Shown: positions 1 through 64,000 of the stretch, piece by piece | Layout: each line of letters begins with the position of its first letter | Position numbering within the stretch: the stretch's first letter is position 1 | Assembly: GCA_963932905.1 (NCBI GenBank) | Contig: CAWVRN010000006.1 | Span: forward strand, 97,821 to 161,820 | Reading direction: 5' to 3' | Source of the DNA: an uncultured Bdellovibrio sp. | Lineage (GTDB): Bacteria > Bdellovibrionota > Bdellovibrionia > Bdellovibrionales > Bdellovibrionaceae | Length of the DNA: 64,000 nt | Made by a program: the position numbers and the translations under genes | Notes under the pieces: model-generated | Databases searched by the model: none | The model's input: the letters and a program-made list of their open reading frames with translations, nothing else | Told to the model about the DNA's origin: nothing

Positions 1-2
1 CA

Positions 3-986
3 CTACTTAAATTTTTCTTTCAAATCATCTAACAGAAAATATCGCTCAAATAAATCATTGTACCGTGACCAGCCTTCGTTACTGCCACGCTCGCTGCTAA
101 TGAAAGAATTTAAAGTGCTCATCTTGCTATCTAAATCGTCAACAAATGCGACTAAAAACGCTTCGATAAATTTCGGTCGTTTTGGAGAACCATATTCCAG
201 TTTTCCATGATGGCTTAAAATAATATGCTTACATATATCTTTTAGCTCGCTTGGAAATCCCATGATACGACTGGATTTCTTATCCACCAATTCACACGCA
301 ATTTCCATATGACCTATCAGACGTCCACGCGTAGTGTAGTTGAACATGTGCTCGTATTCAAGTTCCCAAAGTTTCCCGATGTCATGAAAGATCGCACCGA
401 AATACAGAAGATCACGGTTTAAAAAGCCATAGTGTTCAGACAAACCTTTTAAGATCTTGATAATCGACAAAATATGTTCCAGTAAGCCGCCATACCACGC
501 ATGGTGGATAGTCTTAGCGGCCGGTGCTTTGAACATCATCGGCTTAATTTCTGGGTCTTCAAGAACGGACAACACTAACAGTTTAATGTGTTCATTCTGA
601 ATTTCCTTCGCAAAAATCATAAGCTCGGCAAACATATCTTCTGGCGATTTTGCAGAACTCAAAACAAAATCACTTAATTGATAAGAACTTAATTCTTGAC
701 GAGTGATTTTAGAAATAATCAGCTGTTTTCTATTTTGAAAAACTTGAACGCTAGCTTTAACCAAAATGACATCGCCGGTATCAAACTCTTTACTTAGATC
801 TTCGACTTGATCCCAAACTCGGCCATCGATATTTCCCGTATTGTCCCCTAGCACCAGTGACATAAAGGGTTTGCCCGTCTTTCCCACTCCCAGATTTTTT
901 TCTTTAACCAAAAAAACGGATTGAACTGACTCTTTATCTTTTAAGTCTTTAACTAATATACGAGGCGTTTTATTTAATTCTTGCAT
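3..986 (-). CDS. yhaM: 3'-5' exoribonuclease YhaM/CBF1 family (OB-fold + HD domain)
   Basis: N-terminal OB-fold (GKPFMSLVLGDNTGNIDGRVWD); PAAKTIHHAWYGGLLEH, HDIGK, GRLIGH, SHHGKLEYGSP motifs. Confidence 0.9.
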   Translation of the reverse strand: MQELNKTPRILVKDLKDKESVQSVFLVKEKNLGVGKTGKPFMSLVLGDNTGNIDGRVWDQVEDLSKEFDTGDVILVKASVQVFQNRKQLIISKITRQELSSYQLSDFVLSSAKSPEDMFAELMIFAKEIQNEHIKLLVLSVLEDPEIKPMMFKAPAAKTIHHAWYGGLLEHILSIIKILKGLSEHYGFLNRDLLYFGAIFHDIGKLWELEYEHMFNYTTRGRLIGHMEIACELVDKKSSRIMGFPSELKDICKHIILSHHGKLEYGSPKRPKFIEAFLVAFVDDLDSKMSTLNSFISSERGSNEGWSRYNDLFERYFLLDDLKEKFK

Positions 987-1720
987 AGATAATCTTTATT
1001 TTGTGAATCGTTAAATTCGACTTGCGATAGATAGACTTTATCTTTATCCGGTTGAACAAAAATAAAATGACCACTCAATGCCGATATATGGCGATTGTTT
1101 GTAATATTGAAACGGATACCTTCACCGGAATTCATTTTTTGAAATGAACTCGTTATATCAAAATAAACGTTGCAACCAGCGCCATAAACTTCGCCATCAA
1201 CGCGCCTTTTTTTTCCGTTACTTACAAAATAAACTTTCATTGCAGACGGATTAGAAAACTCTACTAGATTAAACTTCAAAAAGAATGTTCCCTTGTCGCC
1301 TTCTGTAATTTTAGATAAATCCAGTGTTCCACCACCGCGAGGTAAATTATATTGAATGGCCTCGTGAGCTAAAATACCCGATACCTTTGCTGTAAACGAA
1401 ACTTCGATAGGAAGCCAAACAATCAACGTGTCGGTTTTTTCGTCTTTATCACCACCACCGGCATGTTCATCCTTTTTTTTATGGCCACCACCACCGTGGC
1501 CACCTGCCGGCGCTGCGGCAGCGCCGGATGCCATAACAGAGTCCCACAATTTTCCTGGCATTTTAAAATCCTCAGGAGTGTCACGAATTTCATAAACTTT
1601 ACCAGCAAAAGCAGGATTCGCGTCTGGATGCGCGGCAGGTGCCTCCGCAGTATGTTCCGACGCTAACGCCGCGGCAGCAAAGGCCGAAGCTAAAACTAAG
1701 AGGAACCCATTTTTTATCAT
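974..1720 (-). CDS. Secreted hypothetical protein with His/Gly/Ala-rich N-terminal linker
   Basis: Signal peptide (FLLVLASAFAAAALA); GGHGGGGHKKKDEH low-complexity stretch; overlaps both neighbours. Confidence 0.75.
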   Translation of the reverse strand: MIKNGFLLVLASAFAAAALASEHTAEAPAAHPDANPAFAGKVYEIRDTPEDFKMPGKLWDSVMASGAAAAPAGGHGGGGHKKKDEHAGGGDKDEKTDTLIVWLPIEVSFTAKVSGILAHEAIQYNLPRGGGTLDLSKITEGDKGTFFLKFNLVEFSNPSAMKVYFVSNGKKRRVDGEVYGAGCNVYFDITSSFQKMNSGEGIRFNITNNRHISALSGHFIFVQPDKDKVYLSQVEFNDSQNKDYLCKN

Positions 1721-3489
1721 TCTGGATTTTCCAATTGTGCCCGTGCTTCAATCAGTTGAGTTTGCAAAGGCTCTTTCTTTAATGCATCAAAAATTGAGCG
1801 TGAGTACTGAGCGCGATCTACTTGGAATAATCCAAGAGCTGCTAAATAAGACCATTCAGGAAACTTTTCGCTTAGAGTTGTAAAAGACTCTTTGGCACAA
1901 TCCATTTTTTTATTAGCTAAACAATTTTGGCCGCGATAATAATGAGTCGCTGCAAAATTTGAAAGATCAGATTTTTTCAGCAAAGATTCTAAGAGCATTT
2001 TCTGCCCCTTTGCGTAGGCTACATGCAATTGCATTAATTCATAGTGATTACTACCTACCGATAACAAATGTGCCTCGTCCAACAATTTGTCGACCGTTTC
2101 AAATTGTCCCGATTCTAGAGCACAGAATGCTCTAAACAGTTTTGGCATCAATTGCTGGCTTTTTGCATAAATACGTTCACATAAATCATCCAGAACCGTC
2201 CATTCCGTCAGGCTCCAATCTAGGGCTGGATTCTTTGCAAAATTTTGTGACTGCTTAGGAATCAATTCAATAAAATCCACTAAGGCCGAATCATTAGACG
2301 ATCCATCAACGCTAGCTAAGCCAATGTTTACCAAAGCAATTTCGCTGCGAAGAAACGCCGATTTTGATCGTGATTCAAACAAATCTTTTTTTACCAGGGT
2401 GATGTCGTCTTTAAATAGATCTCTAAAATCGATTAAATATAAACCGCGAATAAAACTAAAGTAGCCAATATTTTCGTAATTTTCATAACGAACATTTGCG
2501 TAGTTTTTATAGTACTCGCCCAATGTCGCTTTTGAACTTGGGCTTAATACCATTTTCGAATTCATTTTGTAGTTTTGAATGCCCCAGTTAATATTTGCCA
2601 ATTCATTAATGGGATCCTGAATCAGAGCTTTTTTGAAACTCTCTTGAGCCTTCAAATTGTCGCCTTCGATTTGATAACTTAGACCTAGTAAATTATAAAG
2701 TTCCGATCGCTTTTTAGGATTAGCAGTATCTACAGTTGCCGTAATTTGATTTTTTAGGTCACCGATCTCTTTGCCGATTGTAATTCGAGCTGGTGCGATC
2801 AGATCCAAAGTTTCTTTTGGAATATCTGTTCCCGCGATTTCTTTATAAACCTGAAATGATTTTTGGAAAAGTTTCAGGTTATAAAGCTGCGCTATTTTTT
2901 CCACTTTCTGCCGAATTTTCTCAGAATTTTGCATTCGCTGGAAAATCTTAAATCCCGTGAACAAAACCAACACAACGGCCGTGCCAATAATGACCTTACG
3001 TTTTAATTTTGCCTGCTGTGCCTCTAGTTCTTCTTTTACTTTCTGATCATTTAACAACCCATAGCTTTTGGCAATAGCTGCCGACTGTTTCGCTTCGGTC
3101 GACTTAGATTTTGGATTGAAAGAAAATGGAACCTCTTTAAGTGGTTCGATATCTTTGATATCATCGAAATCAATTTTAGCCGCTTCTCTCGCGTGATCTA
3201 CATTTTCAGTGCGAGAAAATGATCCTGTTATGATACTTAATGGACTTGTCTTTGTATTATTTAAGTTTAGTTTATCACGATTATTTTTTACGGTTTCAGT
3301 TAAATAGGGATAGTCGCGAATAAAATTCCAACGTGATTTCGGACGACGAATTTCGTCGACAAAGGAAATTTGGTTGTATGTAAGTAACTCAACAATTTCT
3401 TCTAAATTATATGGCCCGATCAAACGTGACGATGAGCGCACCAACCACATTTTCTCTTTCGGATTCACATCTTTAACTTCATAACCCAT
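1717..3489 (-). CDS. GYF_2-like N-terminal domain + single TM helix + TPR-like helical repeats
   Basis: WLVRSSSRLIGPYNLEEI...W motif; TM IIGTAVVLVLFTGF; TPR-like YNLLGLSYQIEGDNLKAQESFKKAL. Confidence 0.7.
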   Translation of the reverse strand: MGYEVKDVNPKEKMWLVRSSSRLIGPYNLEEIVELLTYNQISFVDEIRRPKSRWNFIRDYPYLTETVKNNRDKLNLNNTKTSPLSIITGSFSRTENVDHAREAAKIDFDDIKDIEPLKEVPFSFNPKSKSTEAKQSAAIAKSYGLLNDQKVKEELEAQQAKLKRKVIIGTAVVLVLFTGFKIFQRMQNSEKIRQKVEKIAQLYNLKLFQKSFQVYKEIAGTDIPKETLDLIAPARITIGKEIGDLKNQITATVDTANPKKRSELYNLLGLSYQIEGDNLKAQESFKKALIQDPINELANINWGIQNYKMNSKMVLSPSSKATLGEYYKNYANVRYENYENIGYFSFIRGLYLIDFRDLFKDDITLVKKDLFESRSKSAFLRSEIALVNIGLASVDGSSNDSALVDFIELIPKQSQNFAKNPALDWSLTEWTVLDDLCERIYAKSQQLMPKLFRAFCALESGQFETVDKLLDEAHLLSVGSNHYELMQLHVAYAKGQKMLLESLLKKSDLSNFAATHYYRGQNCLANKKMDCAKESFTTLSEKFPEWSYLAALGLFQVDRAQYSRSIFDALKKEPLQTQLIEARAQLENPE

Positions 3490-3498
3490 GAACTAATA

Positions 3499-5004
3499 TT
3501 AGTGTCTAAAATGCCTTTTGCCACTAAAAATTAAGTTCACATCTAGTTCCTGGCACTTTTTAATTACGTCGTCATCTTTCACACTTCCACCTGGCTGAAA
3601 GACCCACTTAATTTTATGTTTTGCTATAAGTTCAATTGAATCAGTGAATGGGAAAAACGCATCTGAAATCAGAACGGTTTGTGAAGTGATTTGATGATGT
3701 TTCAACGCTCGACCTAAGGATTGCTCTACAGCATCGACGCGATTTACCTGTCCCATGCCTAAGCCAATTGTCATTTTGTTATCGATCAAAGCTATGCTGT
3801 TTGATTTTAAGTAACCACATACTTTTTCGCCAAAAATAATATCTGCTTTTATACTTTCAGGAATCGCCTTTCCAAAAATTTGCCATTGCTCTGATGGGGA
3901 TGGAAACATATCTTGGTCCTGAACCAAAAAGCCACCCATGATTGTTTTTACGACCAGAGGGTTTTTCTTAGTGTGCACAGGGTATGTTAAAAGTCGTAGG
4001 TTTTTCTTTTTCGAAAACAGGGCAAGTGCATCATCCGAATAACCGGGCGCCACGATACACTCTAAGAAAATTTTTGAAAGTTCTTCCGCCATTTTTAACC
4101 CAATCGTACAATTCGTGGCGACGATTCCACCAAAAATGCTGACAGGATCTGTTTTCACAAGACGTTGCATGACATCGTCAGCATCGGTACCATAAGCCAC
4201 ACCACAAGGATTGTTGTGTTTAACGGCAACGGCATTCTTTTCTGGAATTTCTAAAGACAGGGTCAGGGCCGCATCTAAATCCAACAAGTTATTGTAAGAA
4301 AGCTCTTTGCCTTGAAGGATTTTAAAATCTTGGAAACCTTGCAAGTTCCCACCAAATTTGTACCAACGTGCTTTTTGATGAGGGTTTTCGCCATAGCGAA
4401 GTTCTTTTTCTAGTTTACCCCCTAGCATGAACTGCTCGGTTGATTCAGGATTTAGATACTGACTAATCAACGAATCGTAGTAACTGCAATGTTGAAACAC
4501 TTTAGCCGCTAGCTGTTTGTTCAGCGCGTACCTGTCAGTCGATTCTAAAATACGAGGATAATCGTTTGGATCGCAAACAACAGTGATACGTTCAAAACTT
4601 TTAGCGGCAGAACGAAGCATGCTAGGTCCACCGATATCAATTTTCTCAATCATTTCGTGCGGGGGAAGATTTTTTTTAAGCGATTCTTCAAAGGGGTAAA
4701 GATTAACGACAACTAGGTCAAACATCTCAGTCTCAAATTTTTTCAGGACTTCAGCATCACTTGAATTTCCAGCTCGAGCCAGTAATCCCATATGAATCTT
4801 AGGATGCAAAGTCTTCACTCGGCCATCCATCACCTCAGGAAACTGAGTCACTTCGCTAACATCCACCACCGGCAACTTATGGTCCCGAAGAAACTGAGCC
4901 GTTCCCCCGGTAGATATCAACTGAAGCCCTTTTTTCACAAGCGGCTCCAAAAACTCAATCAACCCACTCTTATCCGAAACACTCACCAAAGCCCGACGAA
5001 ACAT
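3499..5004 (-). CDS. purH: Bifunctional AICAR transformylase / IMP cyclohydrolase
   Basis: RALVSVSDKSG, GRVKTLHP, IDIGGPSM, LRYGENPHQ, KHNNPCG, SDAFFPF, RHFRH; ATG at 5004 with a GGGG RBS is preferred over 5037. Confidence 0.97.
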   Translation of the reverse strand: MFRRALVSVSDKSGLIEFLEPLVKKGLQLISTGGTAQFLRDHKLPVVDVSEVTQFPEVMDGRVKTLHPKIHMGLLARAGNSSDAEVLKKFETEMFDLVVVNLYPFEESLKKNLPPHEMIEKIDIGGPSMLRSAAKSFERITVVCDPNDYPRILESTDRYALNKQLAAKVFQHCSYYDSLISQYLNPESTEQFMLGGKLEKELRYGENPHQKARWYKFGGNLQGFQDFKILQGKELSYNNLLDLDAALTLSLEIPEKNAVAVKHNNPCGVAYGTDADDVMQRLVKTDPVSIFGGIVATNCTIGLKMAEELSKIFLECIVAPGYSDDALALFSKKKNLRLLTYPVHTKKNPLVVKTIMGGFLVQDQDMFPSPSEQWQIFGKAIPESIKADIIFGEKVCGYLKSNSIALIDNKMTIGLGMGQVNRVDAVEQSLGRALKHHQITSQTVLISDAFFPFTDSIELIAKHKIKWVFQPGGSVKDDDVIKKCQELDVNLIFSGKRHFRH

Positions 5005-5062
5005 AAACACCCCTGCCGATAAGCAAAGAGGTACCACTATTTTCCAAAGTTTCCAAATAAAG

Positions 5063-5165
5063 GGTACCTCCTAACATTCTGGAGCCCAGCGCATTAAACA
5101 ACTGCGCCAGAAATTAATATCAGATTAATTTTTATGCGGCGGGTACCAGAATGTTAGGAGGTACC
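5063..5165. repeat. Perfect 20-bp inverted repeat (REP/MITE-like) enclosing two small hairpins
   Basis: GGTACCTCCTAACATTCTGG (5063-5082) and CCAGAATGTTAGGAGGTACC (5146-5165); inner GCGCA/TGCGC and AAATTAAT/ATTAATTT stems. Confidence 0.85.
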
Positions 5166-5166
5166 T

Positions 5167-6546
5167 TTAGAATGGGGATTTTGTGAGTAATAGCTTTAGG
5201 TCGTCGTTGGTTAGGAATAGACCGGCGCCTAGGTAGCTGGATTTGGTTTGTTCCTTGTCTAGCATATCTTGTTGGCCGGCTGTTAAGTAGAGGCCGTAGA
5301 ATAAGTCATAACGGGCCGAGACCCTTAAGTTTGCTTTTTCTAGGTTAAATGCTTCAACGCTGAACCTAAGTTTGCGATTGAAGAAATGGTAGTCCATTCC
5401 AAAACCACCCGAGTTTTCGATTAAACCGGCCTTAATAGTAAAGTCGTAGAAATTTTTAGCAAATAGTAAAGTGAATTTCGTTTTGCTTAGGAAACGTTTT
5501 TCTGTGCTGGTGTCCGAAACAACCGCACCACCGCTGCTGACTTTGGTTTCTTCACGTTCAACAAGACCTGCCGGATCGTTGACGATACCTAGATAGTAAT
5601 AGCGATCTAAACCCGGCTGAATCTGGATACCAATCGTTGATTTCGTTTGGCCAACTGACGTCAAGTAGTCGCCATGGAAATCAAATCCGGTTTGAATTTT
5701 TCCCGCCGTATCAAATAAGCTGCTGATCCCCGTGATAGCCGTGTTTAACTCTTCCACCGTTGTTTCGTCATTGATAAGTTTACCGATGGTGCCTTCACCC
5801 TTATTGATTTTAGTGGTAACTTCATCAATGTTCTTCATAGTGCTATCCAAACGCACCAAAGTTTTTTTCCACGTTTTCTTTAAGCCTTCGTCACTTTCAT
5901 CATTTACCAATTCATCAAGCGTACGAGTGATGTCATTCACCTGATCTACGATTTCAGCAATTTGTTCTTTGTTTTCACCGGTAATATCTTTGATATCATC
6001 CGTGATTTTTTCGATATTCTTAACGATACGACCCAATACGTGTTTTTGTGTTCCTTCATCGGACAATGATTCACGCACAACTTCTGCGACTTGTTTTAAT
6101 GAACCCGCAATATCACCCACTTGAGCTAACACATTATCTAACGAACCTTTGTCACGCACATTGAGGATCTGACCACCTTCTGGTAGCGGCGGATCAGAAA
6201 TAGAGCCCGGATTTAATTCGACGTGCTTGTCACCCAAGATACCAATTGATTTAATTTCAACAGCTGCCGACGTTGTCATCGGGGTGTCTGCCCCCACACT
6301 GATTTCAATACGCGCTTTTCCATCTTGCAGACGAATATCTTTAATCACGCCAATAGGAATACCGGCCGTTTTTACACCAGAGTTTTTAATTAATCCCGCG
6401 GCATTATCTAACAAAAACCATGCACGTTTTGATTTGCCTAAAAAACTTGGGTCATCACTGACCTGCATTGACATCAAGCCGATCAATCCGCCGACGATCA
6501 CAACAAGAGCCCCCACTTTAAATTCAGTAGTTCCCATTAAGCTCAT
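5167..6546 (-). CDS. mlaD: MCE/MlaD family protein with long helical region and C-terminal beta-rich domain
   Basis: N-terminal TM (EFKVGALVVIVGG); MCE motifs (AAGLIKNSGVKTAGIPIG, GILGDKHVEL); GEGTIGKLIND; amphipathic beta C-terminus. Confidence 0.9.
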   Translation of the reverse strand: MSLMGTTEFKVGALVVIVGGLIGLMSMQVSDDPSFLGKSKRAWFLLDNAAGLIKNSGVKTAGIPIGVIKDIRLQDGKARIEISVGADTPMTTSAAVEIKSIGILGDKHVELNPGSISDPPLPEGGQILNVRDKGSLDNVLAQVGDIAGSLKQVAEVVRESLSDEGTQKHVLGRIVKNIEKITDDIKDITGENKEQIAEIVDQVNDITRTLDELVNDESDEGLKKTWKKTLVRLDSTMKNIDEVTTKINKGEGTIGKLINDETTVEELNTAITGISSLFDTAGKIQTGFDFHGDYLTSVGQTKSTIGIQIQPGLDRYYYLGIVNDPAGLVEREETKVSSGGAVVSDTSTEKRFLSKTKFTLLFAKNFYDFTIKAGLIENSGGFGMDYHFFNRKLRFSVEAFNLEKANLRVSARYDLFYGLYLTAGQQDMLDKEQTKSSYLGAGLFLTNDDLKLLLTKSPF

Positions 6547-7298
6547 GAGTGCTTCATCCCCTTAGACACAAACCGTTTTACCAATTCAATTTCACTGTTA
6601 TAAAAATCTTCGGGTTTTCCAAATAGAAGGACTTGGCCAGCATCAAGCATAGCTACATAATCGGCAATTCTGAAGGCCGCTGCAAGGTCATGACTTACCA
6701 TTATAGAGGTGGTCCCTTTATTGTGTTTATGTGTTTCTAATATTAGATTATCTACCATTTCGGTTAGAATGGGATCTAAACCTGTCGTTGGTTCATCATA
6801 CACAAGAATTTCTGGATCTAGGGCTAACGCGCGCGCCAGTCCAGTACGCTTTTGCATACCACCACTGATCTGACTGGGAAGTTTATGAAAATGTTTCGGA
6901 TCCAGTCCCACCATCTTCAGTTTGTCTTCCGCAATTTTTCTAACCTCATCTGGTTTTAAATTTCGTCGATGCTCAATCAAAGGAAAACTTACGTTTTCTA
7001 TAACCGTCATATCGTCAAACAAAGCAGCCGATTGGAATAGCACACCAAAATTGCAGCGAAACTTGGTTAAGTCGTCGGGTGACAGTTTAGACATATCAGT
7101 ACCTAAAACTTCTACTTTTCCTGAGGTGGGTTGGAACAGTCCTAACATATGCTTCAACAAAACAGATTTACCTGTTCCAGAAAAACCAATAATTGCCGTT
7201 AACGAACCTTTGGGAATTTCCAAGCTTAGCCCTTTAAGAACAAAGTCTTTACCATCAAATGTTTTTTTTACGTCTTGAATTTTAACGGCAGCTTCCAT
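6543..7298 (-). CDS. mlaF: ABC transporter ATPase, MlaF/Mkl family
   Basis: Walker A GFSGTGKS, FQSAALFD, ISGGMQKR, YDEPTTGLDP. Confidence 0.93.
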   Translation of the reverse strand: MEAAVKIQDVKKTFDGKDFVLKGLSLEIPKGSLTAIIGFSGTGKSVLLKHMLGLFQPTSGKVEVLGTDMSKLSPDDLTKFRCNFGVLFQSAALFDDMTVIENVSFPLIEHRRNLKPDEVRKIAEDKLKMVGLDPKHFHKLPSQISGGMQKRTGLARALALDPEILVYDEPTTGLDPILTEMVDNLILETHKHNKGTTSIMVSHDLAAAFRIADYVAMLDAGQVLLFGKPEDFYNSEIELVKRFVSKGMKHS

Positions 7299-8074
7299 TA
7301 CTGAATTCCCATCGTTAAATAGAAAATACGGATCAAGTTTGACACGAAATAATCTAAAATAATAACCATGACCATACTTGTGACGACCCCTTGATTGGTC
7401 GCTTCACCCACACCTTTTGCTCCACCCGTAGTGTAGAACCCGCGATAGGTACAAACTAATCCAAAGATCAAACCAAAGATGGCCGACTTAAACAGACCCT
7501 CCATGATGTGTTTTACTTCTACCGTCTGCCTTATTTTTTCTAAGAATATGGCTTTATCTAAATCAACGATGAAAACAACTAAAATGTAACTACCAATCAT
7601 CGCCACGAAATCAAATACGGCGGTCAGTAATGGCATACAAATGATTGCGGCCAAAATTCTTGGCCCGATTAAATACTGACGAGTGTTCACACCCATCACA
7701 TCCAGCGCATCGATTTGCTCGTTCACACGCATGGTCCCCAAACGCGCTGCCATTGCCCCACCCGCGCGGGCAGCTACGATCAATCCCGTCAATACGGGAC
7801 CAAGCTCACGAGTCACACCCAGCGCCACTGTCGGACCAACTAGATTGACAGCATTAATGATTTTAAATCCCAAATAGATTTGAAGTGAAAGAGCTAACCC
7901 TGTGAATAACGAAGTTAGCGAAATAATCGCAACAGATTTATTTCCAATGAATTCCATGTGCTTTAGTATTTCTTGCCAACGATTGGGCGGAGTCACAAGC
8001 AAACGCAACGAGGACGTCATGAATAAAATCATGTTCCCAGTCTCAGCTACAAAACTACGTACGGCGGTTACCAT
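7298..8074 (-). CDS. mlaE: MlaE family ABC permease
   Basis: RELGPVLTGLIVAARAG, LGTMRVNEQIDAL, GGAKGVGEAT. Confidence 0.95.
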   Translation of the reverse strand: MVTAVRSFVAETGNMILFMTSSLRLLVTPPNRWQEILKHMEFIGNKSVAIISLTSLFTGLALSLQIYLGFKIINAVNLVGPTVALGVTRELGPVLTGLIVAARAGGAMAARLGTMRVNEQIDALDVMGVNTRQYLIGPRILAAIICMPLLTAVFDFVAMIGSYILVVFIVDLDKAIFLEKIRQTVEVKHIMEGLFKSAIFGLIFGLVCTYRGFYTTGGAKGVGEATNQGVVTSMVMVIILDYFVSNLIRIFYLTMGIQ

Positions 8075-8117
8075 GCCTTATCGTATCGTTTTCGTTAAGC
8101 TATTACAATGATCGAAG

Positions 8118-8166
8118 GTTACGGACTAGAAGAAAGTAACCATACTAGGCACTTTCTTCCGTGACG
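8118..8166. terminator. Stem-loop downstream of the 8183-9202 gene (possible terminator)
   Basis: GAAGAAAGT (8129-8137) / ACTTTCTTC (8151-8159) with outer GTTACGG/CCGTGAC pairing; no strong U tract. Confidence 0.35.
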
Positions 8167-8182
8167 TAATAATGTTGTTAAA

Positions 8183-9202
8183 TTACTTGGATTGATTTCC
8201 GGAATCTAAGCTTTTCAGTTTTTGTATCGCTCGCGGTTTGTCGCCCTTCTTGCTTAGGTCAGTCACCTGTTTGGCGATTTCAGCGTATACCGGTCCTAAA
8301 TCTTCGACAAATTCGTTTTCACTACATATTTTTCTTTGACCATCTTCACCCAGAATAACTTTTGCCATCGACATCGCAGTCTCTTTTTTCTGAGCAGAAT
8401 AAAATGCACCTGAAAAACGTCCGCTAGCTAACGGTAGTCCTTCTTCACTGGAAGCCTTTAAGTTTCCCGTAACCGAGGGCTTTTTTATGTCGACATAATC
8501 TACATTCGCAACACCATCTGAATCCGTATGGAACGTCAGCTTTTCATTTCCGCATATCACAGATAGATTTCCAGCCTCACATTTGATATCTACGGTTTTT
8601 CCAAAATTGTCGCTATCAAATGGCCAAGCCTCTAAACCCTTTTTACTTTCTTTATTCCACCATGAATAAATTCCACCTAAGATCGCCGCCACTGCCAAGG
8701 CAATCAGGTAAGGTATAAGCAACGCGGCTTCCGCATTCTCCCCTGTACTCAGACGAAAAAAGAGATATTTTACGGCACCATTCCTTCCAACTTTTTGAGC
8801 AAAGAAAACCTCCACATCTTTAAACGTTTGTAAAACGTCTTTTGGATTCTTTAAGGCTAGGTTTTCGCCATTATAAGAAATTTGAAGTTTATCAGAATTT
8901 GCAAAAACTAATGGATATTTAAGACCTTCAATCGTTAGCTTATTTCCCTTCAATTCCGTCACTGGCATCCGAGTCGTAACGGCGATATTTTTTTCTTTTA
9001 GAAGTTTCCTAATTGTCACCAATGCCTTGGCATCCATCTTACTAAACGCGATCATTTTAGCGACTTCGTCAACCGTTGGTTGAGTGGCGATAAAATCCGC
9101 AGCATTTTTTACATTTGGCTTTTGATAAAATAGAACGGTTTCAGCAAAACTAAATTGGACAAGCAAAATGCTACTAAGTAGCACTTTAATAATAAAGCTC
9201 AT
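8183..9202 (-). CDS. Exported hypothetical protein with internal hydrophobic segment
   Basis: Signal peptide ending FSFA; internal TM LLIPYLIALAVAAILGGIYSWW; AGGAG RBS. Confidence 0.75.
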   Translation of the reverse strand: MSFIIKVLLSSILLVQFSFAETVLFYQKPNVKNAADFIATQPTVDEVAKMIAFSKMDAKALVTIRKLLKEKNIAVTTRMPVTELKGNKLTIEGLKYPLVFANSDKLQISYNGENLALKNPKDVLQTFKDVEVFFAQKVGRNGAVKYLFFRLSTGENAEAALLIPYLIALAVAAILGGIYSWWNKESKKGLEAWPFDSDNFGKTVDIKCEAGNLSVICGNEKLTFHTDSDGVANVDYVDIKKPSVTGNLKASSEEGLPLASGRFSGAFYSAQKKETAMSMAKVILGEDGQRKICSENEFVEDLGPVYAEIAKQVTDLSKKGDKPRAIQKLKSLDSGNQSK

Positions 9203-9271
9203 GAGGCAAACTCCTGTGAAGGACCTACCATTATTGTAACATTCTCTGCTGGGTATTTAATATTTCTTTCT

Positions 9272-10441
9272 CTACTGACTGGACTCGACGATAACCCGGG
9301 GAACACGAATGCTCATGCTGGTTAGAATTTCCCAAGGGATAGTCTCTAAAATTTCCGCGTATGTGGCAGCCGTTTGTTGATAGCCCATTTGCTCATTGTA
9401 ACCAAATAGAACTACGCCATCATTTTTTTCAATTTTTAAATTCATAATTGATGTCAGATCAATCATCAAATAGTCCATGCAAATATTTCCAACAATTGGA
9501 ACCAACTGTCCATGAACGCTGACTAGACCTTTGTTGGATAGATTTCTATGAACTCCGTCCGCATAACCAATTGGAACGATACCAATTACCGAATCCTTTT
9601 TAGCAATCCAGGTATGTCCATAAGATACCCCACTGCCCTTGCCAACAAAACGAATTTCACTTAGGTGTGATTTTAATGTCATCACTGGTTTAAGTTCACT
9701 TTGAAAATCATTTTTGAAATTCATTTTAGGCGCATACCCGTATAGCAACAACCCGGGGCGCACTCCCAGTCCATGATCAAACGCCGCTTTAGATTTGCTC
9801 TGTTCCGCGGCGATCCTTGATAAAAGCCCCGCAGAGTTTAATGCATGAATTGCGGGACCATATTTTTTAAAAATAGGTGCCACGTGCGCTAAAGCGGACA
9901 GCTGTCCCTGCGTTTTTCCATCAGGCTCAATACCATCTTCACCGCTATGAAGATGAGTCAGCAAGCCTTTCAAACGAAAATTTTTATTCTGCCAAAGAAA
10001 TTCATCAATTTTCGAAGCCTCTTTAACGGGAAAACCGAGACGATTCATTCCCGTATCAAACTTCACGTGAATGGGAATGGCTTTGCCTTTATTTGCTTGA
10101 GTTAAAAATTCAAGATGATCCCATTGACTAACTACCGGAATAAATCCACGCTCAACAATCTCATCCGCGCCTTGTTTATCGAATCCCCGGAAAACTAAAA
10201 TATTTGACTTGATACCAGCCTGTTGCAGCCACAAAGCTTCCTCTATCAAACAAACACCCATGTGATTCACACCTTCGGCCTCTAAACATTTCGCCACAAT
10301 GACATCTCCGTGGCCGTATCCATTGGCTTTAACCATGGGGCATAGGAAATTTTCCTTAGGAAAATGCGACCGAATCCATGAAAGATTGTGTTTTAAATGA
10401 TGTAGGTTTATTTCCGCGTAGGATTTTCTAAACAAGTTCAT
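9272..10441 (-). CDS. alr: Alanine racemase
   Basis: PLP lysine motif VKANGYGHG, DTGMNRLG, VRPG, VSYG, GYADG, ICMD. Confidence 0.97.
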   Translation of the reverse strand: MNLFRKSYAEINLHHLKHNLSWIRSHFPKENFLCPMVKANGYGHGDVIVAKCLEAEGVNHMGVCLIEEALWLQQAGIKSNILVFRGFDKQGADEIVERGFIPVVSQWDHLEFLTQANKGKAIPIHVKFDTGMNRLGFPVKEASKIDEFLWQNKNFRLKGLLTHLHSGEDGIEPDGKTQGQLSALAHVAPIFKKYGPAIHALNSAGLLSRIAAEQSKSKAAFDHGLGVRPGLLLYGYAPKMNFKNDFQSELKPVMTLKSHLSEIRFVGKGSGVSYGHTWIAKKDSVIGIVPIGYADGVHRNLSNKGLVSVHGQLVPIVGNICMDYLMIDLTSIMNLKIEKNDGVVLFGYNEQMGYQQTAATYAEILETIPWEILTSMSIRVPRVIVESSQ

Positions 10442-11925
10442 TACAACTCGTTTTCATCGACGCCGTAATCCGGTACAAAATTATCGGGAGCTTTGTAAAG
10501 ACAAATACGGTTTCCACCTTTTGAAGCAATAAAGCGCATAGACTTAACCGCCGAATCTTCTAACGAATCCTTATCACGGCACAAGCTTGGATATTCCGAA
10601 GCGCCAAGACTTACCGTTACTTTCAATCCGCTATCCATCAACGTGTGACTTTCTATCAAACGACGCAGACGTTCCGCACGCAGAGACGCACCTTTTCTAC
10701 TACAGTGAGGCAATATGATAGAAAATTCGTTGGCACCCGTACGGCATGTCACATCGTTTGCTCGGCCAGTTTTATTCATTACATTCGCCACTGATTTTAA
10801 AATCAAATCCCGAGTGGGTTCGCCCATAGATCGTTCTATCTCGTCAAAATCATCGATAGCTATTTTGATTAACGCCAGTGGCAGTTTCAAACGTTTCGCA
10901 CGTTCAAATTCATCGTGAAGCTTGTTATTGAAATATTTTTTGTTAAACAGTTCCGTCACGGTGTCTTGGATTTCCAGTTGGTTTAGTCGTTTTTCCAAAC
11001 AATAAACCGAATAATACAAGCTAGTAGCACAAACATAGTCTTGCATTTGATCAATCAGTGTATTCGCCGACTCTTGATCAAAAACAAAAACGCCTTCTAG
11101 AACGTCACGATCAAATAATGGAATCATCGATGGCCGTTGAAATGCAAACATGTTCGCTATCACTTGATTAAATGAAGCCGGCACAATATTTAGCAAAATC
11201 TGCTTCACTAAATCTTTTGTTTCTTCTGGATTCAGTGCACTGCCTAGACCTTCATGCACTTGATGGTTAGGCATTGAGGCATGTGACATCACGAACGAAT
11301 TCATGCTTGGTAAAAATTTAAAAAACAACAACGGCAGATTCGATAAATTTTGAAACAACATGCGAATGATATCTTCTTTGCTTTCGGCAATTCGATATTC
11401 ATTAATCATCTCAGAAATAGTTTTCAGAATAGGAATAGCTACTTTTGCCGTGCCTTCGTCCGCTTCCGCTTTTTCTACTTCTATCTTAGTTTTTTGCAAT
11501 TCAGAAAAAATCTGCTCGTTCTTATAAGTTAAGAAAATCGCTTCACAAGTGCGATTAACAGCCCAAAGCACACGCTCTTTTAAATACGGCATTTTGGTGT
11601 GAATCACTTCACGCACTCCATAGTCCGCATAGTTTACAAAAATCTGAAAATTATCTTCTTCGGTTAAAAAAATCAAAGCTACTTCAGAACTGAATTGATT
11701 GATTTTTTCGACATACTCGTTCAACGGTCTAGTTATTGAGCTTAAATCCAGTATCACTACATGAGGACCTATTTGTTGTAATCGATCCCAAAACGAGTCT
11801 TCATGTTCGATAAAAAATGATTCATAGCCAGCTTGAGAAATTTGAACTTTAACGGTTGAGCCTAAATCCAAATTACGTGAAAAAATCAAAACTTGAAATT
11901 GGGGTGCTAGTTCGCGAATGTTCAC
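10441..11925 (-). CDS. cdgA: REC-like + degenerate GGDEF (GANEF) protein, CdgA-like c-di-GMP receptor
   Basis: RANDVTCRTGANEF: intact RxxD I-site, degenerate A-site; N-terminal receiver-like fold (HVVILDLS). Confidence 0.75.
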   Translation of the reverse strand: MNIRELAPQFQVLIFSRNLDLGSTVKVQISQAGYESFFIEHEDSFWDRLQQIGPHVVILDLSSITRPLNEYVEKINQFSSEVALIFLTEEDNFQIFVNYADYGVREVIHTKMPYLKERVLWAVNRTCEAIFLTYKNEQIFSELQKTKIEVEKAEADEGTAKVAIPILKTISEMINEYRIAESKEDIIRMLFQNLSNLPLLFFKFLPSMNSFVMSHASMPNHQVHEGLGSALNPEETKDLVKQILLNIVPASFNQVIANMFAFQRPSMIPLFDRDVLEGVFVFDQESANTLIDQMQDYVCATSLYYSVYCLEKRLNQLEIQDTVTELFNKKYFNNKLHDEFERAKRLKLPLALIKIAIDDFDEIERSMGEPTRDLILKSVANVMNKTGRANDVTCRTGANEFSIILPHCSRKGASLRAERLRRLIESHTLMDSGLKVTVSLGASEYPSLCRDKDSLEDSAVKSMRFIASKGGNRICLYKAPDNFVPDYGVDENEL

Positions 11926-14213
11926 ATTGGCCTCCCCGGTTTTCTAATTGTTACTTTAAAATCGTCACTACTACGAGCCACCTTCACTTGATTACTCTCT
12001 TTTGGAGCCGTGATCAACGACGGCGGCGGCTTCGGTGGTTCTGCTTTAGCATGAATAATATTTGAAATATCTTGAGGAACTGGGATTGGTTGAGATGGCG
12101 CCGGAGGTGTCTGTTTTGGAATCTCGTTTGAAACTTCAAACAATTCATCTACGTCGACATTCAAATCAATCGGCTTGATGCTAATTGGTTTTGCAGACAA
12201 GTTTAATTCTTGGAACATTTCATTGTCTTCCGCCTGTTCAACAGTAACTGGCGCTTTGTCTTCTATTTTTTTCTCATCATCCATACTTAGCATCAAATCT
12301 TCTTTTATCGTTGGAATTTTTAGCTGAGTGGGTGCCAAAGCTCTTGGCGGTAAAGGCGCTGGTGTTTGCTCGAGTTTTTCTGGAGCGCGAACCACATCAT
12401 CCTCGTCGTCATCAATCACAATCACATCTTCTTCCGGAACTGGCGCATGCAGAGGCGGCGTCAAAACTTTTACGGTTACAGGTTCTGCCTGCAGAGTCAG
12501 TTCCTGCGGTTCCGATTCGGTTTCACGTGCTTCAATCACAGGCGCCGGAGGTATGGGTATATTTTCTACTTGCTCTGCCGTTTCTAGCCCGAATTCGACA
12601 AAAACACGAGCCCCTTTACCACGCTCAGAATCCACTTTCACATCGCCACTATGTTGCCTAACGATTCCAAGTGCCACTGTTAATCCCAGTCCCATGTGCT
12701 GGCCGACATTCAAAGATGTAAAGAAAGGGTCGAAAATTTTTTCACTAATTTCTTTTGGGATTCCTTCGCCATTATCTTCGATTAAAACCACAACTTTTTC
12801 ATTTTCCATATAAGTTTTGATTTTAATTTCCTTGTTCCCTTTACGATCCATGGCCTGAATTGAATTTTTCAAAATATTTTCAAACACAGTCACCAATTGA
12901 TTGACGTCCATATCAAAAGATTCTGTAGGTCCAATCTCTTTAGAAACTTTAACAACCTTCTGATAACAAAGGCTTTCTACGTTTTTGATCGCGCGTAATA
13001 GAGGCGTATCGATTTTAGTTTTGATTTTGTGTTGTTCTTTTTCACCAGCAAACAACAATAACTTGTCGATAATATCAGTAGCCGATCGAGCTTCCGCTTT
13101 GACCTTGCTCAACATTTTTAAAATTTCTTCTTTGGATTCGGTGGCGTTTCCTAATTGCACCAAAGACAAGATTTTAACCAATGGCGCTTTCATTTCATGC
13201 CCCAATGCAGACGCAATTTTCATATTGCTTTGTGCTCGGTCTTTGGAAACTTCGGTAGGTGAAGCTGGTTTTGCCTCGTTAGAGGGTCGAGCAATTGGGT
13301 TCGGGAATGACGACTGAGTTACTTCACCACGAGCCGTTTTCGGCGCAGCTGATACCACCCCCTCTTTGGGAAGAAGAAGGAACGAAACTCCGATCAAGAT
13401 AAATAAAAATCCAAAAGCGAAAAACGCAAACTGGCGACGAAATTCTTCTTTGCTTTTTATAATCTCAGACAGTGATGTTTGCGTATAAAGGTACAAGTCC
13501 ATGTTCGGAACTTTTTCCATCACGGCGAAAAACTCTTCCCCACTCGTTATCGCAAAGGATCCCGTCGACATCGTTTTATTATTTTCACGTAAGTCTTTTA
13601 TTACTGAATTTTCAAAAATCTTCTGTCCTACATATTCCGGCTTAACGTGCGACATACTGACAAGCTCTTTATTCACTAACGCTAATGTTGAACTTTGCGT
13701 TTTTTGAGTGTCCATTAAACTTTGTAAATTTTCGCCAAGGCTTACGAATACCCACATTTTGTCTTTCAATGGGACCAGCGTTAGCAACAATCGCTTTTTG
13801 CCCTGATCTTGAAAAAACTGATATGAAATCTGGGTCGTTTGAGGATTGATTTGGAAACTACGAACCACCTGAGTCAGGGTCTCTTTACTTAGATCAGAAA
13901 CAGGAGAGGCTTCCCGAAACAGCCATTCTACCATTTGATTTTTATCATTGAGTAAAGCCAAGGCAAAATAAGGGTGCATGCTGGCCCAGTTAACTCGGCG
14001 GTTGCCTTCGATATTCAGGTTTTGGGCCATTTTAGTTAAGAATTTAGCCTCAGCCTCATAGGCTGTCACCATGGTAGAAATCTGGTTCTTCATTTGAAGT
14101 TCCACATTCTCCACTTTATCGGCAAATAATGATTGCTCAAACTTGTTGTAAATGATCGACAAAAACAGCACAGATACAACAACTAAAGCGATTACAACTC
14201 TTATTCTGATCAA
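11922..14213 (-). CDS. Membrane sensor histidine kinase with long Pro/acid-rich C-terminal tail
   Basis: Two TMs flanking a Cache-like domain; H-box LGHEMKAPL, N-box NILKNSIQAM, DNGEGI, FDPFFT, GLGL. Confidence 0.9.
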   Translation of the reverse strand: MIRIRVVIALVVVSVLFLSIIYNKFEQSLFADKVENVELQMKNQISTMVTAYEAEAKFLTKMAQNLNIEGNRRVNWASMHPYFALALLNDKNQMVEWLFREASPVSDLSKETLTQVVRSFQINPQTTQISYQFFQDQGKKRLLLTLVPLKDKMWVFVSLGENLQSLMDTQKTQSSTLALVNKELVSMSHVKPEYVGQKIFENSVIKDLRENNKTMSTGSFAITSGEEFFAVMEKVPNMDLYLYTQTSLSEIIKSKEEFRRQFAFFAFGFLFILIGVSFLLLPKEGVVSAAPKTARGEVTQSSFPNPIARPSNEAKPASPTEVSKDRAQSNMKIASALGHEMKAPLVKILSLVQLGNATESKEEILKMLSKVKAEARSATDIIDKLLLFAGEKEQHKIKTKIDTPLLRAIKNVESLCYQKVVKVSKEIGPTESFDMDVNQLVTVFENILKNSIQAMDRKGNKEIKIKTYMENEKVVVLIEDNGEGIPKEISEKIFDPFFTSLNVGQHMGLGLTVALGIVRQHSGDVKVDSERGKGARVFVEFGLETAEQVENIPIPPAPVIEARETESEPQELTLQAEPVTVKVLTPPLHAPVPEEDVIVIDDDEDDVVRAPEKLEQTPAPLPPRALAPTQLKIPTIKEDLMLSMDDEKKIEDKAPVTVEQAEDNEMFQELNLSAKPISIKPIDLNVDVDELFEVSNEIPKQTPPAPSQPIPVPQDISNIIHAKAEPPKPPPSLITAPKESNQVKVARSSDDFKVTIRKPGRPM

Positions 14214-14334
14214 TTCTTTTCCCTGTCCAAATTCTGATTTCTATTTTACGGTTATTAGTTGCAAAGAAGCAAGTACGAGTATCAGTTGCCCTAAAGGAAA
14301 ATCACACGTATACAGGTGTGCAAAGAGGTAGTTC

Positions 14335-15951
14335 ATGAGTTACATCAAAACAGATTATCTAGTGGTGGGTTCTGGTTTAGCGGGATTGGCGGCCGCGCTT
14401 AAACTCTCGGCACTCGGTGATGTTCTGATTCTCACGAAAGAAAAAGTGGAAAATGCGAACTCGACTTGGGCCCAGGGGGGAATCGCTGCTGTTTTTTCAA
14501 ATGAAGACAGTTTTGACTCGCATATTCAGGATACTTTGGTCGCCGGGGCCGGCTTGTGCAATGTAGACGCGGTGAGAAATATTGTTACGCAAGCACCTGA
14601 TAGAATTCAGGATTTAATAAACTGGGGTGTAAAATTCGACCATCGAAAAACAGCCCAAGGCGATCATTTCGAAATGGATCTTACTAAAGAGGGTGGCCAC
14701 TCTTACCGACGCATTTTGCACTTCGAAGATCAAACTGGAAAACACATTCATCAAAAACTTTTAGAACGGGTTCGCCAAACTCCCAACATTAAAATTTTAG
14801 AAGAAACTTTCGCGATCGATTTGATCCTAAACAAACAGCTGAATGTTTGGAATATGAACCCTGCTGAATGTATGGGCTTGTACGCACTTAATAATCAAAC
14901 CGGCTATGTCGAATCGTATGTTGCTAGCCAAATTATTTTAGCAACGGGTGGATCTGGCAAAGTTTATAAATACACAACCAACTGGAGTGGCGCGACTGGC
15001 GATGGTATCGCCATCGCTTATCGAGCCGGAGCCCGCTTAGCTAATTTAGAATTCATGCAATTTCACCCGACATGCTTGTATCACAAAGATTCGCGCAATT
15101 TCTTGATCTCCGAAGCTTTACGCGGTGAAGGTGGCGAACTGATAGATGGTCAAGGCAATGCGTTCATGAAAAAGTATCACCCACTGGGATCCCTGGCTCC
15201 ACGTGATATTGTAGCTCGTTCAATTGATGCGGAAATGAAACGCTCGGGCGCCCCGTGCGTATTCTTACGAATGACTCATCTGGACGCTGAATTTTTAAAA
15301 CAGCGCTTTCCCGCCATTTATCAAAAGTGTTTAGAATTCCAAATCGACTTAACGACAACTCCGATTCCGGTCGTTCCCGCCGCTCACTACCTTTGTGGCG
15401 GTGTCGTGACCGATGTGGCTGGTCGCACAGATATCGATCGTCTTTGGGTGATTGGCGAATCGGCATGCACAGGTCTACATGGCGCGAATCGCTTGGCATC
15501 AAACTCACTTCTGGAATGTGTAGCCATGGCTGAAAACTTATTTATTGAGCTAAAAGACAAACCCAAATTAACTTCATTTACTCAGCCTAATCCATGGTTC
15601 TATCCACAAAAAACAGATGAAGACGAAATGATCGTTATTCATCATATGTGGAATGAAATCCGCGATATTATGTGGAACTATGTGGGTATTGTCCGCAGCA
15701 ACAAACGTCTTTCACGGGCACAATCGCGTCTTAAAAATATTATGTCCGAAGTGAAAGAATATTATTCTAATTTCAAAATTCACAAAGACATCATTGAACT
15801 TCGTAACATCGCCACTGTGGCACAAGCTATCGTCGAGTGCGCGTCAAAACGTGAAGATTCAATCGGTATTCACTATAACTTAGATAATCCAAATTCAAAT
15901 ATTAAGCAGGGAATCACTCCCAAAAACTCGGTTGTATACAGAAAGTATTAG
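14335..15951 (+). CDS. nadB: L-aspartate oxidase
   Basis: GSGLAGL, WAQGGIA, EGGHS, QFHPT, LAPRDIVAR, AAHYLCGG, HGANRLASNSLLE. Confidence 0.96.
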   Translation: MSYIKTDYLVVGSGLAGLAAALKLSALGDVLILTKEKVENANSTWAQGGIAAVFSNEDSFDSHIQDTLVAGAGLCNVDAVRNIVTQAPDRIQDLINWGVKFDHRKTAQGDHFEMDLTKEGGHSYRRILHFEDQTGKHIHQKLLERVRQTPNIKILEETFAIDLILNKQLNVWNMNPAECMGLYALNNQTGYVESYVASQIILATGGSGKVYKYTTNWSGATGDGIAIAYRAGARLANLEFMQFHPTCLYHKDSRNFLISEALRGEGGELIDGQGNAFMKKYHPLGSLAPRDIVARSIDAEMKRSGAPCVFLRMTHLDAEFLKQRFPAIYQKCLEFQIDLTTTPIPVVPAAHYLCGGVVTDVAGRTDIDRLWVIGESACTGLHGANRLASNSLLECVAMAENLFIELKDKPKLTSFTQPNPWFYPQKTDEDEMIVIHHMWNEIRDIMWNYVGIVRSNKRLSRAQSRLKNIMSEVKEYYSNFKIHKDIIELRNIATVAQAIVECASKREDSIGIHYNLDNPNSNIKQGITPKNSVVYRKY

Positions 15952-16011
15952 ACCTCTGTCTGGCCGACAAAAAGATGTCTTTTTGGAACGATTTCGTATC
16001 TAATTGTAGAT

Positions 16012-16869
16012 ATGCAATCACAATTTGAACGCAACGAAGGTTATTTTAAGGGCTATAAAAACGAATCACTTTTTTTCCAGTCTTGGCAGAAGAAAGATCC
16101 GGAACTAAACATCATCATCACTCATGGAATGGGCGAACATTCAGAATCCTACGCGCGTCTAGTAAATCATTTCGCTGACCAGAATATCAGTTTCTTTTCT
16201 TGGGATTTACGTGGTCACGGCCGCAGTAACGGCAAACGAGGGTATGCGGCAAATTTCAATGATTTTGTATACGATATGGAGATCTTTTTAGAAGAGGCAT
16301 TCAAAACCTTCAAATTCAAAGCCCCTGTTATTTTGCTTGGTCATTCAATGGGCGGCTTAATTCAAACAAAATTTTTAATTACGAATCCAAATAAATTTCA
16401 GATTAAAGCGCAAGTTTTAAGTTCGCCTCTATTTGGTTTTTCAGTAGCCGTACCACCTATAAAAGACAAAGCCGCACGCTTGCTTTACTCAACATTTCCC
16501 AAAGTGACCTTAGGCAACGAACTATCTCACGATATGCTAACTCGCGATAAGGCCGTAATAGCGGAATATGAAAAAGATCATTTACGCCATGAAGTCATTT
16601 CGTCAGGCATTTACTTAGGCATGATCGATAGTTTTAAAATGATTTTCCCACGCGCCCATGAAATTACTTTGCCTACGTTTATGCAAATTGCAGAAAATGA
16701 TCCCGTAGTATCATCAGCCAAAGCGAAAGAGTTTTTCGAATTGATTGGCGCTAGCAACAAACGAATTGTTATATACGGCGAAGGCGCTCGGCATGAAAAT
16801 TACAATGATATACATCGGGAAAAAGTTTTCCAAGATTTAGAGAAGAACTTAAAAGGATTAATCAAATGA
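16012..16869 (+). CDS. Alpha/beta hydrolase, lysophospholipase/monoacylglycerol lipase family
   Basis: HGMGEHS, DLRGHGRS, nucleophile GHSMGG, C-terminal RHE. Confidence 0.9.
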   Translation: MQSQFERNEGYFKGYKNESLFFQSWQKKDPELNIIITHGMGEHSESYARLVNHFADQNISFFSWDLRGHGRSNGKRGYAANFNDFVYDMEIFLEEAFKTFKFKAPVILLGHSMGGLIQTKFLITNPNKFQIKAQVLSSPLFGFSVAVPPIKDKAARLLYSTFPKVTLGNELSHDMLTRDKAVIAEYEKDHLRHEVISSGIYLGMIDSFKMIFPRAHEITLPTFMQIAENDPVVSSAKAKEFFELIGASNKRIVIYGEGARHENYNDIHREKVFQDLEKNLKGLIK

Positions 16870-17471
16870 TGCGCTTACTTCTATTGTTTATTATTGGCTT
16901 AGCCGTATCGTGTTCGCACAAAGACATTTCTCCATCACCAAACATAAAATTAATTTCCGAATCGGATTACTTGCAGACAGTAAAACGAAACTCCCGCCAA
17001 CAGCAAGTGTACTCAGGCCTATATAACTCGATCGATCTGACGGCGGCCGTTGTCAATACAGAGGTTTCTGAAGCACAGGTTGATCAAATGGCGCGAGTTT
17101 TCATCTGGGATGAAGCCAAATACACTCAGGAAAAGGCGACTGCCGACGGTAAATTGCGCAAAGAAGCAGAATTTTTCGTTAGTTTCTTTACCCCGGAACG
17201 TAAACACGATGATTTAAATAAAAATAAAACGCTGTGGAAGATTTTCTTGGACGTAGATGGAAAAAGATATGAAGGCAAAACAACAAAAATCAAATTGTTA
17301 ACGGAAGAACTACAAAGCTTGTATCCATTTCATACTCGGTTTTCGACACCGTATTCTATCGTTTTTCCGGTTCCAATGAAAAACATCGAAAGCGCCAACA
17401 CTATCAAACTAACCATCACTGGGCCTGTTGGGACATCAACGGTGGATTTCGGTAAAGCAGCATCGAACTGA
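16866..17471 (+). CDS. Hypothetical lipoprotein
   Basis: Lipobox LAVSC; ATGA coupling to the upstream hydrolase. Confidence 0.75.
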   Translation: MMRLLLLFIIGLAVSCSHKDISPSPNIKLISESDYLQTVKRNSRQQQVYSGLYNSIDLTAAVVNTEVSEAQVDQMARVFIWDEAKYTQEKATADGKLRKEAEFFVSFFTPERKHDDLNKNKTLWKIFLDVDGKRYEGKTTKIKLLTEELQSLYPFHTRFSTPYSIVFPVPMKNIESANTIKLTITGPVGTSTVDFGKAASN

Positions 17472-17491
17472 TGCTGCTTTGATCTCAGTAA

Positions 17492-17866
17492 TTACTCTCT
17501 GTTGAGTTTAACTTTTACTGACTCATTATTGTATCTAATAACCATTACTTTCGCTTCCGCAGCTACCGGTAAATTAGCTAAATCAAATTTATAAACTTTA
17601 GGTTCTACGACTTGATCAGGGCAAATCATACGAGTCGCGCCTACAATAAGTTCTGTATCACAAACAACCGCATAATTACGAGTCGCGCGATCTTTATTGC
17701 ACAAACCACCAACTTGTACGTTTACTGACATGGTATTGCAGTCGCCTAAGAACGTCACGTACAAATAGTTTTTATATGTGAACGCACCAAATGATGCTGG
17801 AGTTGCTGCTGTTGCAGAGAACGCGAAAGAAGACAAAAACAAAGATGCTAAAAGAATAAGTTTCAT
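17492..17866 (-). CDS. Small secreted Cys-containing hypothetical protein
   Basis: Signal peptide; 4 Cys; AGGGGG RBS; TTGACC-N17-TACCAA upstream. Confidence 0.75.
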   Translation of the reverse strand: MKLILLASLFLSSFAFSATAATPASFGAFTYKNYLYVTFLGDCNTMSVNVQVGGLCNKDRATRNYAVVCDTELIVGATRMICPDQVVEPKVYKFDLANLPVAAEAKVMVIRYNNESVKVKLNRE

Positions 17867-17926
17867 GGCGTAAGCCCCCTTTAATATGGCTAATTGGTAA
17901 CGTCATTAAAACTAGGGGTCAAGAAT

Positions 17927-18112
17927 TTATCTTTTGAAAGCTCTATCCACAAAATAATCAAATACCTTGGGGAGATAATGGGACAGTTTTAAATTTGCTC
18001 CCGTAAAACCAGATGGTTTCAACACATCCAAATCCATACGAATCGCCTTATAAATCAATTCAACGTACTTTGACGCTCGGAGTGAGCGCTACCTCATATC
18101 GTTAGTAACCAC
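17927..18112 (-). pseudogene. Possible decayed gene remnant resembling the C-terminus of an SDR oxidoreductase
   Basis: Frame VVTNDMR*RSLRASKYVELIYKAIRMDLDVLKPSGFTGANLKLSHYLPKVFDYFVDRAFKR* with an internal TAG at 18089-18091. Confidence 0.3.
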
Positions 18113-18116
18113 TGTG

Positions 18117-18842
18117 TTATTTTTTATCTGCATAGCCCCAACCTTTTAAAACTTCAGCTTCTTCTGCTTGGCTTTTTACTTTTTTAAACTTAGCGCCGGA
18201 AGCACCTTTCACACGTTGTTCACATTCCGCCCAAGTTTTGTGACGTTCTAGAACTCCGTTTTTTAAAGAAAGATAATAATTAGCTTCGCTAGATTCCTTT
18301 TTCTTAAAACTGGTGTCTGGAATAGGTTCTGTCTTGGGCACCTCGAACATATCAAATCCGTAATGAGCGTTATCGCCTTCATAAAGATCGACATACTTTC
18401 CGGTAGAGAAACACACGGCGATTTCATCACAGCGTTCATTTCCCGACACACCCGAATGTCCACGTACATAGTTCCATTTAATTTTTTTATCACCCAGATC
18501 AGAAAGCTGTCGTTGCAAAGCTTGCCAAAATTCTTTATTAGCGACGTCTTTACCTTCACCATTTTTCCATCCACGAAACGCCCAACCCTTGAGCCATTTT
18601 GTGGCTCCATTCAGAACGTAGGAAGAATCGGTATAGTAAATGATTTGATCGAAAGAAATGTCTTTAAGATAATGAAGACCTTCAATTAAACCTTGAAGCT
18701 CCATCTGATTATTTGTCGTCATGGCTCGGCCACCGCCCAGCTCTATAACTTTATTATTGGGTAATCCAAGGATGGTGGCCCAACCACCTCTCCCCGGATT
18801 CCCGCTGCATGCTCCGTCTGAGTACATTATCACTGTTTTCAC
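18117..18842 (-). CDS. rnhA: Ribonuclease HI with C-terminal hybrid-binding (viroplasmin-like) domain
   Basis: SDGACSGNPG, TTNNQMEL, TDSSYV, VRGHSG, NERCD; C-terminal KTWAECEQRVKG...AKFKK. Confidence 0.92.
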   Translation of the reverse strand: MKTVIMYSDGACSGNPGRGGWATILGLPNNKVIELGGGRAMTTNNQMELQGLIEGLHYLKDISFDQIIYYTDSSYVLNGATKWLKGWAFRGWKNGEGKDVANKEFWQALQRQLSDLGDKKIKWNYVRGHSGVSGNERCDEIAVCFSTGKYVDLYEGDNAHYGFDMFEVPKTEPIPDTSFKKKESSEANYYLSLKNGVLERHKTWAECEQRVKGASGAKFKKVKSQAEEAEVLKGWGYADKK

Positions 18843-18882
18843 AGATCAAGCCTAAAACGGCAGCTTTAAAAATTCAACTAAC

Positions 18883-21264
18883 TTAAGTTCCTGCGTACGT
18901 AGGATTGTTCGTTTGTGGAGCTGTTAACAACAACTCATCCGACCAATCTTTAAGATCTACTTTTAACGCTTGACTCAAGACCTCGTTAATATGGCTTACA
19001 AAAGTGAATTGGATGTCTGACTTAATGTCCGCGGGGATATCTCTTAGATCCTTTTCATTTTTATCACACATAATAATCTGTCTTACGCCGGCTCTATGGG
19101 CCGCAATCACTTTTTCCTTGATACCACCGACCGGCATCACTCGTCCTCGTAAACTGATCTCACCTGTCATTGCTAACTTAGGATTCACAGTGACACGTGA
19201 TACAAGCGAAGCAATCGAAGTTAAAATCGTGATACCTGCTGACGGTCCATCTTTAGGAATCGCTCCTGATGGTACGTGTAGATGGATATCAAATTTATTC
19301 AAATCTAAACGTGGTGCCAGCACCGACATTCTGGATTTCACAAGCGACTTGGCAATCTGTGCGGATTCGCGCATCACTTCACCAAGTTGTCCGGTAATAA
19401 TCAAATCACCTTTCCCTGGAACAAGCGCCGTTTCAATAAACAGAATGTCACCGCCCACAGGTGTCCACGCCAATCCGGTAACAACCCCAGCCGTTGAGCT
19501 GAACTCAGCCACTTCGCTGGTGAATTTTTCCGGACCAAAAATATCTTCCAAATTATTAATTCCCACGATGACTTTTGTTTCACCACGTTGAATTTTCTCG
19601 GAAGCATATCGGCACATTTCGCTAATCTTACGCTGAAGATCGCGAACACCAGATTCACGTGTGTAATGAGTAATTACTTTTAACAACGCTTCGTCAGTTA
19701 CTTGAAGTTCTGATTTCTCAAAACTGTATTCTTCCATTTGCTTCGGAATAATATGGCTTTTTGCGATATTAAACTTCTCTGCCGATGTGTAACCCGACAA
19801 ATCGATCACTTCCATTCGATCTAACAACGGCCCCGGAATTCCTTCTAAAGAGTTCGCCGTCGCGATAAAGAATATCTTCGATAAATCAAACGGGGTATCC
19901 AAATAGTGATCTTGGAACGTATGATTTTGTTCGGGATCCAGCACTTCTAGTAAAGCCGCACCGGGATCACCGGCGTAACCGCGTGATAATTTATCGATCT
20001 CATCCAGTAAGAAAACGGCATCGTTCTGTTTTACTTTAGACAATGCCGAAACAATCTTACCCGGTAAGGCACCAATGTAAGTTCGTCTGTGACCTCGAAT
20101 TTCTGATTCATCACGAACACCACCTAAACTAATTCGGTGATATTTTTTATCTAATGCTCTAGCGATACTTTGTCCCAACGATGTTTTACCAACACCCGGA
20201 GGGCCAATGAACAACAAGATAGAACCTTTTTTATTTTTCCTACGCTTCATTACTGCTAAATGCTGCAATATGCGTTTTTTAATTTTATCTAAACCATAGT
20301 GATCCGCATTCAAAATAGCTTCTGCATCTTCTAAATTGAAATCCTTACCTGAAGAGCTCTCACTCCATGGCAATGATACCAACAGATCTAAATGCGTACG
20401 AATCATCTGATATTCAGGCGACTGCGTCGACGATGTAGACAGTTTTTTCAACTGTTGATTTGCTAGCTTCAACGCTTCTTCTGGCATTTTAGCATCGGCT
20501 ATTTTCTTTTCGTATTCGCTTTCTAAGTCTGGTGATTCATCATCACCAAGTTCTTCTTTAATGGTTCTTAATTGTTCACGTAGAATGTGTTCACGCTGAG
20601 TCTGTCCCAATTTGTTAGACAGCTTGCTGCGAATATCATTTTGCACAATCATTGTTTGTTTAAACTCTTGTAACAAAGTTAAAAGCGACAAAGTACGAGT
20701 TCTTAAATTAAAGTCTTCTAATATTTTTTGTTTTTCCACTAACGAAAGATCGATATTAGCTGCAGCCATATGGCCTAGCAGCGCCAAATCGTCCATGCCC
20801 TTGATTAGCTCGACCATGTTATCCGTATTACCAGGCATAACTTTTAGGATATCAATACCCATAGTTTTAAGGCTGGAAAGAAAGGCACTTTCCGTTGCTT
20901 TATCCATGTCAATCACATCATCATATCGCTCTAAATTTGTTTGGTAGCAACCGTCGGCAGATACATAATTAACAGAATGAGCACGGTAATAACCACGCAC
21001 AACTACGAAATAACTTGAATCTGGGGTCACTTTAATTGACTCAACTTTACAAAGTGTACCGAATGAATTTAAATCCGCTTCTGAGTCTAAATTCCCTTCT
21101 GCATCTTTCTGGGCTACCGCAAAAATCCATCCGTCTTTGCCAGCCGACAAATCGACGGCTCGCTTGCTCTTGTCACGGCCTACACGCAGAGTCTGGGTGA
21201 TGCCCGGATAAATCACAGTATTTTTTAAGGGAAGAACGGGTAACGATCCAACTGGGTATGTCAT
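18883..21264 (-). CDS. lon: ATP-dependent protease La (Lon)
   Basis: LON N-domain; Walker A GPPGVGKTS, LLDEIDK, PKDGPSAG, GGIKEK. Confidence 0.97.
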   Translation of the reverse strand: MTYPVGSLPVLPLKNTVIYPGITQTLRVGRDKSKRAVDLSAGKDGWIFAVAQKDAEGNLDSEADLNSFGTLCKVESIKVTPDSSYFVVVRGYYRAHSVNYVSADGCYQTNLERYDDVIDMDKATESAFLSSLKTMGIDILKVMPGNTDNMVELIKGMDDLALLGHMAAANIDLSLVEKQKILEDFNLRTRTLSLLTLLQEFKQTMIVQNDIRSKLSNKLGQTQREHILREQLRTIKEELGDDESPDLESEYEKKIADAKMPEEALKLANQQLKKLSTSSTQSPEYQMIRTHLDLLVSLPWSESSSGKDFNLEDAEAILNADHYGLDKIKKRILQHLAVMKRRKNKKGSILLFIGPPGVGKTSLGQSIARALDKKYHRISLGGVRDESEIRGHRRTYIGALPGKIVSALSKVKQNDAVFLLDEIDKLSRGYAGDPGAALLEVLDPEQNHTFQDHYLDTPFDLSKIFFIATANSLEGIPGPLLDRMEVIDLSGYTSAEKFNIAKSHIIPKQMEEYSFEKSELQVTDEALLKVITHYTRESGVRDLQRKISEMCRYASEKIQRGETKVIVGINNLEDIFGPEKFTSEVAEFSSTAGVVTGLAWTPVGGDILFIETALVPGKGDLIITGQLGEVMRESAQIAKSLVKSRMSVLAPRLDLNKFDIHLHVPSGAIPKDGPSAGITILTSIASLVSRVTVNPKLAMTGEISLRGRVMPVGGIKEKVIAAHRAGVRQIIMCDKNEKDLRDIPADIKSDIQFTFVSHINEVLSQALKVDLKDWSDELLLTAPQTNNPTYAGT

Positions 21265-21360
21265 AATATACTCCTATAAACCAAAGATGAGACCGATCGA
21301 GGTGCTGTCAAGGCAAGGTTAAAATACGTAGACGAAATAAAAGACAAATAGTAAGCGTGT

Positions 21361-21375
21361 TGGCAGAGCCATTGC
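21361..21375 (+). promoter_or_regulatory. Sigma54 (-24/-12) promoter
   Basis: TGGCAGAGCCATTGC matches TGGCA-N6-TTGC with GG-N10-GC spacing, 15 nt before ATG 21390. Confidence 0.6.
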
Positions 21376-21389
21376 TGAGTAAATATACG

Positions 21390-22349
21390 ATGGGTAAATT
21401 CGCGCTGTATATAGTTTTAATCGTTTCTCTTCTGTCAAACTTTAAGGCAGATGCCCATTTTAGCCAAGTTCCAAAAAATTTTTTTGAATTCGAATTGCAA
21501 ATGACTGAACACAGTATTGGAACTGGTATCACAATGAAGTTTCTTTTAGCTCGCATTTTGCTGAATCCAGAACAAGCAAAATATTTTCCCACTCTTTTGA
21601 AACACGTTGAATTAATTCAACGTCGCGCGACTCAACATGACCTTTCTAAATTTGCTCATAACGAAGATTTCGTTGAAAAGTACTACCCAAAAGGCTACAC
21701 AGCGCCGCTTAGTTCCCTGGTCTTAAAGTCGTATGGGAAAAACATTAGTAAAGAAAACGGCGATACTACACCTGAAGAAGCGGCCGCATTGAAAAACGCG
21801 TTCAAGCAAATCAATATTATTGACGACCGCCTTTTAGATGAACTTGTGGATGATTACACGAAGGATAAAAATTTTTCTATTGAAGAAATCGCGCAATTGA
21901 AAGCAGAACTCTATCAATTCGAACACATGGCTGATTTACTGAATAGACAACTTTTTGAAAATCTATATCGATTTAGAAAAAATTACGGACACCAAAGTCG
22001 CATTACCGAAGTTTTGGAATTTGGGCGACCATTCAAATTAGACAACGGTGACAAAGAACATTGGAACTCAGGCGATCACACACGCGAAATCGCTGTTTCC
22101 TATTTGCGCTCACCCACTTTGATTAGTCAAATCGCAAACGTAAACCCATGGACCGTCGTGCAGACTTATATGCACCACACTGAAAATTCGCCTTTCCTTA
22201 GAAATGAGCTGGCTATTGGGCAGCGATATGAAGCTATCATCGAATATGTCGCGAATCGAGAATCTATAAAGAAAGCAGAAGCCAAATATCTTCATAAAAA
22301 AGCGACTAGAAAGATCCTTAACCAATGCCTTTTCTTCTATGGCGGCTAA
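21390..22349 (+). CDS. Secreted HD-motif protein, hypothetical
   Basis: Signal peptide MGKFALYIVLIVSLLSNFKADA; H..HD..D pattern (TEHS, QHDLSKF, HMADLLNR); ATG 21390 preferred over TTG 21357. Confidence 0.65.
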   Translation: MGKFALYIVLIVSLLSNFKADAHFSQVPKNFFEFELQMTEHSIGTGITMKFLLARILLNPEQAKYFPTLLKHVELIQRRATQHDLSKFAHNEDFVEKYYPKGYTAPLSSLVLKSYGKNISKENGDTTPEEAAALKNAFKQINIIDDRLLDELVDDYTKDKNFSIEEIAQLKAELYQFEHMADLLNRQLFENLYRFRKNYGHQSRITEVLEFGRPFKLDNGDKEHWNSGDHTREIAVSYLRSPTLISQIANVNPWTVVQTYMHHTENSPFLRNELAIGQRYEAIIEYVANRESIKKAEAKYLHKKATRKILNQCLFFYGG

Positions 22350-22430
22350 GACAGTTGTCTAACTTTCTACACCCCCAAAAGCCTCTATTACGTCTGTATT
22401 TGACCTAAAAAGCCATTAAAGTGTCCCCTT

Positions 22431-22445
22431 AGGCATAAGCCGTGC
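22431..22445 (+). promoter_or_regulatory. Possible sigma54 promoter
   Basis: AGGCATAAGCCGTGC, GG-N10-GC spacing, 14 nt before ATG 22459. Confidence 0.4.
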
Positions 22446-22458
22446 AACCCAATAACAT

Positions 22459-23391
22459 ATGAGAATTATTGAAAGAAAACTAACAGAAATTGGTGAATTT
22501 TTCGCGCGCGATATCTTGTCATTTGCCATCCTAATTTTCCTCAGTGCATTTTTACTCAATCACCTGGCTTCGGCAGCTCCAGTAAGAAGTGCAAGCTCTA
22601 TCACTCAAAAATTAAAAACTAAAAAATACATAGAAGAGCGACCAACAAGTTATTTATCCAGTGGTCTTAAGTTTCACGGTAGCGAACAAGTATTAAAATC
22701 TTGGCAGGTAACCCTGGGACTAAACACAGCACAGAAAACGCAAAGTACGTATGGAATCAACACGGAAACTTCAATCAAATTTAACGAGAACTCCAGTTTC
22801 AAGGGTTTACTAAACTACACCCAGTATTCTAAAAATGAGCTTCAAAATGATGTCTCCGATTTGCTGATGAACTACTATTTCATGAAGAGCAAACTATCCT
22901 CTATGAACCTATCTCCCTATCTAACCTCCACCGTTCCACTATCCAAAGATTCGACCCAGCGTCAGTTTTTAAATTTTGGCGTCGGTTTAGGAACCAAGCT
23001 CTCCAGCCAATCATATTTGGGCAGTGGAATTCTGTCGACGTCAGGCAGTGTTTCGATTCAGAAGTATTTCCATAAATACGAAATCGCCATCAATAACTTT
23101 TCAAATACGTCGCATGTTTCTAATCAACAAATATCTACCGGTTGGGAATATAAGCAATTTGGTTTAGCGCTTCAGTTACGCCACATCAATTCATGGAACT
23201 ATGCTGGCGTAGCAAAAGATTCTTTCTTTCATATGCAAACTTTTTCATGGAATATCAACAGACAGTTTTCTGTATCGGCTGGCCAAACAAGCTATGGAAC
23301 TGTTATTTCACCTGACCAAGAAGAAGTCGAAGTTCGCGTTATCGATGACAACGCATCGGCTTTCTTTATTTCAACCAACTACATTTTCTGA
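22459..23391 (+). CDS. Putative outer-membrane beta-barrel protein
   Basis: Hydrophobic signal segment, alternating amphipathic strands, terminal FISTNYIF; 21-nt convergent overlap with addA. Confidence 0.6.
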   Translation: MRIIERKLTEIGEFFARDILSFAILIFLSAFLLNHLASAAPVRSASSITQKLKTKKYIEERPTSYLSSGLKFHGSEQVLKSWQVTLGLNTAQKTQSTYGINTETSIKFNENSSFKGLLNYTQYSKNELQNDVSDLLMNYYFMKSKLSSMNLSPYLTSTVPLSKDSTQRQFLNFGVGLGTKLSSQSYLGSGILSTSGSVSIQKYFHKYEIAINNFSNTSHVSNQQISTGWEYKQFGLALQLRHINSWNYAGVAKDSFFHMQTFSWNINRQFSVSAGQTSYGTVISPDQEEVEVRVIDDNASAFFISTNYIF

Positions 23392-26300
23392 TTCACGCTC
23401 TTGTATAAAACTATCAAAATATGGTCCTGCGGGCTTCACCTGATAGGTCAAATGATCCACCTTCTTTTGATCAACATAATCAATTACTAGGTCAAATGTT
23501 ATCGTTGAAGGCATTTTCTTTATGAACGCCAAACACTGCGCATAGAACATCAACTGTTTAGAATATACATCCGTGTGAACCGAACGCCCTGATTTGTAAT
23601 CGATAATCAAAACACGATCACCATCAAAGAATACGAAATCGACTGAACCTACGATTTGATAATCACCATATTGAAAAGTAAATCGATACTCGCGCAATCC
23701 TCGTGCAAACAGCTGGTCTAAACTGTCCTTATATGCCAAAGAAGGGTAATATGAAAAATCGAATAGACCTTTTTCACGACGGAGATGAGTTTCAATACCT
23801 TTTTGTGAAATAATCACATCGCGCAGTTTCGCTTGCCGCTGGCCACTAGATGAACTGAATGATAATGGTCTTTTAGTTTCCACATTACTCATTTTCATAT
23901 TCAACTGATTTAGAAAGGGCGTTACGTTTTTACCACTGTCTTTGTTATCAGCTTTTGCAAAAGTACTTTTTTGTGGCAAAAAGCTTTCATCAACAAAACT
24001 ATTCGCATCGATAGTTTGCCAATCCATTGAAAAAGATAACGATTCCTTGTTCATCAAATATTGATGGTAGAAATCCTTAATTTGATACGCCCATGACGAT
24101 TCAGAAAGTTTGTTTTGAGTCAAAGTAAACAACGACACCATTTTTTTTGCGCGAGTGAGGGCCACATACAGAAGTCGTTCAAACTCTTCAGCTTCACGTT
24201 CTTTTTGCAGTGCCCACTGTCGCCAATAAATAGGACTGCGAATTTTATCATCTTTATCCTTATTTTTAACAAAAATAGAAAACTGCTTTGTTTCAGTATC
24301 GACATCAAGCACATAACGACCACGTGTGCGCTGTGGAGCATGCATACCTATCACGATAACGTGGTCAAACTGTAGACCTTTAGATGCATGGATCGTCATC
24401 ATCTGAATTTTTTTTGGCTCAACAATAGCTTGCGACTCGCTCTCTTCATAGGCATCATTTTTATTAGGATCAAGGACGCCATCCAATTGGACTAAAAAAG
24501 ATTCTAAACCTTTAGCAAACTCTTCACGCATCCAATAAAAACACTTCCATAAATTTGATTCTCGTTTACCAGACGAATCTACTAAATGATTGAGGACAAA
24601 TGAAGCCTCATTTATAGCGAATAATTCTGTCGTTTCAACGATACCCAATTCGTTACTTTTCTTTAGATAGATATTCAACTTTTCTAAATCCAAAATCACT
24701 TTAGATGTGAATTTATCGGAACTAGCTATCAAATTTTCCCACGACCTAAAATGATGCGTCACCAGCTTAATATCGTCCGGGTTCATCCCCACAGCTGGCG
24801 TCTTCAATAAAAACGACAAATTATTAACATCATCTGGTCGAACTAGAAAACGAACAAAAAATAAAATATCCAAAATCTCGCGCTGCCTAAAAAACTGTCC
24901 TTGGCTATGAACATAGTGAGGAATACCTAGTATTTCCAATTCCGTAGCCAAATTTTCCAGATCGCGATTTGTCCTTGATAGAACCACGACGTCTTCTAGT
25001 TTGATTTCGGGATGGGTATGAACCAGTTTAGCAATTTGTTTCGCCGACAGCGCCGCACTCTCTGTTTTGTCCATAATTTCAAAAACATTAACGTCTTGTC
25101 GAAGCGAAACTTTGTCTTTAATAGGAACCATTTTCTGAAACTGATTATACTGCCTAGAAAAAAACTCATTAATGAAGTTTAGTACTCCAAAATGAGATCG
25201 ATAGTTGTTATCAAGTACTTCCACTTGTCCAGACGTCTTCAATTCGTTCATTTTTCCATCAAACACTCTAGAATCAGATCCGCGGAAATAATAAATACTT
25301 TGCTGTGGATCACCTACATAAAACACGCGCGCTTTTCCTATCAGCTGATTCAACAATGTAATTTGGATGGGGCTGGTGTCTTGGAATTCATCGACCATCC
25401 AGAAATCCCATTTTTTGGAAAATTGTTCGAATAAATAGGGCTTTGTTTCCAAAACTCTAAAACACAATGTTTCAATATCCGAAATAGAAATTTCCTGCGA
25501 CTCTCTTTGATCGGCGTCAACGGCACTGAAATACTTCTCTGCAATTTCTACAAACGTAGTTTGCAAAAGCTCAAAAGAATCTAAAAAATTTTCGTGGTAG
25601 TTCTTTTCCCGGTATTCACGCAACTTCTTGATAGCCGAAACAAACCGAACTTGCGATGAAATCAGCCCCTCATCTCCTTTCTTCGCAATCGTGGGCAGCC
25701 GAGGCAATGTATCTTCCCAGGCAAGTAGATCCACCACTATTTTTTCGTCGTCAGAATCTATACGAGGAAATCCCTGTAAAGAGTTTGTCCAAGCCTCTGT
25801 TAACTTTGAACTTTGCAACATGCCTATGCTTGATCTGAATTCAGATACAAAATCTTGGCGAAGGGTATTTAAATAGGCCTGAAACGATTCACGATCTAGG
25901 CTGTGCAAATTGCCCATCGTCAATTTAAACTGGCGGAAATCACAAACCAGTGAATAGAGTTCTGATAGAGTGAACGTATCTAACAGCACCACAGCCGTAG
26001 GTTCTTCATTCACAATCTTTCGGAATAATTTCTGTTGTCGACGAGCGATGTCGGCTTCGTTTATAACCGCAAAGTCTTTCGTTAGTCCAAACTCTGCCTG
26101 GTTCTGCCCCAAAAATAAGTGCAAAACACCATGAATGGTTGAAACCAATAGGTTCGCCTTAGCATTGATGAAATTGAAAAACTCGACATCGTTGGTCTCA
26201 ATCGCCTTCTTTAGTAACCGTTCGTTAATCTCTTGAGTCGCTTTATTTGAAAATGTGGTAAGGACGACTCGGGGCCAAGCTTCATTTGCTTGTTTATGGC

Positions 26301-26403
26301 TGTGGAAGAAGCCATACACCTCGTTAATTAAACGAGTCGTTTTACCGGCCCCGGCCCCGGCACGAATCAATACATTTTTATTTACAAATGGGGCGCTCTG
26401 CAC
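23371..26403 (-). CDS. addA: ATP-dependent helicase/nuclease subunit A (UvrD-like + PD-(D/E)XK nuclease)
   Basis: AGAGAGKT, VDEFQDT, VGDPQQSIYYFRG, NYRS, TIHASKGLQF, LYVALTRAK, IIDYKSG; GTG 26403 follows GGAGG. Confidence 0.9.
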   Translation of the reverse strand: MQSAPFVNKNVLIRAGAGAGKTTRLINEVYGFFHSHKQANEAWPRVVLTTFSNKATQEINERLLKKAIETNDVEFFNFINAKANLLVSTIHGVLHLFLGQNQAEFGLTKDFAVINEADIARRQQKLFRKIVNEEPTAVVLLDTFTLSELYSLVCDFRQFKLTMGNLHSLDRESFQAYLNTLRQDFVSEFRSSIGMLQSSKLTEAWTNSLQGFPRIDSDDEKIVVDLLAWEDTLPRLPTIAKKGDEGLISSQVRFVSAIKKLREYREKNYHENFLDSFELLQTTFVEIAEKYFSAVDADQRESQEISISDIETLCFRVLETKPYLFEQFSKKWDFWMVDEFQDTSPIQITLLNQLIGKARVFYVGDPQQSIYYFRGSDSRVFDGKMNELKTSGQVEVLDNNYRSHFGVLNFINEFFSRQYNQFQKMVPIKDKVSLRQDVNVFEIMDKTESAALSAKQIAKLVHTHPEIKLEDVVVLSRTNRDLENLATELEILGIPHYVHSQGQFFRQREILDILFFVRFLVRPDDVNNLSFLLKTPAVGMNPDDIKLVTHHFRSWENLIASSDKFTSKVILDLEKLNIYLKKSNELGIVETTELFAINEASFVLNHLVDSSGKRESNLWKCFYWMREEFAKGLESFLVQLDGVLDPNKNDAYEESESQAIVEPKKIQMMTIHASKGLQFDHVIVIGMHAPQRTRGRYVLDVDTETKQFSIFVKNKDKDDKIRSPIYWRQWALQKEREAEEFERLLYVALTRAKKMVSLFTLTQNKLSESSWAYQIKDFYHQYLMNKESLSFSMDWQTIDANSFVDESFLPQKSTFAKADNKDSGKNVTPFLNQLNMKMSNVETKRPLSFSSSSGQRQAKLRDVIISQKGIETHLRREKGLFDFSYYPSLAYKDSLDQLFARGLREYRFTFQYGDYQIVGSVDFVFFDGDRVLIIDYKSGRSVHTDVYSKQLMFYAQCLAFIKKMPSTITFDLVIDYVDQKKVDHLTYQVKPAGPYFDSFIQERESENVVG

Positions 26404-29177
26404 GACAGCCTCCATTCACAATACTGACATTTTTTTTCATCTGCCGGGTTCGGGAAAAAATGACCTTCGCGCATTTGCTGGATCATTTCTTGAAACTGTA
26501 GCAGAAATTCGGCTTCCACTTTTTCTTTGTCTTCAACAGAACCAATTGATTTTTTAGCGTAACCGAGTTCAAAAAGTCTAGGGTCAGAAACTGCGAAGCC
26601 CTTTTTGTTACTTAAATCTGGCAATTGCCAATACGTCAGATTCTCCACTTTCCCCGCCCAAGGTTCCTTACTGTAACTTTGAACTATATGGTTATACAGC
26701 AGCAGCTGGAATTCTTTCTTTTCAATCCAGTTAATATACGACGAATAGTTTTTCAAACTGGATTTGTAATCAACCAACCACAAATGGCCAGTTCGTTGAT
26801 TAAGTAAAATGCGATCAATGACTCCCGAAATCTTTACTGTATCCGGCGTCTGCATCTGACTAAACTCGTATCGCTTCCAATCATAATAAATTTCCCATGG
26901 CCATTCGACGGCGACACTTTTTAAATCTGGAAAATGACTGCGCAGTTTAATTTCATGATCGATAAACTTAATAACATTTTCAAAATAGGACTTGCGAACT
27001 AACTTCCAAGTCGATTCACCAAACCCAACGGGCAAGACCGACGCGAAATCAGTTTGCAGACGATCTAATAAAGCTAATCGACCTGCTTCTCCTAGTCCGT
27101 TTGCAATCAAAGGCGTGATATAAACATCTTCCTGCTTAATAATTTGCTCAAATATCGAGTGATACCAACTGCCTTTATCGCGTGCATTGACATCAAAACT
27201 TTCAGCTTCAACGCTTTTTAATCGTAGCACACGTTGAAAATAAAATTTCTGGCGGCAATCCAAAAATGTCTGAATCGAAGATGGCGACAAAGATATTTCA
27301 TTCAAAGCAAAATGCGGAACGGGTGTCGCTAACTCCGGCCTCGCATCCCATTTTTGAACATCGATTTTAAAATCCTGATGACGATGGTGTAGCCACTGGG
27401 AATCATCATTAGAAATCAACCAATCCCACAAAATCGGTGGCGGCGTATCCATTTCTTGTTCAATCAGTTTCTGTTCAAAGGCACGACTCTGCCACAAAGG
27501 CGCAGGGTTTTGGATACGCGAATCTATCCCTTTATAAGGATAAGAGAGAGCCACTTCATCGCTGACTTGTACTAACAGATCTTCAAGCAAAAATGAGTTT
27601 AAACTTAGATCCGGATGCTCAAGATAGATACCCAGTTCGCTACCCAATGTGTATATGTCTTCCGTTGGTATGGCTTCCTTAAATTTGCTAGCAAACGCAC
27701 TTTCATCAAGGCCTATGACAACGACATTCTTCTGATTAAACAATGAAACCTGAGAGAGTGAATTCAACTGAATCCCCGCGGAATCTTTACCACTCACGGT
27801 GACGTTAGCCTGAAGTGCAATTTTTTCGATTTGCTCAACCCACTCACGTGGGTGCAGCTTTACGTCCGGTGAAGACGTATCAAATAAAGAATTTAGGATT
27901 CTTTCTTTTCGCTCGCCAAGCCCCATGCGTTCCCAAAAGATTTCAGTTTGTCTAACGAAATCATGGGCGCTGACTTCAGTGTTCCTGAATTGAATTAAAC
28001 GTTCCAGGGGGAATCCTAAGTGTTGGCTAAAAAAATCTGGAACCCATTTTTGAACTAACTCTAAAAAAGCATCGGCCGACAAAAATGGGGAGTTTAATTT
28101 TTCTTCCAGTTTATTGAACGGAGTCGATTTATTGCCAGCACAAAATCTTACCAACGATTCTTTTACAGAAGAGAATTCGATATTTAACTTAAAAAATGAC
28201 AAATCCGAAAGCAACTCGCGAATATCTTTGAATTCTAAATAGATTGATTTTTTTACTTGGTTAACAGGAACACCTTCAGCCAATAACTGCCAATGCAATA
28301 TGTCAGCGTACTTTCGGATATCTGGGGCCACGATAGACATTTGGTTCCAGGCGATTCCTGAATTTTTCCAGGATTTTATTTTTCCCACTGCATAGCGTAC
28401 TTCAGAGACCGCCGACGAAAATTTCTTTAGTTCAACAGCAGCCAATGGCGGTTTATCTTTGGATTTATTTTCCGAAGTATCAAATCGCTCGTAGGCTTGC
28501 ACCAAATGGTTATAGTGTTCATCAAAGGCATGCACAGTTTGGAACAGTGTTATTTCGTGATTTCTAGCTAATTTCTGAATCAAACTAGCTTCCAGCATTC
28601 CATAGTCCGCCCCCAAATCAAAAAATAGGCGCGACATCGGTAGTTTCAAATTCGTCAGATCGGCCATTTGTAACTGTGCCACAAGCCAGTCTTCACAAAC
28701 GATTTGGGCATCTAAAAAATACGACAAAAATAGTTTATTCAATAACAGATCAGGTTTTAGACGAAGTTTTCGTTCTTCCGAAACATTCAGCCACTCTTCA
28801 AGTTTAGTTTCGTCTAAATCAGGATCGAACAACAAAGAGGAATAGTAAGTAATACTACGAAGACGACTTTTCTCGTCAATAACATCAATATCTAAGTCAG
28901 TCTTTAAATTTTGCAGTTTCCGTTTCAAAAAAATTTGGGCAAAGTCACGTGATACAATTTTGAAATTTGGGAATGCACGTTCATGCACCATTTTAAAAAA
29001 CGAACGGTGCCACTGAACACTTACATCTAAAAAGTAGCCATCACGCGACAATACGTGCTGAGACATATAATCTCGATCACTGGCTTTGGAAACTATCCAC
29101 GATTCTTTTTCGACATCAATATTTTGGAAGTGTTCCCAAACCTGATTTTTTGAATGTATTTTAATCAGTTTTAGCAC
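26382..29177 (-). CDS. addB: AddB-like PD-(D/E)XK nuclease with Fe-S staple cysteines
   Basis: LSPSSIQTFLDC, GVIDRI, VDYKS, QLLLY, CQYCEWRLSC; coupled to addA. Confidence 0.85.
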   Translation of the reverse strand: MLKLIKIHSKNQVWEHFQNIDVEKESWIVSKASDRDYMSQHVLSRDGYFLDVSVQWHRSFFKMVHERAFPNFKIVSRDFAQIFLKRKLQNLKTDLDIDVIDEKSRLRSITYYSSLLFDPDLDETKLEEWLNVSEERKLRLKPDLLLNKLFLSYFLDAQIVCEDWLVAQLQMADLTNLKLPMSRLFFDLGADYGMLEASLIQKLARNHEITLFQTVHAFDEHYNHLVQAYERFDTSENKSKDKPPLAAVELKKFSSAVSEVRYAVGKIKSWKNSGIAWNQMSIVAPDIRKYADILHWQLLAEGVPVNQVKKSIYLEFKDIRELLSDLSFFKLNIEFSSVKESLVRFCAGNKSTPFNKLEEKLNSPFLSADAFLELVQKWVPDFFSQHLGFPLERLIQFRNTEVSAHDFVRQTEIFWERMGLGERKERILNSLFDTSSPDVKLHPREWVEQIEKIALQANVTVSGKDSAGIQLNSLSQVSLFNQKNVVVIGLDESAFASKFKEAIPTEDIYTLGSELGIYLEHPDLSLNSFLLEDLLVQVSDEVALSYPYKGIDSRIQNPAPLWQSRAFEQKLIEQEMDTPPPILWDWLISNDDSQWLHHRHQDFKIDVQKWDARPELATPVPHFALNEISLSPSSIQTFLDCRQKFYFQRVLRLKSVEAESFDVNARDKGSWYHSIFEQIIKQEDVYITPLIANGLGEAGRLALLDRLQTDFASVLPVGFGESTWKLVRKSYFENVIKFIDHEIKLRSHFPDLKSVAVEWPWEIYYDWKRYEFSQMQTPDTVKISGVIDRILLNQRTGHLWLVDYKSSLKNYSSYINWIEKKEFQLLLYNHIVQSYSKEPWAGKVENLTYWQLPDLSNKKGFAVSDPRLFELGYAKKSIGSVEDKEKVEAEFLLQFQEMIQQMREGHFFPNPADEKKCQYCEWRLSCRAPHL

Positions 29178-29201
29178 GTTAAAACGCTTTCAATACAAAG
29201 C

Positions 29202-30308
29202 CTAGCGGCGTTGTTTTAGATTTCTTTTCTTACCTTCTTTTGAATAGAAATTAAAGTTTGCGTCAACAGATAAGTCAATACTTAAGCTTAAAAGAATTTG
29301 ATCTTCCGGAGTTTGCCCCGGGTATTCGCCGGCTTCAGTTTTAAACATAGCCGCATCAACATTCAAAAATAAAAAGCTGAATCCAGCACCCATCGTTGGA
29401 TACCCCTGGCTGGAGCCCACGCGAAGGTCAATCAGAGGCAGAGACAATTCAAAACCCGTATGCAATTTTTTGCCAATTTGCACGCCGGTATCGTTAATGT
29501 GTCGGTACTCAAACCCAGCTGATAAATCAATACCGGGGAGATCTAAAATTAACCCAGCACCTGCTTGTAAATTGTCTTTGATTCTTGGAGGCGCATCATT
29601 ACCCGTCGTCTTGGTAAACGCAGTCGATCCCACATCTTGCCACACAACGGAAAAAGACGGTGACAATCGACCAGGAATTTTAGTCATTAACGCCAGATCA
29701 CCACCATAACCAACGCCCTTATTTTCAAATTCATTTTGCAATGCCGCTGAGTTTCCCTGAGCGATCGTACTTAGACCTACGGTCTGATATCCACCCCAGC
29801 GATTGATTCGTTTGAATGCCACGCCTAACGAAGTCAATGGTGCAATTGGAAACGCACCCGCAACAACAAGTCCGTAGTCATTGAAGAAACTCATATCAAT
29901 ATTTGGAAAAGCCGTATTTCTAAGAATCAAAGACACCTGAGCATCGTCATAAATCGACACACCGAAATTAGGCATGATCGCAGAAATTCGACCATTACCA
30001 CCCAGTCTTATTTTTTTTCCAAAAAATTTATCGTAGTCAGAAACAGTACTCACCGAACCGGAATCCTGATAGGTTTTGATCGTATCAAGGCCATTGATCC
30101 CCAATCCAATATTGGCGACCTCGACGGCGATACCGCTAACGTATCCAAGAGCTGCAGGATTAATTGTTGGCGCATCTGTATCTTTAACAAAATTTAGGTA
30201 AACACCGCCCATACCCAGTGCACGAACAGGACGATTATATTCATACAGGGCCGCCCCGAATGTTGTGGTACATGATAATAATAAGAGTGTCAGGCAATTC
30301 ATTTTCAT
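29202..30308 (-). CDS. FadL/TraF/PorV-like outer-membrane beta-barrel (copy 2)
   Basis: Signal peptide; RALGMGG and INPAAL hatch motif; amphipathic strands; basic tail KKRNLKQRR. Confidence 0.7.
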   Translation of the reverse strand: MKMNCLTLLLLSCTTTFGAALYEYNRPVRALGMGGVYLNFVKDTDAPTINPAALGYVSGIAVEVANIGLGINGLDTIKTYQDSGSVSTVSDYDKFFGKKIRLGGNGRISAIMPNFGVSIYDDAQVSLILRNTAFPNIDMSFFNDYGLVVAGAFPIAPLTSLGVAFKRINRWGGYQTVGLSTIAQGNSAALQNEFENKGVGYGGDLALMTKIPGRLSPSFSVVWQDVGSTAFTKTTGNDAPPRIKDNLQAGAGLILDLPGIDLSAGFEYRHINDTGVQIGKKLHTGFELSLPLIDLRVGSSQGYPTMGAGFSFLFLNVDAAMFKTEAGEYPGQTPEDQILLSLSIDLSVDANFNFYSKEGKKRNLKQRR

Positions 30309-30320
30309 TTATTTATCTCA

Positions 30321-31169
30321 TCATGGACAACACGTGATTAGCGTACATCCCGAAGTAGGTTCAATACCGCTGTCACTAGAACGAAGTAATTTTCTTGTTA
30401 CCGTTTCATCAAAACTAGAACTATTTGGATCTGTGATGGCACAGGCAGACCCACACGTGGCTTTTATAGTTTCCAACGCTGTCAACACCGAAGAGTTTCC
30501 CGATAGCACAGCCGATACCGCAGCCAAATTGTCTAAAACTAGCCCCATGCCCGACATGACTTGTCTTAAATAGTCCGTCGAAATACTTGCAGAACTGCAT
30601 GAAGTATATGCCGCATCTGCATTACCATCCTGATTCACATCGGCAACATCACGCAGATAGGTTCCCATTTTTGCCATCCCCAACACGGCCATAAATAGAT
30701 TTTGTTCAGTGGATCGCGCACCTGATGTTGAGCCGAACGTTTCAATTACTTTTTGGGCCTCGTAACAATTGGTTGGCGAAACAGTAATAGATTGAAATTT
30801 TTGCATAAAGAACAAAAACGGAGAACCCGTCGCCGTAGTTAATGAATTCACAAAAGTCACGAAATTCAAACCACATTTAGATGCATACGCACCGGCCAAA
30901 TCTTCACGAGGGCAAATTTTAATACCGTCTACTTTTTCACAGCGCGAGTAAAAGCTTGAATCTTTCGTGCGGATTTCTACAATTTTAGAAATGGCTGTGT
31001 CGTAATCCAAATCGTTCAAAGAATCACGGGCATCTTGATAGAGAGCTTCGGATGTATCCTTCTTCGCTGTCATTTCGAAAAAGTTTCCACCACAACCTAA
31101 ATTGGTCAGAAAACAGATAGCTAAGCTAAGTCTAATAAATCTAGAAACGGAAAGTAATTTTTGCGACAT
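30321..31169 (-). CDS. Cys-rich helical lipoprotein
   Basis: Lipobox NLGC; TPR-like ALYQDARDSLNDLDYDTAI; many Cys, ends CTLITCCP. Confidence 0.75.
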   Translation of the reverse strand: MSQKLLSVSRFIRLSLAICFLTNLGCGGNFFEMTAKKDTSEALYQDARDSLNDLDYDTAISKIVEIRTKDSSFYSRCEKVDGIKICPREDLAGAYASKCGLNFVTFVNSLTTATGSPFLFFMQKFQSITVSPTNCYEAQKVIETFGSTSGARSTEQNLFMAVLGMAKMGTYLRDVADVNQDGNADAAYTSCSSASISTDYLRQVMSGMGLVLDNLAAVSAVLSGNSSVLTALETIKATCGSACAITDPNSSSFDETVTRKLLRSSDSGIEPTSGCTLITCCP

Positions 31170-32244
31170 TTCGTCGATCCTCTTTAGGTTCCGCCGCAGT
31201 CCCTACTTCTTCCCCGTATGTGGCGATTTGAAATTGAAAACGTTCAGATGCTAACTCGAAACCGGCAGTGACATAACGTTGATTGTACCCCGCTCGAAAA
31301 AAGAACACGTCACCAAAGTTCACTTCTACCCCCAGGTGATACAGCTTGTTTTTATCCTCTTCATCTTTAGCCGTTAGTATTCCGTGATAATCGACGGCCC
31401 ACAAACTGCGAATATTGGGTCTATGAATGATTTGAAACGATAAACCAGCATCAATATCTTGGGCGACACTGTTTGGTCTTTCATTCGTCGTCATACGAGT
31501 AAAATAGGTTTTATCAAATGTCGTATTGCCAATATCCCGAGCCACAATTGCCAATGTCGGCAAGTTATCCCACGGAGCTGTTAAGATGAGTCCCACATCA
31601 CTACCGATACCTAAACCATGTTTAGCTTGGTTAGCCGCAGCCAACGAAGTTAAGTCCACAGCCCCCGACGGATCGATGGCTGTCTCATTCACCTCTGTAC
31701 GACTAATTATTTTCCCAGTGAAGCCCAATTTAATTCGGCCATCCCAAAAACGAAAATTGTAGCCTAACAATAAGGCCATATCGTCACGATAAAACACCGA
31801 CGCACTTGTGGCCGACGAAGCTAACGTACCGAGTTCATTTTTCACTAGTAATCCGATACCAAAGTTTCTTGCAACGAAAGAGGGAAACAACTGTGTTCGT
31901 GCGTAGAAATAATCGCCGGGAGTCGCCGCTACCGCTGGTAAGACTTGTGACACAGATGTGGGATTCGAAAAACTTTTAGCTCGATAGGTATTTAAAGCTG
32001 AACTGCCCATATCTAACTCGGGATCCAGTATCGTTCCGAAGAAATTTCTTAACTTCCCAAGGCCAGCTGGATTCACGATAAGCGCAGTCTCGTCGTTCAC
32101 AGACGCCACAGACGCGTTACCCATTCCAAGCGGTCGAATTCCATTATAAAACTCAAAACGTTCGGAAGCAAAAGCAAGGCTCGAAAATAGCATTGAAAAT
32201 ATCGTAGGAAACCAAGTCAATTTCATACTTACATTATAAACCAT
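31141..32244 (-). CDS. FadL/TraF/PorV-like outer-membrane beta-barrel (copy 1)
   Basis: Signal peptide; RPLGMGNA and VNPAGL; terminal beta-signal KITFRF. Confidence 0.75.
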   Translation of the reverse strand: MVYNVSMKLTWFPTIFSMLFSSLAFASERFEFYNGIRPLGMGNASVASVNDETALIVNPAGLGKLRNFFGTILDPELDMGSSALNTYRAKSFSNPTSVSQVLPAVAATPGDYFYARTQLFPSFVARNFGIGLLVKNELGTLASSATSASVFYRDDMALLLGYNFRFWDGRIKLGFTGKIISRTEVNETAIDPSGAVDLTSLAAANQAKHGLGIGSDVGLILTAPWDNLPTLAIVARDIGNTTFDKTYFTRMTTNERPNSVAQDIDAGLSFQIIHRPNIRSLWAVDYHGILTAKDEEDKNKLYHLGVEVNFGDVFFFRAGYNQRYVTAGFELASERFQFQIATYGEEVGTAAEPKEDRRNVAKITFRF

Positions 32245-32354
32245 TTCGCTACGCTCCCATTAGTGCTTTCGTGAAGTATAGACTTTGGCCCGTTTTTCCT
32301 AAGGAAGTCTTGATGCTATCTAAATCCTATTTACAATAAAAGCCGGAGTGAAAA

Positions 32355-33128
32355 ATGACTATTAAAAAACCTAGACTAACTTTCGTTCGTTGTTTTTTGG
32401 TTACACTAACTAGCACCCTATTTTTAGGGTGTGGTTCGGCAACCGACGTAGACAAAATCGGCGATGCTCAACAGTGTTTAAATTCGGCGACGTCAACAAC
32501 AGCTATGAGTTGTACTACAAAAGTAGACGGATTGACCTCGACAGGCGCCTACAATATTCGTTGCGCGGCAGCCTTCGTGCGTGAAGGATTTGCCAACCCT
32601 ACAAAATACACCACTGCGTTTAGTTCTCTGAACGGCGGCAAGAGCACAAACTTCATGAGCCTTGTTTCGTTCTCTTCCACTGGCGACATTACGACCGACG
32701 CATCTAACGCCAGCACAACATTCAGCGACTGCTATAGCGCGGGAGCTAAAGGAAAAACGTTAATTTCAGCGTTTGGATATTTCTCAACGGCACTTATGAA
32801 ATTCTTTGCTGACTCGTGCCCATCGGTGACCTCATGCAAATCACCATCGTCTGGAAATTATGATTTAGGAAAATGTATTACCGACGCCGGTACGGCTCTA
32901 TGCGTGGAAGCTGCCAACATTGCTTTGACAAGCACACCGGACTCGTCGGCTTCCGGCCAAGTTCAAAGCTCGTTAGGAAGCGTAATCATGTCCACCTACA
33001 ATATCAGCTGCTCGGGTTCAGGCGCGAACAAAGATCTTTGTGCCACGCTAAAGGCATCAGTGACAGCGGGTGGATCTAATCCAAGATCTGTATTCACTTC
33101 ATTTTTCACATCTTCAGTTAGTCCTTAG
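32355..33128 (+). CDS. Cys-rich Ser/Thr-rich lipoprotein
   Basis: Lipobox FLGC; multiple Cys; GGAG RBS; divergent from the barrel operon. Confidence 0.75.
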   Translation: MTIKKPRLTFVRCFLVTLTSTLFLGCGSATDVDKIGDAQQCLNSATSTTAMSCTTKVDGLTSTGAYNIRCAAAFVREGFANPTKYTTAFSSLNGGKSTNFMSLVSFSSTGDITTDASNASTTFSDCYSAGAKGKTLISAFGYFSTALMKFFADSCPSVTSCKSPSSGNYDLGKCITDAGTALCVEAANIALTSTPDSSASGQVQSSLGSVIMSTYNISCSGSGANKDLCATLKASVTAGGSNPRSVFTSFFTSSVSP

Positions 33129-33141
33129 TTTTACACGATCC

Positions 33142-33179
33142 TCCCCTAGTAAGAGTTAAGACCCTTTAACACTAGGGGA
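33142..33179. terminator. Stem-loop after the lipoprotein gene
   Basis: TCCCCTAGT / ACTAGGGGA with inner GTTAA/TTAAC. Confidence 0.45.
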
Positions 33180-33290
33180 AGTGCGATCTATAGCCCCCCG
33201 CAAAAAAAGTTTCGTTTTCGGCAAATTCTTCTAGCCAGCCCGTAGATTCATGATATCAAACTCTGTCTCGTCAGAAATAGGGAGCTTGAT

Positions 33291-33749
33291 ATGATTAAAA
33301 GTCTTACTTTCATCTTCGGTCTATTGATGTCAATGAGCTTGATGGCGGATCCCGCAAAATGCCTCTACCCTCTTCGTTCGCCTCAAGGATTAAATCCTCT
33401 AAGTTTAAATGATTCTTTCCTTATTAAAATTCACAAAACATTGGCCGGCGAACTAGATCCATTTGTGTTAGGTGACGGTGGTCTAGTGACAGGTACGTGG
33501 TTGGCGGGTGCAAAACCCATCTCTCAAGAATCCGTTCCATTTTTTATTATTTTTGAAGGTGATATCGATCACCCAAATACAACTAAAATTGATGAGGCCT
33601 ACTACAAAGGTGTGCAGTTTTTTTTGATCAAAGCTAATTGCCTCGCACAAATGAAAAATGAAAAACAAATCAAAGCAGTGCAAAGTTTAGTAACACGCCA
33701 TATGAAACCACCTAAAGGTAGTTACTTTAAATATTACACGTTTCAATAA
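33291..33749 (+). CDS. Secreted hypothetical protein
   Basis: Signal peptide; GGGAG RBS. Confidence 0.7.
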   Translation: MIKSLTFIFGLLMSMSLMADPAKCLYPLRSPQGLNPLSLNDSFLIKIHKTLAGELDPFVLGDGGLVTGTWLAGAKPISQESVPFFIIFEGDIDHPNTTKIDEAYYKGVQFFLIKANCLAQMKNEKQIKAVQSLVTRHMKPPKGSYFKYYTFQ

Positions 33750-34396
33750 TGACTCAGTTGAATGAAACTCAGAAATGGTTTGATGCGGTTGTCGATTTAT
33801 TGATCGCAAACGGCAACAAATTAGTAGATGAAAAACGCTGGTCTTGGGATAAGGAAGGCGGCCACTGTCTTCTGACCCGACCGATTGATTTCAAGTTAAT
33901 TAAAGAAAATTTCGAAGTTCCACCTGACATTACGTTAGATGAAGGCTATCAGCGCATTTCTACCTTAAATGAATATCTCGATATTGGTCAGCGACGACCA
34001 TGGCAAACAGTATTTGTAATTCCACCTTTCGAAATTCCAACTTGGCGCCCCCTGCTGCTACAGAAAGGTAAAAATCAATCGGCCTTTCCTGTGGCTGAAA
34101 TTGAAAACGAATTGAAAAATTTGGGAGCGCAGTCCGTAGGTGAAAAATTAGAAACAAAGGACTACGTCGAGCCCTACAAGACAAATTGCCGCTTTCATAC
34201 TTGGATGCTGACATTAGACACTGGCCGAAGCATCGGTGTGTTTATCCAAGGCTCTTATGCTGGTATCACGACCTACCAAACTGGAAAGTCCGATGATGAC
34301 ATTAAGGAACTAATTATGTTCTTGAAACCTTTAGTAAAAAAACTAGGACTTCACATTCGAAATGATCAAGATTTGGTCGACGTCACTATCGACTAA
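33749..34396 (+). CDS. Hypothetical cytoplasmic protein
   Basis: 215-aa ORF, TAATG coupling to the upstream gene. Confidence 0.65.
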   Translation: MTQLNETQKWFDAVVDLLIANGNKLVDEKRWSWDKEGGHCLLTRPIDFKLIKENFEVPPDITLDEGYQRISTLNEYLDIGQRRPWQTVFVIPPFEIPTWRPLLLQKGKNQSAFPVAEIENELKNLGAQSVGEKLETKDYVEPYKTNCRFHTWMLTLDTGRSIGVFIQGSYAGITTYQTGKSDDDIKELIMFLKPLVKKLGLHIRNDQDLVDVTID

Positions 34397-34480
34397 AGCA
34401 AAATGATTTGCAAAAAAGGGCCAGTTACAATTGCTGTCCCTTCTTGATTTAGTTACTATTAGTTATCTGGAAGTAACTAA

Positions 34481-35584
34481 ATGAAGATAGAAAACCTAGA
34501 AATTAATTTCCAATTTCAAAATGCCGCAACGGTTCCCATGTCATCGTTGCAAAAAGATTATTTTCAAATTTTGAAACAAGAAAAATCAATCGCAAAAACG
34601 GTTTATTTTTACTATCAGCAAGGTTGGCTGATGAATTTCGCCGAACTCTACGCCTTGATCTACAATCTGACTCAAGTGCAATCAATCCGTAACCCAGAAT
34701 TTTTAGATTATTTCCGTCAACTCGTTTTAAAAACTGAACCGGGACGCAACAATTTGCTTCCCGAAGTTAAGCCGCAGGACATTGATTTGACGATGGTCAA
34801 AAGCTTACCATTTTTTCGATCTTTAAAACCGGCAAGTTTAAATTTCATGTTAACAAATTCAAAAGCCTATTCAGTACCTAAACAGACGATGTTTATTCAA
34901 GAAGGCGGTGTTGATCGCGACATGTATGTTTTGCTGAAAGGACAAGTCGGGATTTATAAAAAAAATGCGACCGGTGAAAGATTCCGCGTGGCCACACTTA
35001 TTCCGGGTTGCCTATTTGGTGAGTACGCCTTCTTTTTAAATGAACCACGACTAGCCGATGTGGTGGCCTTAACAGACGTTCAAGTTTTAAAAATTATTTA
35101 TATTCCTTCCGTATTTGATCAGTGGATACGCAAGGAAGTAGCGGAATCCCTGAAGCATCGTTTTTGGGTTATCCACGGAATTATGCGCTCGCCGGTATTA
35201 TCGATATTACCAGAGGACACCACTGATCAGTTAATTCATAGAGGTCATCTAAAAACGATCCCGGCCAATGAGATTCTATTTAAAGAAAGAACGCCAGGAC
35301 ATCACTTCTATGTTTTAATTCAAGGTTCAATGACCATTATTCAAAATGGCAAAAACATAAATGTTCTCGCCGCTGGCGACGCTTTTGGTGAAATGTCGCT
35401 TTTCATCAATCAAGGAATCCGGACAGCCACAGCCAAAGCCCAAACAGAATGCATCGTCCTAGAAATTTCATCACAGGATTTCTATGCTCTAATGGCCGAA
35501 AACCTGTTCCTAGCGAAAGAAATCGAAAACCTCGCCTATTCCCGCCTAAGAAATGATCAAAAAAGACTCAAACCTCAGGGCTAA
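34481..35584 (+). CDS. Tandem cyclic-nucleotide-binding domain protein
   Basis: Two phosphate-binding cassettes: FGEYAFFLNEPRLADV and FGEMSLFINQGIRTATA. Confidence 0.88.
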   Translation: MKIENLEINFQFQNAATVPMSSLQKDYFQILKQEKSIAKTVYFYYQQGWLMNFAELYALIYNLTQVQSIRNPEFLDYFRQLVLKTEPGRNNLLPEVKPQDIDLTMVKSLPFFRSLKPASLNFMLTNSKAYSVPKQTMFIQEGGVDRDMYVLLKGQVGIYKKNATGERFRVATLIPGCLFGEYAFFLNEPRLADVVALTDVQVLKIIYIPSVFDQWIRKEVAESLKHRFWVIHGIMRSPVLSILPEDTTDQLIHRGHLKTIPANEILFKERTPGHHFYVLIQGSMTIIQNGKNINVLAAGDAFGEMSLFINQGIRTATAKAQTECIVLEISSQDFYALMAENLFLAKEIENLAYSRLRNDQKRLKPQG

Positions 35585-35664
35585 AACACGCTCTGAATCA
35601 AAAATGTTAGATGACTACGAGTTTTTACTTTACTACCATGTACTCACTTTAAGGAGTACAACTC

Positions 35665-36963
35665 ATGAGCTTATCTTATAATCAAGGTGAACAGTCCAAA
35701 ATTGAAGGACACTTAAATGGTCCGTTATTTCAAAATGCTTTAAAAAATTTAGAAGAAGCCGCGCTACTTATCGATTGCGATAAAAACGTTTTAGAACGTT
35801 TGAAAAAACCTCGCAAATGCGTAACGGTTTCCGTTCCTGTTCGCATGGACGATTACTCTGTGAAGGTATTCACGGGTTACCGTGTACAATACAACGCAAC
35901 GCTAGGTCCCTATAAAGGCGGTATCCGTTATCACCAAAACGTGGATCTTCCAGAAGTCGTTGGTTTAGCGGCTTTGATGACTTTCAAAAACTCGGTATTG
36001 GGTTTACCTCTGGGCGGCGCTAAAGGCGGCGTGTGCGTAGATCCAAATTTATTATCTCGCACGGAAAAACAAAACTTAACTCGTCGTTATACTTCTGAAA
36101 TCGGTTCTTTCATTGGGCCAACTAAAGACATTCCAGCTCCAGACGTAGGCACTGATCCTCAAACAATGGCGTGGATGATGGACACGTACTCTCAAGAGTA
36201 TGGTGGTTTTTCTCAAGCCGGCGTTGTGACTGGTAAACCAGTTGAAATCGGTGGATCTCTTGGTCGTAACCACGCCACTGGTTTAGGTGTTGTATTCGTG
36301 ACCGAAAAAGCATTCGAACATTGTCATATTCCTTTCAACGGTTCAAAAATCGTGGTTCAAGGTTTTGGTAACGTGGGTTCATTCGCGGCATTATTCGCTC
36401 ATCAACGTGGCGCTAAAATCATCGCGGTCAGCGATGTTAACGGTGGTATCTTTAACGGTGATGGTTTCAATGTTCCCGATTTAATCGAATACATGAAAAC
36501 TCACAAAACAGTAAAAGATTTCCCTAAATCACAACCTATCTCTAACGAAGCGTTGTTAGAACTCGAGTGCGATGCTTTACTACCGTGTGCTTTGGAAGGT
36601 CAAATTGATGTTCACAATGCAGAAAAAATTAAAGCCAAAGTGATTGTTGAAGGTGCTAACGGTCCTATCTCTAATCCAGCGACTAAAATCCTTCACAAAC
36701 GTGGCATCTTTATCGCTCCAGACGTAGTAGCCAATGGTGGCGGTGTTATCGTGTCTTACTTTGAGTGGGTACAGGATATCATGTCCTTCTTCTGGGATGA
36801 GTCTGAAATCGACAATCGTTTAAAAACGATCATCACAAAAGCGTTCGACAACGTAGTAAAATTCAAAATTGAAAAAAATTGCGACATGAGAAGCGCGGCG
36901 ATGGCCGTTTCTATCAAACGTCTTGAAAAAGCAATGTTACTCAGAGGCCTATACCCTCGCTAA
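35665..36963 (+). CDS. gdhA: Glu/Leu/Phe/Val dehydrogenase (glutamate dehydrogenase)
   Basis: GPYKGGIRY, LGGAKGG, DIPAPDVGT, QGFGNVG, EGANGP, VSYFEWVQ. Confidence 0.93.
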   Translation: MSLSYNQGEQSKIEGHLNGPLFQNALKNLEEAALLIDCDKNVLERLKKPRKCVTVSVPVRMDDYSVKVFTGYRVQYNATLGPYKGGIRYHQNVDLPEVVGLAALMTFKNSVLGLPLGGAKGGVCVDPNLLSRTEKQNLTRRYTSEIGSFIGPTKDIPAPDVGTDPQTMAWMMDTYSQEYGGFSQAGVVTGKPVEIGGSLGRNHATGLGVVFVTEKAFEHCHIPFNGSKIVVQGFGNVGSFAALFAHQRGAKIIAVSDVNGGIFNGDGFNVPDLIEYMKTHKTVKDFPKSQPISNEALLELECDALLPCALEGQIDVHNAEKIKAKVIVEGANGPISNPATKILHKRGIFIAPDVVANGGGVIVSYFEWVQDIMSFFWDESEIDNRLKTIITKAFDNVVKFKIEKNCDMRSAAMAVSIKRLEKAMLLRGLYPR

Positions 36964-37982
36964 TGGATAATGCTTTTGAAGCTGCCTTAGATTTATGGAA
37001 GCCATGGATGTGGATGTCACCATCTACGGGACACGACTGGCTTCCATTTTTTTTGAAACTCACAGCGTTCCTTTCTGAAAATTCCAAGCAACCTAATGAT
37101 TGGCATTCACGGCAGTGGCGTCATCTGTATTTTAGAAATCCGATCGGCATCGCTGGAGGACTTGACAAAACAGGTCAATCCATTGACTCGTGGTGGGCAC
37201 TAGGAGCCGGTTTCGTGGAAGTCGGCACCGTGACTCCGCAGCCACAAAATCCTAATCCTGGCAAAATCATGGATCGTTTTAAGGAAACGCAGGCCTTGTG
37301 GAACAAGATGGGTTTTCCAAGTCCCGGTTATAAATCTGTGATGAATGAAATGGAAAAATATTTCGATAATCGTTCAACCCCGATTTTCCTAAACATTGGT
37401 AAAAACAGAAATACGCCGAACGAAAAAGCTCATGAAGACTATTTGTTTTTGATGAAACAAATGTATTCAATATGCGATGTTTTTGTGGTGAATATTTCTA
37501 GCCCCAATACCGCGGGTCTACGCCAACTATTTACGAAGGAATACTTTGAGCCACTGATGGAAAAACTAGGCGATGAATCGCGCCGTGTGAACCGTCCATT
37601 GTTACTAAAAATCAGTCCTGATGAAACGAATGAGCAGTTAGAAACGATTCTTCAAGCTAGTCATAACCAAGGGGTAGATGGCTACATTATTTCCAACACG
37701 ACCATACAGCGCCCGACCCCATCGCCGTATCCTGTTGAGGGTGGACTATCGGGAAAACCGCTTTCGATCCCGTCGATGGAAACGCTAAAGAATGTCATTT
37801 CCATGCTGGGCACGCATCGCAACAATAAATTAATCATAAATGCTGGCGGGATAAGCAATGGAGAGGATCTCAAAGATCGATTGGCCTTAGGTGCTGACCT
37901 TTGCCAATTATACAGCGCCCTGATTTTTCGCGGACCGTTCATTTTCAGAAAAATTGCGCGCGAGTACGAAAGTTCTATTTAA
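36963..37982 (+). CDS. pyrD: Quinone-dependent dihydroorotate dehydrogenase
   Basis: GIAGGLDK, EVGTVTP, NIGKN, NISSPNT, KISPD, GGLSG, QLYSAL. Confidence 0.95.
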   Translation: MDNAFEAALDLWKPWMWMSPSTGHDWLPFFLKLTAFLSENSKQPNDWHSRQWRHLYFRNPIGIAGGLDKTGQSIDSWWALGAGFVEVGTVTPQPQNPNPGKIMDRFKETQALWNKMGFPSPGYKSVMNEMEKYFDNRSTPIFLNIGKNRNTPNEKAHEDYLFLMKQMYSICDVFVVNISSPNTAGLRQLFTKEYFEPLMEKLGDESRRVNRPLLLKISPDETNEQLETILQASHNQGVDGYIISNTTIQRPTPSPYPVEGGLSGKPLSIPSMETLKNVISMLGTHRNNKLIINAGGISNGEDLKDRLALGADLCQLYSALIFRGPFIFRKIAREYESSI

Positions 37983-38023
37983 GACCTTTTAAATCCGGAC
38001 TCTGTCGAGTAGACTGGATATTG

Positions 38024-38443
38024 ATGAAGCGGACTAAACTGAAAAAAATCAACTGGATACCTGTCGTTGCCGGATTCTTGAAAAAGGATCAAAAGATATT
38101 GGTTGGCCAACGGCCGGAGAATCATTCCCTTGCCGGCTTGTGGGAATTCCCTGGCGGTAAAATTGAAATTGGTGAAACTCCCGAGCAAGCTCTGGAGCGT
38201 GAACTTAACGAAGAGTTAGGTATCGAAGCTCAGATTGGAACGCTCCGTTTAGCTTGCACTCATTCTTATGGCGATGTCGGCATCATTATATTGTTTTACG
38301 AGGTGAACTACTGGAAAGGTGAACCTAAAGCCAAACATCATTTGATGCTGGAATGGATCTACCCTCAAGAATTAAAGACCCGCCCGATTCCAGAAGCGAA
38401 CAAGAAGATCCTTAACGATCTTTTCAAAGCCCTAGGGATTTAA
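38024..38443 (+). CDS. mutT: NUDIX hydrolase, MutT/NudG family
   Basis: Nudix box WEFPGGKIEIGETPEQALERELNEELGI; ATG 38024 preferred. Confidence 0.8.
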   Translation: MKRTKLKKINWIPVVAGFLKKDQKILVGQRPENHSLAGLWEFPGGKIEIGETPEQALERELNEELGIEAQIGTLRLACTHSYGDVGIIILFYEVNYWKGEPKAKHHLMLEWIYPQELKTRPIPEANKKILNDLFKALGI

Positions 38444-38447
38444 TCCA

Positions 38448-39530
38448 ATGGCTAAAATACTTTTCATTACAAAAAAGTTAACAGCCAACAGTTTGAACCA
38501 AATAGAAATCATACGTCGATCGGGACATGAATTTACAGTTCTTACATCGCAATCTGAAAAGAATGCCGGCCTTGTTCACTCTGATATTTTGTACTATTTT
38601 TCAAAGTGGAACTTCATCGAGATGGCCAGATTTCTACCGTCATTCATGGTGATCAACCCAGACATCGTGCATGTTTTCGTAGATTCCGCATCCGCCGTCA
38701 AAACAGCTGACTTTTTCGCAGGACTAGCGCAACTGTTTGGTAAATTATTTTCAGTACAATTTTTCCTGTCCGAAGATAGCTTCTTGAAAATGAAACGCGC
38801 CAAGAAGCTAGTCTATGCTGCCGATATCGTAACGGGTCCACACAGAACATTTTTGTACCATTTACGCGGCTTGCAAGCGAAAAATCGTTACCAAATCAAA
38901 GGTGTAATTCCTCCCATCTTAAGGCTTTCTGAAAAATCCTCGGCACCAGAAATCGCATCAGATGTTTCCGCTAAAGATTTTCAAAAATACGAAATGCTGG
39001 TTCCACTAAAACGGAATGGGTTTAATGAAACTGTAGTTATTGCCTTAGCTAAAAAATTCTCTACTTTATTCTTGATTGATTTAGAATCCTGGGCAGCTGC
39101 AGACATCAAACGCTTGAATCATGTCTTAAGTAAAGAAAACGCAAAACCTTGGCGATTCTTTCCAATGGGCTCGTCTCAAAGCGATCTAAAGCATATCCCA
39201 AAATCTAATTTCACTTTATGGTTAGCCGGTTTGGATTTTGAATTAGAAGAATGCATTCAGTTTTTTGAATTTAGCTTAAATCGAAAACTTAGCATCGTTA
39301 TGGATCAGAGCCAAGTTCGCCTGTACCCCGATTTATGGGAAAATAATAATATGGCGTCCGTAACTCAAAAATCGCAAGTTCTGCCATTCATTGCCGGCTT
39401 CTCGCTGTCTCGACCTACAGAAAATCCTGATGATTTAATTAACACTGTTTCCTTGGTCGATATCAGCGTAAATGAATTTAACCGATTAATTTCTAAAGCT
39501 ACGAGCACACAGAATGAAAAAACTATCTAA
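38448..39530 (+). CDS. Divergent GT-B glycosyltransferase-like protein
   Basis: N-terminal KILFIT...GHEFTVLT...NPDIVHV pattern; adjacent to a GT4 gene. Confidence 0.55.
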   Translation: MAKILFITKKLTANSLNQIEIIRRSGHEFTVLTSQSEKNAGLVHSDILYYFSKWNFIEMARFLPSFMVINPDIVHVFVDSASAVKTADFFAGLAQLFGKLFSVQFFLSEDSFLKMKRAKKLVYAADIVTGPHRTFLYHLRGLQAKNRYQIKGVIPPILRLSEKSSAPEIASDVSAKDFQKYEMLVPLKRNGFNETVVIALAKKFSTLFLIDLESWAAADIKRLNHVLSKENAKPWRFFPMGSSQSDLKHIPKSNFTLWLAGLDFELEECIQFFEFSLNRKLSIVMDQSQVRLYPDLWENNNMASVTQKSQVLPFIAGFSLSRPTENPDDLINTVSLVDISVNEFNRLISKATSTQNEKTI

Positions 39531-40752
39531 AGACATTCATGTCTGCCTGATTAGTCGCCGTTTTCAAATTATGAGTCGGGCTACCGATATGGGCTATATT
39601 TGGTCCATCGCTACGGGCCTTGTCGAACAAGGTTTTCGAGTCACCGTCATTTCTTATTCCAGCCCAATGAATAAATATGAAATCGAACGTGAGGGCGTAA
39701 AAGCCTACTTCCTCAACGATGCCGGCTCACCATTTATCAGAACGTCGTTTGAAGAATCTGTTTATCAAAAGTTTATGGAACTCCACAAAACCAAACCGTT
39801 TGACATCGTACACAGTTTGGATGCTTCGGGTTTAAAAATAGCTAAGAATCGCAAACAAATTAAAGTACGTGTGGCCTTTGACGTCGAAGCGACTCAAATT
39901 TCACAGATTTTCTCTATTATTGGAATGAGCCAAGACACCGTAGGAGGCATTCTGACGACGTTTGCGGCCCTGCTATATAAATTTCTATCTACCTATTTAG
40001 GTAAAGATCGTGAAATCTTGAAAAATGCCGATGCCGTTTTCGTCAATCATCCTCAGCAACGGATTATGCTAGAAAGATATTATTTATATCCAGACTTTCA
40101 CATCTATTCGTTACCATACGGCGTGGAAATTGGAGGTCTTGACCTACGTGAAAAACCCCTGGAGCTGAAAAAGAATCTTGGGCTACCAGAAATTTCACAA
40201 ATTGCCCTAACTCTGTCGGATATGACAGACATGGATGAAATAAAAAACATTCTAAGTTCTTTTGAAAAAGTCGCTCTGAAAAAACCGAATGCTCATTTGA
40301 TTATCGTCGGCAAAGGCCCATTGATGAATCAGATTGAACTTGAAGTTTTGAATCGTGTTCTAGGCAGCCGCGTGATTTTAACAGGGGCACTGAAATCGCA
40401 GGACCTGTTCGATTATATTTCCCTATGCGATATCTTCGTTAATTTAAGTTCGCGAACAACCGGTCTTGAGCCCGCCCAAATTGAAGCCATGTCGCAAAAG
40501 AAATTGATCATTGGGTCCGAGGTCAGTCCACTTTCCAATATAATTGAAGATGGCATGGATGGTTTTTTAATTCGTCCCGCCGATACAGAATCAATGGCCA
40601 ACCTTATTATCGAAATATTTTCGGGGACAATCCCTATTGACGAAATGGGTGAAAAAGCAAGACAAAAAGTCTTGGAAATGTTCGATCGAAGGAAAATGAT
40701 CGGTGGAATATCGAATGCGTACTTAAAAATCTTGGGCGCACGAGCAAATTAG
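39514..40752 (+). CDS. Glycosyltransferase family 4
   Basis: FDIVHS, LIIVGKGP, CDIFVNLS...IEAMS, IIEDGMDGFL. Confidence 0.9.
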   Translation: MKKLSKDIHVCLISRRFQIMSRATDMGYIWSIATGLVEQGFRVTVISYSSPMNKYEIEREGVKAYFLNDAGSPFIRTSFEESVYQKFMELHKTKPFDIVHSLDASGLKIAKNRKQIKVRVAFDVEATQISQIFSIIGMSQDTVGGILTTFAALLYKFLSTYLGKDREILKNADAVFVNHPQQRIMLERYYLYPDFHIYSLPYGVEIGGLDLREKPLELKKNLGLPEISQIALTLSDMTDMDEIKNILSSFEKVALKKPNAHLIIVGKGPLMNQIELEVLNRVLGSRVILTGALKSQDLFDYISLCDIFVNLSSRTTGLEPAQIEAMSQKKLIIGSEVSPLSNIIEDGMDGFLIRPADTESMANLIIEIFSGTIPIDEMGEKARQKVLEMFDRRKMIGGISNAYLKILGARAN

Positions 40753-40844
40753 TCTGTAATGCAGTTAGTCCATTTAGAAAACCCTTTCCCAAGTGAAAAA
40801 AGTTTATATAATCGAGTAGTTAGCGCCATCCAAAAGGATATACA

Positions 40845-41135
40845 ATGCCACTGACAAAATCAGACCTGATCAACAAAATTTCGGAAAAAGCCGGTATCAC
40901 TCGCGTAAAAGCAGAAACCGTAGTTAACACTATTTTTGATACAATGATTGAATCTTTGCTAAGAGACGATCGCATTGAAATCCGCGGCTTCGGATCGTTT
41001 GTAAATAGAAAATACTCTGCCTACAAAGCCAGAAATCCACGCACTCGCCAAATCATCGAAGTGGATGAAAAAAAGATTCCTTTCTTTAAAGTTGGTAAAG
41101 AACTTAAAGAAGACATCAACGAACCTAAAAAATAG
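40845..41135 (+). CDS. HU/IHF family DNA-binding protein
   Basis: TKSDLI, IEIRGFGSF, ARNPRT, PFFKVGKELK. Confidence 0.93.
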   Translation: MPLTKSDLINKISEKAGITRVKAETVVNTIFDTMIESLLRDDRIEIRGFGSFVNRKYSAYKARNPRTRQIIEVDEKKIPFFKVGKELKEDINEPKK

Positions 41136-41157
41136 TTTCGCCTCATTCTTAAAAAAC

Positions 41158-41185
41158 AAAAGGCTTTCCTCGGAAAGCCTTTTTT
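41158..41185. terminator. Bidirectional intrinsic terminator
   Basis: AAAAGGCTTTCC-TC-GGAAAGCCTTTTTT between convergent HU/IHF and adk. Confidence 0.85.
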
Positions 41186-41212
41186 ATTTCTATTCTATTT
41201 TCCTGTCTTAAG

Positions 41213-41875
41213 TTATTTCGCGTCGACAGCTTTGATCAAATCTTGAGTGATCTTAGAAATCTCGCCCACACCCGGAACACGGTGGTATTTAGGTGCTTTT
41301 GGATCACCTTTTTTAGCCCATGACTCATAGTACTCAACAAGAGGTTTAGTTTGCTGATGATATACATCTAAACGTTTTTTCACTGTTTCTTCTTTGTCAT
41401 CATCACGTTGAACTAATGGTTCATCCGTCGCATCGTCAAAGCCTGCTTTTTTCGGTGGATTGAATTCAATATGGTAGGTACGGCCAGATGCTAAATGAAC
41501 ACGACGACCACTCATGCGTTTGATAATTTCTGCATCAGGAACTGTAATTTCGATAACGTGATCGATTTTAATACCTGCATTTTTAACGGCTTCCGCTTGA
41601 GGCAGTGTTCTTGGGAAACCATCGAACAAGAAACCATTTTTACATTCTGGAGATTGAATTTTCTTTTGAACGATTTCAATAATGATGTCATCAGAAACCA
41701 AGGCACCTGAATCAACGATGGCTTTAAGCTTTTTACCCAAATCACTTTGAGCTTTAATTTCTGCACGTAAAATCTCGCCAGTAGAAATCTGAGGGATATT
41801 AAATTTATCCTTCAAAACCTGAGCTTGCGTTCCTTTACCTGCACCGGGAGGCCCCAACAAAATAATCTTCACCAC
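41213..41875 (-). CDS. adk: Adenylate kinase (long LID, non-Zn type)
   Basis: [39 protein letters not shown]. Confidence 0.96.
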
Positions 41876-41970
41876 ATACCTGCCTATTAGTTTTTAAAAG
41901 TCCGACCTACGAAGTAATTCCTTTTCTGTAAGCCTGTCAAGAACCTCGTAAAAAAAGGGGGACAATGCCC

Positions 41971-42381
41971 CTATTTTCTATCCGCCGTAACCTTGATTTC
42001 TAGAGTATTCCCTTCAGAATTGCCAACCTGAATAGACGCTTCTTCCCCCGGCTTAACAATGATTCTAGGAGCCGATTTAAATGTATGCCCCTCTTTCGTA
42101 TATTCCAATGATGTATTCAATTCGATGGCATTCGGGCCAGCTTGAGGAAGCGTAGACTCGGACGCTGTAACCTGCCAATCCAATTTCGACTCTTCATCCC
42201 CGATCTGAATCGAAGCTTTCTGATTCATTAAAGCCAAAACCTGGGGTCGCGACAAAAGTTTCCCATTGTAAAAAATCTCGGCCTTAACCAATATCGTCTG
42301 CTCATTTTTGGTAGCCGCAAAAGCAAAATTGAAAGAGCTAACAGTCAAAATAGAAAAAATAACCAATAACGTTTTTCTCAT
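41971..42381 (-). CDS. Small secreted protein with two secretin-like beta motifs
   Basis: Signal peptide; SRPQVLALMNQKASIQIG and SAPRIIVKPGEEASIQVG; GAGGA RBS before ATG 42381. Confidence 0.7.
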   Translation of the reverse strand: MRKTLLVIFSILTVSSFNFAFAATKNEQTILVKAEIFYNGKLLSRPQVLALMNQKASIQIGDEESKLDWQVTASESTLPQAGPNAIELNTSLEYTKEGHTFKSAPRIIVKPGEEASIQVGNSEGNTLEIKVTADRK

Positions 42382-42623
42382 AAAATCCTCCGAAGAAAAG
42401 TTAAGTTTCACAAAGTAAACATACCCAATTCAAAATAGTAAAAGTAGAAATTGTTACAAAAACTAGACTCAAAAAAGCCTGTGACCACAGCGGAAAACGG
42501 TATGACAGCCTAGTCATATGCGCTCAATTTGCCGCCGTCCCTTTCTTTTTTTCACCCTCACTCCCTTTCAAGACAAAACAATAACTCCCCACGCGGAACG
42601 GAACTTGTAATACACCCCGATGG

Positions 42624-43310
42624 GTGGTGTTTATGGGTTTGGGGTCTCGGAAATATATTTTTTTCCTGTTCTTCTATTTGACAAGCTGTTTTTCACGTAG
42701 CCAAAACGCTAGCGTGAAGCAAGCTTACAGTTCAAATTACTATTGCGAAGAATTCAGCGCGCAACCTCCGCCAAATCGGAATTGGCGTAAATTTGTTATG
42801 ACGGAATTGACGCCTGAAAAATACCCTTTATTTTTTGATCCAAAAGCAAATAGTGACTTGGTAAAATTCTGTCCGAATTTTCCAAATATGAATGAAGATG
42901 AAAAGAAAATTATCCTTCTTCGCATTATCGATGGGATGGTATTTTTTGAAAGCACCTGCAATGTAGGGGCGTCGGGCGCCGGTCCAAACGGTACAGCATA
43001 TGGTTTACTGCAACTGCATTTAGGTCGTGAACAAGATTACGAACGTAATTGTCGAAAGTATGACTCTAAATCAAGTAATCGATCACTAGCGTGTGGTTTG
43101 AATATGATCCACAACCAGGTCGAAGATAATAACAAAGTCTTTTTTGAAGGCTCTTACTGGGAAGTTCTGCGACCGAAAGGTCGCTCTCAGAGAGCCAAAA
43201 CAATTGCGAGTCATATTTGGTACTACCCACTTTGCCAGGGCAAAAAAGAAAACGGCTCCAAATCGCCCGGCAAGAGTCTTGGTGCCGGTTTGATTGAAGC
43301 CGCTAAGTAG
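42624..43310 (+). CDS. Lytic transglycosylase (SLT-like) family protein, probable lipoprotein
   Basis: Catalytic ES motif (FFESTCN), YGLLQL, hydrophobic N-terminus ending LTSC. Confidence 0.7.
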   Translation: MVFMGLGSRKYIFFLFFYLTSCFSRSQNASVKQAYSSNYYCEEFSAQPPPNRNWRKFVMTELTPEKYPLFFDPKANSDLVKFCPNFPNMNEDEKKIILLRIIDGMVFFESTCNVGASGAGPNGTAYGLLQLHLGREQDYERNCRKYDSKSSNRSLACGLNMIHNQVEDNNKVFFEGSYWEVLRPKGRSQRAKTIASHIWYYPLCQGKKENGSKSPGKSLGAGLIEAAK

Positions 43311-43338
43311 GTTTGCATTATAAAAAAAGCGATTCTTA

Positions 43339-43959
43339 TTACGTATCGCCTTCTGTTCCAACTACTTTATTTCCATTGATAGTATTCGTGCAATTCGCAT
43401 CGTTTTTGTCATAGAATTTATAATCTTGAGTGCATGGATCATATTTATCTCGAGCCCACTCTTCACCTTGCCATAAATCACGGATGAAATAAATTTTTGA
43501 TGGCATCAACTGCTCGAAATGAGCAAATTTAGGACTTAACATTTCCAGAGCTTCTTCTTTAGATTTGTTCATATAAAGCATTTCGTAGATCGCAGCCGCT
43601 TCACCTGTTCTATCGACACCGGCACGGCAGTGGATTAGAATTGGACGCTGAGCTGTTTCGTAAGTATCAAGAAGTTTAAGCAAATCATTTTTATGGGGAA
43701 GACGTTTTGCACTCATGGCAATGTTAACTAGTTTAACATTGTACTTTTTTAATACGCGCTCTTCATTATCGTACCAAGCATTACCTGTACCTTCACCACG
43801 CAAATTGATCACGGTTTTAATGCCATTTTCATTGATGTATTTTTCTAAATCTTGTTCTGTCGGTTGAGGAGCACGATACAATCGTCCCGGGTCAACTTCG
43901 TAAAAGCGACATGAAATTAACAACAGTGGCAAAGATAAAAGAAGCAAAAACTTTTTCAT
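43339..43959 (-). CDS. Protein-tyrosine/dual-specificity phosphatase family lipoprotein
   Basis: LYRAPQP, TVINLRG, P-loop HCRAGVDRTG; lipobox LISC; ATG 43959. Confidence 0.88.
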   Translation of the reverse strand: MKKFLLLLSLPLLLISCRFYEVDPGRLYRAPQPTEQDLEKYINENGIKTVINLRGEGTGNAWYDNEERVLKKYNVKLVNIAMSAKRLPHKNDLLKLLDTYETAQRPILIHCRAGVDRTGEAAAIYEMLYMNKSKEEALEMLSPKFAHFEQLMPSKIYFIRDLWQGEEWARDKYDPCTQDYKFYDKNDANCTNTINGNKVVGTEGDT

Positions 43960-44041
43960 AAAATCCTTTTTAAAATATTCATTAATTACGACCATTCTAG
44001 AAACAGGACAGATCAGAGAGCAATCACTTTTTTTTACGATT

Positions 44042-45301
44042 TTAGAACCACCTTAAATTGGTAATGTCAGACACTTGAAACAAAGCCATAAATAGACGCT
44101 CTAGACCGACTGAAATGCCCGCCGTCGGAGGCAATCCTTGCCTTAGGCATTCTAAAAACTCGACGTCAGCGGGCAATGGCTCCAGCCCATTAGCTTTTTT
44201 CTTTAAATTGTCATCAAGCAGACGGGCTTCTTGAATATCGGGATCATTTAACTCATTAAACGCATTCCCCAATTCCAATCCCTGCCAATACACTTCAAAT
44301 CGTTGCGCCCATCCATCTGAATCCAGTTTGGCTAAGGCAGCCGCGTAGGGTGGATATTGATTTAGAAAAACAACGTGGTCGGGATTGATATTAGTTTCAA
44401 TCATTTCTAAATTAATCAACGTAAAAAGATCATCTAACGACATGGTTTCAGAAAAATAAATATTTTGTTCTTGTAGCCATGTTTTGAGCACGCCTGCCTT
44501 AGTATCAGGGGCAAACGGATAATTATATTTCTTTTTCAAAATCTGAGCGAACGATGTGGTTTCAAAAACTGGCTTTTTGCCTTTGATATCTAGAAATTTC
44601 TTTAAAAAGAGAATCAATTCTTTCACATCATTTGCAATATCGGACAAATCGCAGAAAGGACGATACCATTCGATCATCCAAAACTCGGGTTTATGTTTTG
44701 GCGAATGCTCATTATTGCGAAAAACTTTGGTGATCTCGTAAACTGGCGACAGCGTCTGCGATACTATTTTCTTTAAATGCAGCTCGGGACTGGTTATCAA
44801 AAATTTATCCGAGACATTTTTCCCCTGCTTGTAGCCCGTTTTAAAAACATCGATGGTAGGTTCTGGGCCGGGGTTATTTACCAACGTTGGTGTTCCCACC
44901 GCTAAAAAACCTTTTTCGGTGAAAAACTGATTTATGCCTATCAAAAACCGATTCCATTGATCTTGGCGTTGTGCGCGCTGGTATATCGATTGAGCTTGCT
45001 GGGTTTGGTAGACTTGTTTGTTCGATGGACACCATGGAGTTAAAAGTAACGCCTGTCCATTTTTTTGAACTCCAATAATATCGCCTTCGACAAGCACGAC
45101 TTCCAGTTGCGGCCAATTCTTGATTGCTCTCTTTAAAATACGTTTATACGAATTTTTCTGAGTTTTACTGGCCACAAATAACGTCAAAGACGTTTTATCC
45201 GATTTCACCAAACGCCCGGCCAATTTCAAATTGCGCACACTAGGATATTTAACCCAGTCAGTTTTTAAAAAATGATCACGAACGAGTTGTTTTTCTGTCA
45301 T
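44042..45301 (-). CDS. epmA: EF-P beta-lysine ligase EpmA/GenX
   Basis: LITSPELHLKK, FRNNE, HKPEFWMIEWYR, RFEVYWQGLELGNAFNEL, GLERL. Confidence 0.9.
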   Translation of the reverse strand: MTEKQLVRDHFLKTDWVKYPSVRNLKLAGRLVKSDKTSLTLFVASKTQKNSYKRILKRAIKNWPQLEVVLVEGDIIGVQKNGQALLLTPWCPSNKQVYQTQQAQSIYQRAQRQDQWNRFLIGINQFFTEKGFLAVGTPTLVNNPGPEPTIDVFKTGYKQGKNVSDKFLITSPELHLKKIVSQTLSPVYEITKVFRNNEHSPKHKPEFWMIEWYRPFCDLSDIANDVKELILFLKKFLDIKGKKPVFETTSFAQILKKKYNYPFAPDTKAGVLKTWLQEQNIYFSETMSLDDLFTLINLEMIETNINPDHVVFLNQYPPYAAALAKLDSDGWAQRFEVYWQGLELGNAFNELNDPDIQEARLLDDNLKKKANGLEPLPADVEFLECLRQGLPPTAGISVGLERLFMALFQVSDITNLRWF

Positions 45302-45439
45302 CTCAAGTGTTCTTGTACCCAGAATTAGGCGACAAATCAACGCTCAGAAATATCTAAAATTTTACGCAGTGTTTTTCTAGAGTTTCCGTTAGCTTTGCCT
45401 GTCAAATTGGTCTAATTTAGCAGCCAGTTTACAGATCCA

Positions 45440-46885
45440 TTGATTTTCGAGGGGTGTACATTGTCTCAAGGTTCGCAAGCAACTCGCATTAGAAATTTTA
45501 TCGCCCAATATAAAAATGAAGTTGAATTTTTAGGGATCAAATACGTCACCGAAAAAACGACTTACTTGGCGGTTCGAAATGAACTCTCGGAAGGTATTAA
45601 CACTCAGATCGATTCTGGTGTGCGTATTGAAGTCATGTTCAACCAACACATTGGCTATGCTTCAACTACCGATTTGTCGGATGAAGGACTCCTTCGCGCG
45701 TTTAATTTTGCCAAAACCCAAACGAAACACCTAAGCACCCAAAAAGCGTATCCGTTCCCACATTCCATCCGCGCCAAGTCCGAAGGAACCTATCGTTCAC
45801 AAATTCAAAAGCCCTTGGACACTCTGTCACTCTTTGAAATTCAAACTGTCCTTAGAGACTGTACTGCACGGATGAAAGAATCAGCGTTGATATTCTTCCG
45901 TTCAGCCAGTGCTTCCATTGTCGAAACAGAAGAAGTGAAATGGGATTCTCTGGGGTCCGAATGGATTCAAAATTTTTCAATCGTAAATTTAGATTTGTCA
46001 GTCCGCGCACAAGATCAAGGCGATATTCAAACACGGTCACACAATTTGTGTTTGCAGATTGGCGCTGAAATTTTCTTGCGAAGTTTATTATTTCCACTCA
46101 CTGATCAAATTACTCGTGAAGTTCTTGAATTGATTCAGGCACCGCCATGTCCTACTGATGTACGCGACTTGTTAGTTTCCCCTGACCAAATGGCATTGCA
46201 AATTCACGAAACAGTTGGCCATCCTTTGGAAATCGATCGTATTTTAGGTGACGAGCGTAACTATGCCGGTTGGTCATTCGTAAACATGTCCGACTTTGGA
46301 CACCTGAAATATGGTGGGTCAAAAATGAATATCACGTTCGAACCTGATCGTTTTTCCGAACTCGCTTCGTATAAATTTGATGATTCTGGCTTGAAAGGTG
46401 AAAAACAGTATTTAATCAAAAATGGTATCTTGATGCGTGGCCTTGGCAGCTTGGAGTCGGCCGAGCGTGGGCAAACTATGCCTGTAGCCAATTCTAGATC
46501 CAGTTCATGGAACCGACCACCTATCGATCGTATGGCCAATTTGAATTTAGAAAGTGGCAGTAAAAAATTAACCGATATTATCGCCGGTGTCGAAAAGGGT
46601 ATTTGGGTGTCAACAAACCGTTCTTGGTCGATCGATGATTACCGCCGCAAGTTTCAGTTTGGTTGCGAGTATGGTGTTATGATTGAAGATGGCCAAATGA
46701 AACAGGTCGTTAAAAATCCTAACTATCATGGCGTCAGCGTCCCATTCTGGAATAAATTAACAGAAATCAGCAATGAAGCTGGTGTCTATGGATCTTATTA
46801 CTGTGGCAAAGGTGAGCCAAATCAATTGATCCGAGTTGGTCACACCTCACCCTACTGTTTGTTTAAAGACGTCGAGATATTTTAA
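45440..46885 (+). CDS. tldD: TldD metalloprotease
   Basis: HETVGH Zn motif; C-terminal CGKG. Confidence 0.9.
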   Translation: MIFEGCTLSQGSQATRIRNFIAQYKNEVEFLGIKYVTEKTTYLAVRNELSEGINTQIDSGVRIEVMFNQHIGYASTTDLSDEGLLRAFNFAKTQTKHLSTQKAYPFPHSIRAKSEGTYRSQIQKPLDTLSLFEIQTVLRDCTARMKESALIFFRSASASIVETEEVKWDSLGSEWIQNFSIVNLDLSVRAQDQGDIQTRSHNLCLQIGAEIFLRSLLFPLTDQITREVLELIQAPPCPTDVRDLLVSPDQMALQIHETVGHPLEIDRILGDERNYAGWSFVNMSDFGHLKYGGSKMNITFEPDRFSELASYKFDDSGLKGEKQYLIKNGILMRGLGSLESAERGQTMPVANSRSSSWNRPPIDRMANLNLESGSKKLTDIIAGVEKGIWVSTNRSWSIDDYRRKFQFGCEYGVMIEDGQMKQVVKNPNYHGVSVPFWNKLTEISNEAGVYGSYYCGKGEPNQLIRVGHTSPYCLFKDVEIF

Positions 46886-46893
46886 GAGGATCC

Positions 46894-48234
46894 ATGAAAA
46901 ACGTTTACATTGAAAAAATATTAAAAAGCTATCATCACTGTGCCGACTGGGTTTTTCGAAATATTCCATCAGGTGCCGCCGCTACTTGCGCCTTGGACGC
47001 AGAAAGTTCGTTCTTTGTCAGGTACAACAATCATCGCGTTCGCCAAAATTCTCAAGTAGAACAAGCCCTCGCCAAAGTTATGATTACTTGGAAGCAGAAA
47101 TCATATCGCTTTAGTTTCTCGTTAACGGGTGACGTGGATGAAGATTTGAAAAAATTAAAAGTCCCCTTTTTGAAAACACTCAACGACTGGGACAAACTAC
47201 TATCGGAAAACGTAGAATTCAAAACAGCGCCGTCACAAACGTCATCCCATTATCTTTGGAGTGAATATGACTCGAACTCCATTTTAGAGTTTATTTCTAA
47301 AGCTACAGCCCAAGTTGATTTCACTGGGCTTGTCACGCTAGGCCCGGTGCTGACCTGCGTACGCAATTCAAACGGTGTCAATCATGAGTTTTTAACTGAA
47401 CTTATTACGGTGGATTATTCACTGTACGACGGCCCCCGTGCGGTCAAAGGGATATATTCATCTCGCACTTGGAAAGCTGAAGACTTTACAGAACAGCTAA
47501 AGCATAGCCAGTTGTTACTTGAAATGATGAAGAAACCTAAAGTCGAATTAACTCCCGGTAACTATCGAGTCTATCTGGGGCCTGGCGCCGTTTCAGAAAT
47601 GGCACAAATGTTAAACTGGGGTGCCGTTAGTCAGCGGTCTTATCGTTTAGGCCGCAATCCATTGAAACGACTGATTGAAAATGAATCTCAGTTTTCTCCT
47701 CGATTTTCTGTTTCTGAAGATTTCTCGCTGGGCTTGGGACCACAGTTTAACAGTTTAGGTGAAAAAGCAGCCACTCAAATGCCGGTGATTGAAAACGGCC
47801 AGCTTAAGAATTTATTCACTTCCACCAAAAGCGCCGTTGAATTTGGCGTCGAAAGCAACCTGGCGGACGAAGATGAGGGCTTTCGCTCTATGAGTATTGA
47901 CACAGGCGAGCTCAAACGGGACAGCATTTTATCAGCTTTAGATACCGGCATTTTTATTTCTAACTTACACTATTTAAACTGGTCCAACCCCATGGACGCT
48001 CGAATTACAGGCATGACTCGCTATGCCTGTTTTTGGGTGGAAAAAGGCCAAATTCAAGGTCCTATCGCGGACTTGCGCTTTGATGATACTCTATTTGATC
48101 TTTGGGGAGACGAACTGGAAGCCGTTACCGATTTTGCGGAACTTGAGCCACAAACGACGACCTATTTCCAAAGACATTTAGGTGGCAAAAGAGTACCGGG
48201 TATGTTAATTAAAAAAATGAAATTTACCTTATAA
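46894..48234 (+). CDS. tldE: TldE/PmbA family partner subunit
   Basis: PGNYRVYLGP, ITGMTR, FWVEKGQI; lacks HExxxH; follows tldD. Confidence 0.85.
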   Translation: MKNVYIEKILKSYHHCADWVFRNIPSGAAATCALDAESSFFVRYNNHRVRQNSQVEQALAKVMITWKQKSYRFSFSLTGDVDEDLKKLKVPFLKTLNDWDKLLSENVEFKTAPSQTSSHYLWSEYDSNSILEFISKATAQVDFTGLVTLGPVLTCVRNSNGVNHEFLTELITVDYSLYDGPRAVKGIYSSRTWKAEDFTEQLKHSQLLLEMMKKPKVELTPGNYRVYLGPGAVSEMAQMLNWGAVSQRSYRLGRNPLKRLIENESQFSPRFSVSEDFSLGLGPQFNSLGEKAATQMPVIENGQLKNLFTSTKSAVEFGVESNLADEDEGFRSMSIDTGELKRDSILSALDTGIFISNLHYLNWSNPMDARITGMTRYACFWVEKGQIQGPIADLRFDDTLFDLWGDELEAVTDFAELEPQTTTYFQRHLGGKRVPGMLIKKMKFTL

Positions 48235-48269
48235 AAACACGTTCTTAAACCTTAATCCAAGGAGTCACT

Positions 48270-48704
48270 ATGGAATCATGGTTACAAAGTATGAAGACAA
48301 AACTATCTCAGCAAATTAGTAAAAATGCCCAGGTTAAAAAAATGGTTGGGGAATTGAATCACCTTAACAAAGAATTCGCAGCGAAGAAAAATCAAATCAA
48401 CAGTTTCATCAATATTGAAAAAGATAAAACAGTGAAACAAGCGCAAACAAAATATAATGCGTTAATGAAACAAATCAACCAAACGCAAAAGCAATTGGAC
48501 AAAGATGTTCGCAAAACTGTAGCGCAAATTAAAAAATCGGCGTGGGACATCGAAAAAAATCTTGAGAGTTACAAAGACAAATTGATGGCTCAGAAAAACA
48601 AAGTAGAAAAGAAATTTTCTGCCATGAGCAAAAAGACATCTAAAAAGACGGCCAAGAAAACGACAGCCAAAAAAGCTCGCAGAACAACAGCAAAATCGGT
48701 TTAA
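48270..48704 (+). CDS. Coiled-coil protein with histone-H1-like Lys/Ala/Thr tail
   Basis: Helical K/Q/E-rich body; tail [31 protein letters not shown]. Confidence 0.75.
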
Positions 48705-48721
48705 CGAAGGACTTAAGCGGA

Positions 48722-51580
48722 ATGAATACCCAACACGAATTTGAAGGCAGACATATCGGACCAAATGACAACGATCTAAAAGCCATGTTGAAAGAAATAG
48801 GCTTTTCGAATTTGGATGACCTAGCTCGCCAAGTGGTTCCCAAAACAATTCTTAATACAAGCACGATGAGTGTTGGTGGCGGCATTTCTGAAGCTGATCT
48901 TCTTCAGAATCTGAAAAAGATCATGTCTGAAAATAAACTTTTTAAAAACATGATCGGTCAAGGCTACTACGGTACACATACTCCAACGGTCATTCAGCGA
49001 AATATTCTTGAAAATCCAGTTTGGTATACGGCGTACACGCCTTACCAGGCCGAAATCTCGCAAGGACGTTTGGAATCACTTTTAAATTTCCAAACAATGG
49101 TGACGGATTTAACAAAAATGGAAATCGCGAATGCATCGTTACTTGATGAAGCCACAGCGGCGGCCGAAGCTATGTCGATGGCGTACCACTTAGCTAAAAA
49201 TCCTTCGGATGTTTTTGTTGTATCGCCCAAACTTCATCCGCAGGTGATCGAAGTTTTAAAAACTCGCGCAGAACCTTTGGGTTTACAAATGCGAATCGAA
49301 GACCCACGCACAACTGATTTTTCGATAAAACCGTTCAGCGTATTTGTTCAATACCCAGATACGGAAGGTCACATTGAAGATTTCAAAGCTTTGTCAGAAA
49401 AAGCACACCAAAACGGAAGTATCGTTTGCGTTGGCACGGACTTACTGGCATTGACCGTTCTAACTCCTCCCGGAGAATGGGATGCTGATATCGTTTACGG
49501 AAATTCACAACGTTTTGGCGTACCGTTTGGTTACGGTGGTCCTCACGCGGCTTTCCTAGCGTGCAAAGAAGCTCATAAGCGTAACATCCCTGGCCGAATC
49601 ATCGGCGTCAGTAAAGATTCACAAAATCAACCGGCACTTCGTTTAGCTCTTCAAACACGCGAACAGCATATCCGCCGCGAGAAAGCGACATCGAACATTT
49701 GTACGGCGCAAGTTTTGTTGGCAAACATGGCGGCGATGTATGCTGTTTATCATGGACCTAAAGGTTTAAAAAATATCGCGGAACGCGTAGCGACCCTAAC
49801 CGGCGCAACGGCTAATGGTTTACGCGAAATGGGTTTCACAATCGCTAACAATTCATTCTTTGATACGTTGACTGTGGAAACTGATAATGCGGAAGCGATC
49901 TTAAATACGGGTTATTCTCAACAGTATAATTTCCGTTTAGTTGCGAAAAACAAAATCGGTTTATCATTCGACGAAACATGCACAACAACGACAGTGAACG
50001 AAGTTCTTGCGATGTTTGCTAAGCATGCGAAAAAACCAGCCCAATTGACTTTTGATAAAGTCAAACCGCCAACGGCAGCCTCTTGGTCGGCATTCTTTAC
50101 TCGTAAATCGGACTACTTAACTCACGAAACGTTCAATTCGTATCACAGCGAAACTGAACTCTTACGTTACATTTACCGCCTACAAAACAAAGACTTCACA
50201 TTAACTCATTCGATGATTCCACTTGGATCCTGCACGATGAAGTTAAATGCAACGACAGAACTGGTTCCTGTTTCATGGCCTGAAGTCAATCAGCTTCACC
50301 CGTTTGCTCCGGTTTCACAAACTCAAGGTTATATGAAAATGATTCAAGACCTTGAAAGCAAGCTTTGCGCAGTGACTGGCTTCGCTGCTGTTTCATTGCA
50401 GCCGAATGCAGGCTCACAAGGCGAATACGCAGGACTTCTGGTCATTCGCGAATACTACCTTTCTAAAAATCAACCAAACAGAAACGTGTGCCTGATCCCA
50501 GTATCAGCGCATGGAACAAATCCAGCATCAGCGGTTATGGCCGGCATGAAGGTTGTTCTGGTGTTGTGTGATGATCTGGGCAACGTTGATGTTGCTGACC
50601 TTAAGAAAAAAGCCGAAGAATACAAAAATGATCTTGCCGCATTGATGGTCACCTACCCTTCAACTCATGGGGTATTCGAGGAACAGATCACTGAGATTTG
50701 CAAAATCATTCATGATAACGGCGGACAAGTTTATATGGACGGCGCCAACATGAATGCACTCGTTGGTTTAGCTCGGCCAGGTGAATTCGGCCCAGACGTT
50801 TCACACATGAATTTACACAAAACGTTTGCAATTCCTCATGGTGGCGGCGGACCGGGTGTTGGCCCGATTGGTGTTCGCGAACATCTGCAAGAATTCCTAC
50901 CTCGCTTAACAAGTGTTCCTGAAAGTGGACCAGCGAAAGGCATTACATCAACAACAGCAGCTCCTTGGGGTAGCGCTAGCATTCTTCCCATCTCTTGGGC
51001 TTACATCACAATGATGGGTTCTGAAGGTTTGAAGAAAGCGACTCTAGTTAGTATCTTAAGTGCGAATTACATCGCCAAAAAATTAAACTCGTACTTCCCG
51101 GTTCTTTATAAAGGCCGTGAAGGTTTAGTAGCCCATGAATGTATTATCGATTTACGCCCAGCCAAAAAAGCATCGGGTGTAGACGTAACTGACGTTGCGA
51201 AACGTTTGATGGATTATGGTTTCCACGCACCAACAATGAGTTGGCCCGTGGCGGGAACATTAATGATCGAACCAACAGAGAGCGAATCAAAAGCAGAGCT
51301 TGATCGTTTCATTGATTCGATGATTCAAATCCACGCTGAAATCAAAGCCGTTGAGACAGGCAAATACACGTTGGAGAAAAGTCCATTGTTCAATGCCCCT
51401 CATACAGCTCAGATGGTAATCAAAACAGAATGGAACATGCCTTATTCTCGTGAAGAGGCAGCCTATCCAAAAGCTTGGTTACGTCAAAATAAACTTTGGC
51501 CAGCAGTAGGAAGAATCGACAATGCTTACGGGGACAAAAATTTAGTTTGTTCATGTGCGCCTCTTGATAGCTATAAATAA
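48722..51580 (+). CDS. gcvP: Glycine dehydrogenase (decarboxylating), P protein
   Basis: [39 protein letters not shown]. Confidence 0.98.
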
Positions 51581-52623
51581 TGAGTAAGATCCTCTTTATT
51601 CGACTTGATAAAATTGGTGATCTTGTCTGTACCATGTGTACGGACGATCACCCTAGTTTGAAAGAGGATTCAAAGCACTGGCTGATCTCTAAGGGCCTAG
51701 AGTTTATTCCCGAACATGCGGTTCCCAAACGTAAATACTCGTCGATAACGAAAGATAGGCAAGGTTTTCGTGACCTTTACGAAATTCTAAAAGGTGAATT
51801 CTTTGACGCCTCGGTCAGTTTTCAATGTCCGTGGTGGGTTCATTTTTTATTATTTTACTTTCGCATTCCTATTCGTGTGGGTGTTTTATCGAAATGGCAT
51901 TCATTTTTGTTTTTAAATGCGGGCCTACGGCAAAAACGCTCCCATGCGGAAATGCACGAAAGTGATTACAACTTTCAATTGGTCCAAATTTTAGCGAACA
52001 AACTTCACGGAACAAAAATGACCCCGCTGCCGACTCCGGTTTTGAAAATGGAAGCGGGAAAGAATGAAATTCTTCTTCACAAGTGGCATTTAAAAGAAAA
52101 TGGTTATTTTATTATTCATCCGGGTATGGCCGGCAGTGCACTGAATTGGCCACAAAACCGTTACGTTCAGTTTATAAACTCGTTCCACAATGCCTTTCCT
52201 GACGTAAAGATAGTTATGACCGGAACCCTTGCCGATTCGGAATATTTAGATGAAATTTTATTACGTTTTGAAGGTCGCGATTTTTTCTTAAGCTTACAAG
52301 GCAAAGTCAATACGTTCGAACTACTTAGCCTTCTTAGCTCAAGCGCCGGGATTTTAGCTCCCAGCACGGGTGTCTTGCATCTGGCGGCATCACTAGACGT
52401 TCCTTCGTTCGGCATTTTTTCACCTATCAAGGTGCAACATCCAAAACGTTGGGCTCAGCGTGGTGTGATAACAAAAACCTATACGCCAAAAGTAAATTGT
52501 CCGGCAAAACACGAATGCCTAAAAGAAAAGTGCCCACATTTTAATTGCATGGATGATATCGATATTTTCGACGACTTCAAAATCGAATTTGAAAAACTAC
52601 AGACACAGAGACGACAGTCATGA
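51580..52623 (+). CDS. Glycosyltransferase family 9 (heptosyltransferase-like)
   Basis: ILFIRLDKIGDLV, IIHPG, STGVLHLAASL. Confidence 0.88.
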   Translation: MSKILFIRLDKIGDLVCTMCTDDHPSLKEDSKHWLISKGLEFIPEHAVPKRKYSSITKDRQGFRDLYEILKGEFFDASVSFQCPWWVHFLLFYFRIPIRVGVLSKWHSFLFLNAGLRQKRSHAEMHESDYNFQLVQILANKLHGTKMTPLPTPVLKMEAGKNEILLHKWHLKENGYFIIHPGMAGSALNWPQNRYVQFINSFHNAFPDVKIVMTGTLADSEYLDEILLRFEGRDFFLSLQGKVNTFELLSLLSSSAGILAPSTGVLHLAASLDVPSFGIFSPIKVQHPKRWAQRGVITKTYTPKVNCPAKHECLKEKCPHFNCMDDIDIFDDFKIEFEKLQTQRRQS

Positions 52624-53648
52624 AAATAAAACGAGAATTTCACATCCCAGTTTCCCTTGAGGTAGCCATTAATGAGAATTTGAAGACATTTGGATTAAGC
52701 CTGGGCGACTCAAAACGCATCTCGGCAGCCATTCAGTGGCAATCAGATTTTTACATTAACAATCCCAATCAGGCGACGCCATGGAAAGAATCACGTGCTC
52801 AAATTGCTCAGTGGGCCTACTATCTGCCGCTGAATTTCTTGCGCAATCAGTGTGTATTGAATGAATTGAAACAGGTGGTGCCACTTGATCAATTCGAAAA
52901 CGCATTTGATTATGGCGCCGGTTTAGGCGCTTCCTCATGGGCACTAAGAGAATCGGGATTCAAAGGCAAGATCACTCTGTACGACCGCCATCCTATTCCC
53001 GCAGCGGCGGCGAGCGCTGTTTCTGCGGATGTAGTTAGTCAGTTTGAAACGCACAAATATCGTCATCATTTAGGCATTTTTTCTTATAGTTTAACGGAAA
53101 TTTCTAATCGCAATGACCTGCTGAATCAATTTTCTCATTTGGTGATTGTCGAACCGTCTACGCAAACAGAAGGTCGTCGTCTATCCGAAACGCGTCAGTT
53201 TTTAATTGATAATGATTTTGAAATTTTGGCTCCCTGCACACACCAAAAAGCCTGTCCTCTGCTGGTTCATTCGCAGAGAGATTGGTGTCACGATCGCATT
53301 CTTTTTAAAAAACCCGTTTGGTTGGATAAAATTGAAAAAAACCTGCCATTTCGAAATGATAGCTTAACATTTTCTTACCTTGTTGCCTTCAAAAAAAGCG
53401 CTATGAAACCGGAATGGCGACGTCCTCAAACACCTCTTCAGGCGCGCCTTACAGGCGATGTATTGCCAGAAAAAGGAAAAAACAAACAGCTCGTTTGTTT
53501 TGATGAACAACGCTTATTTTTAACCTGGATGCACAAAAATAAGATCGATCAAACACTGCCTCGCGGGGGTCGCGTGGAAATACCTCAGGATATAGAGATT
53601 GTCGCGAATGAAGTGCGATTGAAAAAGCAAATTCAATACCTCCCATAA
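52620..53648 (+). CDS. Rsm22/METTL17-like methyltransferase-fold protein
   Basis: YYLPLNF, DYGAGLG, IVEP, APCTHQKACPL...DWCH, TFSYL. Confidence 0.8.
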   Translation: MKIKREFHIPVSLEVAINENLKTFGLSLGDSKRISAAIQWQSDFYINNPNQATPWKESRAQIAQWAYYLPLNFLRNQCVLNELKQVVPLDQFENAFDYGAGLGASSWALRESGFKGKITLYDRHPIPAAAASAVSADVVSQFETHKYRHHLGIFSYSLTEISNRNDLLNQFSHLVIVEPSTQTEGRRLSETRQFLIDNDFEILAPCTHQKACPLLVHSQRDWCHDRILFKKPVWLDKIEKNLPFRNDSLTFSYLVAFKKSAMKPEWRRPQTPLQARLTGDVLPEKGKNKQLVCFDEQRLFLTWMHKNKIDQTLPRGGRVEIPQDIEIVANEVRLKKQIQYLP

Positions 53649-53775
53649 GAATTTTTTGAACTTTAACTCTTGCCTTTTAAATACCCCCTGGACATTATCC
53701 TAATGCCGTAAATTTTGACTAGCACGGGAGTCTGTTAATTCAGCAGATTAAAACGGTTTTCCAAGGGGGGAAATC

Positions 53776-54888
53776 ATGACAAAGGCGATCTTTTTAGGTC
53801 TATTATTTTCCGCACTTGCATTCACTGCGAATGCCGCCGCTAAATTAACTCAAGAAGCGTATTACATCTATGGCAAACAAAACCTACGCTACTTTACTCC
53901 CTACAAAGAATTAACAGTGGATCATGTTAGCGCCTCTGGTTTTGAAGTTTATGGTCCAAAAGGATTAGGTCAATTTATCACTCGCTCCAACATCCGCGCG
54001 GCTGTTCTAGACACTAAAGCGGCCCTGACTCGGGGACCTAAATACCCAACTCCAGAAGAAACAGCTCAACGTATTCAGTCCGCAGTAGCAAAGTTTCCTC
54101 AAATTGCTCAAATGATGTCGATCGGAAAATCTGTTAAAGGTCGCGATCTATGGGTGGTTAAAATTTCTAAAAACGTGCGCGTGAACGACAACAGACCAGA
54201 ATTCAAATACATCGCAAACATGCACGGCGATGAAATTGTTGGGCGTGAGTTGATGGTTCTTCTTATCGAAGACCTTCTTTCTAACTACGGGAAGGACGCA
54301 TACTTAACTAAGCTTGTTGATACGACTCAAATTTACATTTTACCGTCAATGAATCCAGACGGCGCCGCCTTAGCTCAACGAGGCAACGCGAACTGGGTAG
54401 ATTTAAATCGTGATTTCCCTGACTTTTCAGAAAAAGGCAACGATCAAAATACTCTTGAAGGCCGTGCTCCTGAAACTCAAGCCATCATGAAATGGCAAGC
54501 AACGCGTAAATTCCAATTGTCAGCGAACTACCATGGTGGTGCGGAAGTAGTCAGTTTGCCTTACGATACTGTCCCAGATAAATTTCCATTAGCTGATTTA
54601 GTTAACGGTTTAGGTGTTGAGTACGCTACGAACGCGCCTTATATCGGAGCTTCGAAGGTTTTCAAAGGCGGCATCACAAACGGATACGCTTGGTACGAGG
54701 TTAATGGTGGCATGCAAGACTGGAGTTATCACTGGTATAAAGATCTTCAGGTAACTGTTGAGGTTTCTAACCAAAAATATCCAGATCCGTCGACAGTAAC
54801 ATACTACTATCAACAAAACAGAAAGGCTTTGATTGCGTACATTGCACGCGTTCACACAATTAACCAAAGCCGCATGGTAAGAAGATAA
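53776..54888 (+). CDS. Secreted M14 zinc carboxypeptidase (CPD/CPE-like subfamily)
   Basis: PEFKYIANMHGDE, SMNPDG, DLNRDFPD, SANYHGG, GITNGYAWY, GGMQDW. Confidence 0.9.
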   Translation: MTKAIFLGLLFSALAFTANAAAKLTQEAYYIYGKQNLRYFTPYKELTVDHVSASGFEVYGPKGLGQFITRSNIRAAVLDTKAALTRGPKYPTPEETAQRIQSAVAKFPQIAQMMSIGKSVKGRDLWVVKISKNVRVNDNRPEFKYIANMHGDEIVGRELMVLLIEDLLSNYGKDAYLTKLVDTTQIYILPSMNPDGAALAQRGNANWVDLNRDFPDFSEKGNDQNTLEGRAPETQAIMKWQATRKFQLSANYHGGAEVVSLPYDTVPDKFPLADLVNGLGVEYATNAPYIGASKVFKGGITNGYAWYEVNGGMQDWSYHWYKDLQVTVEVSNQKYPDPSTVTYYYQQNRKALIAYIARVHTINQSRMVRR

Positions 54889-54918
54889 TTTAAATTTCAT
54901 TAATAAAAGGGGTTCAAA

Positions 54919-56430
54919 ATGAAAAAAATATTAGGCGCATTAGCTATATTAGCTTTGTCAGCACAAGCACTAGCGGTCACTTACGTTGACCCAGCTTTAA
55001 ATAACTTTCTTAACACACGTGCCGTTCAAACAACTCGCGTCGTTGTTCTGTTAAAATATCCAACAAATTTACCAGCGCCTCGTCGTTACGCAAGCACTTC
55101 GGTAAAACAATATTTAATTCAAATGTACCAAGCCTCTGCAAAAAATGTGGCCGGCGTGGTTCAAGCAAATTCTCGTGATATCAAAGTGGTTAACCAATTC
55201 TGGATCAACAATTCTATCGCGTTTGATGTAACTCCAACAGGTCTTCGTGCTTTATCTCAGAGCCCTGCTGTTGAAAAAATCTACGCTAACCGTAAAGTTA
55301 ACTACACTTTACCAGTTGAAGCTCATCCTGCACGTAGCCTTCGTGAAGCCTCTGATTACACATACGGCTTAAAAGATCTTGGTATTGATAAATTGGCTGC
55401 GGAACGCCCAGACATCAATGGTTCTGGCGTGGTGGTTGGTTTAGTTGATACAGGTATCGACGGCAAACACCCGGCTTTGAAAGGCAAAATCGCGTTATTC
55501 TATGATGCCTCTCAAAACAAAATCACTGAACCGACTGATAGACAATCTCACGGTACACACACAACAGGAACTATTCTTGGTGGCGATCGTGATAGCGTAA
55601 AAATCGGCGTAGCTCCGGGCGCGAAAATGATCGGCTCTGCGGCTCTAGATGGCTACGATATGATGCTTAAATCAATGCAATTCATGCTTGATCCAGATGG
55701 CAATCCACAAACTGCGGATGCGCCTCGTTTGATCAGCAATTCATGGAATGCCGGTGGTGCACCAGATATCGAATTATTTTATCGTGCAATCACTGCTTGG
55801 GAAGCTGCGGGTATCTTGCCAGTATTTTCCGCAGGTAACGCGGGTCCTGGGCCAAAAACAATCACGACTCCACATGAACACCCTTCTGTTCTTGCTGTTG
55901 GTGCGACAGGTTCAAATTTCAAAATTGCATCTTTCTCATCTCGCGGTCCAGCGGTTTTCCAAGGCAAAACGGTTCAAAAACCTGATTTCACAGCCCCAGG
56001 CGTAAACGTACTTTCATCTGTTCCTGGTGGTGGTTACCAAGAAATGTCTGGTACCTCTATGGCGTGCCCACACGCTGCGGGTGTAGCGACATTGTTATTC
56101 CAAGTGAATCCAAAATTCACTCCACAAAACATTCGCGAAATCTTGATGAAGACATTACGTTTTGTTGATCAAAACGGTGGGCCAATTGCGTCTCCAGTTT
56201 GGAACCCAGTTTATGGCTTTGGTCGCTTAGATGCTTACGCGGCAGTTAAAGCAGCATTGGGAACGGCTCGTTCACGTTTTGCTTCGGCAGGATTTGGTGC
56301 ATTCCAACTAGCATCAACTCTACCTATGGTTGAAGGTGCGACATTAGCTCTACAAGAATCATCATCTGATGTTTCAGATTTAACGGCTCCCTACGCAACA
56401 GACTCTGCAAACTGGATTGTTGTTAAATAA
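54919..56430 (+). CDS. Secreted subtilisin-like S8 serine protease
   Basis: Triad VDTG, HGTH, SGTSMACP; signal peptide and prodomain. Confidence 0.95.
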   Translation: MKKILGALAILALSAQALAVTYVDPALNNFLNTRAVQTTRVVVLLKYPTNLPAPRRYASTSVKQYLIQMYQASAKNVAGVVQANSRDIKVVNQFWINNSIAFDVTPTGLRALSQSPAVEKIYANRKVNYTLPVEAHPARSLREASDYTYGLKDLGIDKLAAERPDINGSGVVVGLVDTGIDGKHPALKGKIALFYDASQNKITEPTDRQSHGTHTTGTILGGDRDSVKIGVAPGAKMIGSAALDGYDMMLKSMQFMLDPDGNPQTADAPRLISNSWNAGGAPDIELFYRAITAWEAAGILPVFSAGNAGPGPKTITTPHEHPSVLAVGATGSNFKIASFSSRGPAVFQGKTVQKPDFTAPGVNVLSSVPGGGYQEMSGTSMACPHAAGVATLLFQVNPKFTPQNIREILMKTLRFVDQNGGPIASPVWNPVYGFGRLDAYAAVKAALGTARSRFASAGFGAFQLASTLPMVEGATLALQESSSDVSDLTAPYATDSANWIVVK

Positions 56431-56453
56431 TTTGTTTTTAAAATAAGAAATTC

Positions 56454-56492
56454 AAAAGCCCGCTTGAGGGATTCTCAAGCGGGCTTTTTTTT
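56454..56492. terminator. Bidirectional intrinsic terminator
   Basis: AAAAGCCCGCTTGAG-GGATT-CTCAAGCGGGCTTTTTTTT. Confidence 0.9.
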
Positions 56493-56526
56493 GACCATCG
56501 CTTTTTTACTTTTGACAGCGGAAAAT

Positions 56527-57279
56527 CTAGTAACTAATCAACCACGATTTTTGAACATGGCCTGACCAGCTGATCGACCGCGTTTTTCCATCACTTGAAG
56601 TCGACAATGAGAACTGGCAACCACTGTTATCTGTATTCATGAAATTACCATCCGGCAGGAATGCCAATCGAGTCATATCGCCAGCCGTATTATTCGAGAA
56701 TGAACCCAGCACTTGACCGTTTTGCAATCTTAGCAACACTTCTTTGTAAGCCACGTTGTTACCGCATGCATAGATAGCTTCTACTGGCGAATATGCTGGC
56801 ACAGCTGCGTTCTGCCCGTTACAGACAGTCATCGATTGCTGATTAGGGGCTTCGACGCTATAAACGCCGGTATTGCCAATATCGGTAGCCATTAGGATTG
56901 TTGACCCACCTGCAGGACATTGCTCAACGGAAGCCGCTACAACCGCAAAGGCAACCCCTTTTCCGTCGACACCGTTTGTACCATTAGTCCCGTTGCTTCC
57001 GTTCGTTCCATTACATACATTAAAACTTTTAAGAATCGAATCATCGGCATCTAAATCTTCACTCTGATTTAAATCTACGTAGATCGTATAAACGATACCA
57101 CCTTGACTGCATTCCGAGCTCGTAGCTGGTCGCACATCCACGCTTTGGTTGTTTTGGGCATCTGAAATCTTTTGCACGTTATTGGCTGTTGTAGGCACTA
57201 CTTCAGTCCTGTCGGTACACCCCAGAGGAACTAATACAGAGATTAACATTGCAATGAACAGTTGTTTTGTCATTTCCAC
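56527..57279 (-). CDS. Lipoprotein with CxxGG repeats and collagen-like NG(T/S) linker
   Basis: Lipobox PLGC; ECSQGG / QCPAGG, VCNG twice, NGTNGSNGTNGTNGVDG. Confidence 0.75.
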   Translation of the reverse strand: MEMTKQLFIAMLISVLVPLGCTDRTEVVPTTANNVQKISDAQNNQSVDVRPATSSECSQGGIVYTIYVDLNQSEDLDADDSILKSFNVCNGTNGSNGTNGTNGVDGKGVAFAVVAASVEQCPAGGSTILMATDIGNTGVYSVEAPNQQSMTVCNGQNAAVPAYSPVEAIYACGNNVAYKEVLLRLQNGQVLGSFSNNTAGDMTRLAFLPDGNFMNTDNSGCQFSLSTSSDGKTRSISWSGHVQKSWLISY

Positions 57280-57476
57280 ACCTCGTTAAAAGTAAGACCG
57301 TGTAAAAAAAAGAAAGGTTAAAATATTTTTATAGATCAAGAAATCCCGACCATTTAGAATGGTAGTTTTTCTTCTTTTCGTCGCTTTGGTCCTGAATAAG
57401 GGAGGGGATCCATTTCTTTATAGCTAAGTCTATATTCACCTATCCACCGAAGTTCCATTAACAGCCGGTCTAAAAT

Positions 57477-57504
57477 AAAAAAGCCACCTTGTGGGTGGCT
57501 TTTT
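57477..57504. terminator. Intrinsic terminator of the large adhesin gene
   Basis: AAAAAGCCACC-TTGTG-GGTGGCTTTTT. Confidence 0.85.
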
Positions 57505-57527
57505 CTCTTGTAAGCTTTTGTTTTCGC

Positions 57528-60500
57528 TTAGTAGATTTCTACGAAGAATTTGAAAGCGGCTTCGTTTTTAATTTTGTTTACAATATCTGGGTTCGTTATC
57601 ACGAATGAGTTTGCACTTGCTGTGTAATCCGTTGGACTCAATTCGATGAATTTGCCTTTTGTGAACCATGATGAATACCAAACTCTTGTGATTTGTTGTG
57701 ATGGATCGATATCTACCACTTTGAAAGAGCTGGCTAATTGAGCCGCTACTTTTTCACCTAAGAACTTCAGTGCATCACCATATACACTACTATCGGCCTT
57801 AACGTCGCGGATTTGACCGCCTACGCTTTGAGCGATTCGGTTGTAATCAGCACCTTCCGCTACACCGTTGGTTACACTTTGGTTAGCAAACGCAATCATG
57901 CTTACATAACCGTCACCAAGTACGTTATCGAAACTGTTTTTAATATAGTTTTCTAAGTTAATTTCGTTCTCGCGAACTAGCTTAACTTCATTTGATGGAC
58001 TTGGATCTGCGTCGTAGTATTGAACTTTGCTACGAACGTATTTATTCGGCAACACTATTCCGGAAGGCTTAGTGCATTCGTTTTCAACCACTGCGAAACT
58101 TGATTTACCTGTGATTTGTACCGATGCCTTACGGACCATCTTACAAGACGCCACTTTTGCAGGATCCATGTTTTGGTTTTTCATTGCGATGTATTGTCTT
58201 ACAGTGGATTGTGAATTATCAACTTCACTATTAACAGCCAATTTACACAAGCCACTTTCAGCGCAAGTTAACGAACACACATCAACGTCATGTTGGTATT
58301 TGGCACTATCACTGTTAGCAATCGTTAATCGAACTGAAGCCATTGAACGAACCGACGAACCCGTTGTTGCAACACTACCAATGCTACACGCATTGTTGTA
58401 GAACTGATTCATAGTTTTACCAGTATATGGCACTGCAAAACTACTCGCATCTTTTGTTTTACAAGAATCTGCTGTACATAGATCATCACAACTAACTGGG
58501 GCATCGATCGCTTTGGCAACTGCTACATCAGTTAGCGAAGAATCATATGAAAGATAGTTCGAATATTGAACTGATTTATCACGGCACTCAGAATAGTCAG
58601 TCATAAAGCTTCCGTTACAAGCTACTAGGCCTACTGAATCCGTTACTGTGTTTGCGGAACGAGCGACTTTAGCCAATGCTGCGTAATCAGTAGCATTCCC
58701 ACCAGAGTATTTTTGTTTGAAGTATTCACCAACCACAACTGAATTGTGAGCAGCCGTTGCACCTACGCAAGCACCGGGGACTTCAGCACAGGTTAAGTTT
58801 AATAAGTTCACGCCAACATCTTGACCAGCTTTATTTTTAGTAACAATCTGCTCAAAACCAAACCAATGAAGTTCGGCAGCATCCGCTGGTTTCACTGGAG
58901 GTTTCAACGAATACTTACGATATTCCGGCTTATAAGCGCGATAGGAAACGTAAGTTGTTGGCTTATTCTCACAAGCTAACAATGAATTTGGATTGTTAGT
59001 CGCGTTACCTGTGCAATAGGAAGCAATGGCCGTTTCACACTGGCTTGCGTTTGTAGAATATTTTACGGCTGAATCAGAGTTAATGGCATTCAAGATTTTT
59101 GTTTTATTAGCATTGGTCCAAGTGACTTCCGAATTGTAAACTCGGCAGTGATTTTTTAGATCTGGAACCAGAATATTACCATCGATATTTAGAGCCGGCG
59201 AAGCAGCGGATTCTTGCGCTAATATATCGCTTAACTCGGTATCCGAACATGCACGAGACGAGCCTACATCCGCACCCAAGTCGGATTCATAAGGAACTGC
59301 TTTGTGTCCATAACCACCATCATATTTCACAGGAACGTTGTTACGTACAATTTGGTAAGGAGAGGAAGACGTAGTGGAACATGAAACCTTTGAGTATACA
59401 AGAGACTGGCCTGACGACAACGCTGGTTTACTGTTATCAATGTTTGAAGCATATGCTACGTCACATGTCGCGGGTGCTTTACCGTCAACAGTAACTTTAA
59501 CTGCCAACGAAGCTTTATAAGTCGCTTTGTTTGTTACGCTTGTGTTGTCGTAACTCACATTGGTCTTACCATCTTTAGTAGCGATGTAAGAATTCAACGC
59601 ACCGTTAACGGCCGAATCATATTTTCCGTCAATGCCGTTGATTGCTTGGTTAGCTTCGACCACGTTGGCCGAAGATGCTGACTCAGAGGAATACAACGTA
59701 TTCGCACGTTTTCCATCTTTAGCAACGATATTATTATGTATGTCTGTTGAATTGGAAGGAGCGGCTCCGACTACCAGAATAGATTGGTTAGCTTCAACAA
59801 CATTTGTGTCAGTTGCGGAATAGTTGGAATAAGACGTATTCGACCTATTACCATCTTGTGTTTTGATATGGTCTAACAAACCGGACACAGGGGCCGCGCC
59901 GGAAAGGTTTGCAATCTCGACGTTGTTTGCTGTTGTCGAAGCATCGTTACAAGCAATCTCACTATACACTAGTGTTTCGCCTTTACCGCTATCTACGCTT
60001 GGTTTTGACGAGTCAATAGAACTAGCATATGCTGGTGTACACGAAGACGCCGAAGGAGTTACTCCGTCTTTAGCAATATTCAATGGCGCAATCGTTACTA
60101 TGGAAGCGCGGCTTAAACAATCTACTGATAAGTAGGTGAAAGATTCGTTAGCAGCGAGTGTACCTTCGGAATATACACCTTTAGCTAAAGCTTCGCTACA
60201 GCTAGACGCTGCTGGTTGAACACCAACAACTTCAACAACTTTATTATCAGCCGTCTCATCGTTATTGATCACACACTCAGTAACTGTGTATTTGTAACTT
60301 TCATTAGCACTCAATGTTTTCTCTAATGAATAAACAGCAGGAACTGTTCTTAACCAGTCTTGAGTACATTGTGAAATACTAGCAAAATTTACATTAGACA
60401 CACGAATGGGACTCGGAGGCGTGTAAGTTTCAACTACTACTGTTTGGTTACCCTCTTTTTTAAGAATAGTTTCGCGCTTGTAGTTTACTCTTTGATACTT

Positions 60501-61988
60501 AGCCACTTTTTTACGTTTGATATCTACAGCATATTTTGGAGCTGTATGAGTACGTTTACCAGTCACTGCATATTTTTGGCTGGTACGATTAAAGTTGATT
60601 TTATGTTTTAACGTTGTACGAGTGAAATTCAAATTGTGTTTGATGTTAACACGGTCAAATTTCAAATCATGCTTCCAGAAATCAACAACATCGTCACCTT
60701 TTGAATCGACAACTTTTCTATCAAATGTTACCACGTGGGTATTTTTCAATACTTTTAAACGAGCTAACGATTGATTAAATTTAATATCGCAACTTGCCAT
60801 TCTTTCTGCTAACTCAGGTTGAATACTTTCGTAGGCCCAAAGAACGTGGCGTGTGTATGGCTTTTTAACTTTGAACGTAACTGTTTTATTACTTGGGATT
60901 GCGTAAGAAACATTGGAATCTGTATCTGCACACTCACCTTTATATAAAAATCCTGGAACTGGTTGTTGGAATTTATAAGACTTAACACATTCCAAACCTT
61001 GAGGATCATGTTCTTTTTCATCAGATACTAGAATGAAAGTTGCTAATTCACCTTTTTTGATTAATGAGTTTTCTGGATTGTTTTTAACTTCATGAAGAAC
61101 GCGGGCCATCGCGCACAAACCACTCTCTTTTTCTACTACTTCAGACAACGGAACGTTATCAACTGTTGAACCATTATAAGCGATGCTTTTCGATAAGAAT
61201 TGTTTATCTGGATCTAAAAACTCCACACGAGCTTTTATTTTATTTACAAGGTCTTGTATGGATTCACCCTTTGAATATTTAACTGATACAATGCTAGGTT
61301 GATCAACGTGAGTTAAATACGCTGGCGAAAATTCAGAATTTAGCACGTCGTATTTCGTCCCGACGCTTGATGGAGCACGCACCGTACGTAATTTAAAACC
61401 GACCATGTCGCCTTCTAATAACCCAGAAGTTTTTCTTGCCGATAAATTACCTTCAGCTGGACGGAACACTTCGATCATGCTTTGAACAAATTGAACACTT
61501 GAAATTTCGTAGATCTTTTCAATAATTTTTTGATAATCATTTTTAGCATCTACAGTTGATCTAAATAGTGAATTACCAATATTGTTTAATTGAGCTGTCG
61601 TTAAAATAAAGATCTCTGAATTATAATCCGCAAGACCTTGGCTGTTCGCCGAAAACATTTTTTCAATATTGTTCACTAAATTAACTTGGCTTACGCGCAT
61701 TGAATCCGAGTTGTCTAACACCAAGAAGATTTTTAAATCAGGGATAACTGGTTGAGATACGTCGATGTAACGATACTCTTCGACTTTACCAGTGGGCTGT
61801 GCATTTGTACAACGAACGTGTGTGGGGTTCACAGCACAGATGTCCTGCACCAGAGTATCAGATGCCGTCTCTTCCATCTTCAGCGCAATGTCGCCCTGCT
61901 GACCGCAGTTCTGGAAGAAAAGAATACTTACTACGCTCAACGCAACCCACGCAGAAAAGCCAGATAAGAAATTTCGGTTGATTTTCAT
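57528..61988 (-). CDS. Large surface lipoprotein/adhesin with split vWA (MIDAS) domain and Cys-rich repeat insert
   Basis: FFQNC lipobox; IFLVLDNSDSM MIDAS; FILVSDE; late vWA elements GADYNRIAQSVGG...YGDAL; about 45-55 aa repeats. Confidence 0.8.
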   Translation of the reverse strand: MKINRNFLSGFSAWVALSVVSILFFQNCGQQGDIALKMEETASDTLVQDICAVNPTHVRCTNAQPTGKVEEYRYIDVSQPVIPDLKIFLVLDNSDSMRVSQVNLVNNIEKMFSANSQGLADYNSEIFILTTAQLNNIGNSLFRSTVDAKNDYQKIIEKIYEISSVQFVQSMIEVFRPAEGNLSARKTSGLLEGDMVGFKLRTVRAPSSVGTKYDVLNSEFSPAYLTHVDQPSIVSVKYSKGESIQDLVNKIKARVEFLDPDKQFLSKSIAYNGSTVDNVPLSEVVEKESGLCAMARVLHEVKNNPENSLIKKGELATFILVSDEKEHDPQGLECVKSYKFQQPVPGFLYKGECADTDSNVSYAIPSNKTVTFKVKKPYTRHVLWAYESIQPELAERMASCDIKFNQSLARLKVLKNTHVVTFDRKVVDSKGDDVVDFWKHDLKFDRVNIKHNLNFTRTTLKHKINFNRTSQKYAVTGKRTHTAPKYAVDIKRKKVAKYQRVNYKRETILKKEGNQTVVVETYTPPSPIRVSNVNFASISQCTQDWLRTVPAVYSLEKTLSANESYKYTVTECVINNDETADNKVVEVVGVQPAASSCSEALAKGVYSEGTLAANESFTYLSVDCLSRASIVTIAPLNIAKDGVTPSASSCTPAYASSIDSSKPSVDSGKGETLVYSEIACNDASTTANNVEIANLSGAAPVSGLLDHIKTQDGNRSNTSYSNYSATDTNVVEANQSILVVGAAPSNSTDIHNNIVAKDGKRANTLYSSESASSANVVEANQAINGIDGKYDSAVNGALNSYIATKDGKTNVSYDNTSVTNKATYKASLAVKVTVDGKAPATCDVAYASNIDNSKPALSSGQSLVYSKVSCSTTSSSPYQIVRNNVPVKYDGGYGHKAVPYESDLGADVGSSRACSDTELSDILAQESAASPALNIDGNILVPDLKNHCRVYNSEVTWTNANKTKILNAINSDSAVKYSTNASQCETAIASYCTGNATNNPNSLLACENKPTTYVSYRAYKPEYRKYSLKPPVKPADAAELHWFGFEQIVTKNKAGQDVGVNLLNLTCAEVPGACVGATAAHNSVVVGEYFKQKYSGGNATDYAALAKVARSANTVTDSVGLVACNGSFMTDYSECRDKSVQYSNYLSYDSSLTDVAVAKAIDAPVSCDDLCTADSCKTKDASSFAVPYTGKTMNQFYNNACSIGSVATTGSSVRSMASVRLTIANSDSAKYQHDVDVCSLTCAESGLCKLAVNSEVDNSQSTVRQYIAMKNQNMDPAKVASCKMVRKASVQITGKSSFAVVENECTKPSGIVLPNKYVRSKVQYYDADPSPSNEVKLVRENEINLENYIKNSFDNVLGDGYVSMIAFANQSVTNGVAEGADYNRIAQSVGGQIRDVKADSSVYGDALKFLGEKVAAQLASSFKVVDIDPSQQITRVWYSSWFTKGKFIELSPTDYTASANSFVITNPDIVNKIKNEAAFKFFVEIY

Positions 61989-62178
61989 AAGAGTCCCCCA
62001 ATATTCACATAGTTAGGATAGCACAGAATATTCAGATTCTATGTGCATTTTCAGTATGAGACACTCATTATGATATCGGAGTTTTCGCTCGTTAAATAGA
62101 TTGACAGTTTACTCCAGAAAAAACTAATTTGTTTCAGAAATTGTTATTCTTTTAGTCACATTTAAAACGAGAAATATT

Positions 62179-63282
62179 ATGGATACAAACGTTCAAAAAA
62201 CACCCCTTAATGACAATCATAAAAAGCGTGGCGCCAAAATGGTAAGTTTTGCCGGTTGGGAAATGCCTATTCAGTACACACAACTGAAAGAAGAACATCA
62301 CGCGGTTAGAAAAGCCGTTGGGCTTTTTGATGTTTCTCATATGGGTGAAATTCGCTTCAAAGGTCCAGAGGCATTAAATACGTTACAGTGGTTAACTACA
62401 AATGACGTTGCGAAACTTGAGTCGGGCCAGGCACAATATTCGTTGCTACCCAATGCAACGGGTGGCCTAGTTGATGATATCATCGTTTATTGCCTAGAAA
62501 AAAATAGTGACTACCTGGTGTGCGTAAATGCTGCCAACAAAGACAAAGATTTTGCTTGGATGACTAAAAACAATCGCGGAGCTCAGATAACTGATGAAAG
62601 TAGTCAATGGGGACAGATCGCGGTACAAGGTCCGAACGCTCTAGCGTTGTTGAACGCCATTTTTAATGAATCTTTTGATAACGTAAAAACCTTCAGTGTC
62701 CTTCATCGGAAATTTACTAACCACAAAGGCAAACCAGTTGATGTCATCATCGCGACCACGGGTTATACGGGCGAACGTGGTGCCGAAATTTTTGTTCCCT
62801 GGAGCGAAACTGAAAGTCTATGGGATTTTTTGCTGGAAAAAGGACAACCCTTTGGTGTGCAACCCATCGGCCTAGGTGCTCGTGATACTTTACGCACGGA
62901 AAAGAAAATGTCTTTGTACGGACATGAAATCAATGACGAAATCAATCCATACGAATCTGGATTGGGATGGGCGATTAAACCCGACGCCAAAGACTTTATG
63001 GGTCGAACTGCCATTTTAAAAGGCAAAGAAGCCGGCTTAAAGAAGAAGCTTATCGGTTTGCGCATGCTGGAAAAGGGAATTCCCCGTGAAATGTACACAT
63101 TATATTCTGCCGATGGCGCGCAAACAGGCTGGATAACAAGCGGGACCCATTCGCCGTCTTTAGATGCACCTATTGGTATTGGCTATGTGAACGTTAAAGA
63201 CGCTGAAATCGGTACCGAAATCCTTGTGGATATACGCGGACGTAAAGTTAAAGCACAGGTGTGCAAAACGCCTTTTGTTTAA
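62179..63282 (+). CDS. gcvT: Glycine cleavage system T protein
   Basis: FAGWEMP, FDVSHMGE, IAVQGP, TGYTGE, GLGARDTLR. Confidence 0.97.
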   Translation: MDTNVQKTPLNDNHKKRGAKMVSFAGWEMPIQYTQLKEEHHAVRKAVGLFDVSHMGEIRFKGPEALNTLQWLTTNDVAKLESGQAQYSLLPNATGGLVDDIIVYCLEKNSDYLVCVNAANKDKDFAWMTKNNRGAQITDESSQWGQIAVQGPNALALLNAIFNESFDNVKTFSVLHRKFTNHKGKPVDVIIATTGYTGERGAEIFVPWSETESLWDFLLEKGQPFGVQPIGLGARDTLRTEKKMSLYGHEINDEINPYESGLGWAIKPDAKDFMGRTAILKGKEAGLKKKLIGLRMLEKGIPREMYTLYSADGAQTGWITSGTHSPSLDAPIGIGYVNVKDAEIGTEILVDIRGRKVKAQVCKTPFV

Positions 63283-63357
63283 GGCTTTGCCTTGACTTTC
63301 GGGGCAAAACAAATTGTATTTGGTAGCGATTAATACCGTTAAAAATAGAGGTTTAGA

Positions 63358-63747
63358 ATGGTTTACAGAATTCCAGAAGATAATTACTACACAAAAGAAC
63401 ACGAGTGGGCTCAAGTTGATGAAAATATCGTCACAGTAGGAATTACTGAATTCGCACAAAACCAACTAGGTGAAATCGTATACGTAGAACTTCCAGAAGA
63501 AGGTCAAAAAGTTACTCAAAATCAACCATTTGGGGTAGTTGAAAGCGTTAAAGCGGTGAGCGACCTTTATTCACCCGTTTCTGGAACTGTTATCGAAGTA
63601 AACAATACGCTTGTTGATGACCCTGCTCCGTTAAACGACGATCCAATGAACGATGGCTGGTTAATCCGCATCGAGATGGACACTGAAAAAGAACTAGCTC
63701 AGTTAATGAGAGCTGGTGACTACAAAAAACTAATCGCTGAAAAATAA
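63358..63747 (+). CDS. gcvH: Glycine cleavage system H protein
   Basis: YTKEHEW, VGITEFAQ, lipoyl site VESVKAVSD. Confidence 0.97.
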   Translation: MVYRIPEDNYYTKEHEWAQVDENIVTVGITEFAQNQLGEIVYVELPEEGQKVTQNQPFGVVESVKAVSDLYSPVSGTVIEVNNTLVDDPAPLNDDPMNDGWLIRIEMDTEKELAQLMRAGDYKKLIAEK

Positions 63748-63772
63748 TTTTAACTTTGTAGCCGAAAAAGGT

Positions 63773-63801
63773 TTGATTTTAGAATCGACTTTGGCTACAA
63801 A
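63773..63801 (+). promoter_or_regulatory. Sigma70-type promoter for tRNA-Leu
   Basis: TTGATT-N17-TACAAA ending 20 nt before the tRNA. Confidence 0.45.
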
Positions 63802-63820
63802 TGATTTCCTATTCGCATTT

Positions 63821-63905
63821 GCCCGGCTGGTGAAATTGGCAGACACACTAGACTTAGGATCTAGCGCCGCGAGGCATGGGGGTTCAAGTCCCTCGCCGGG
63901 CACCA
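63821..63905 (+). tRNA. tRNA-Leu (anticodon TAG)
   Basis: Acceptor GCCCGGC/GCCGGGC, anticodon arm CTAGA-CTTAGGA-TCTAG, long variable arm, GGTTCAAGTCC, encoded CCA. Confidence 0.97.
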
Positions 63906-63944
63906 TTTAAATTGCAAACAACAGATTCCAACCGTCATTGCTAT

Positions 63945-63984
63945 GGTTCTACGGTTCTACGGTTCTACGGTTCTACGGTTCTAC
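63945..63984 (+). repeat. 8-bp tandem repeat (GGTTCTAC)x5
   Basis: Five perfect contiguous copies 40 nt downstream of the tRNA. Confidence 0.95.
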
Positions 63985-64000
63985 ACGGCCCATGGTGGGT

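Follow-up and report, generated by a model that had tools for sequence, protein, structure and literature searches.

The present analysis points to an unusual repeat architecture in a large protein of the window, by which we mean the whole stretch of 64,000 nucleotides that was analysed. According to structure models, the product of gene P0001 probably contains a mirror-nested, single-chain rod, inserted in the vWA domain of a putative MIDAS lipoprotein, with a length that depends on how many matched pairs of sequence units it has. The gene was found at full length in all ten genomes from the window's genus, among them the genome that the window comes from. The features of the protein are listed in Table 1, where the position of residue n (start of the codon) is 61988-3(n-1). 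With this conversion, the strands and repeats that a preliminary description of this DNA had located at 60740-60471 and 60400-59350 correspond to residues 417-506 and 530-880, and were thus placed correctly.

Table 1. Features of P0001 and their positions in the window. VIA, VIA-align ranges in the AF2 rod model (model number +397).
Feature	Window position	Strand	Residues	Details
Whole gene	57528..61988	-	1486 aa plus stop codon	ORF list and translation
Putative signal peptide and lipobox-like FQNC	61905..61988	-	1-28	Cys28
Split vWA, N-terminal part	61014..61742	-	~83-325	beta1 85-91; MIDAS D92-N-S94-D-S96; beta4 315-321; D323
Connector after beta4	60759..61013	-	326-410	conserved Cys334, Cys353, Cys400
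Outgoing strand	60459..60758	-	411-510	AF2 strands and two-chain contacts
Outgoing units			s1 417-427, s2 439-449, s3 450-460, s4 461-471, s5 472-484, s6 485-496, s7 497-509	
Tip turn K-E-G-N-Q	60444..60458	-	511-515	AF2 gap between E75-113 and E119-125
Returning unit A	60258..60407	-	528-577	Cys541-Cys572; predicted partner s7; VIA 96..186, 101..178, 103..178
Returning unit B	60105..60242	-	583-628	Cys597-Cys624; predicted partner s6; VIA 87..230, 88..231
Returning unit C	59937..60092	-	633-684	Cys650-Cys680; predicted partner s5; VIA 75..285, 79..281
Returning unit D	59781..59927	-	688-736	Cys-free here; predicted partner s4
Returning unit E	59643..59780	-	737-782	Cys-free here; predicted partner s3; VIA 52..378, 53..377, 54..382
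Returning unit F	59511..59642	-	783-826	Cys-free; predicted partner s2; VIA 37..425, 41..424, 42..425
Returning unit G	59364..59510	-	827-875	Cys842-Cys870; partner s1 inferred; interface block 860-873
Cys-rich module between rod and return into vWA	57960..59348	-	881-1343	
Split vWA, C-terminal part	57732..57959	-	1344-1419	mapped through A5 onto P0024
C-terminal small beta domain	57531..57731	-	1420-1486	strongly conserved

The gene product and its predicted split vWA domain

Judged from its sequence, the product, which belongs to a Bdellovibrio-like bacterium, is probably a secreted MIDAS (vWA) protein with a putative lipid anchor. The Q, N and C of the lipobox-like motif are invariant in 26/26 relatives (alignment A5), as are the D, N and S of the MIDAS motif. 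Among 16 homologues, D92, N93, S94, D95, S96, D323 and E324 are all invariant, which corresponds to D-x-S-x-S plus an acidic residue after beta4. Pfam VWA gave no match above threshold in the window protein, VWA_2 matched one of the 26 relatives (E 0.023), and a PDB profile search returned 0 matches; a Pfam miss is to be expected if the domain is both split and divergent.

The split fold, of the Rossmann-like alpha/beta type with some 190 residues, is predicted in a relative of 985 aa, P0024 (AF2, pLDDT 82.9), and was carried over to the window protein through alignments (A5; hhalign). The P0024 model aligned with Z of at least 8 to 178 of 996 chains. It matched the alpha1 I domain 1qcy over 183/193 residues (rmsd 3.1 Å, Z 12.2, model residues 61..921), 4fx5 over 182 residues (rmsd 3.2 Å, Z 12.4), integrin betaI chains with Z 12-13, and the integrin beta headpiece with a span of 46..985 and 250-277 aligned residues (Z 12-13). 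With regard to the transfer, hhalign of A1 against A6 gave a probability of 100% and E 1.8e-47 over the N-terminal vWA part, the window protein matched short relatives with E 2.4e-31 to 1.9e-13, and its residues 1156-1486 are matched in these. The C-terminal vWA part corresponds to H846-859, E865-870, H885-894, E897-900 and H905-924 of P0024 (AF2). The small beta domain that follows is likely to pair with a strand close to the N terminus, around residues 71-76, as suggested by the strands E926-984 and E48-53 of the P0024 model (AF2).

On these models, the rod and the Cys-rich module would together form an insertion of ~1020 aa after beta4, next to the MIDAS motif, in a split integrin-I-like vWA domain. 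The preliminary description had pictured a rigid stalk; a mirror rod is indeed predicted, but it would itself be inserted in the split vWA/MIDAS domain. The three cysteines of the connector are invariant across all clades, and its residues 398-410, the only part of it folded for the window protein, have low pLDDT in the AF2 model. The Cys-rich module likewise keeps its Cys spacing in all clades, for example gaps 4,5 and 4,6 in the table of Cys gaps.

Outgoing strands, returning units and their predicted pairing

The outgoing part exhibits seven units of 11-13 aa within residues 417-509, which follow the pattern K[HY]-x-h-x-x-x-R. All seven strands quoted in the preliminary description are present, namely HVVTFDR (418-424), HDLKFDR (440-446), HNLNFTR (451-457), HKINFNR (462-468), YAVTGKR (473-479), YAVDIKR (486-492) and YQRVNYKR (498-505). 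Their terminal arginines (R424, R446, R457, R468, R479, R492 and R505) are invariant in 16 homologues with identity down to 49%. Ungapped BLOSUM62 scores of at least 15 were found for 8/21 strand pairs, a level that just 0.25% of background 11-mer pairs drawn from this protein attain, and the strands are therefore repeats beyond chance. A small hairpin excursion is seen at residues 428-437. At the tip turn, all A1 sequences keep E512 and G513.

After the KEGN turn come seven returning units of 44-52 aa each (residues 528-875), which contain the motifs described earlier: P-x-ASSC (592-597 and 644-650), two copies of NVVEANQ and three of (K/Q)DG..N..Y. Both cysteines of unit A are invariant in the A1 homologues. 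Sequence scores against shuffles define two sub-families, one comprising A, B, C and G (A-B z 8.9, B-C 5.9, B-G 4.7, C-G 12.9) and the other D, E and F (D-E z 13.3, D-F 4.9, E-F 2.1), with no similarity above shuffles between the two in the window protein. They are nevertheless tied together by Cys pairs in D or E of the homologues P0011, P0014 and P0016, the pair of P0016 lying in unit D. The suggestion that the classes of strands line up with the repeats in mirror order holds to a modest degree that is weak by itself: the mirror mapping gave r=0.40 (rank 183 of 5040 permutations), compared with r=-0.13 (rank 3549 of 5040) for the direct mapping.

The structure predictions are more specific. 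AF2 of residues 398-885, run on an 11-row alignment of which five rows are 78-82% identical to the query, gave a mean pLDDT of 87.4 and a pTM of 0.46. In this model a single, nearly uninterrupted strand takes up residues 411-510 (E14-30, E38-51, E53-73 and E75-113 in model numbering, pLDDT 88-96), and the returning strands, of 23-27 aa, span the domain borders proposed earlier. The pairing was read indirectly from VIA-align, which returned alpha/beta matches of ~52-62 residues whose discontinuous ranges combine s7-A, s6-B, s5-C, s3-E and s2-F. When the outgoing and returning parts were given to ESMFold2 as two chains, the ipSAE was 0.67, against 0.00 for the best control, the controls being unrelated proteins with strand order not permuted; the ipSAE mark is reached by 116/157 solved complexes and 2/215 mismatched pairs, which is a rough guide here because our own alignments were used. 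Three runs shared at least 96% of contacts, with a partner pLDDT of 84-85. Residues 415-511 contact the returning chain, with the exceptions of 430 and 432, and of 512-518 beyond.

The predicted contacts are anti-diagonal: 585-488 for unit B; 638-475 and 674-480 for C; 690-466, 692-464 and 695-462, besides 720-467, for D; 737-453 and 766-456/458, besides 738-452 and 764/766/769 with 455-458, for E; 781-444 and 783-442 for F; and, in addition, 731-458. The anti-diagonal that the preliminary description had anticipated is thus seen in the models, both in the ESMFold2 contacts and in the AF2 VIA-align ranges. The pairing of s1 with G would follow from how the remaining units are ordered. AF2 and ESMFold2 may, however, share a bias to zip long strands.

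Surface repeats of bacteria are by default built as independent tandem domains. The repeats of 45-55 aa could accordingly be self-contained mini-domains, as their own Cys pair in four units and the pTM of just 0.46 would allow, with the basic strands forming a hairpin stack or solenoid of their own or a disordered linker. We regard this arrangement as very unlikely, as a 100-residue strand predicted at such pLDDT cannot stand alone, contacts and alignment ranges assign to each strand unit one particular partner among the returning units, the returning chain falls from a pLDDT of 90 to 61-66 when its partner is unrelated (ESMFold2 two-chain), and the outgoing length follows the number of units. 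The mirror pairing might also occur in trans, the outgoing strand complementing the returning units of another molecule in a strand-swapped dimer or fibre. Such an assembly would need matched counts too, and the pairing is predicted equally well with the halves as separate chains (ESMFold2). It is nonetheless improbable, given that the AF2 monomer is confident alone and that the turn has ~5 residues, with a Gly that aligns with an invariant Gly in 26/26 A5 rows, which favours an intramolecular hairpin. For the mirror-nested rod, the earlier reading of domains inserted one inside the other is supported, with some corrections: mirror order is predicted by both methods and the counts co-vary, but the units are not separate beads and the outgoing strand is nearly continuous.

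Unit counts across relatives

The table of Cys gaps covers 51 non-duplicate relatives, three duplicates having been dropped. An outgoing Cys-free segment of 62 aa is accompanied by 3 returning units in P0033, 64 aa by 3 units in five proteins, 78-79 aa by 4 units in seven proteins, 94 aa by 5 units in P0028 and 139-141 aa by 7 units in 25 proteins. The outgoing/returning counts in the family are about 2/2, 3/3, 4/4, 5/5 and 7/7, with 16 aa more in the outgoing part per extra unit, and the landmark distances are 67/185, 83/244-260 and 99/319. Outgoing length tracks the number of returning units across relatives, as had been expected of strand and repeat counts, and no unmatched counts were found among the clades that could be segmented. 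A comparison of the 3-, 4- and 5-unit relatives did not single out any unit pair as gained or lost.

All ten genomes of the window's genus carry the 7/7 form. At the DNA level, TRF found no tandem array in the repeat region, and the residual direct repeats in the rod-coding DNA are 14-21 nt only. The proposal that length changes by paired units agrees with the matched counts across relatives; within the genus, the number is fixed and DNA-level repeats are lacking. The name 'periscope' is used for length-variable tandem-repeat surface proteins, whose DNA carries nearly identical tandem repeats in copy numbers that differ among close strains. A protein of this type was considered and rejected on the basis of the same three observations.

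Proposed architecture and comparison with known systems

In the proposed architecture, the chain would leave the vWA domain as an almost unbroken beta strand of ~100 residues with seven Arg-ended units, be turned by the K-E-G hairpin, and return as seven units of a helix plus a long strand. These would clamp the outgoing strand in reverse, as s7-A, s6-B, s5-C, s4-D, s3-E, s2-F and s1-G. Given this mirror order, each structural unit would consist of two pieces distant in sequence, with all inner units topologically inserted in it, and the length of the rod would depend on how many matched pairs it has, from about 2 to 7 across the family. A change in length would then need matched changes at two distant sites of the gene. 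As an extended strand spans roughly 3.2-3.4 Å per residue, 100 residues would give a stiff rod of about 30 nm, which may project from the ligand-binding face.

By analogy with Bd0875, the protein could be exposed at the surface and serve there, in contact with other cells (prey), as an adhesin or a probe. Alternatively, a periplasm-facing outer-membrane lipoprotein could use the rod as an envelope spacer or ruler; its length would be on the order of the periplasmic width, its unit number is constant in the genus as a ruler would require, and the neighbourhood comparison found no conserved adhesin partner or secretion gene beside the rod gene. We consider this role unlikely: the invariant MIDAS motif points to ligand binding, and the related Bdellovibrio bacteriovorus MIDAS adhesin lipoproteins (Bd0875 and Bd1483) are reported to be invasion-associated and found in a surface secretome (PMC11003981).

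A surface rod of the mirror-nested kind would have several implications. No solved structure resembling the rod was found, and an outgoing strand clamped by units in reverse order would be a kind of repeat not yet described among adhesins; to our knowledge, the units of known repeat proteins are contiguous in sequence. Here, structural units would combine stretches separated by as many as ~450 residues, with seven levels of nesting about a single continuous strand. Arrays of roughly 2, 3, 4, 5 and 7 units occur in the family and form a natural graded series in which array evolution and folding could be studied, and the MIDAS adhesins tied to prey invasion gain a relative that is large, conserved and had no annotation before. 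A monomeric, disulfide-stapled rod of about 30 nm and programmable length would also serve as a scaffold for protein design. More speculatively, these proteins could be the first 'mirror-repeat' class, built by recursive insertion, in which a ~100-residue strand is clamped by reverse-order split beta-alpha-beta units, with 2-7 matched pairs in Bdellovibrionaceae. The rod on the MIDAS ligand face would then be a predator probe of graded length, and its conserved [RK]-[DE]-G tip may be a MIDAS ligand, through which the molecules could assemble head to tip or engage a receptor on prey. We offer this wider proposal as a tentative one.

Several known systems share individual traits with the window protein. 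RrgA is a Gram-positive pilus-tip adhesin with nested domains. The integrin beta headpiece and the pilus-tip adhesins (PitA, 7w6b; RrgA) likewise place a vWA/I-like domain in a domain-in-domain insertion; there, however, it is the vWA domain that is inserted, at the tip, and unrelated domains are nested 2-3 levels deep, whereas the vWA domain of the window protein would itself host a repeat array with seven levels of nesting.

Further counterparts are the proteins of the Bd0875 type, which have ~380 aa and an uninterrupted vWA domain, Bd0875 with an extra 'cap' beside the MIDAS pocket (PMC11003981). They come from the same bacterial family as the window protein and have a signal peptide plus lipobox (putative in the latter), a vWA domain with D-x-S-x-S (predicted in the latter) and a small beta-rich domain to which both termini contribute; strands E48-53 and E926-984 of the P0024 model may correspond to this domain. 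The difference, in a comparison made by description, would be the insertion of ~1020 aa after beta4. In genomes of genus g4, ORFs of 364-381 aa with FQNC and vWA match the N part of the profile (E 2e-7 to 8e-7).

In streptococcal antigen I/II (SspB, AspA), the N- and C-terminal repeat regions of one chain associate into a stalk (PMC3178794). This stalk also runs out and back, so that repeat regions distant in sequence must match. It is described there as an alpha helix wrapped with a polyproline helix, with a globular V head at its tip, in wall-anchored proteins of Gram-positive bacteria. A stalk of this type, where alpha-helical A repeats pair with P repeats in polyproline-II form, was rejected for the window protein, in which the outgoing part is predicted as a beta strand and the returning part as helix plus strand (AF2). 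The window rod would instead be a beta strand clamped by alpha/beta units, with a bare hairpin tip, and the stalk would be inserted in the head domain. The two have no sequence or fold relation and resemble each other in their working only.

Repeat units of the proposed rod protein

The predicted rod (residues ~411-875) belongs to a protein encoded by a single ORF, in which residue n lies at window position 61988-3(n-1). At the N terminus, a hydrophobic signal precedes FFQNC, whose cysteine is residue 28. Sequence searches with the whole protein against Pfam, NCBIfam and the PDB returned nothing above threshold, a match to DUF5737 (E 0.049, 14 bits, residues 385-473) being rejected as below it, and the ESM Atlas gave no usable match.

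All seven short strands and every motif quoted in the preliminary description were found in the translated protein, and in residue numbers the coordinates given there are 417-506 and 530-880. The outgoing strand units (s1-s7, residues 417-509) have a period of 11-13 residues and the pattern K-[HY]-x-h-x-x-x-R, and their terminal arginines (424, 446, 457, 468, 479, 492 and 505) are invariant among 16 homologues with identities down to 49%. With ungapped BLOSUM62, 8 of the 21 pairs of strands score 15 or more, a level attained by 0.25% of background pairs of 11-mers drawn from this protein. The returning units (A-G, residues 528-875) are 44-52 aa long and fall into two sub-families by sequence, one comprising A, B, C and G, which carry a Cys pair (z 4.7-12.9 for A-B, B-C, B-G and C-G), and one comprising D, E and F, which are Cys-free (z 2.1-13.3). 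No significant similarity between the two sub-families was found within the window's protein. Cys pairs are present in D or E of the homologues P0011, P0014 and P0016, and the same helix-plus-long-strand pattern is predicted by AF2 for all seven returning units. The observation of the short strands and of the repeats in the sequence is confirmed.

A self-BLAST of the protein listed no internal repeats, because the units are too short and too divergent for this method. At the DNA level, TRF detected no tandem array in the repeat region and only remnants of 14-21 nt were seen, which indicates that the repeats are old.

The spacing of successive invariant arginines is 11, 11, 11, 13 and 13, always odd, and 22 across a conserved 10-residue hairpin excursion (D-S-x-G-x-D-V-V), which breaks the outgoing strand between s1 and s2. 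With an odd period, the side chains of successive units point to opposite faces of the strand, and this would fit helices packed on alternating faces. In the relatives with 4 and 5 units, the period is 16 instead of the odd 11 or 13. The tip motif [RK]-[DE]-G, at the end of the outgoing strand, is conserved in all clades: the glycine is invariant in the 26 rows of one alignment of relatives, D-G in the 14 rows of another, and E-G in the alignment of the 16 homologues. A tight turn at this point explains the conservation; a role of the tip as a ligand would be speculative.

Coordinates of the features of the rod protein, its gene neighbourhood and its relatives
Feature	Position or length	Strand	Sequence or basis
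Rod gene, single ORF, 1486 aa	57528..61988	-	window; ORF list and translation
Invariant arginines	60462-60740	-	window
Hairpin excursion, residues 428-437	60678-60707	-	window
Cys-rich module, residues 881-1343	57960-59348	-	window
Downstream gene, 250-aa product	56527-57279	-	window
Flanking genes: S8 subtilase (E 1.8e-52), glycine-cleavage T protein (E 1.4e-92), likely H protein	54919-56430 and 62179-63747	+	window
beta1	residues 85-91		mapped from P0024
MIDAS motif	D92-x-S94-x-S96		window protein; mapped from P0024
Strand beta4, then D323	residues 315-321		mapped from P0024
Rod tip	E512-G513		mapped from P0024
vWA resumes	~1344-1419		mapped from P0024
VIA-align range, s7 plus A	96..186		AF2 model numbering
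VIA-align range, s6 plus B	87..230		AF2 model numbering
VIA-align range, s5 plus C	75..285		AF2 model numbering
VIA-align range, s3 plus E	52..378		AF2 model numbering
VIA-align range, s2 plus F	37..425		AF2 model numbering
Cys-free outgoing segment, 3 returning Cys-paired units	62 aa		P0033
Outgoing segment, 3 returning units	64 aa		P0030, P0038, L042, L044, L047
Outgoing segment, 4 returning units	78-79 aa		7 proteins
Outgoing segment, 5 returning units, one Cys-free	94 aa		P0028
Outgoing segment, 7 returning units	139-141 aa		25 proteins, the window's among them
Two units, counted by eye	56-59-aa gap; ~30 aa outgoing to tip		6 proteins
Relative with an outgoing segment of Cys-initial units	4256-7519	-	L048
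Relative with an outgoing segment of Cys-initial units	3642-6788	+	L049
549-aa FQNC-vWA ORF with ~190-aa insert	1453-3102	+	L052, g4 genome
364-aa FQNC-vWA ORF, no insert	697-1791	-	L057, g4 genome

Predicted structure of the rod

Residues 398-885 were modelled by AF2 on an alignment of 11 rows derived from DNA references (mean pLDDT 87.4, pTM 0.46). In this model, residues 411-510 form four strand segments separated by breaks of one to seven residues only (pLDDT 88-96), and a turn at 511-515 leads into seven repeats of a helix plus a strand region of 19-27 residues. Seven returning repeats had been proposed and are borne out by the model, but their strands overrun the domain borders originally drawn. 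Foldseek gave no match of the rod model to the PDB at E <=1e-3, the best TM values (0.05-0.11) being to secretins and others. When 48,161 chains were compared with VIA-align, the highest Z was 5.1, and the matches were generic small alpha/beta ones only. These are alpha/beta domains of ~52-62 residues that occupy discontinuous ranges of the AF2 model, and each compact unit in this model therefore combines an outgoing segment with the returning unit at the mirror position.

In a two-chain ESMFold2 test, residues 525-885 were paired with residues 398-524, each with a 10-row alignment. The ipSAE was 0.67, against 0.00 for the best control. Among reference cases, 116 of 157 solved complexes and 2 of 215 mismatched pairs attain this mark, counts which are approximate here, our own alignments having been used. 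Contact agreement between runs was at least 96%, and the pLDDT of the partner was 84-85. On the outgoing chain, the interface extends almost without gaps over residues 415-511; on the returning chain it consists of seven blocks (562-592, 614-645, 669-700, 717-744, 763-790, 810-839 and 860-873). The pairs of lowest error run anti-diagonally: 585-488, 638-475, 674-480, 690-466, 692-464, 695-462, 720-467, 728-462, 731-458, 735-455, 737-453, 738-452, 764/766/769 with 455-458, 781-444 and 783-442. The anti-diagonal that had been anticipated between outgoing and returning residues is thus recovered in the predicted pair list. Y720 and Y766, the invariant tyrosines of units D and E, contact residues adjoining the invariant arginines of s4 and s3 in the prediction. 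Because the residue sums are near-constant within each run of pairs, we infer that returning strands, each spanning two units, would flank every outgoing unit on both sides. The rod could then be described as split beta-alpha-beta motifs arranged in a stagger about a single central strand.

Relatives and their unit counts

A word-indexed search with the protein yielded 16 proteins, the query among them, all of 1474-1497 aa. With residues 287-1486 as query, HMMER was run exhaustively over 1.84 billion representatives and yielded 23 proteins at E <=1e-3. Outside the long form, relatives of ~920-1090 aa match the query at its ends only (~287-400 and ~1156-1486). A match at E <=1e-5 was found in 29 of 182 genomes of the family. 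The full-length form is present in all 10 genomes of the window's genus, the window's own included, other genera have open frames of 914-1095 aa, and a metagenome scan added just 3 loci.

None of the 44 genomes of another genus of the family, g4, matched the query used. These genomes, which do not have the long form, contain two related kinds of ORF: an FQNC-vWA of 364-381 aa with an uninterrupted domain, and one of 549-552 aa with an insert of ~190 aa after beta4, comprising a Y-R-D-G hairpin and one Cys-paired unit. On sequence grounds, the ORFs of L057 and L052 are possibly the 0-unit and 1-unit ends of a series, and the g4 ORFs hint at a series of 0 to 7 units.

For the unit counts, 54 sequences were pooled and 3 duplicates removed, leaving 51, and Cys spacing was tabulated from the last conserved cysteine ahead of the repeats. 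Six rows (P0019, a fragment; L040; L039; the two ORFs of L048; and L049) were left out of the count, the landmark being misassigned or the insert built otherwise. In L048 and L049, the outgoing segment consists of four or five units of ~12 aa, each starting with Cys (C-x-[VL]-x-Y...), and the region that follows is dissimilar. An HMM made from four P0024 strand units proved overly specific for counting units in other proteins, and Cys-gap tables and landmark distances were used instead. The printed segmentation limited the domain number to the strand number; the independent count is that of the Cys gaps between the tip and a constant ten-gap tail, which amount to 10, 14 and 16 for 3, 4 and 5 units. 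Landmark distances in the alignment (outgoing/returning) are 67/185, 83/244-260 and 99/319 aa, each step adding 16 aa outgoing per ~65 aa returning; over the 26 rows, themselves not independent, the Spearman correlation is 0.75.

Strand and repeat counts had been expected to vary together in homologues, and among the clades that could be segmented they do, no protein with unequal counts being found there. Counts matched without exception argue for selection on pairing. When P0028 (5 units) was compared with the seven 4-unit proteins, the best-omitted strand and domain lay at mirror positions in 3 of 7 cases, a noisy result, and the comparison of the 4-unit proteins with P0033 was equally noisy. 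The unit number is fixed in the window's genus and the DNA has no repeat signature, and the stalk is therefore not a rapidly variable one. Three concordant computational lines, two of them structure predictions, support the proposal of a nested, mirror-ordered rod.

No neighbouring gene is conserved beyond genus-level synteny, which holds for the flanking genes within the genus. These are ordinary genes, for an S8 subtilase, the glycine-cleavage T protein and a likely H protein. The product of the downstream gene contains a short G-T-N-G-S-N-G-T-N-G-T-N-G run and has sub-threshold matches to DUF7151 (E 4.5e-5) and GspH (E 4.7e-3); it follows the rod gene in no relatives other than the closest ones (5 loci, 3 distinct).

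The predicted split vWA domain and known systems

The relative P0024 (985 aa, four outgoing and four returning units) was folded at full length by AF2 with a 26-row alignment (mean pLDDT 82.9, pTM 0.58). For this model, Foldseek ranks integrin betaI domains and PitA, a pilus adhesin, at the top, though no better than E 5.6e-3, and VIA-align on the Foldseek candidates gave Z 12-13, with 178 of 996 chains at Z of at least 8. The alpha1 I domain 1qcy aligns over 183 of 193 residues (rmsd 3.1 A, span 61..921) and the bacterial vWA 4fx5 over 182 residues (rmsd 3.2 A). In the P0024 model the vWA fold is therefore built from two stretches, ~61-272 and ~846-924, which the rod and a Cys-rich module separate. 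Alignments to integrin beta headpieces cover 250-277 residues (span 46..985) and suggest a small beta domain, similar to the hybrid domain, to which both termini contribute.

Positions in the window's protein were obtained by alignment mapping from the P0024 model. The homology of its N-terminal part with the short relatives is firm (hhalign probability 100%, E 1.8e-47). From the end of beta4 to the return into the vWA domain, the insertion amounts to ~1020 aa. The Cys-rich module, between the rod and this return, has spacings (e.g. gaps 4,5 and 4,6) that are conserved in every relative clade and is ~260 aa longer in the window's genus than in the short relatives. The loop that follows beta4 forms part of the MIDAS site in I domains, so by analogy the insertion should exit from the ligand-binding face. 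Functionally, the protein may be a MIDAS adhesin on the cell surface, and its rod would be a rigid probe ~30 nm long.

Full-text searches of an open-access library brought up no description of a comparable stalk with nested or out-and-back repeats. Integrin beta subunits and Gram-positive pilus tip adhesins such as PitA and RrgA are known examples of nested insertion involving a vWA domain. Among described proteins, Bd0875 and Bd1483, MIDAS adhesin lipoproteins of Bdellovibrio, come closest; they combine a vWA domain with a small beta domain from both termini, and Bd0875 has a cap next to its MIDAS pocket (PMC11003981). In working principle, the nearest parallel is the antigen I/II stalk, in which an N-terminal helical repeat region associates with a C-terminal polyproline repeat region (PMC3178794). 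A seven-deep nested array and a continuous strand of ~100 residues, which none of Bd0875, Bd1483, antigen I/II, integrin beta or the pilus tip adhesins has, distinguish the predicted rod from all of these systems.
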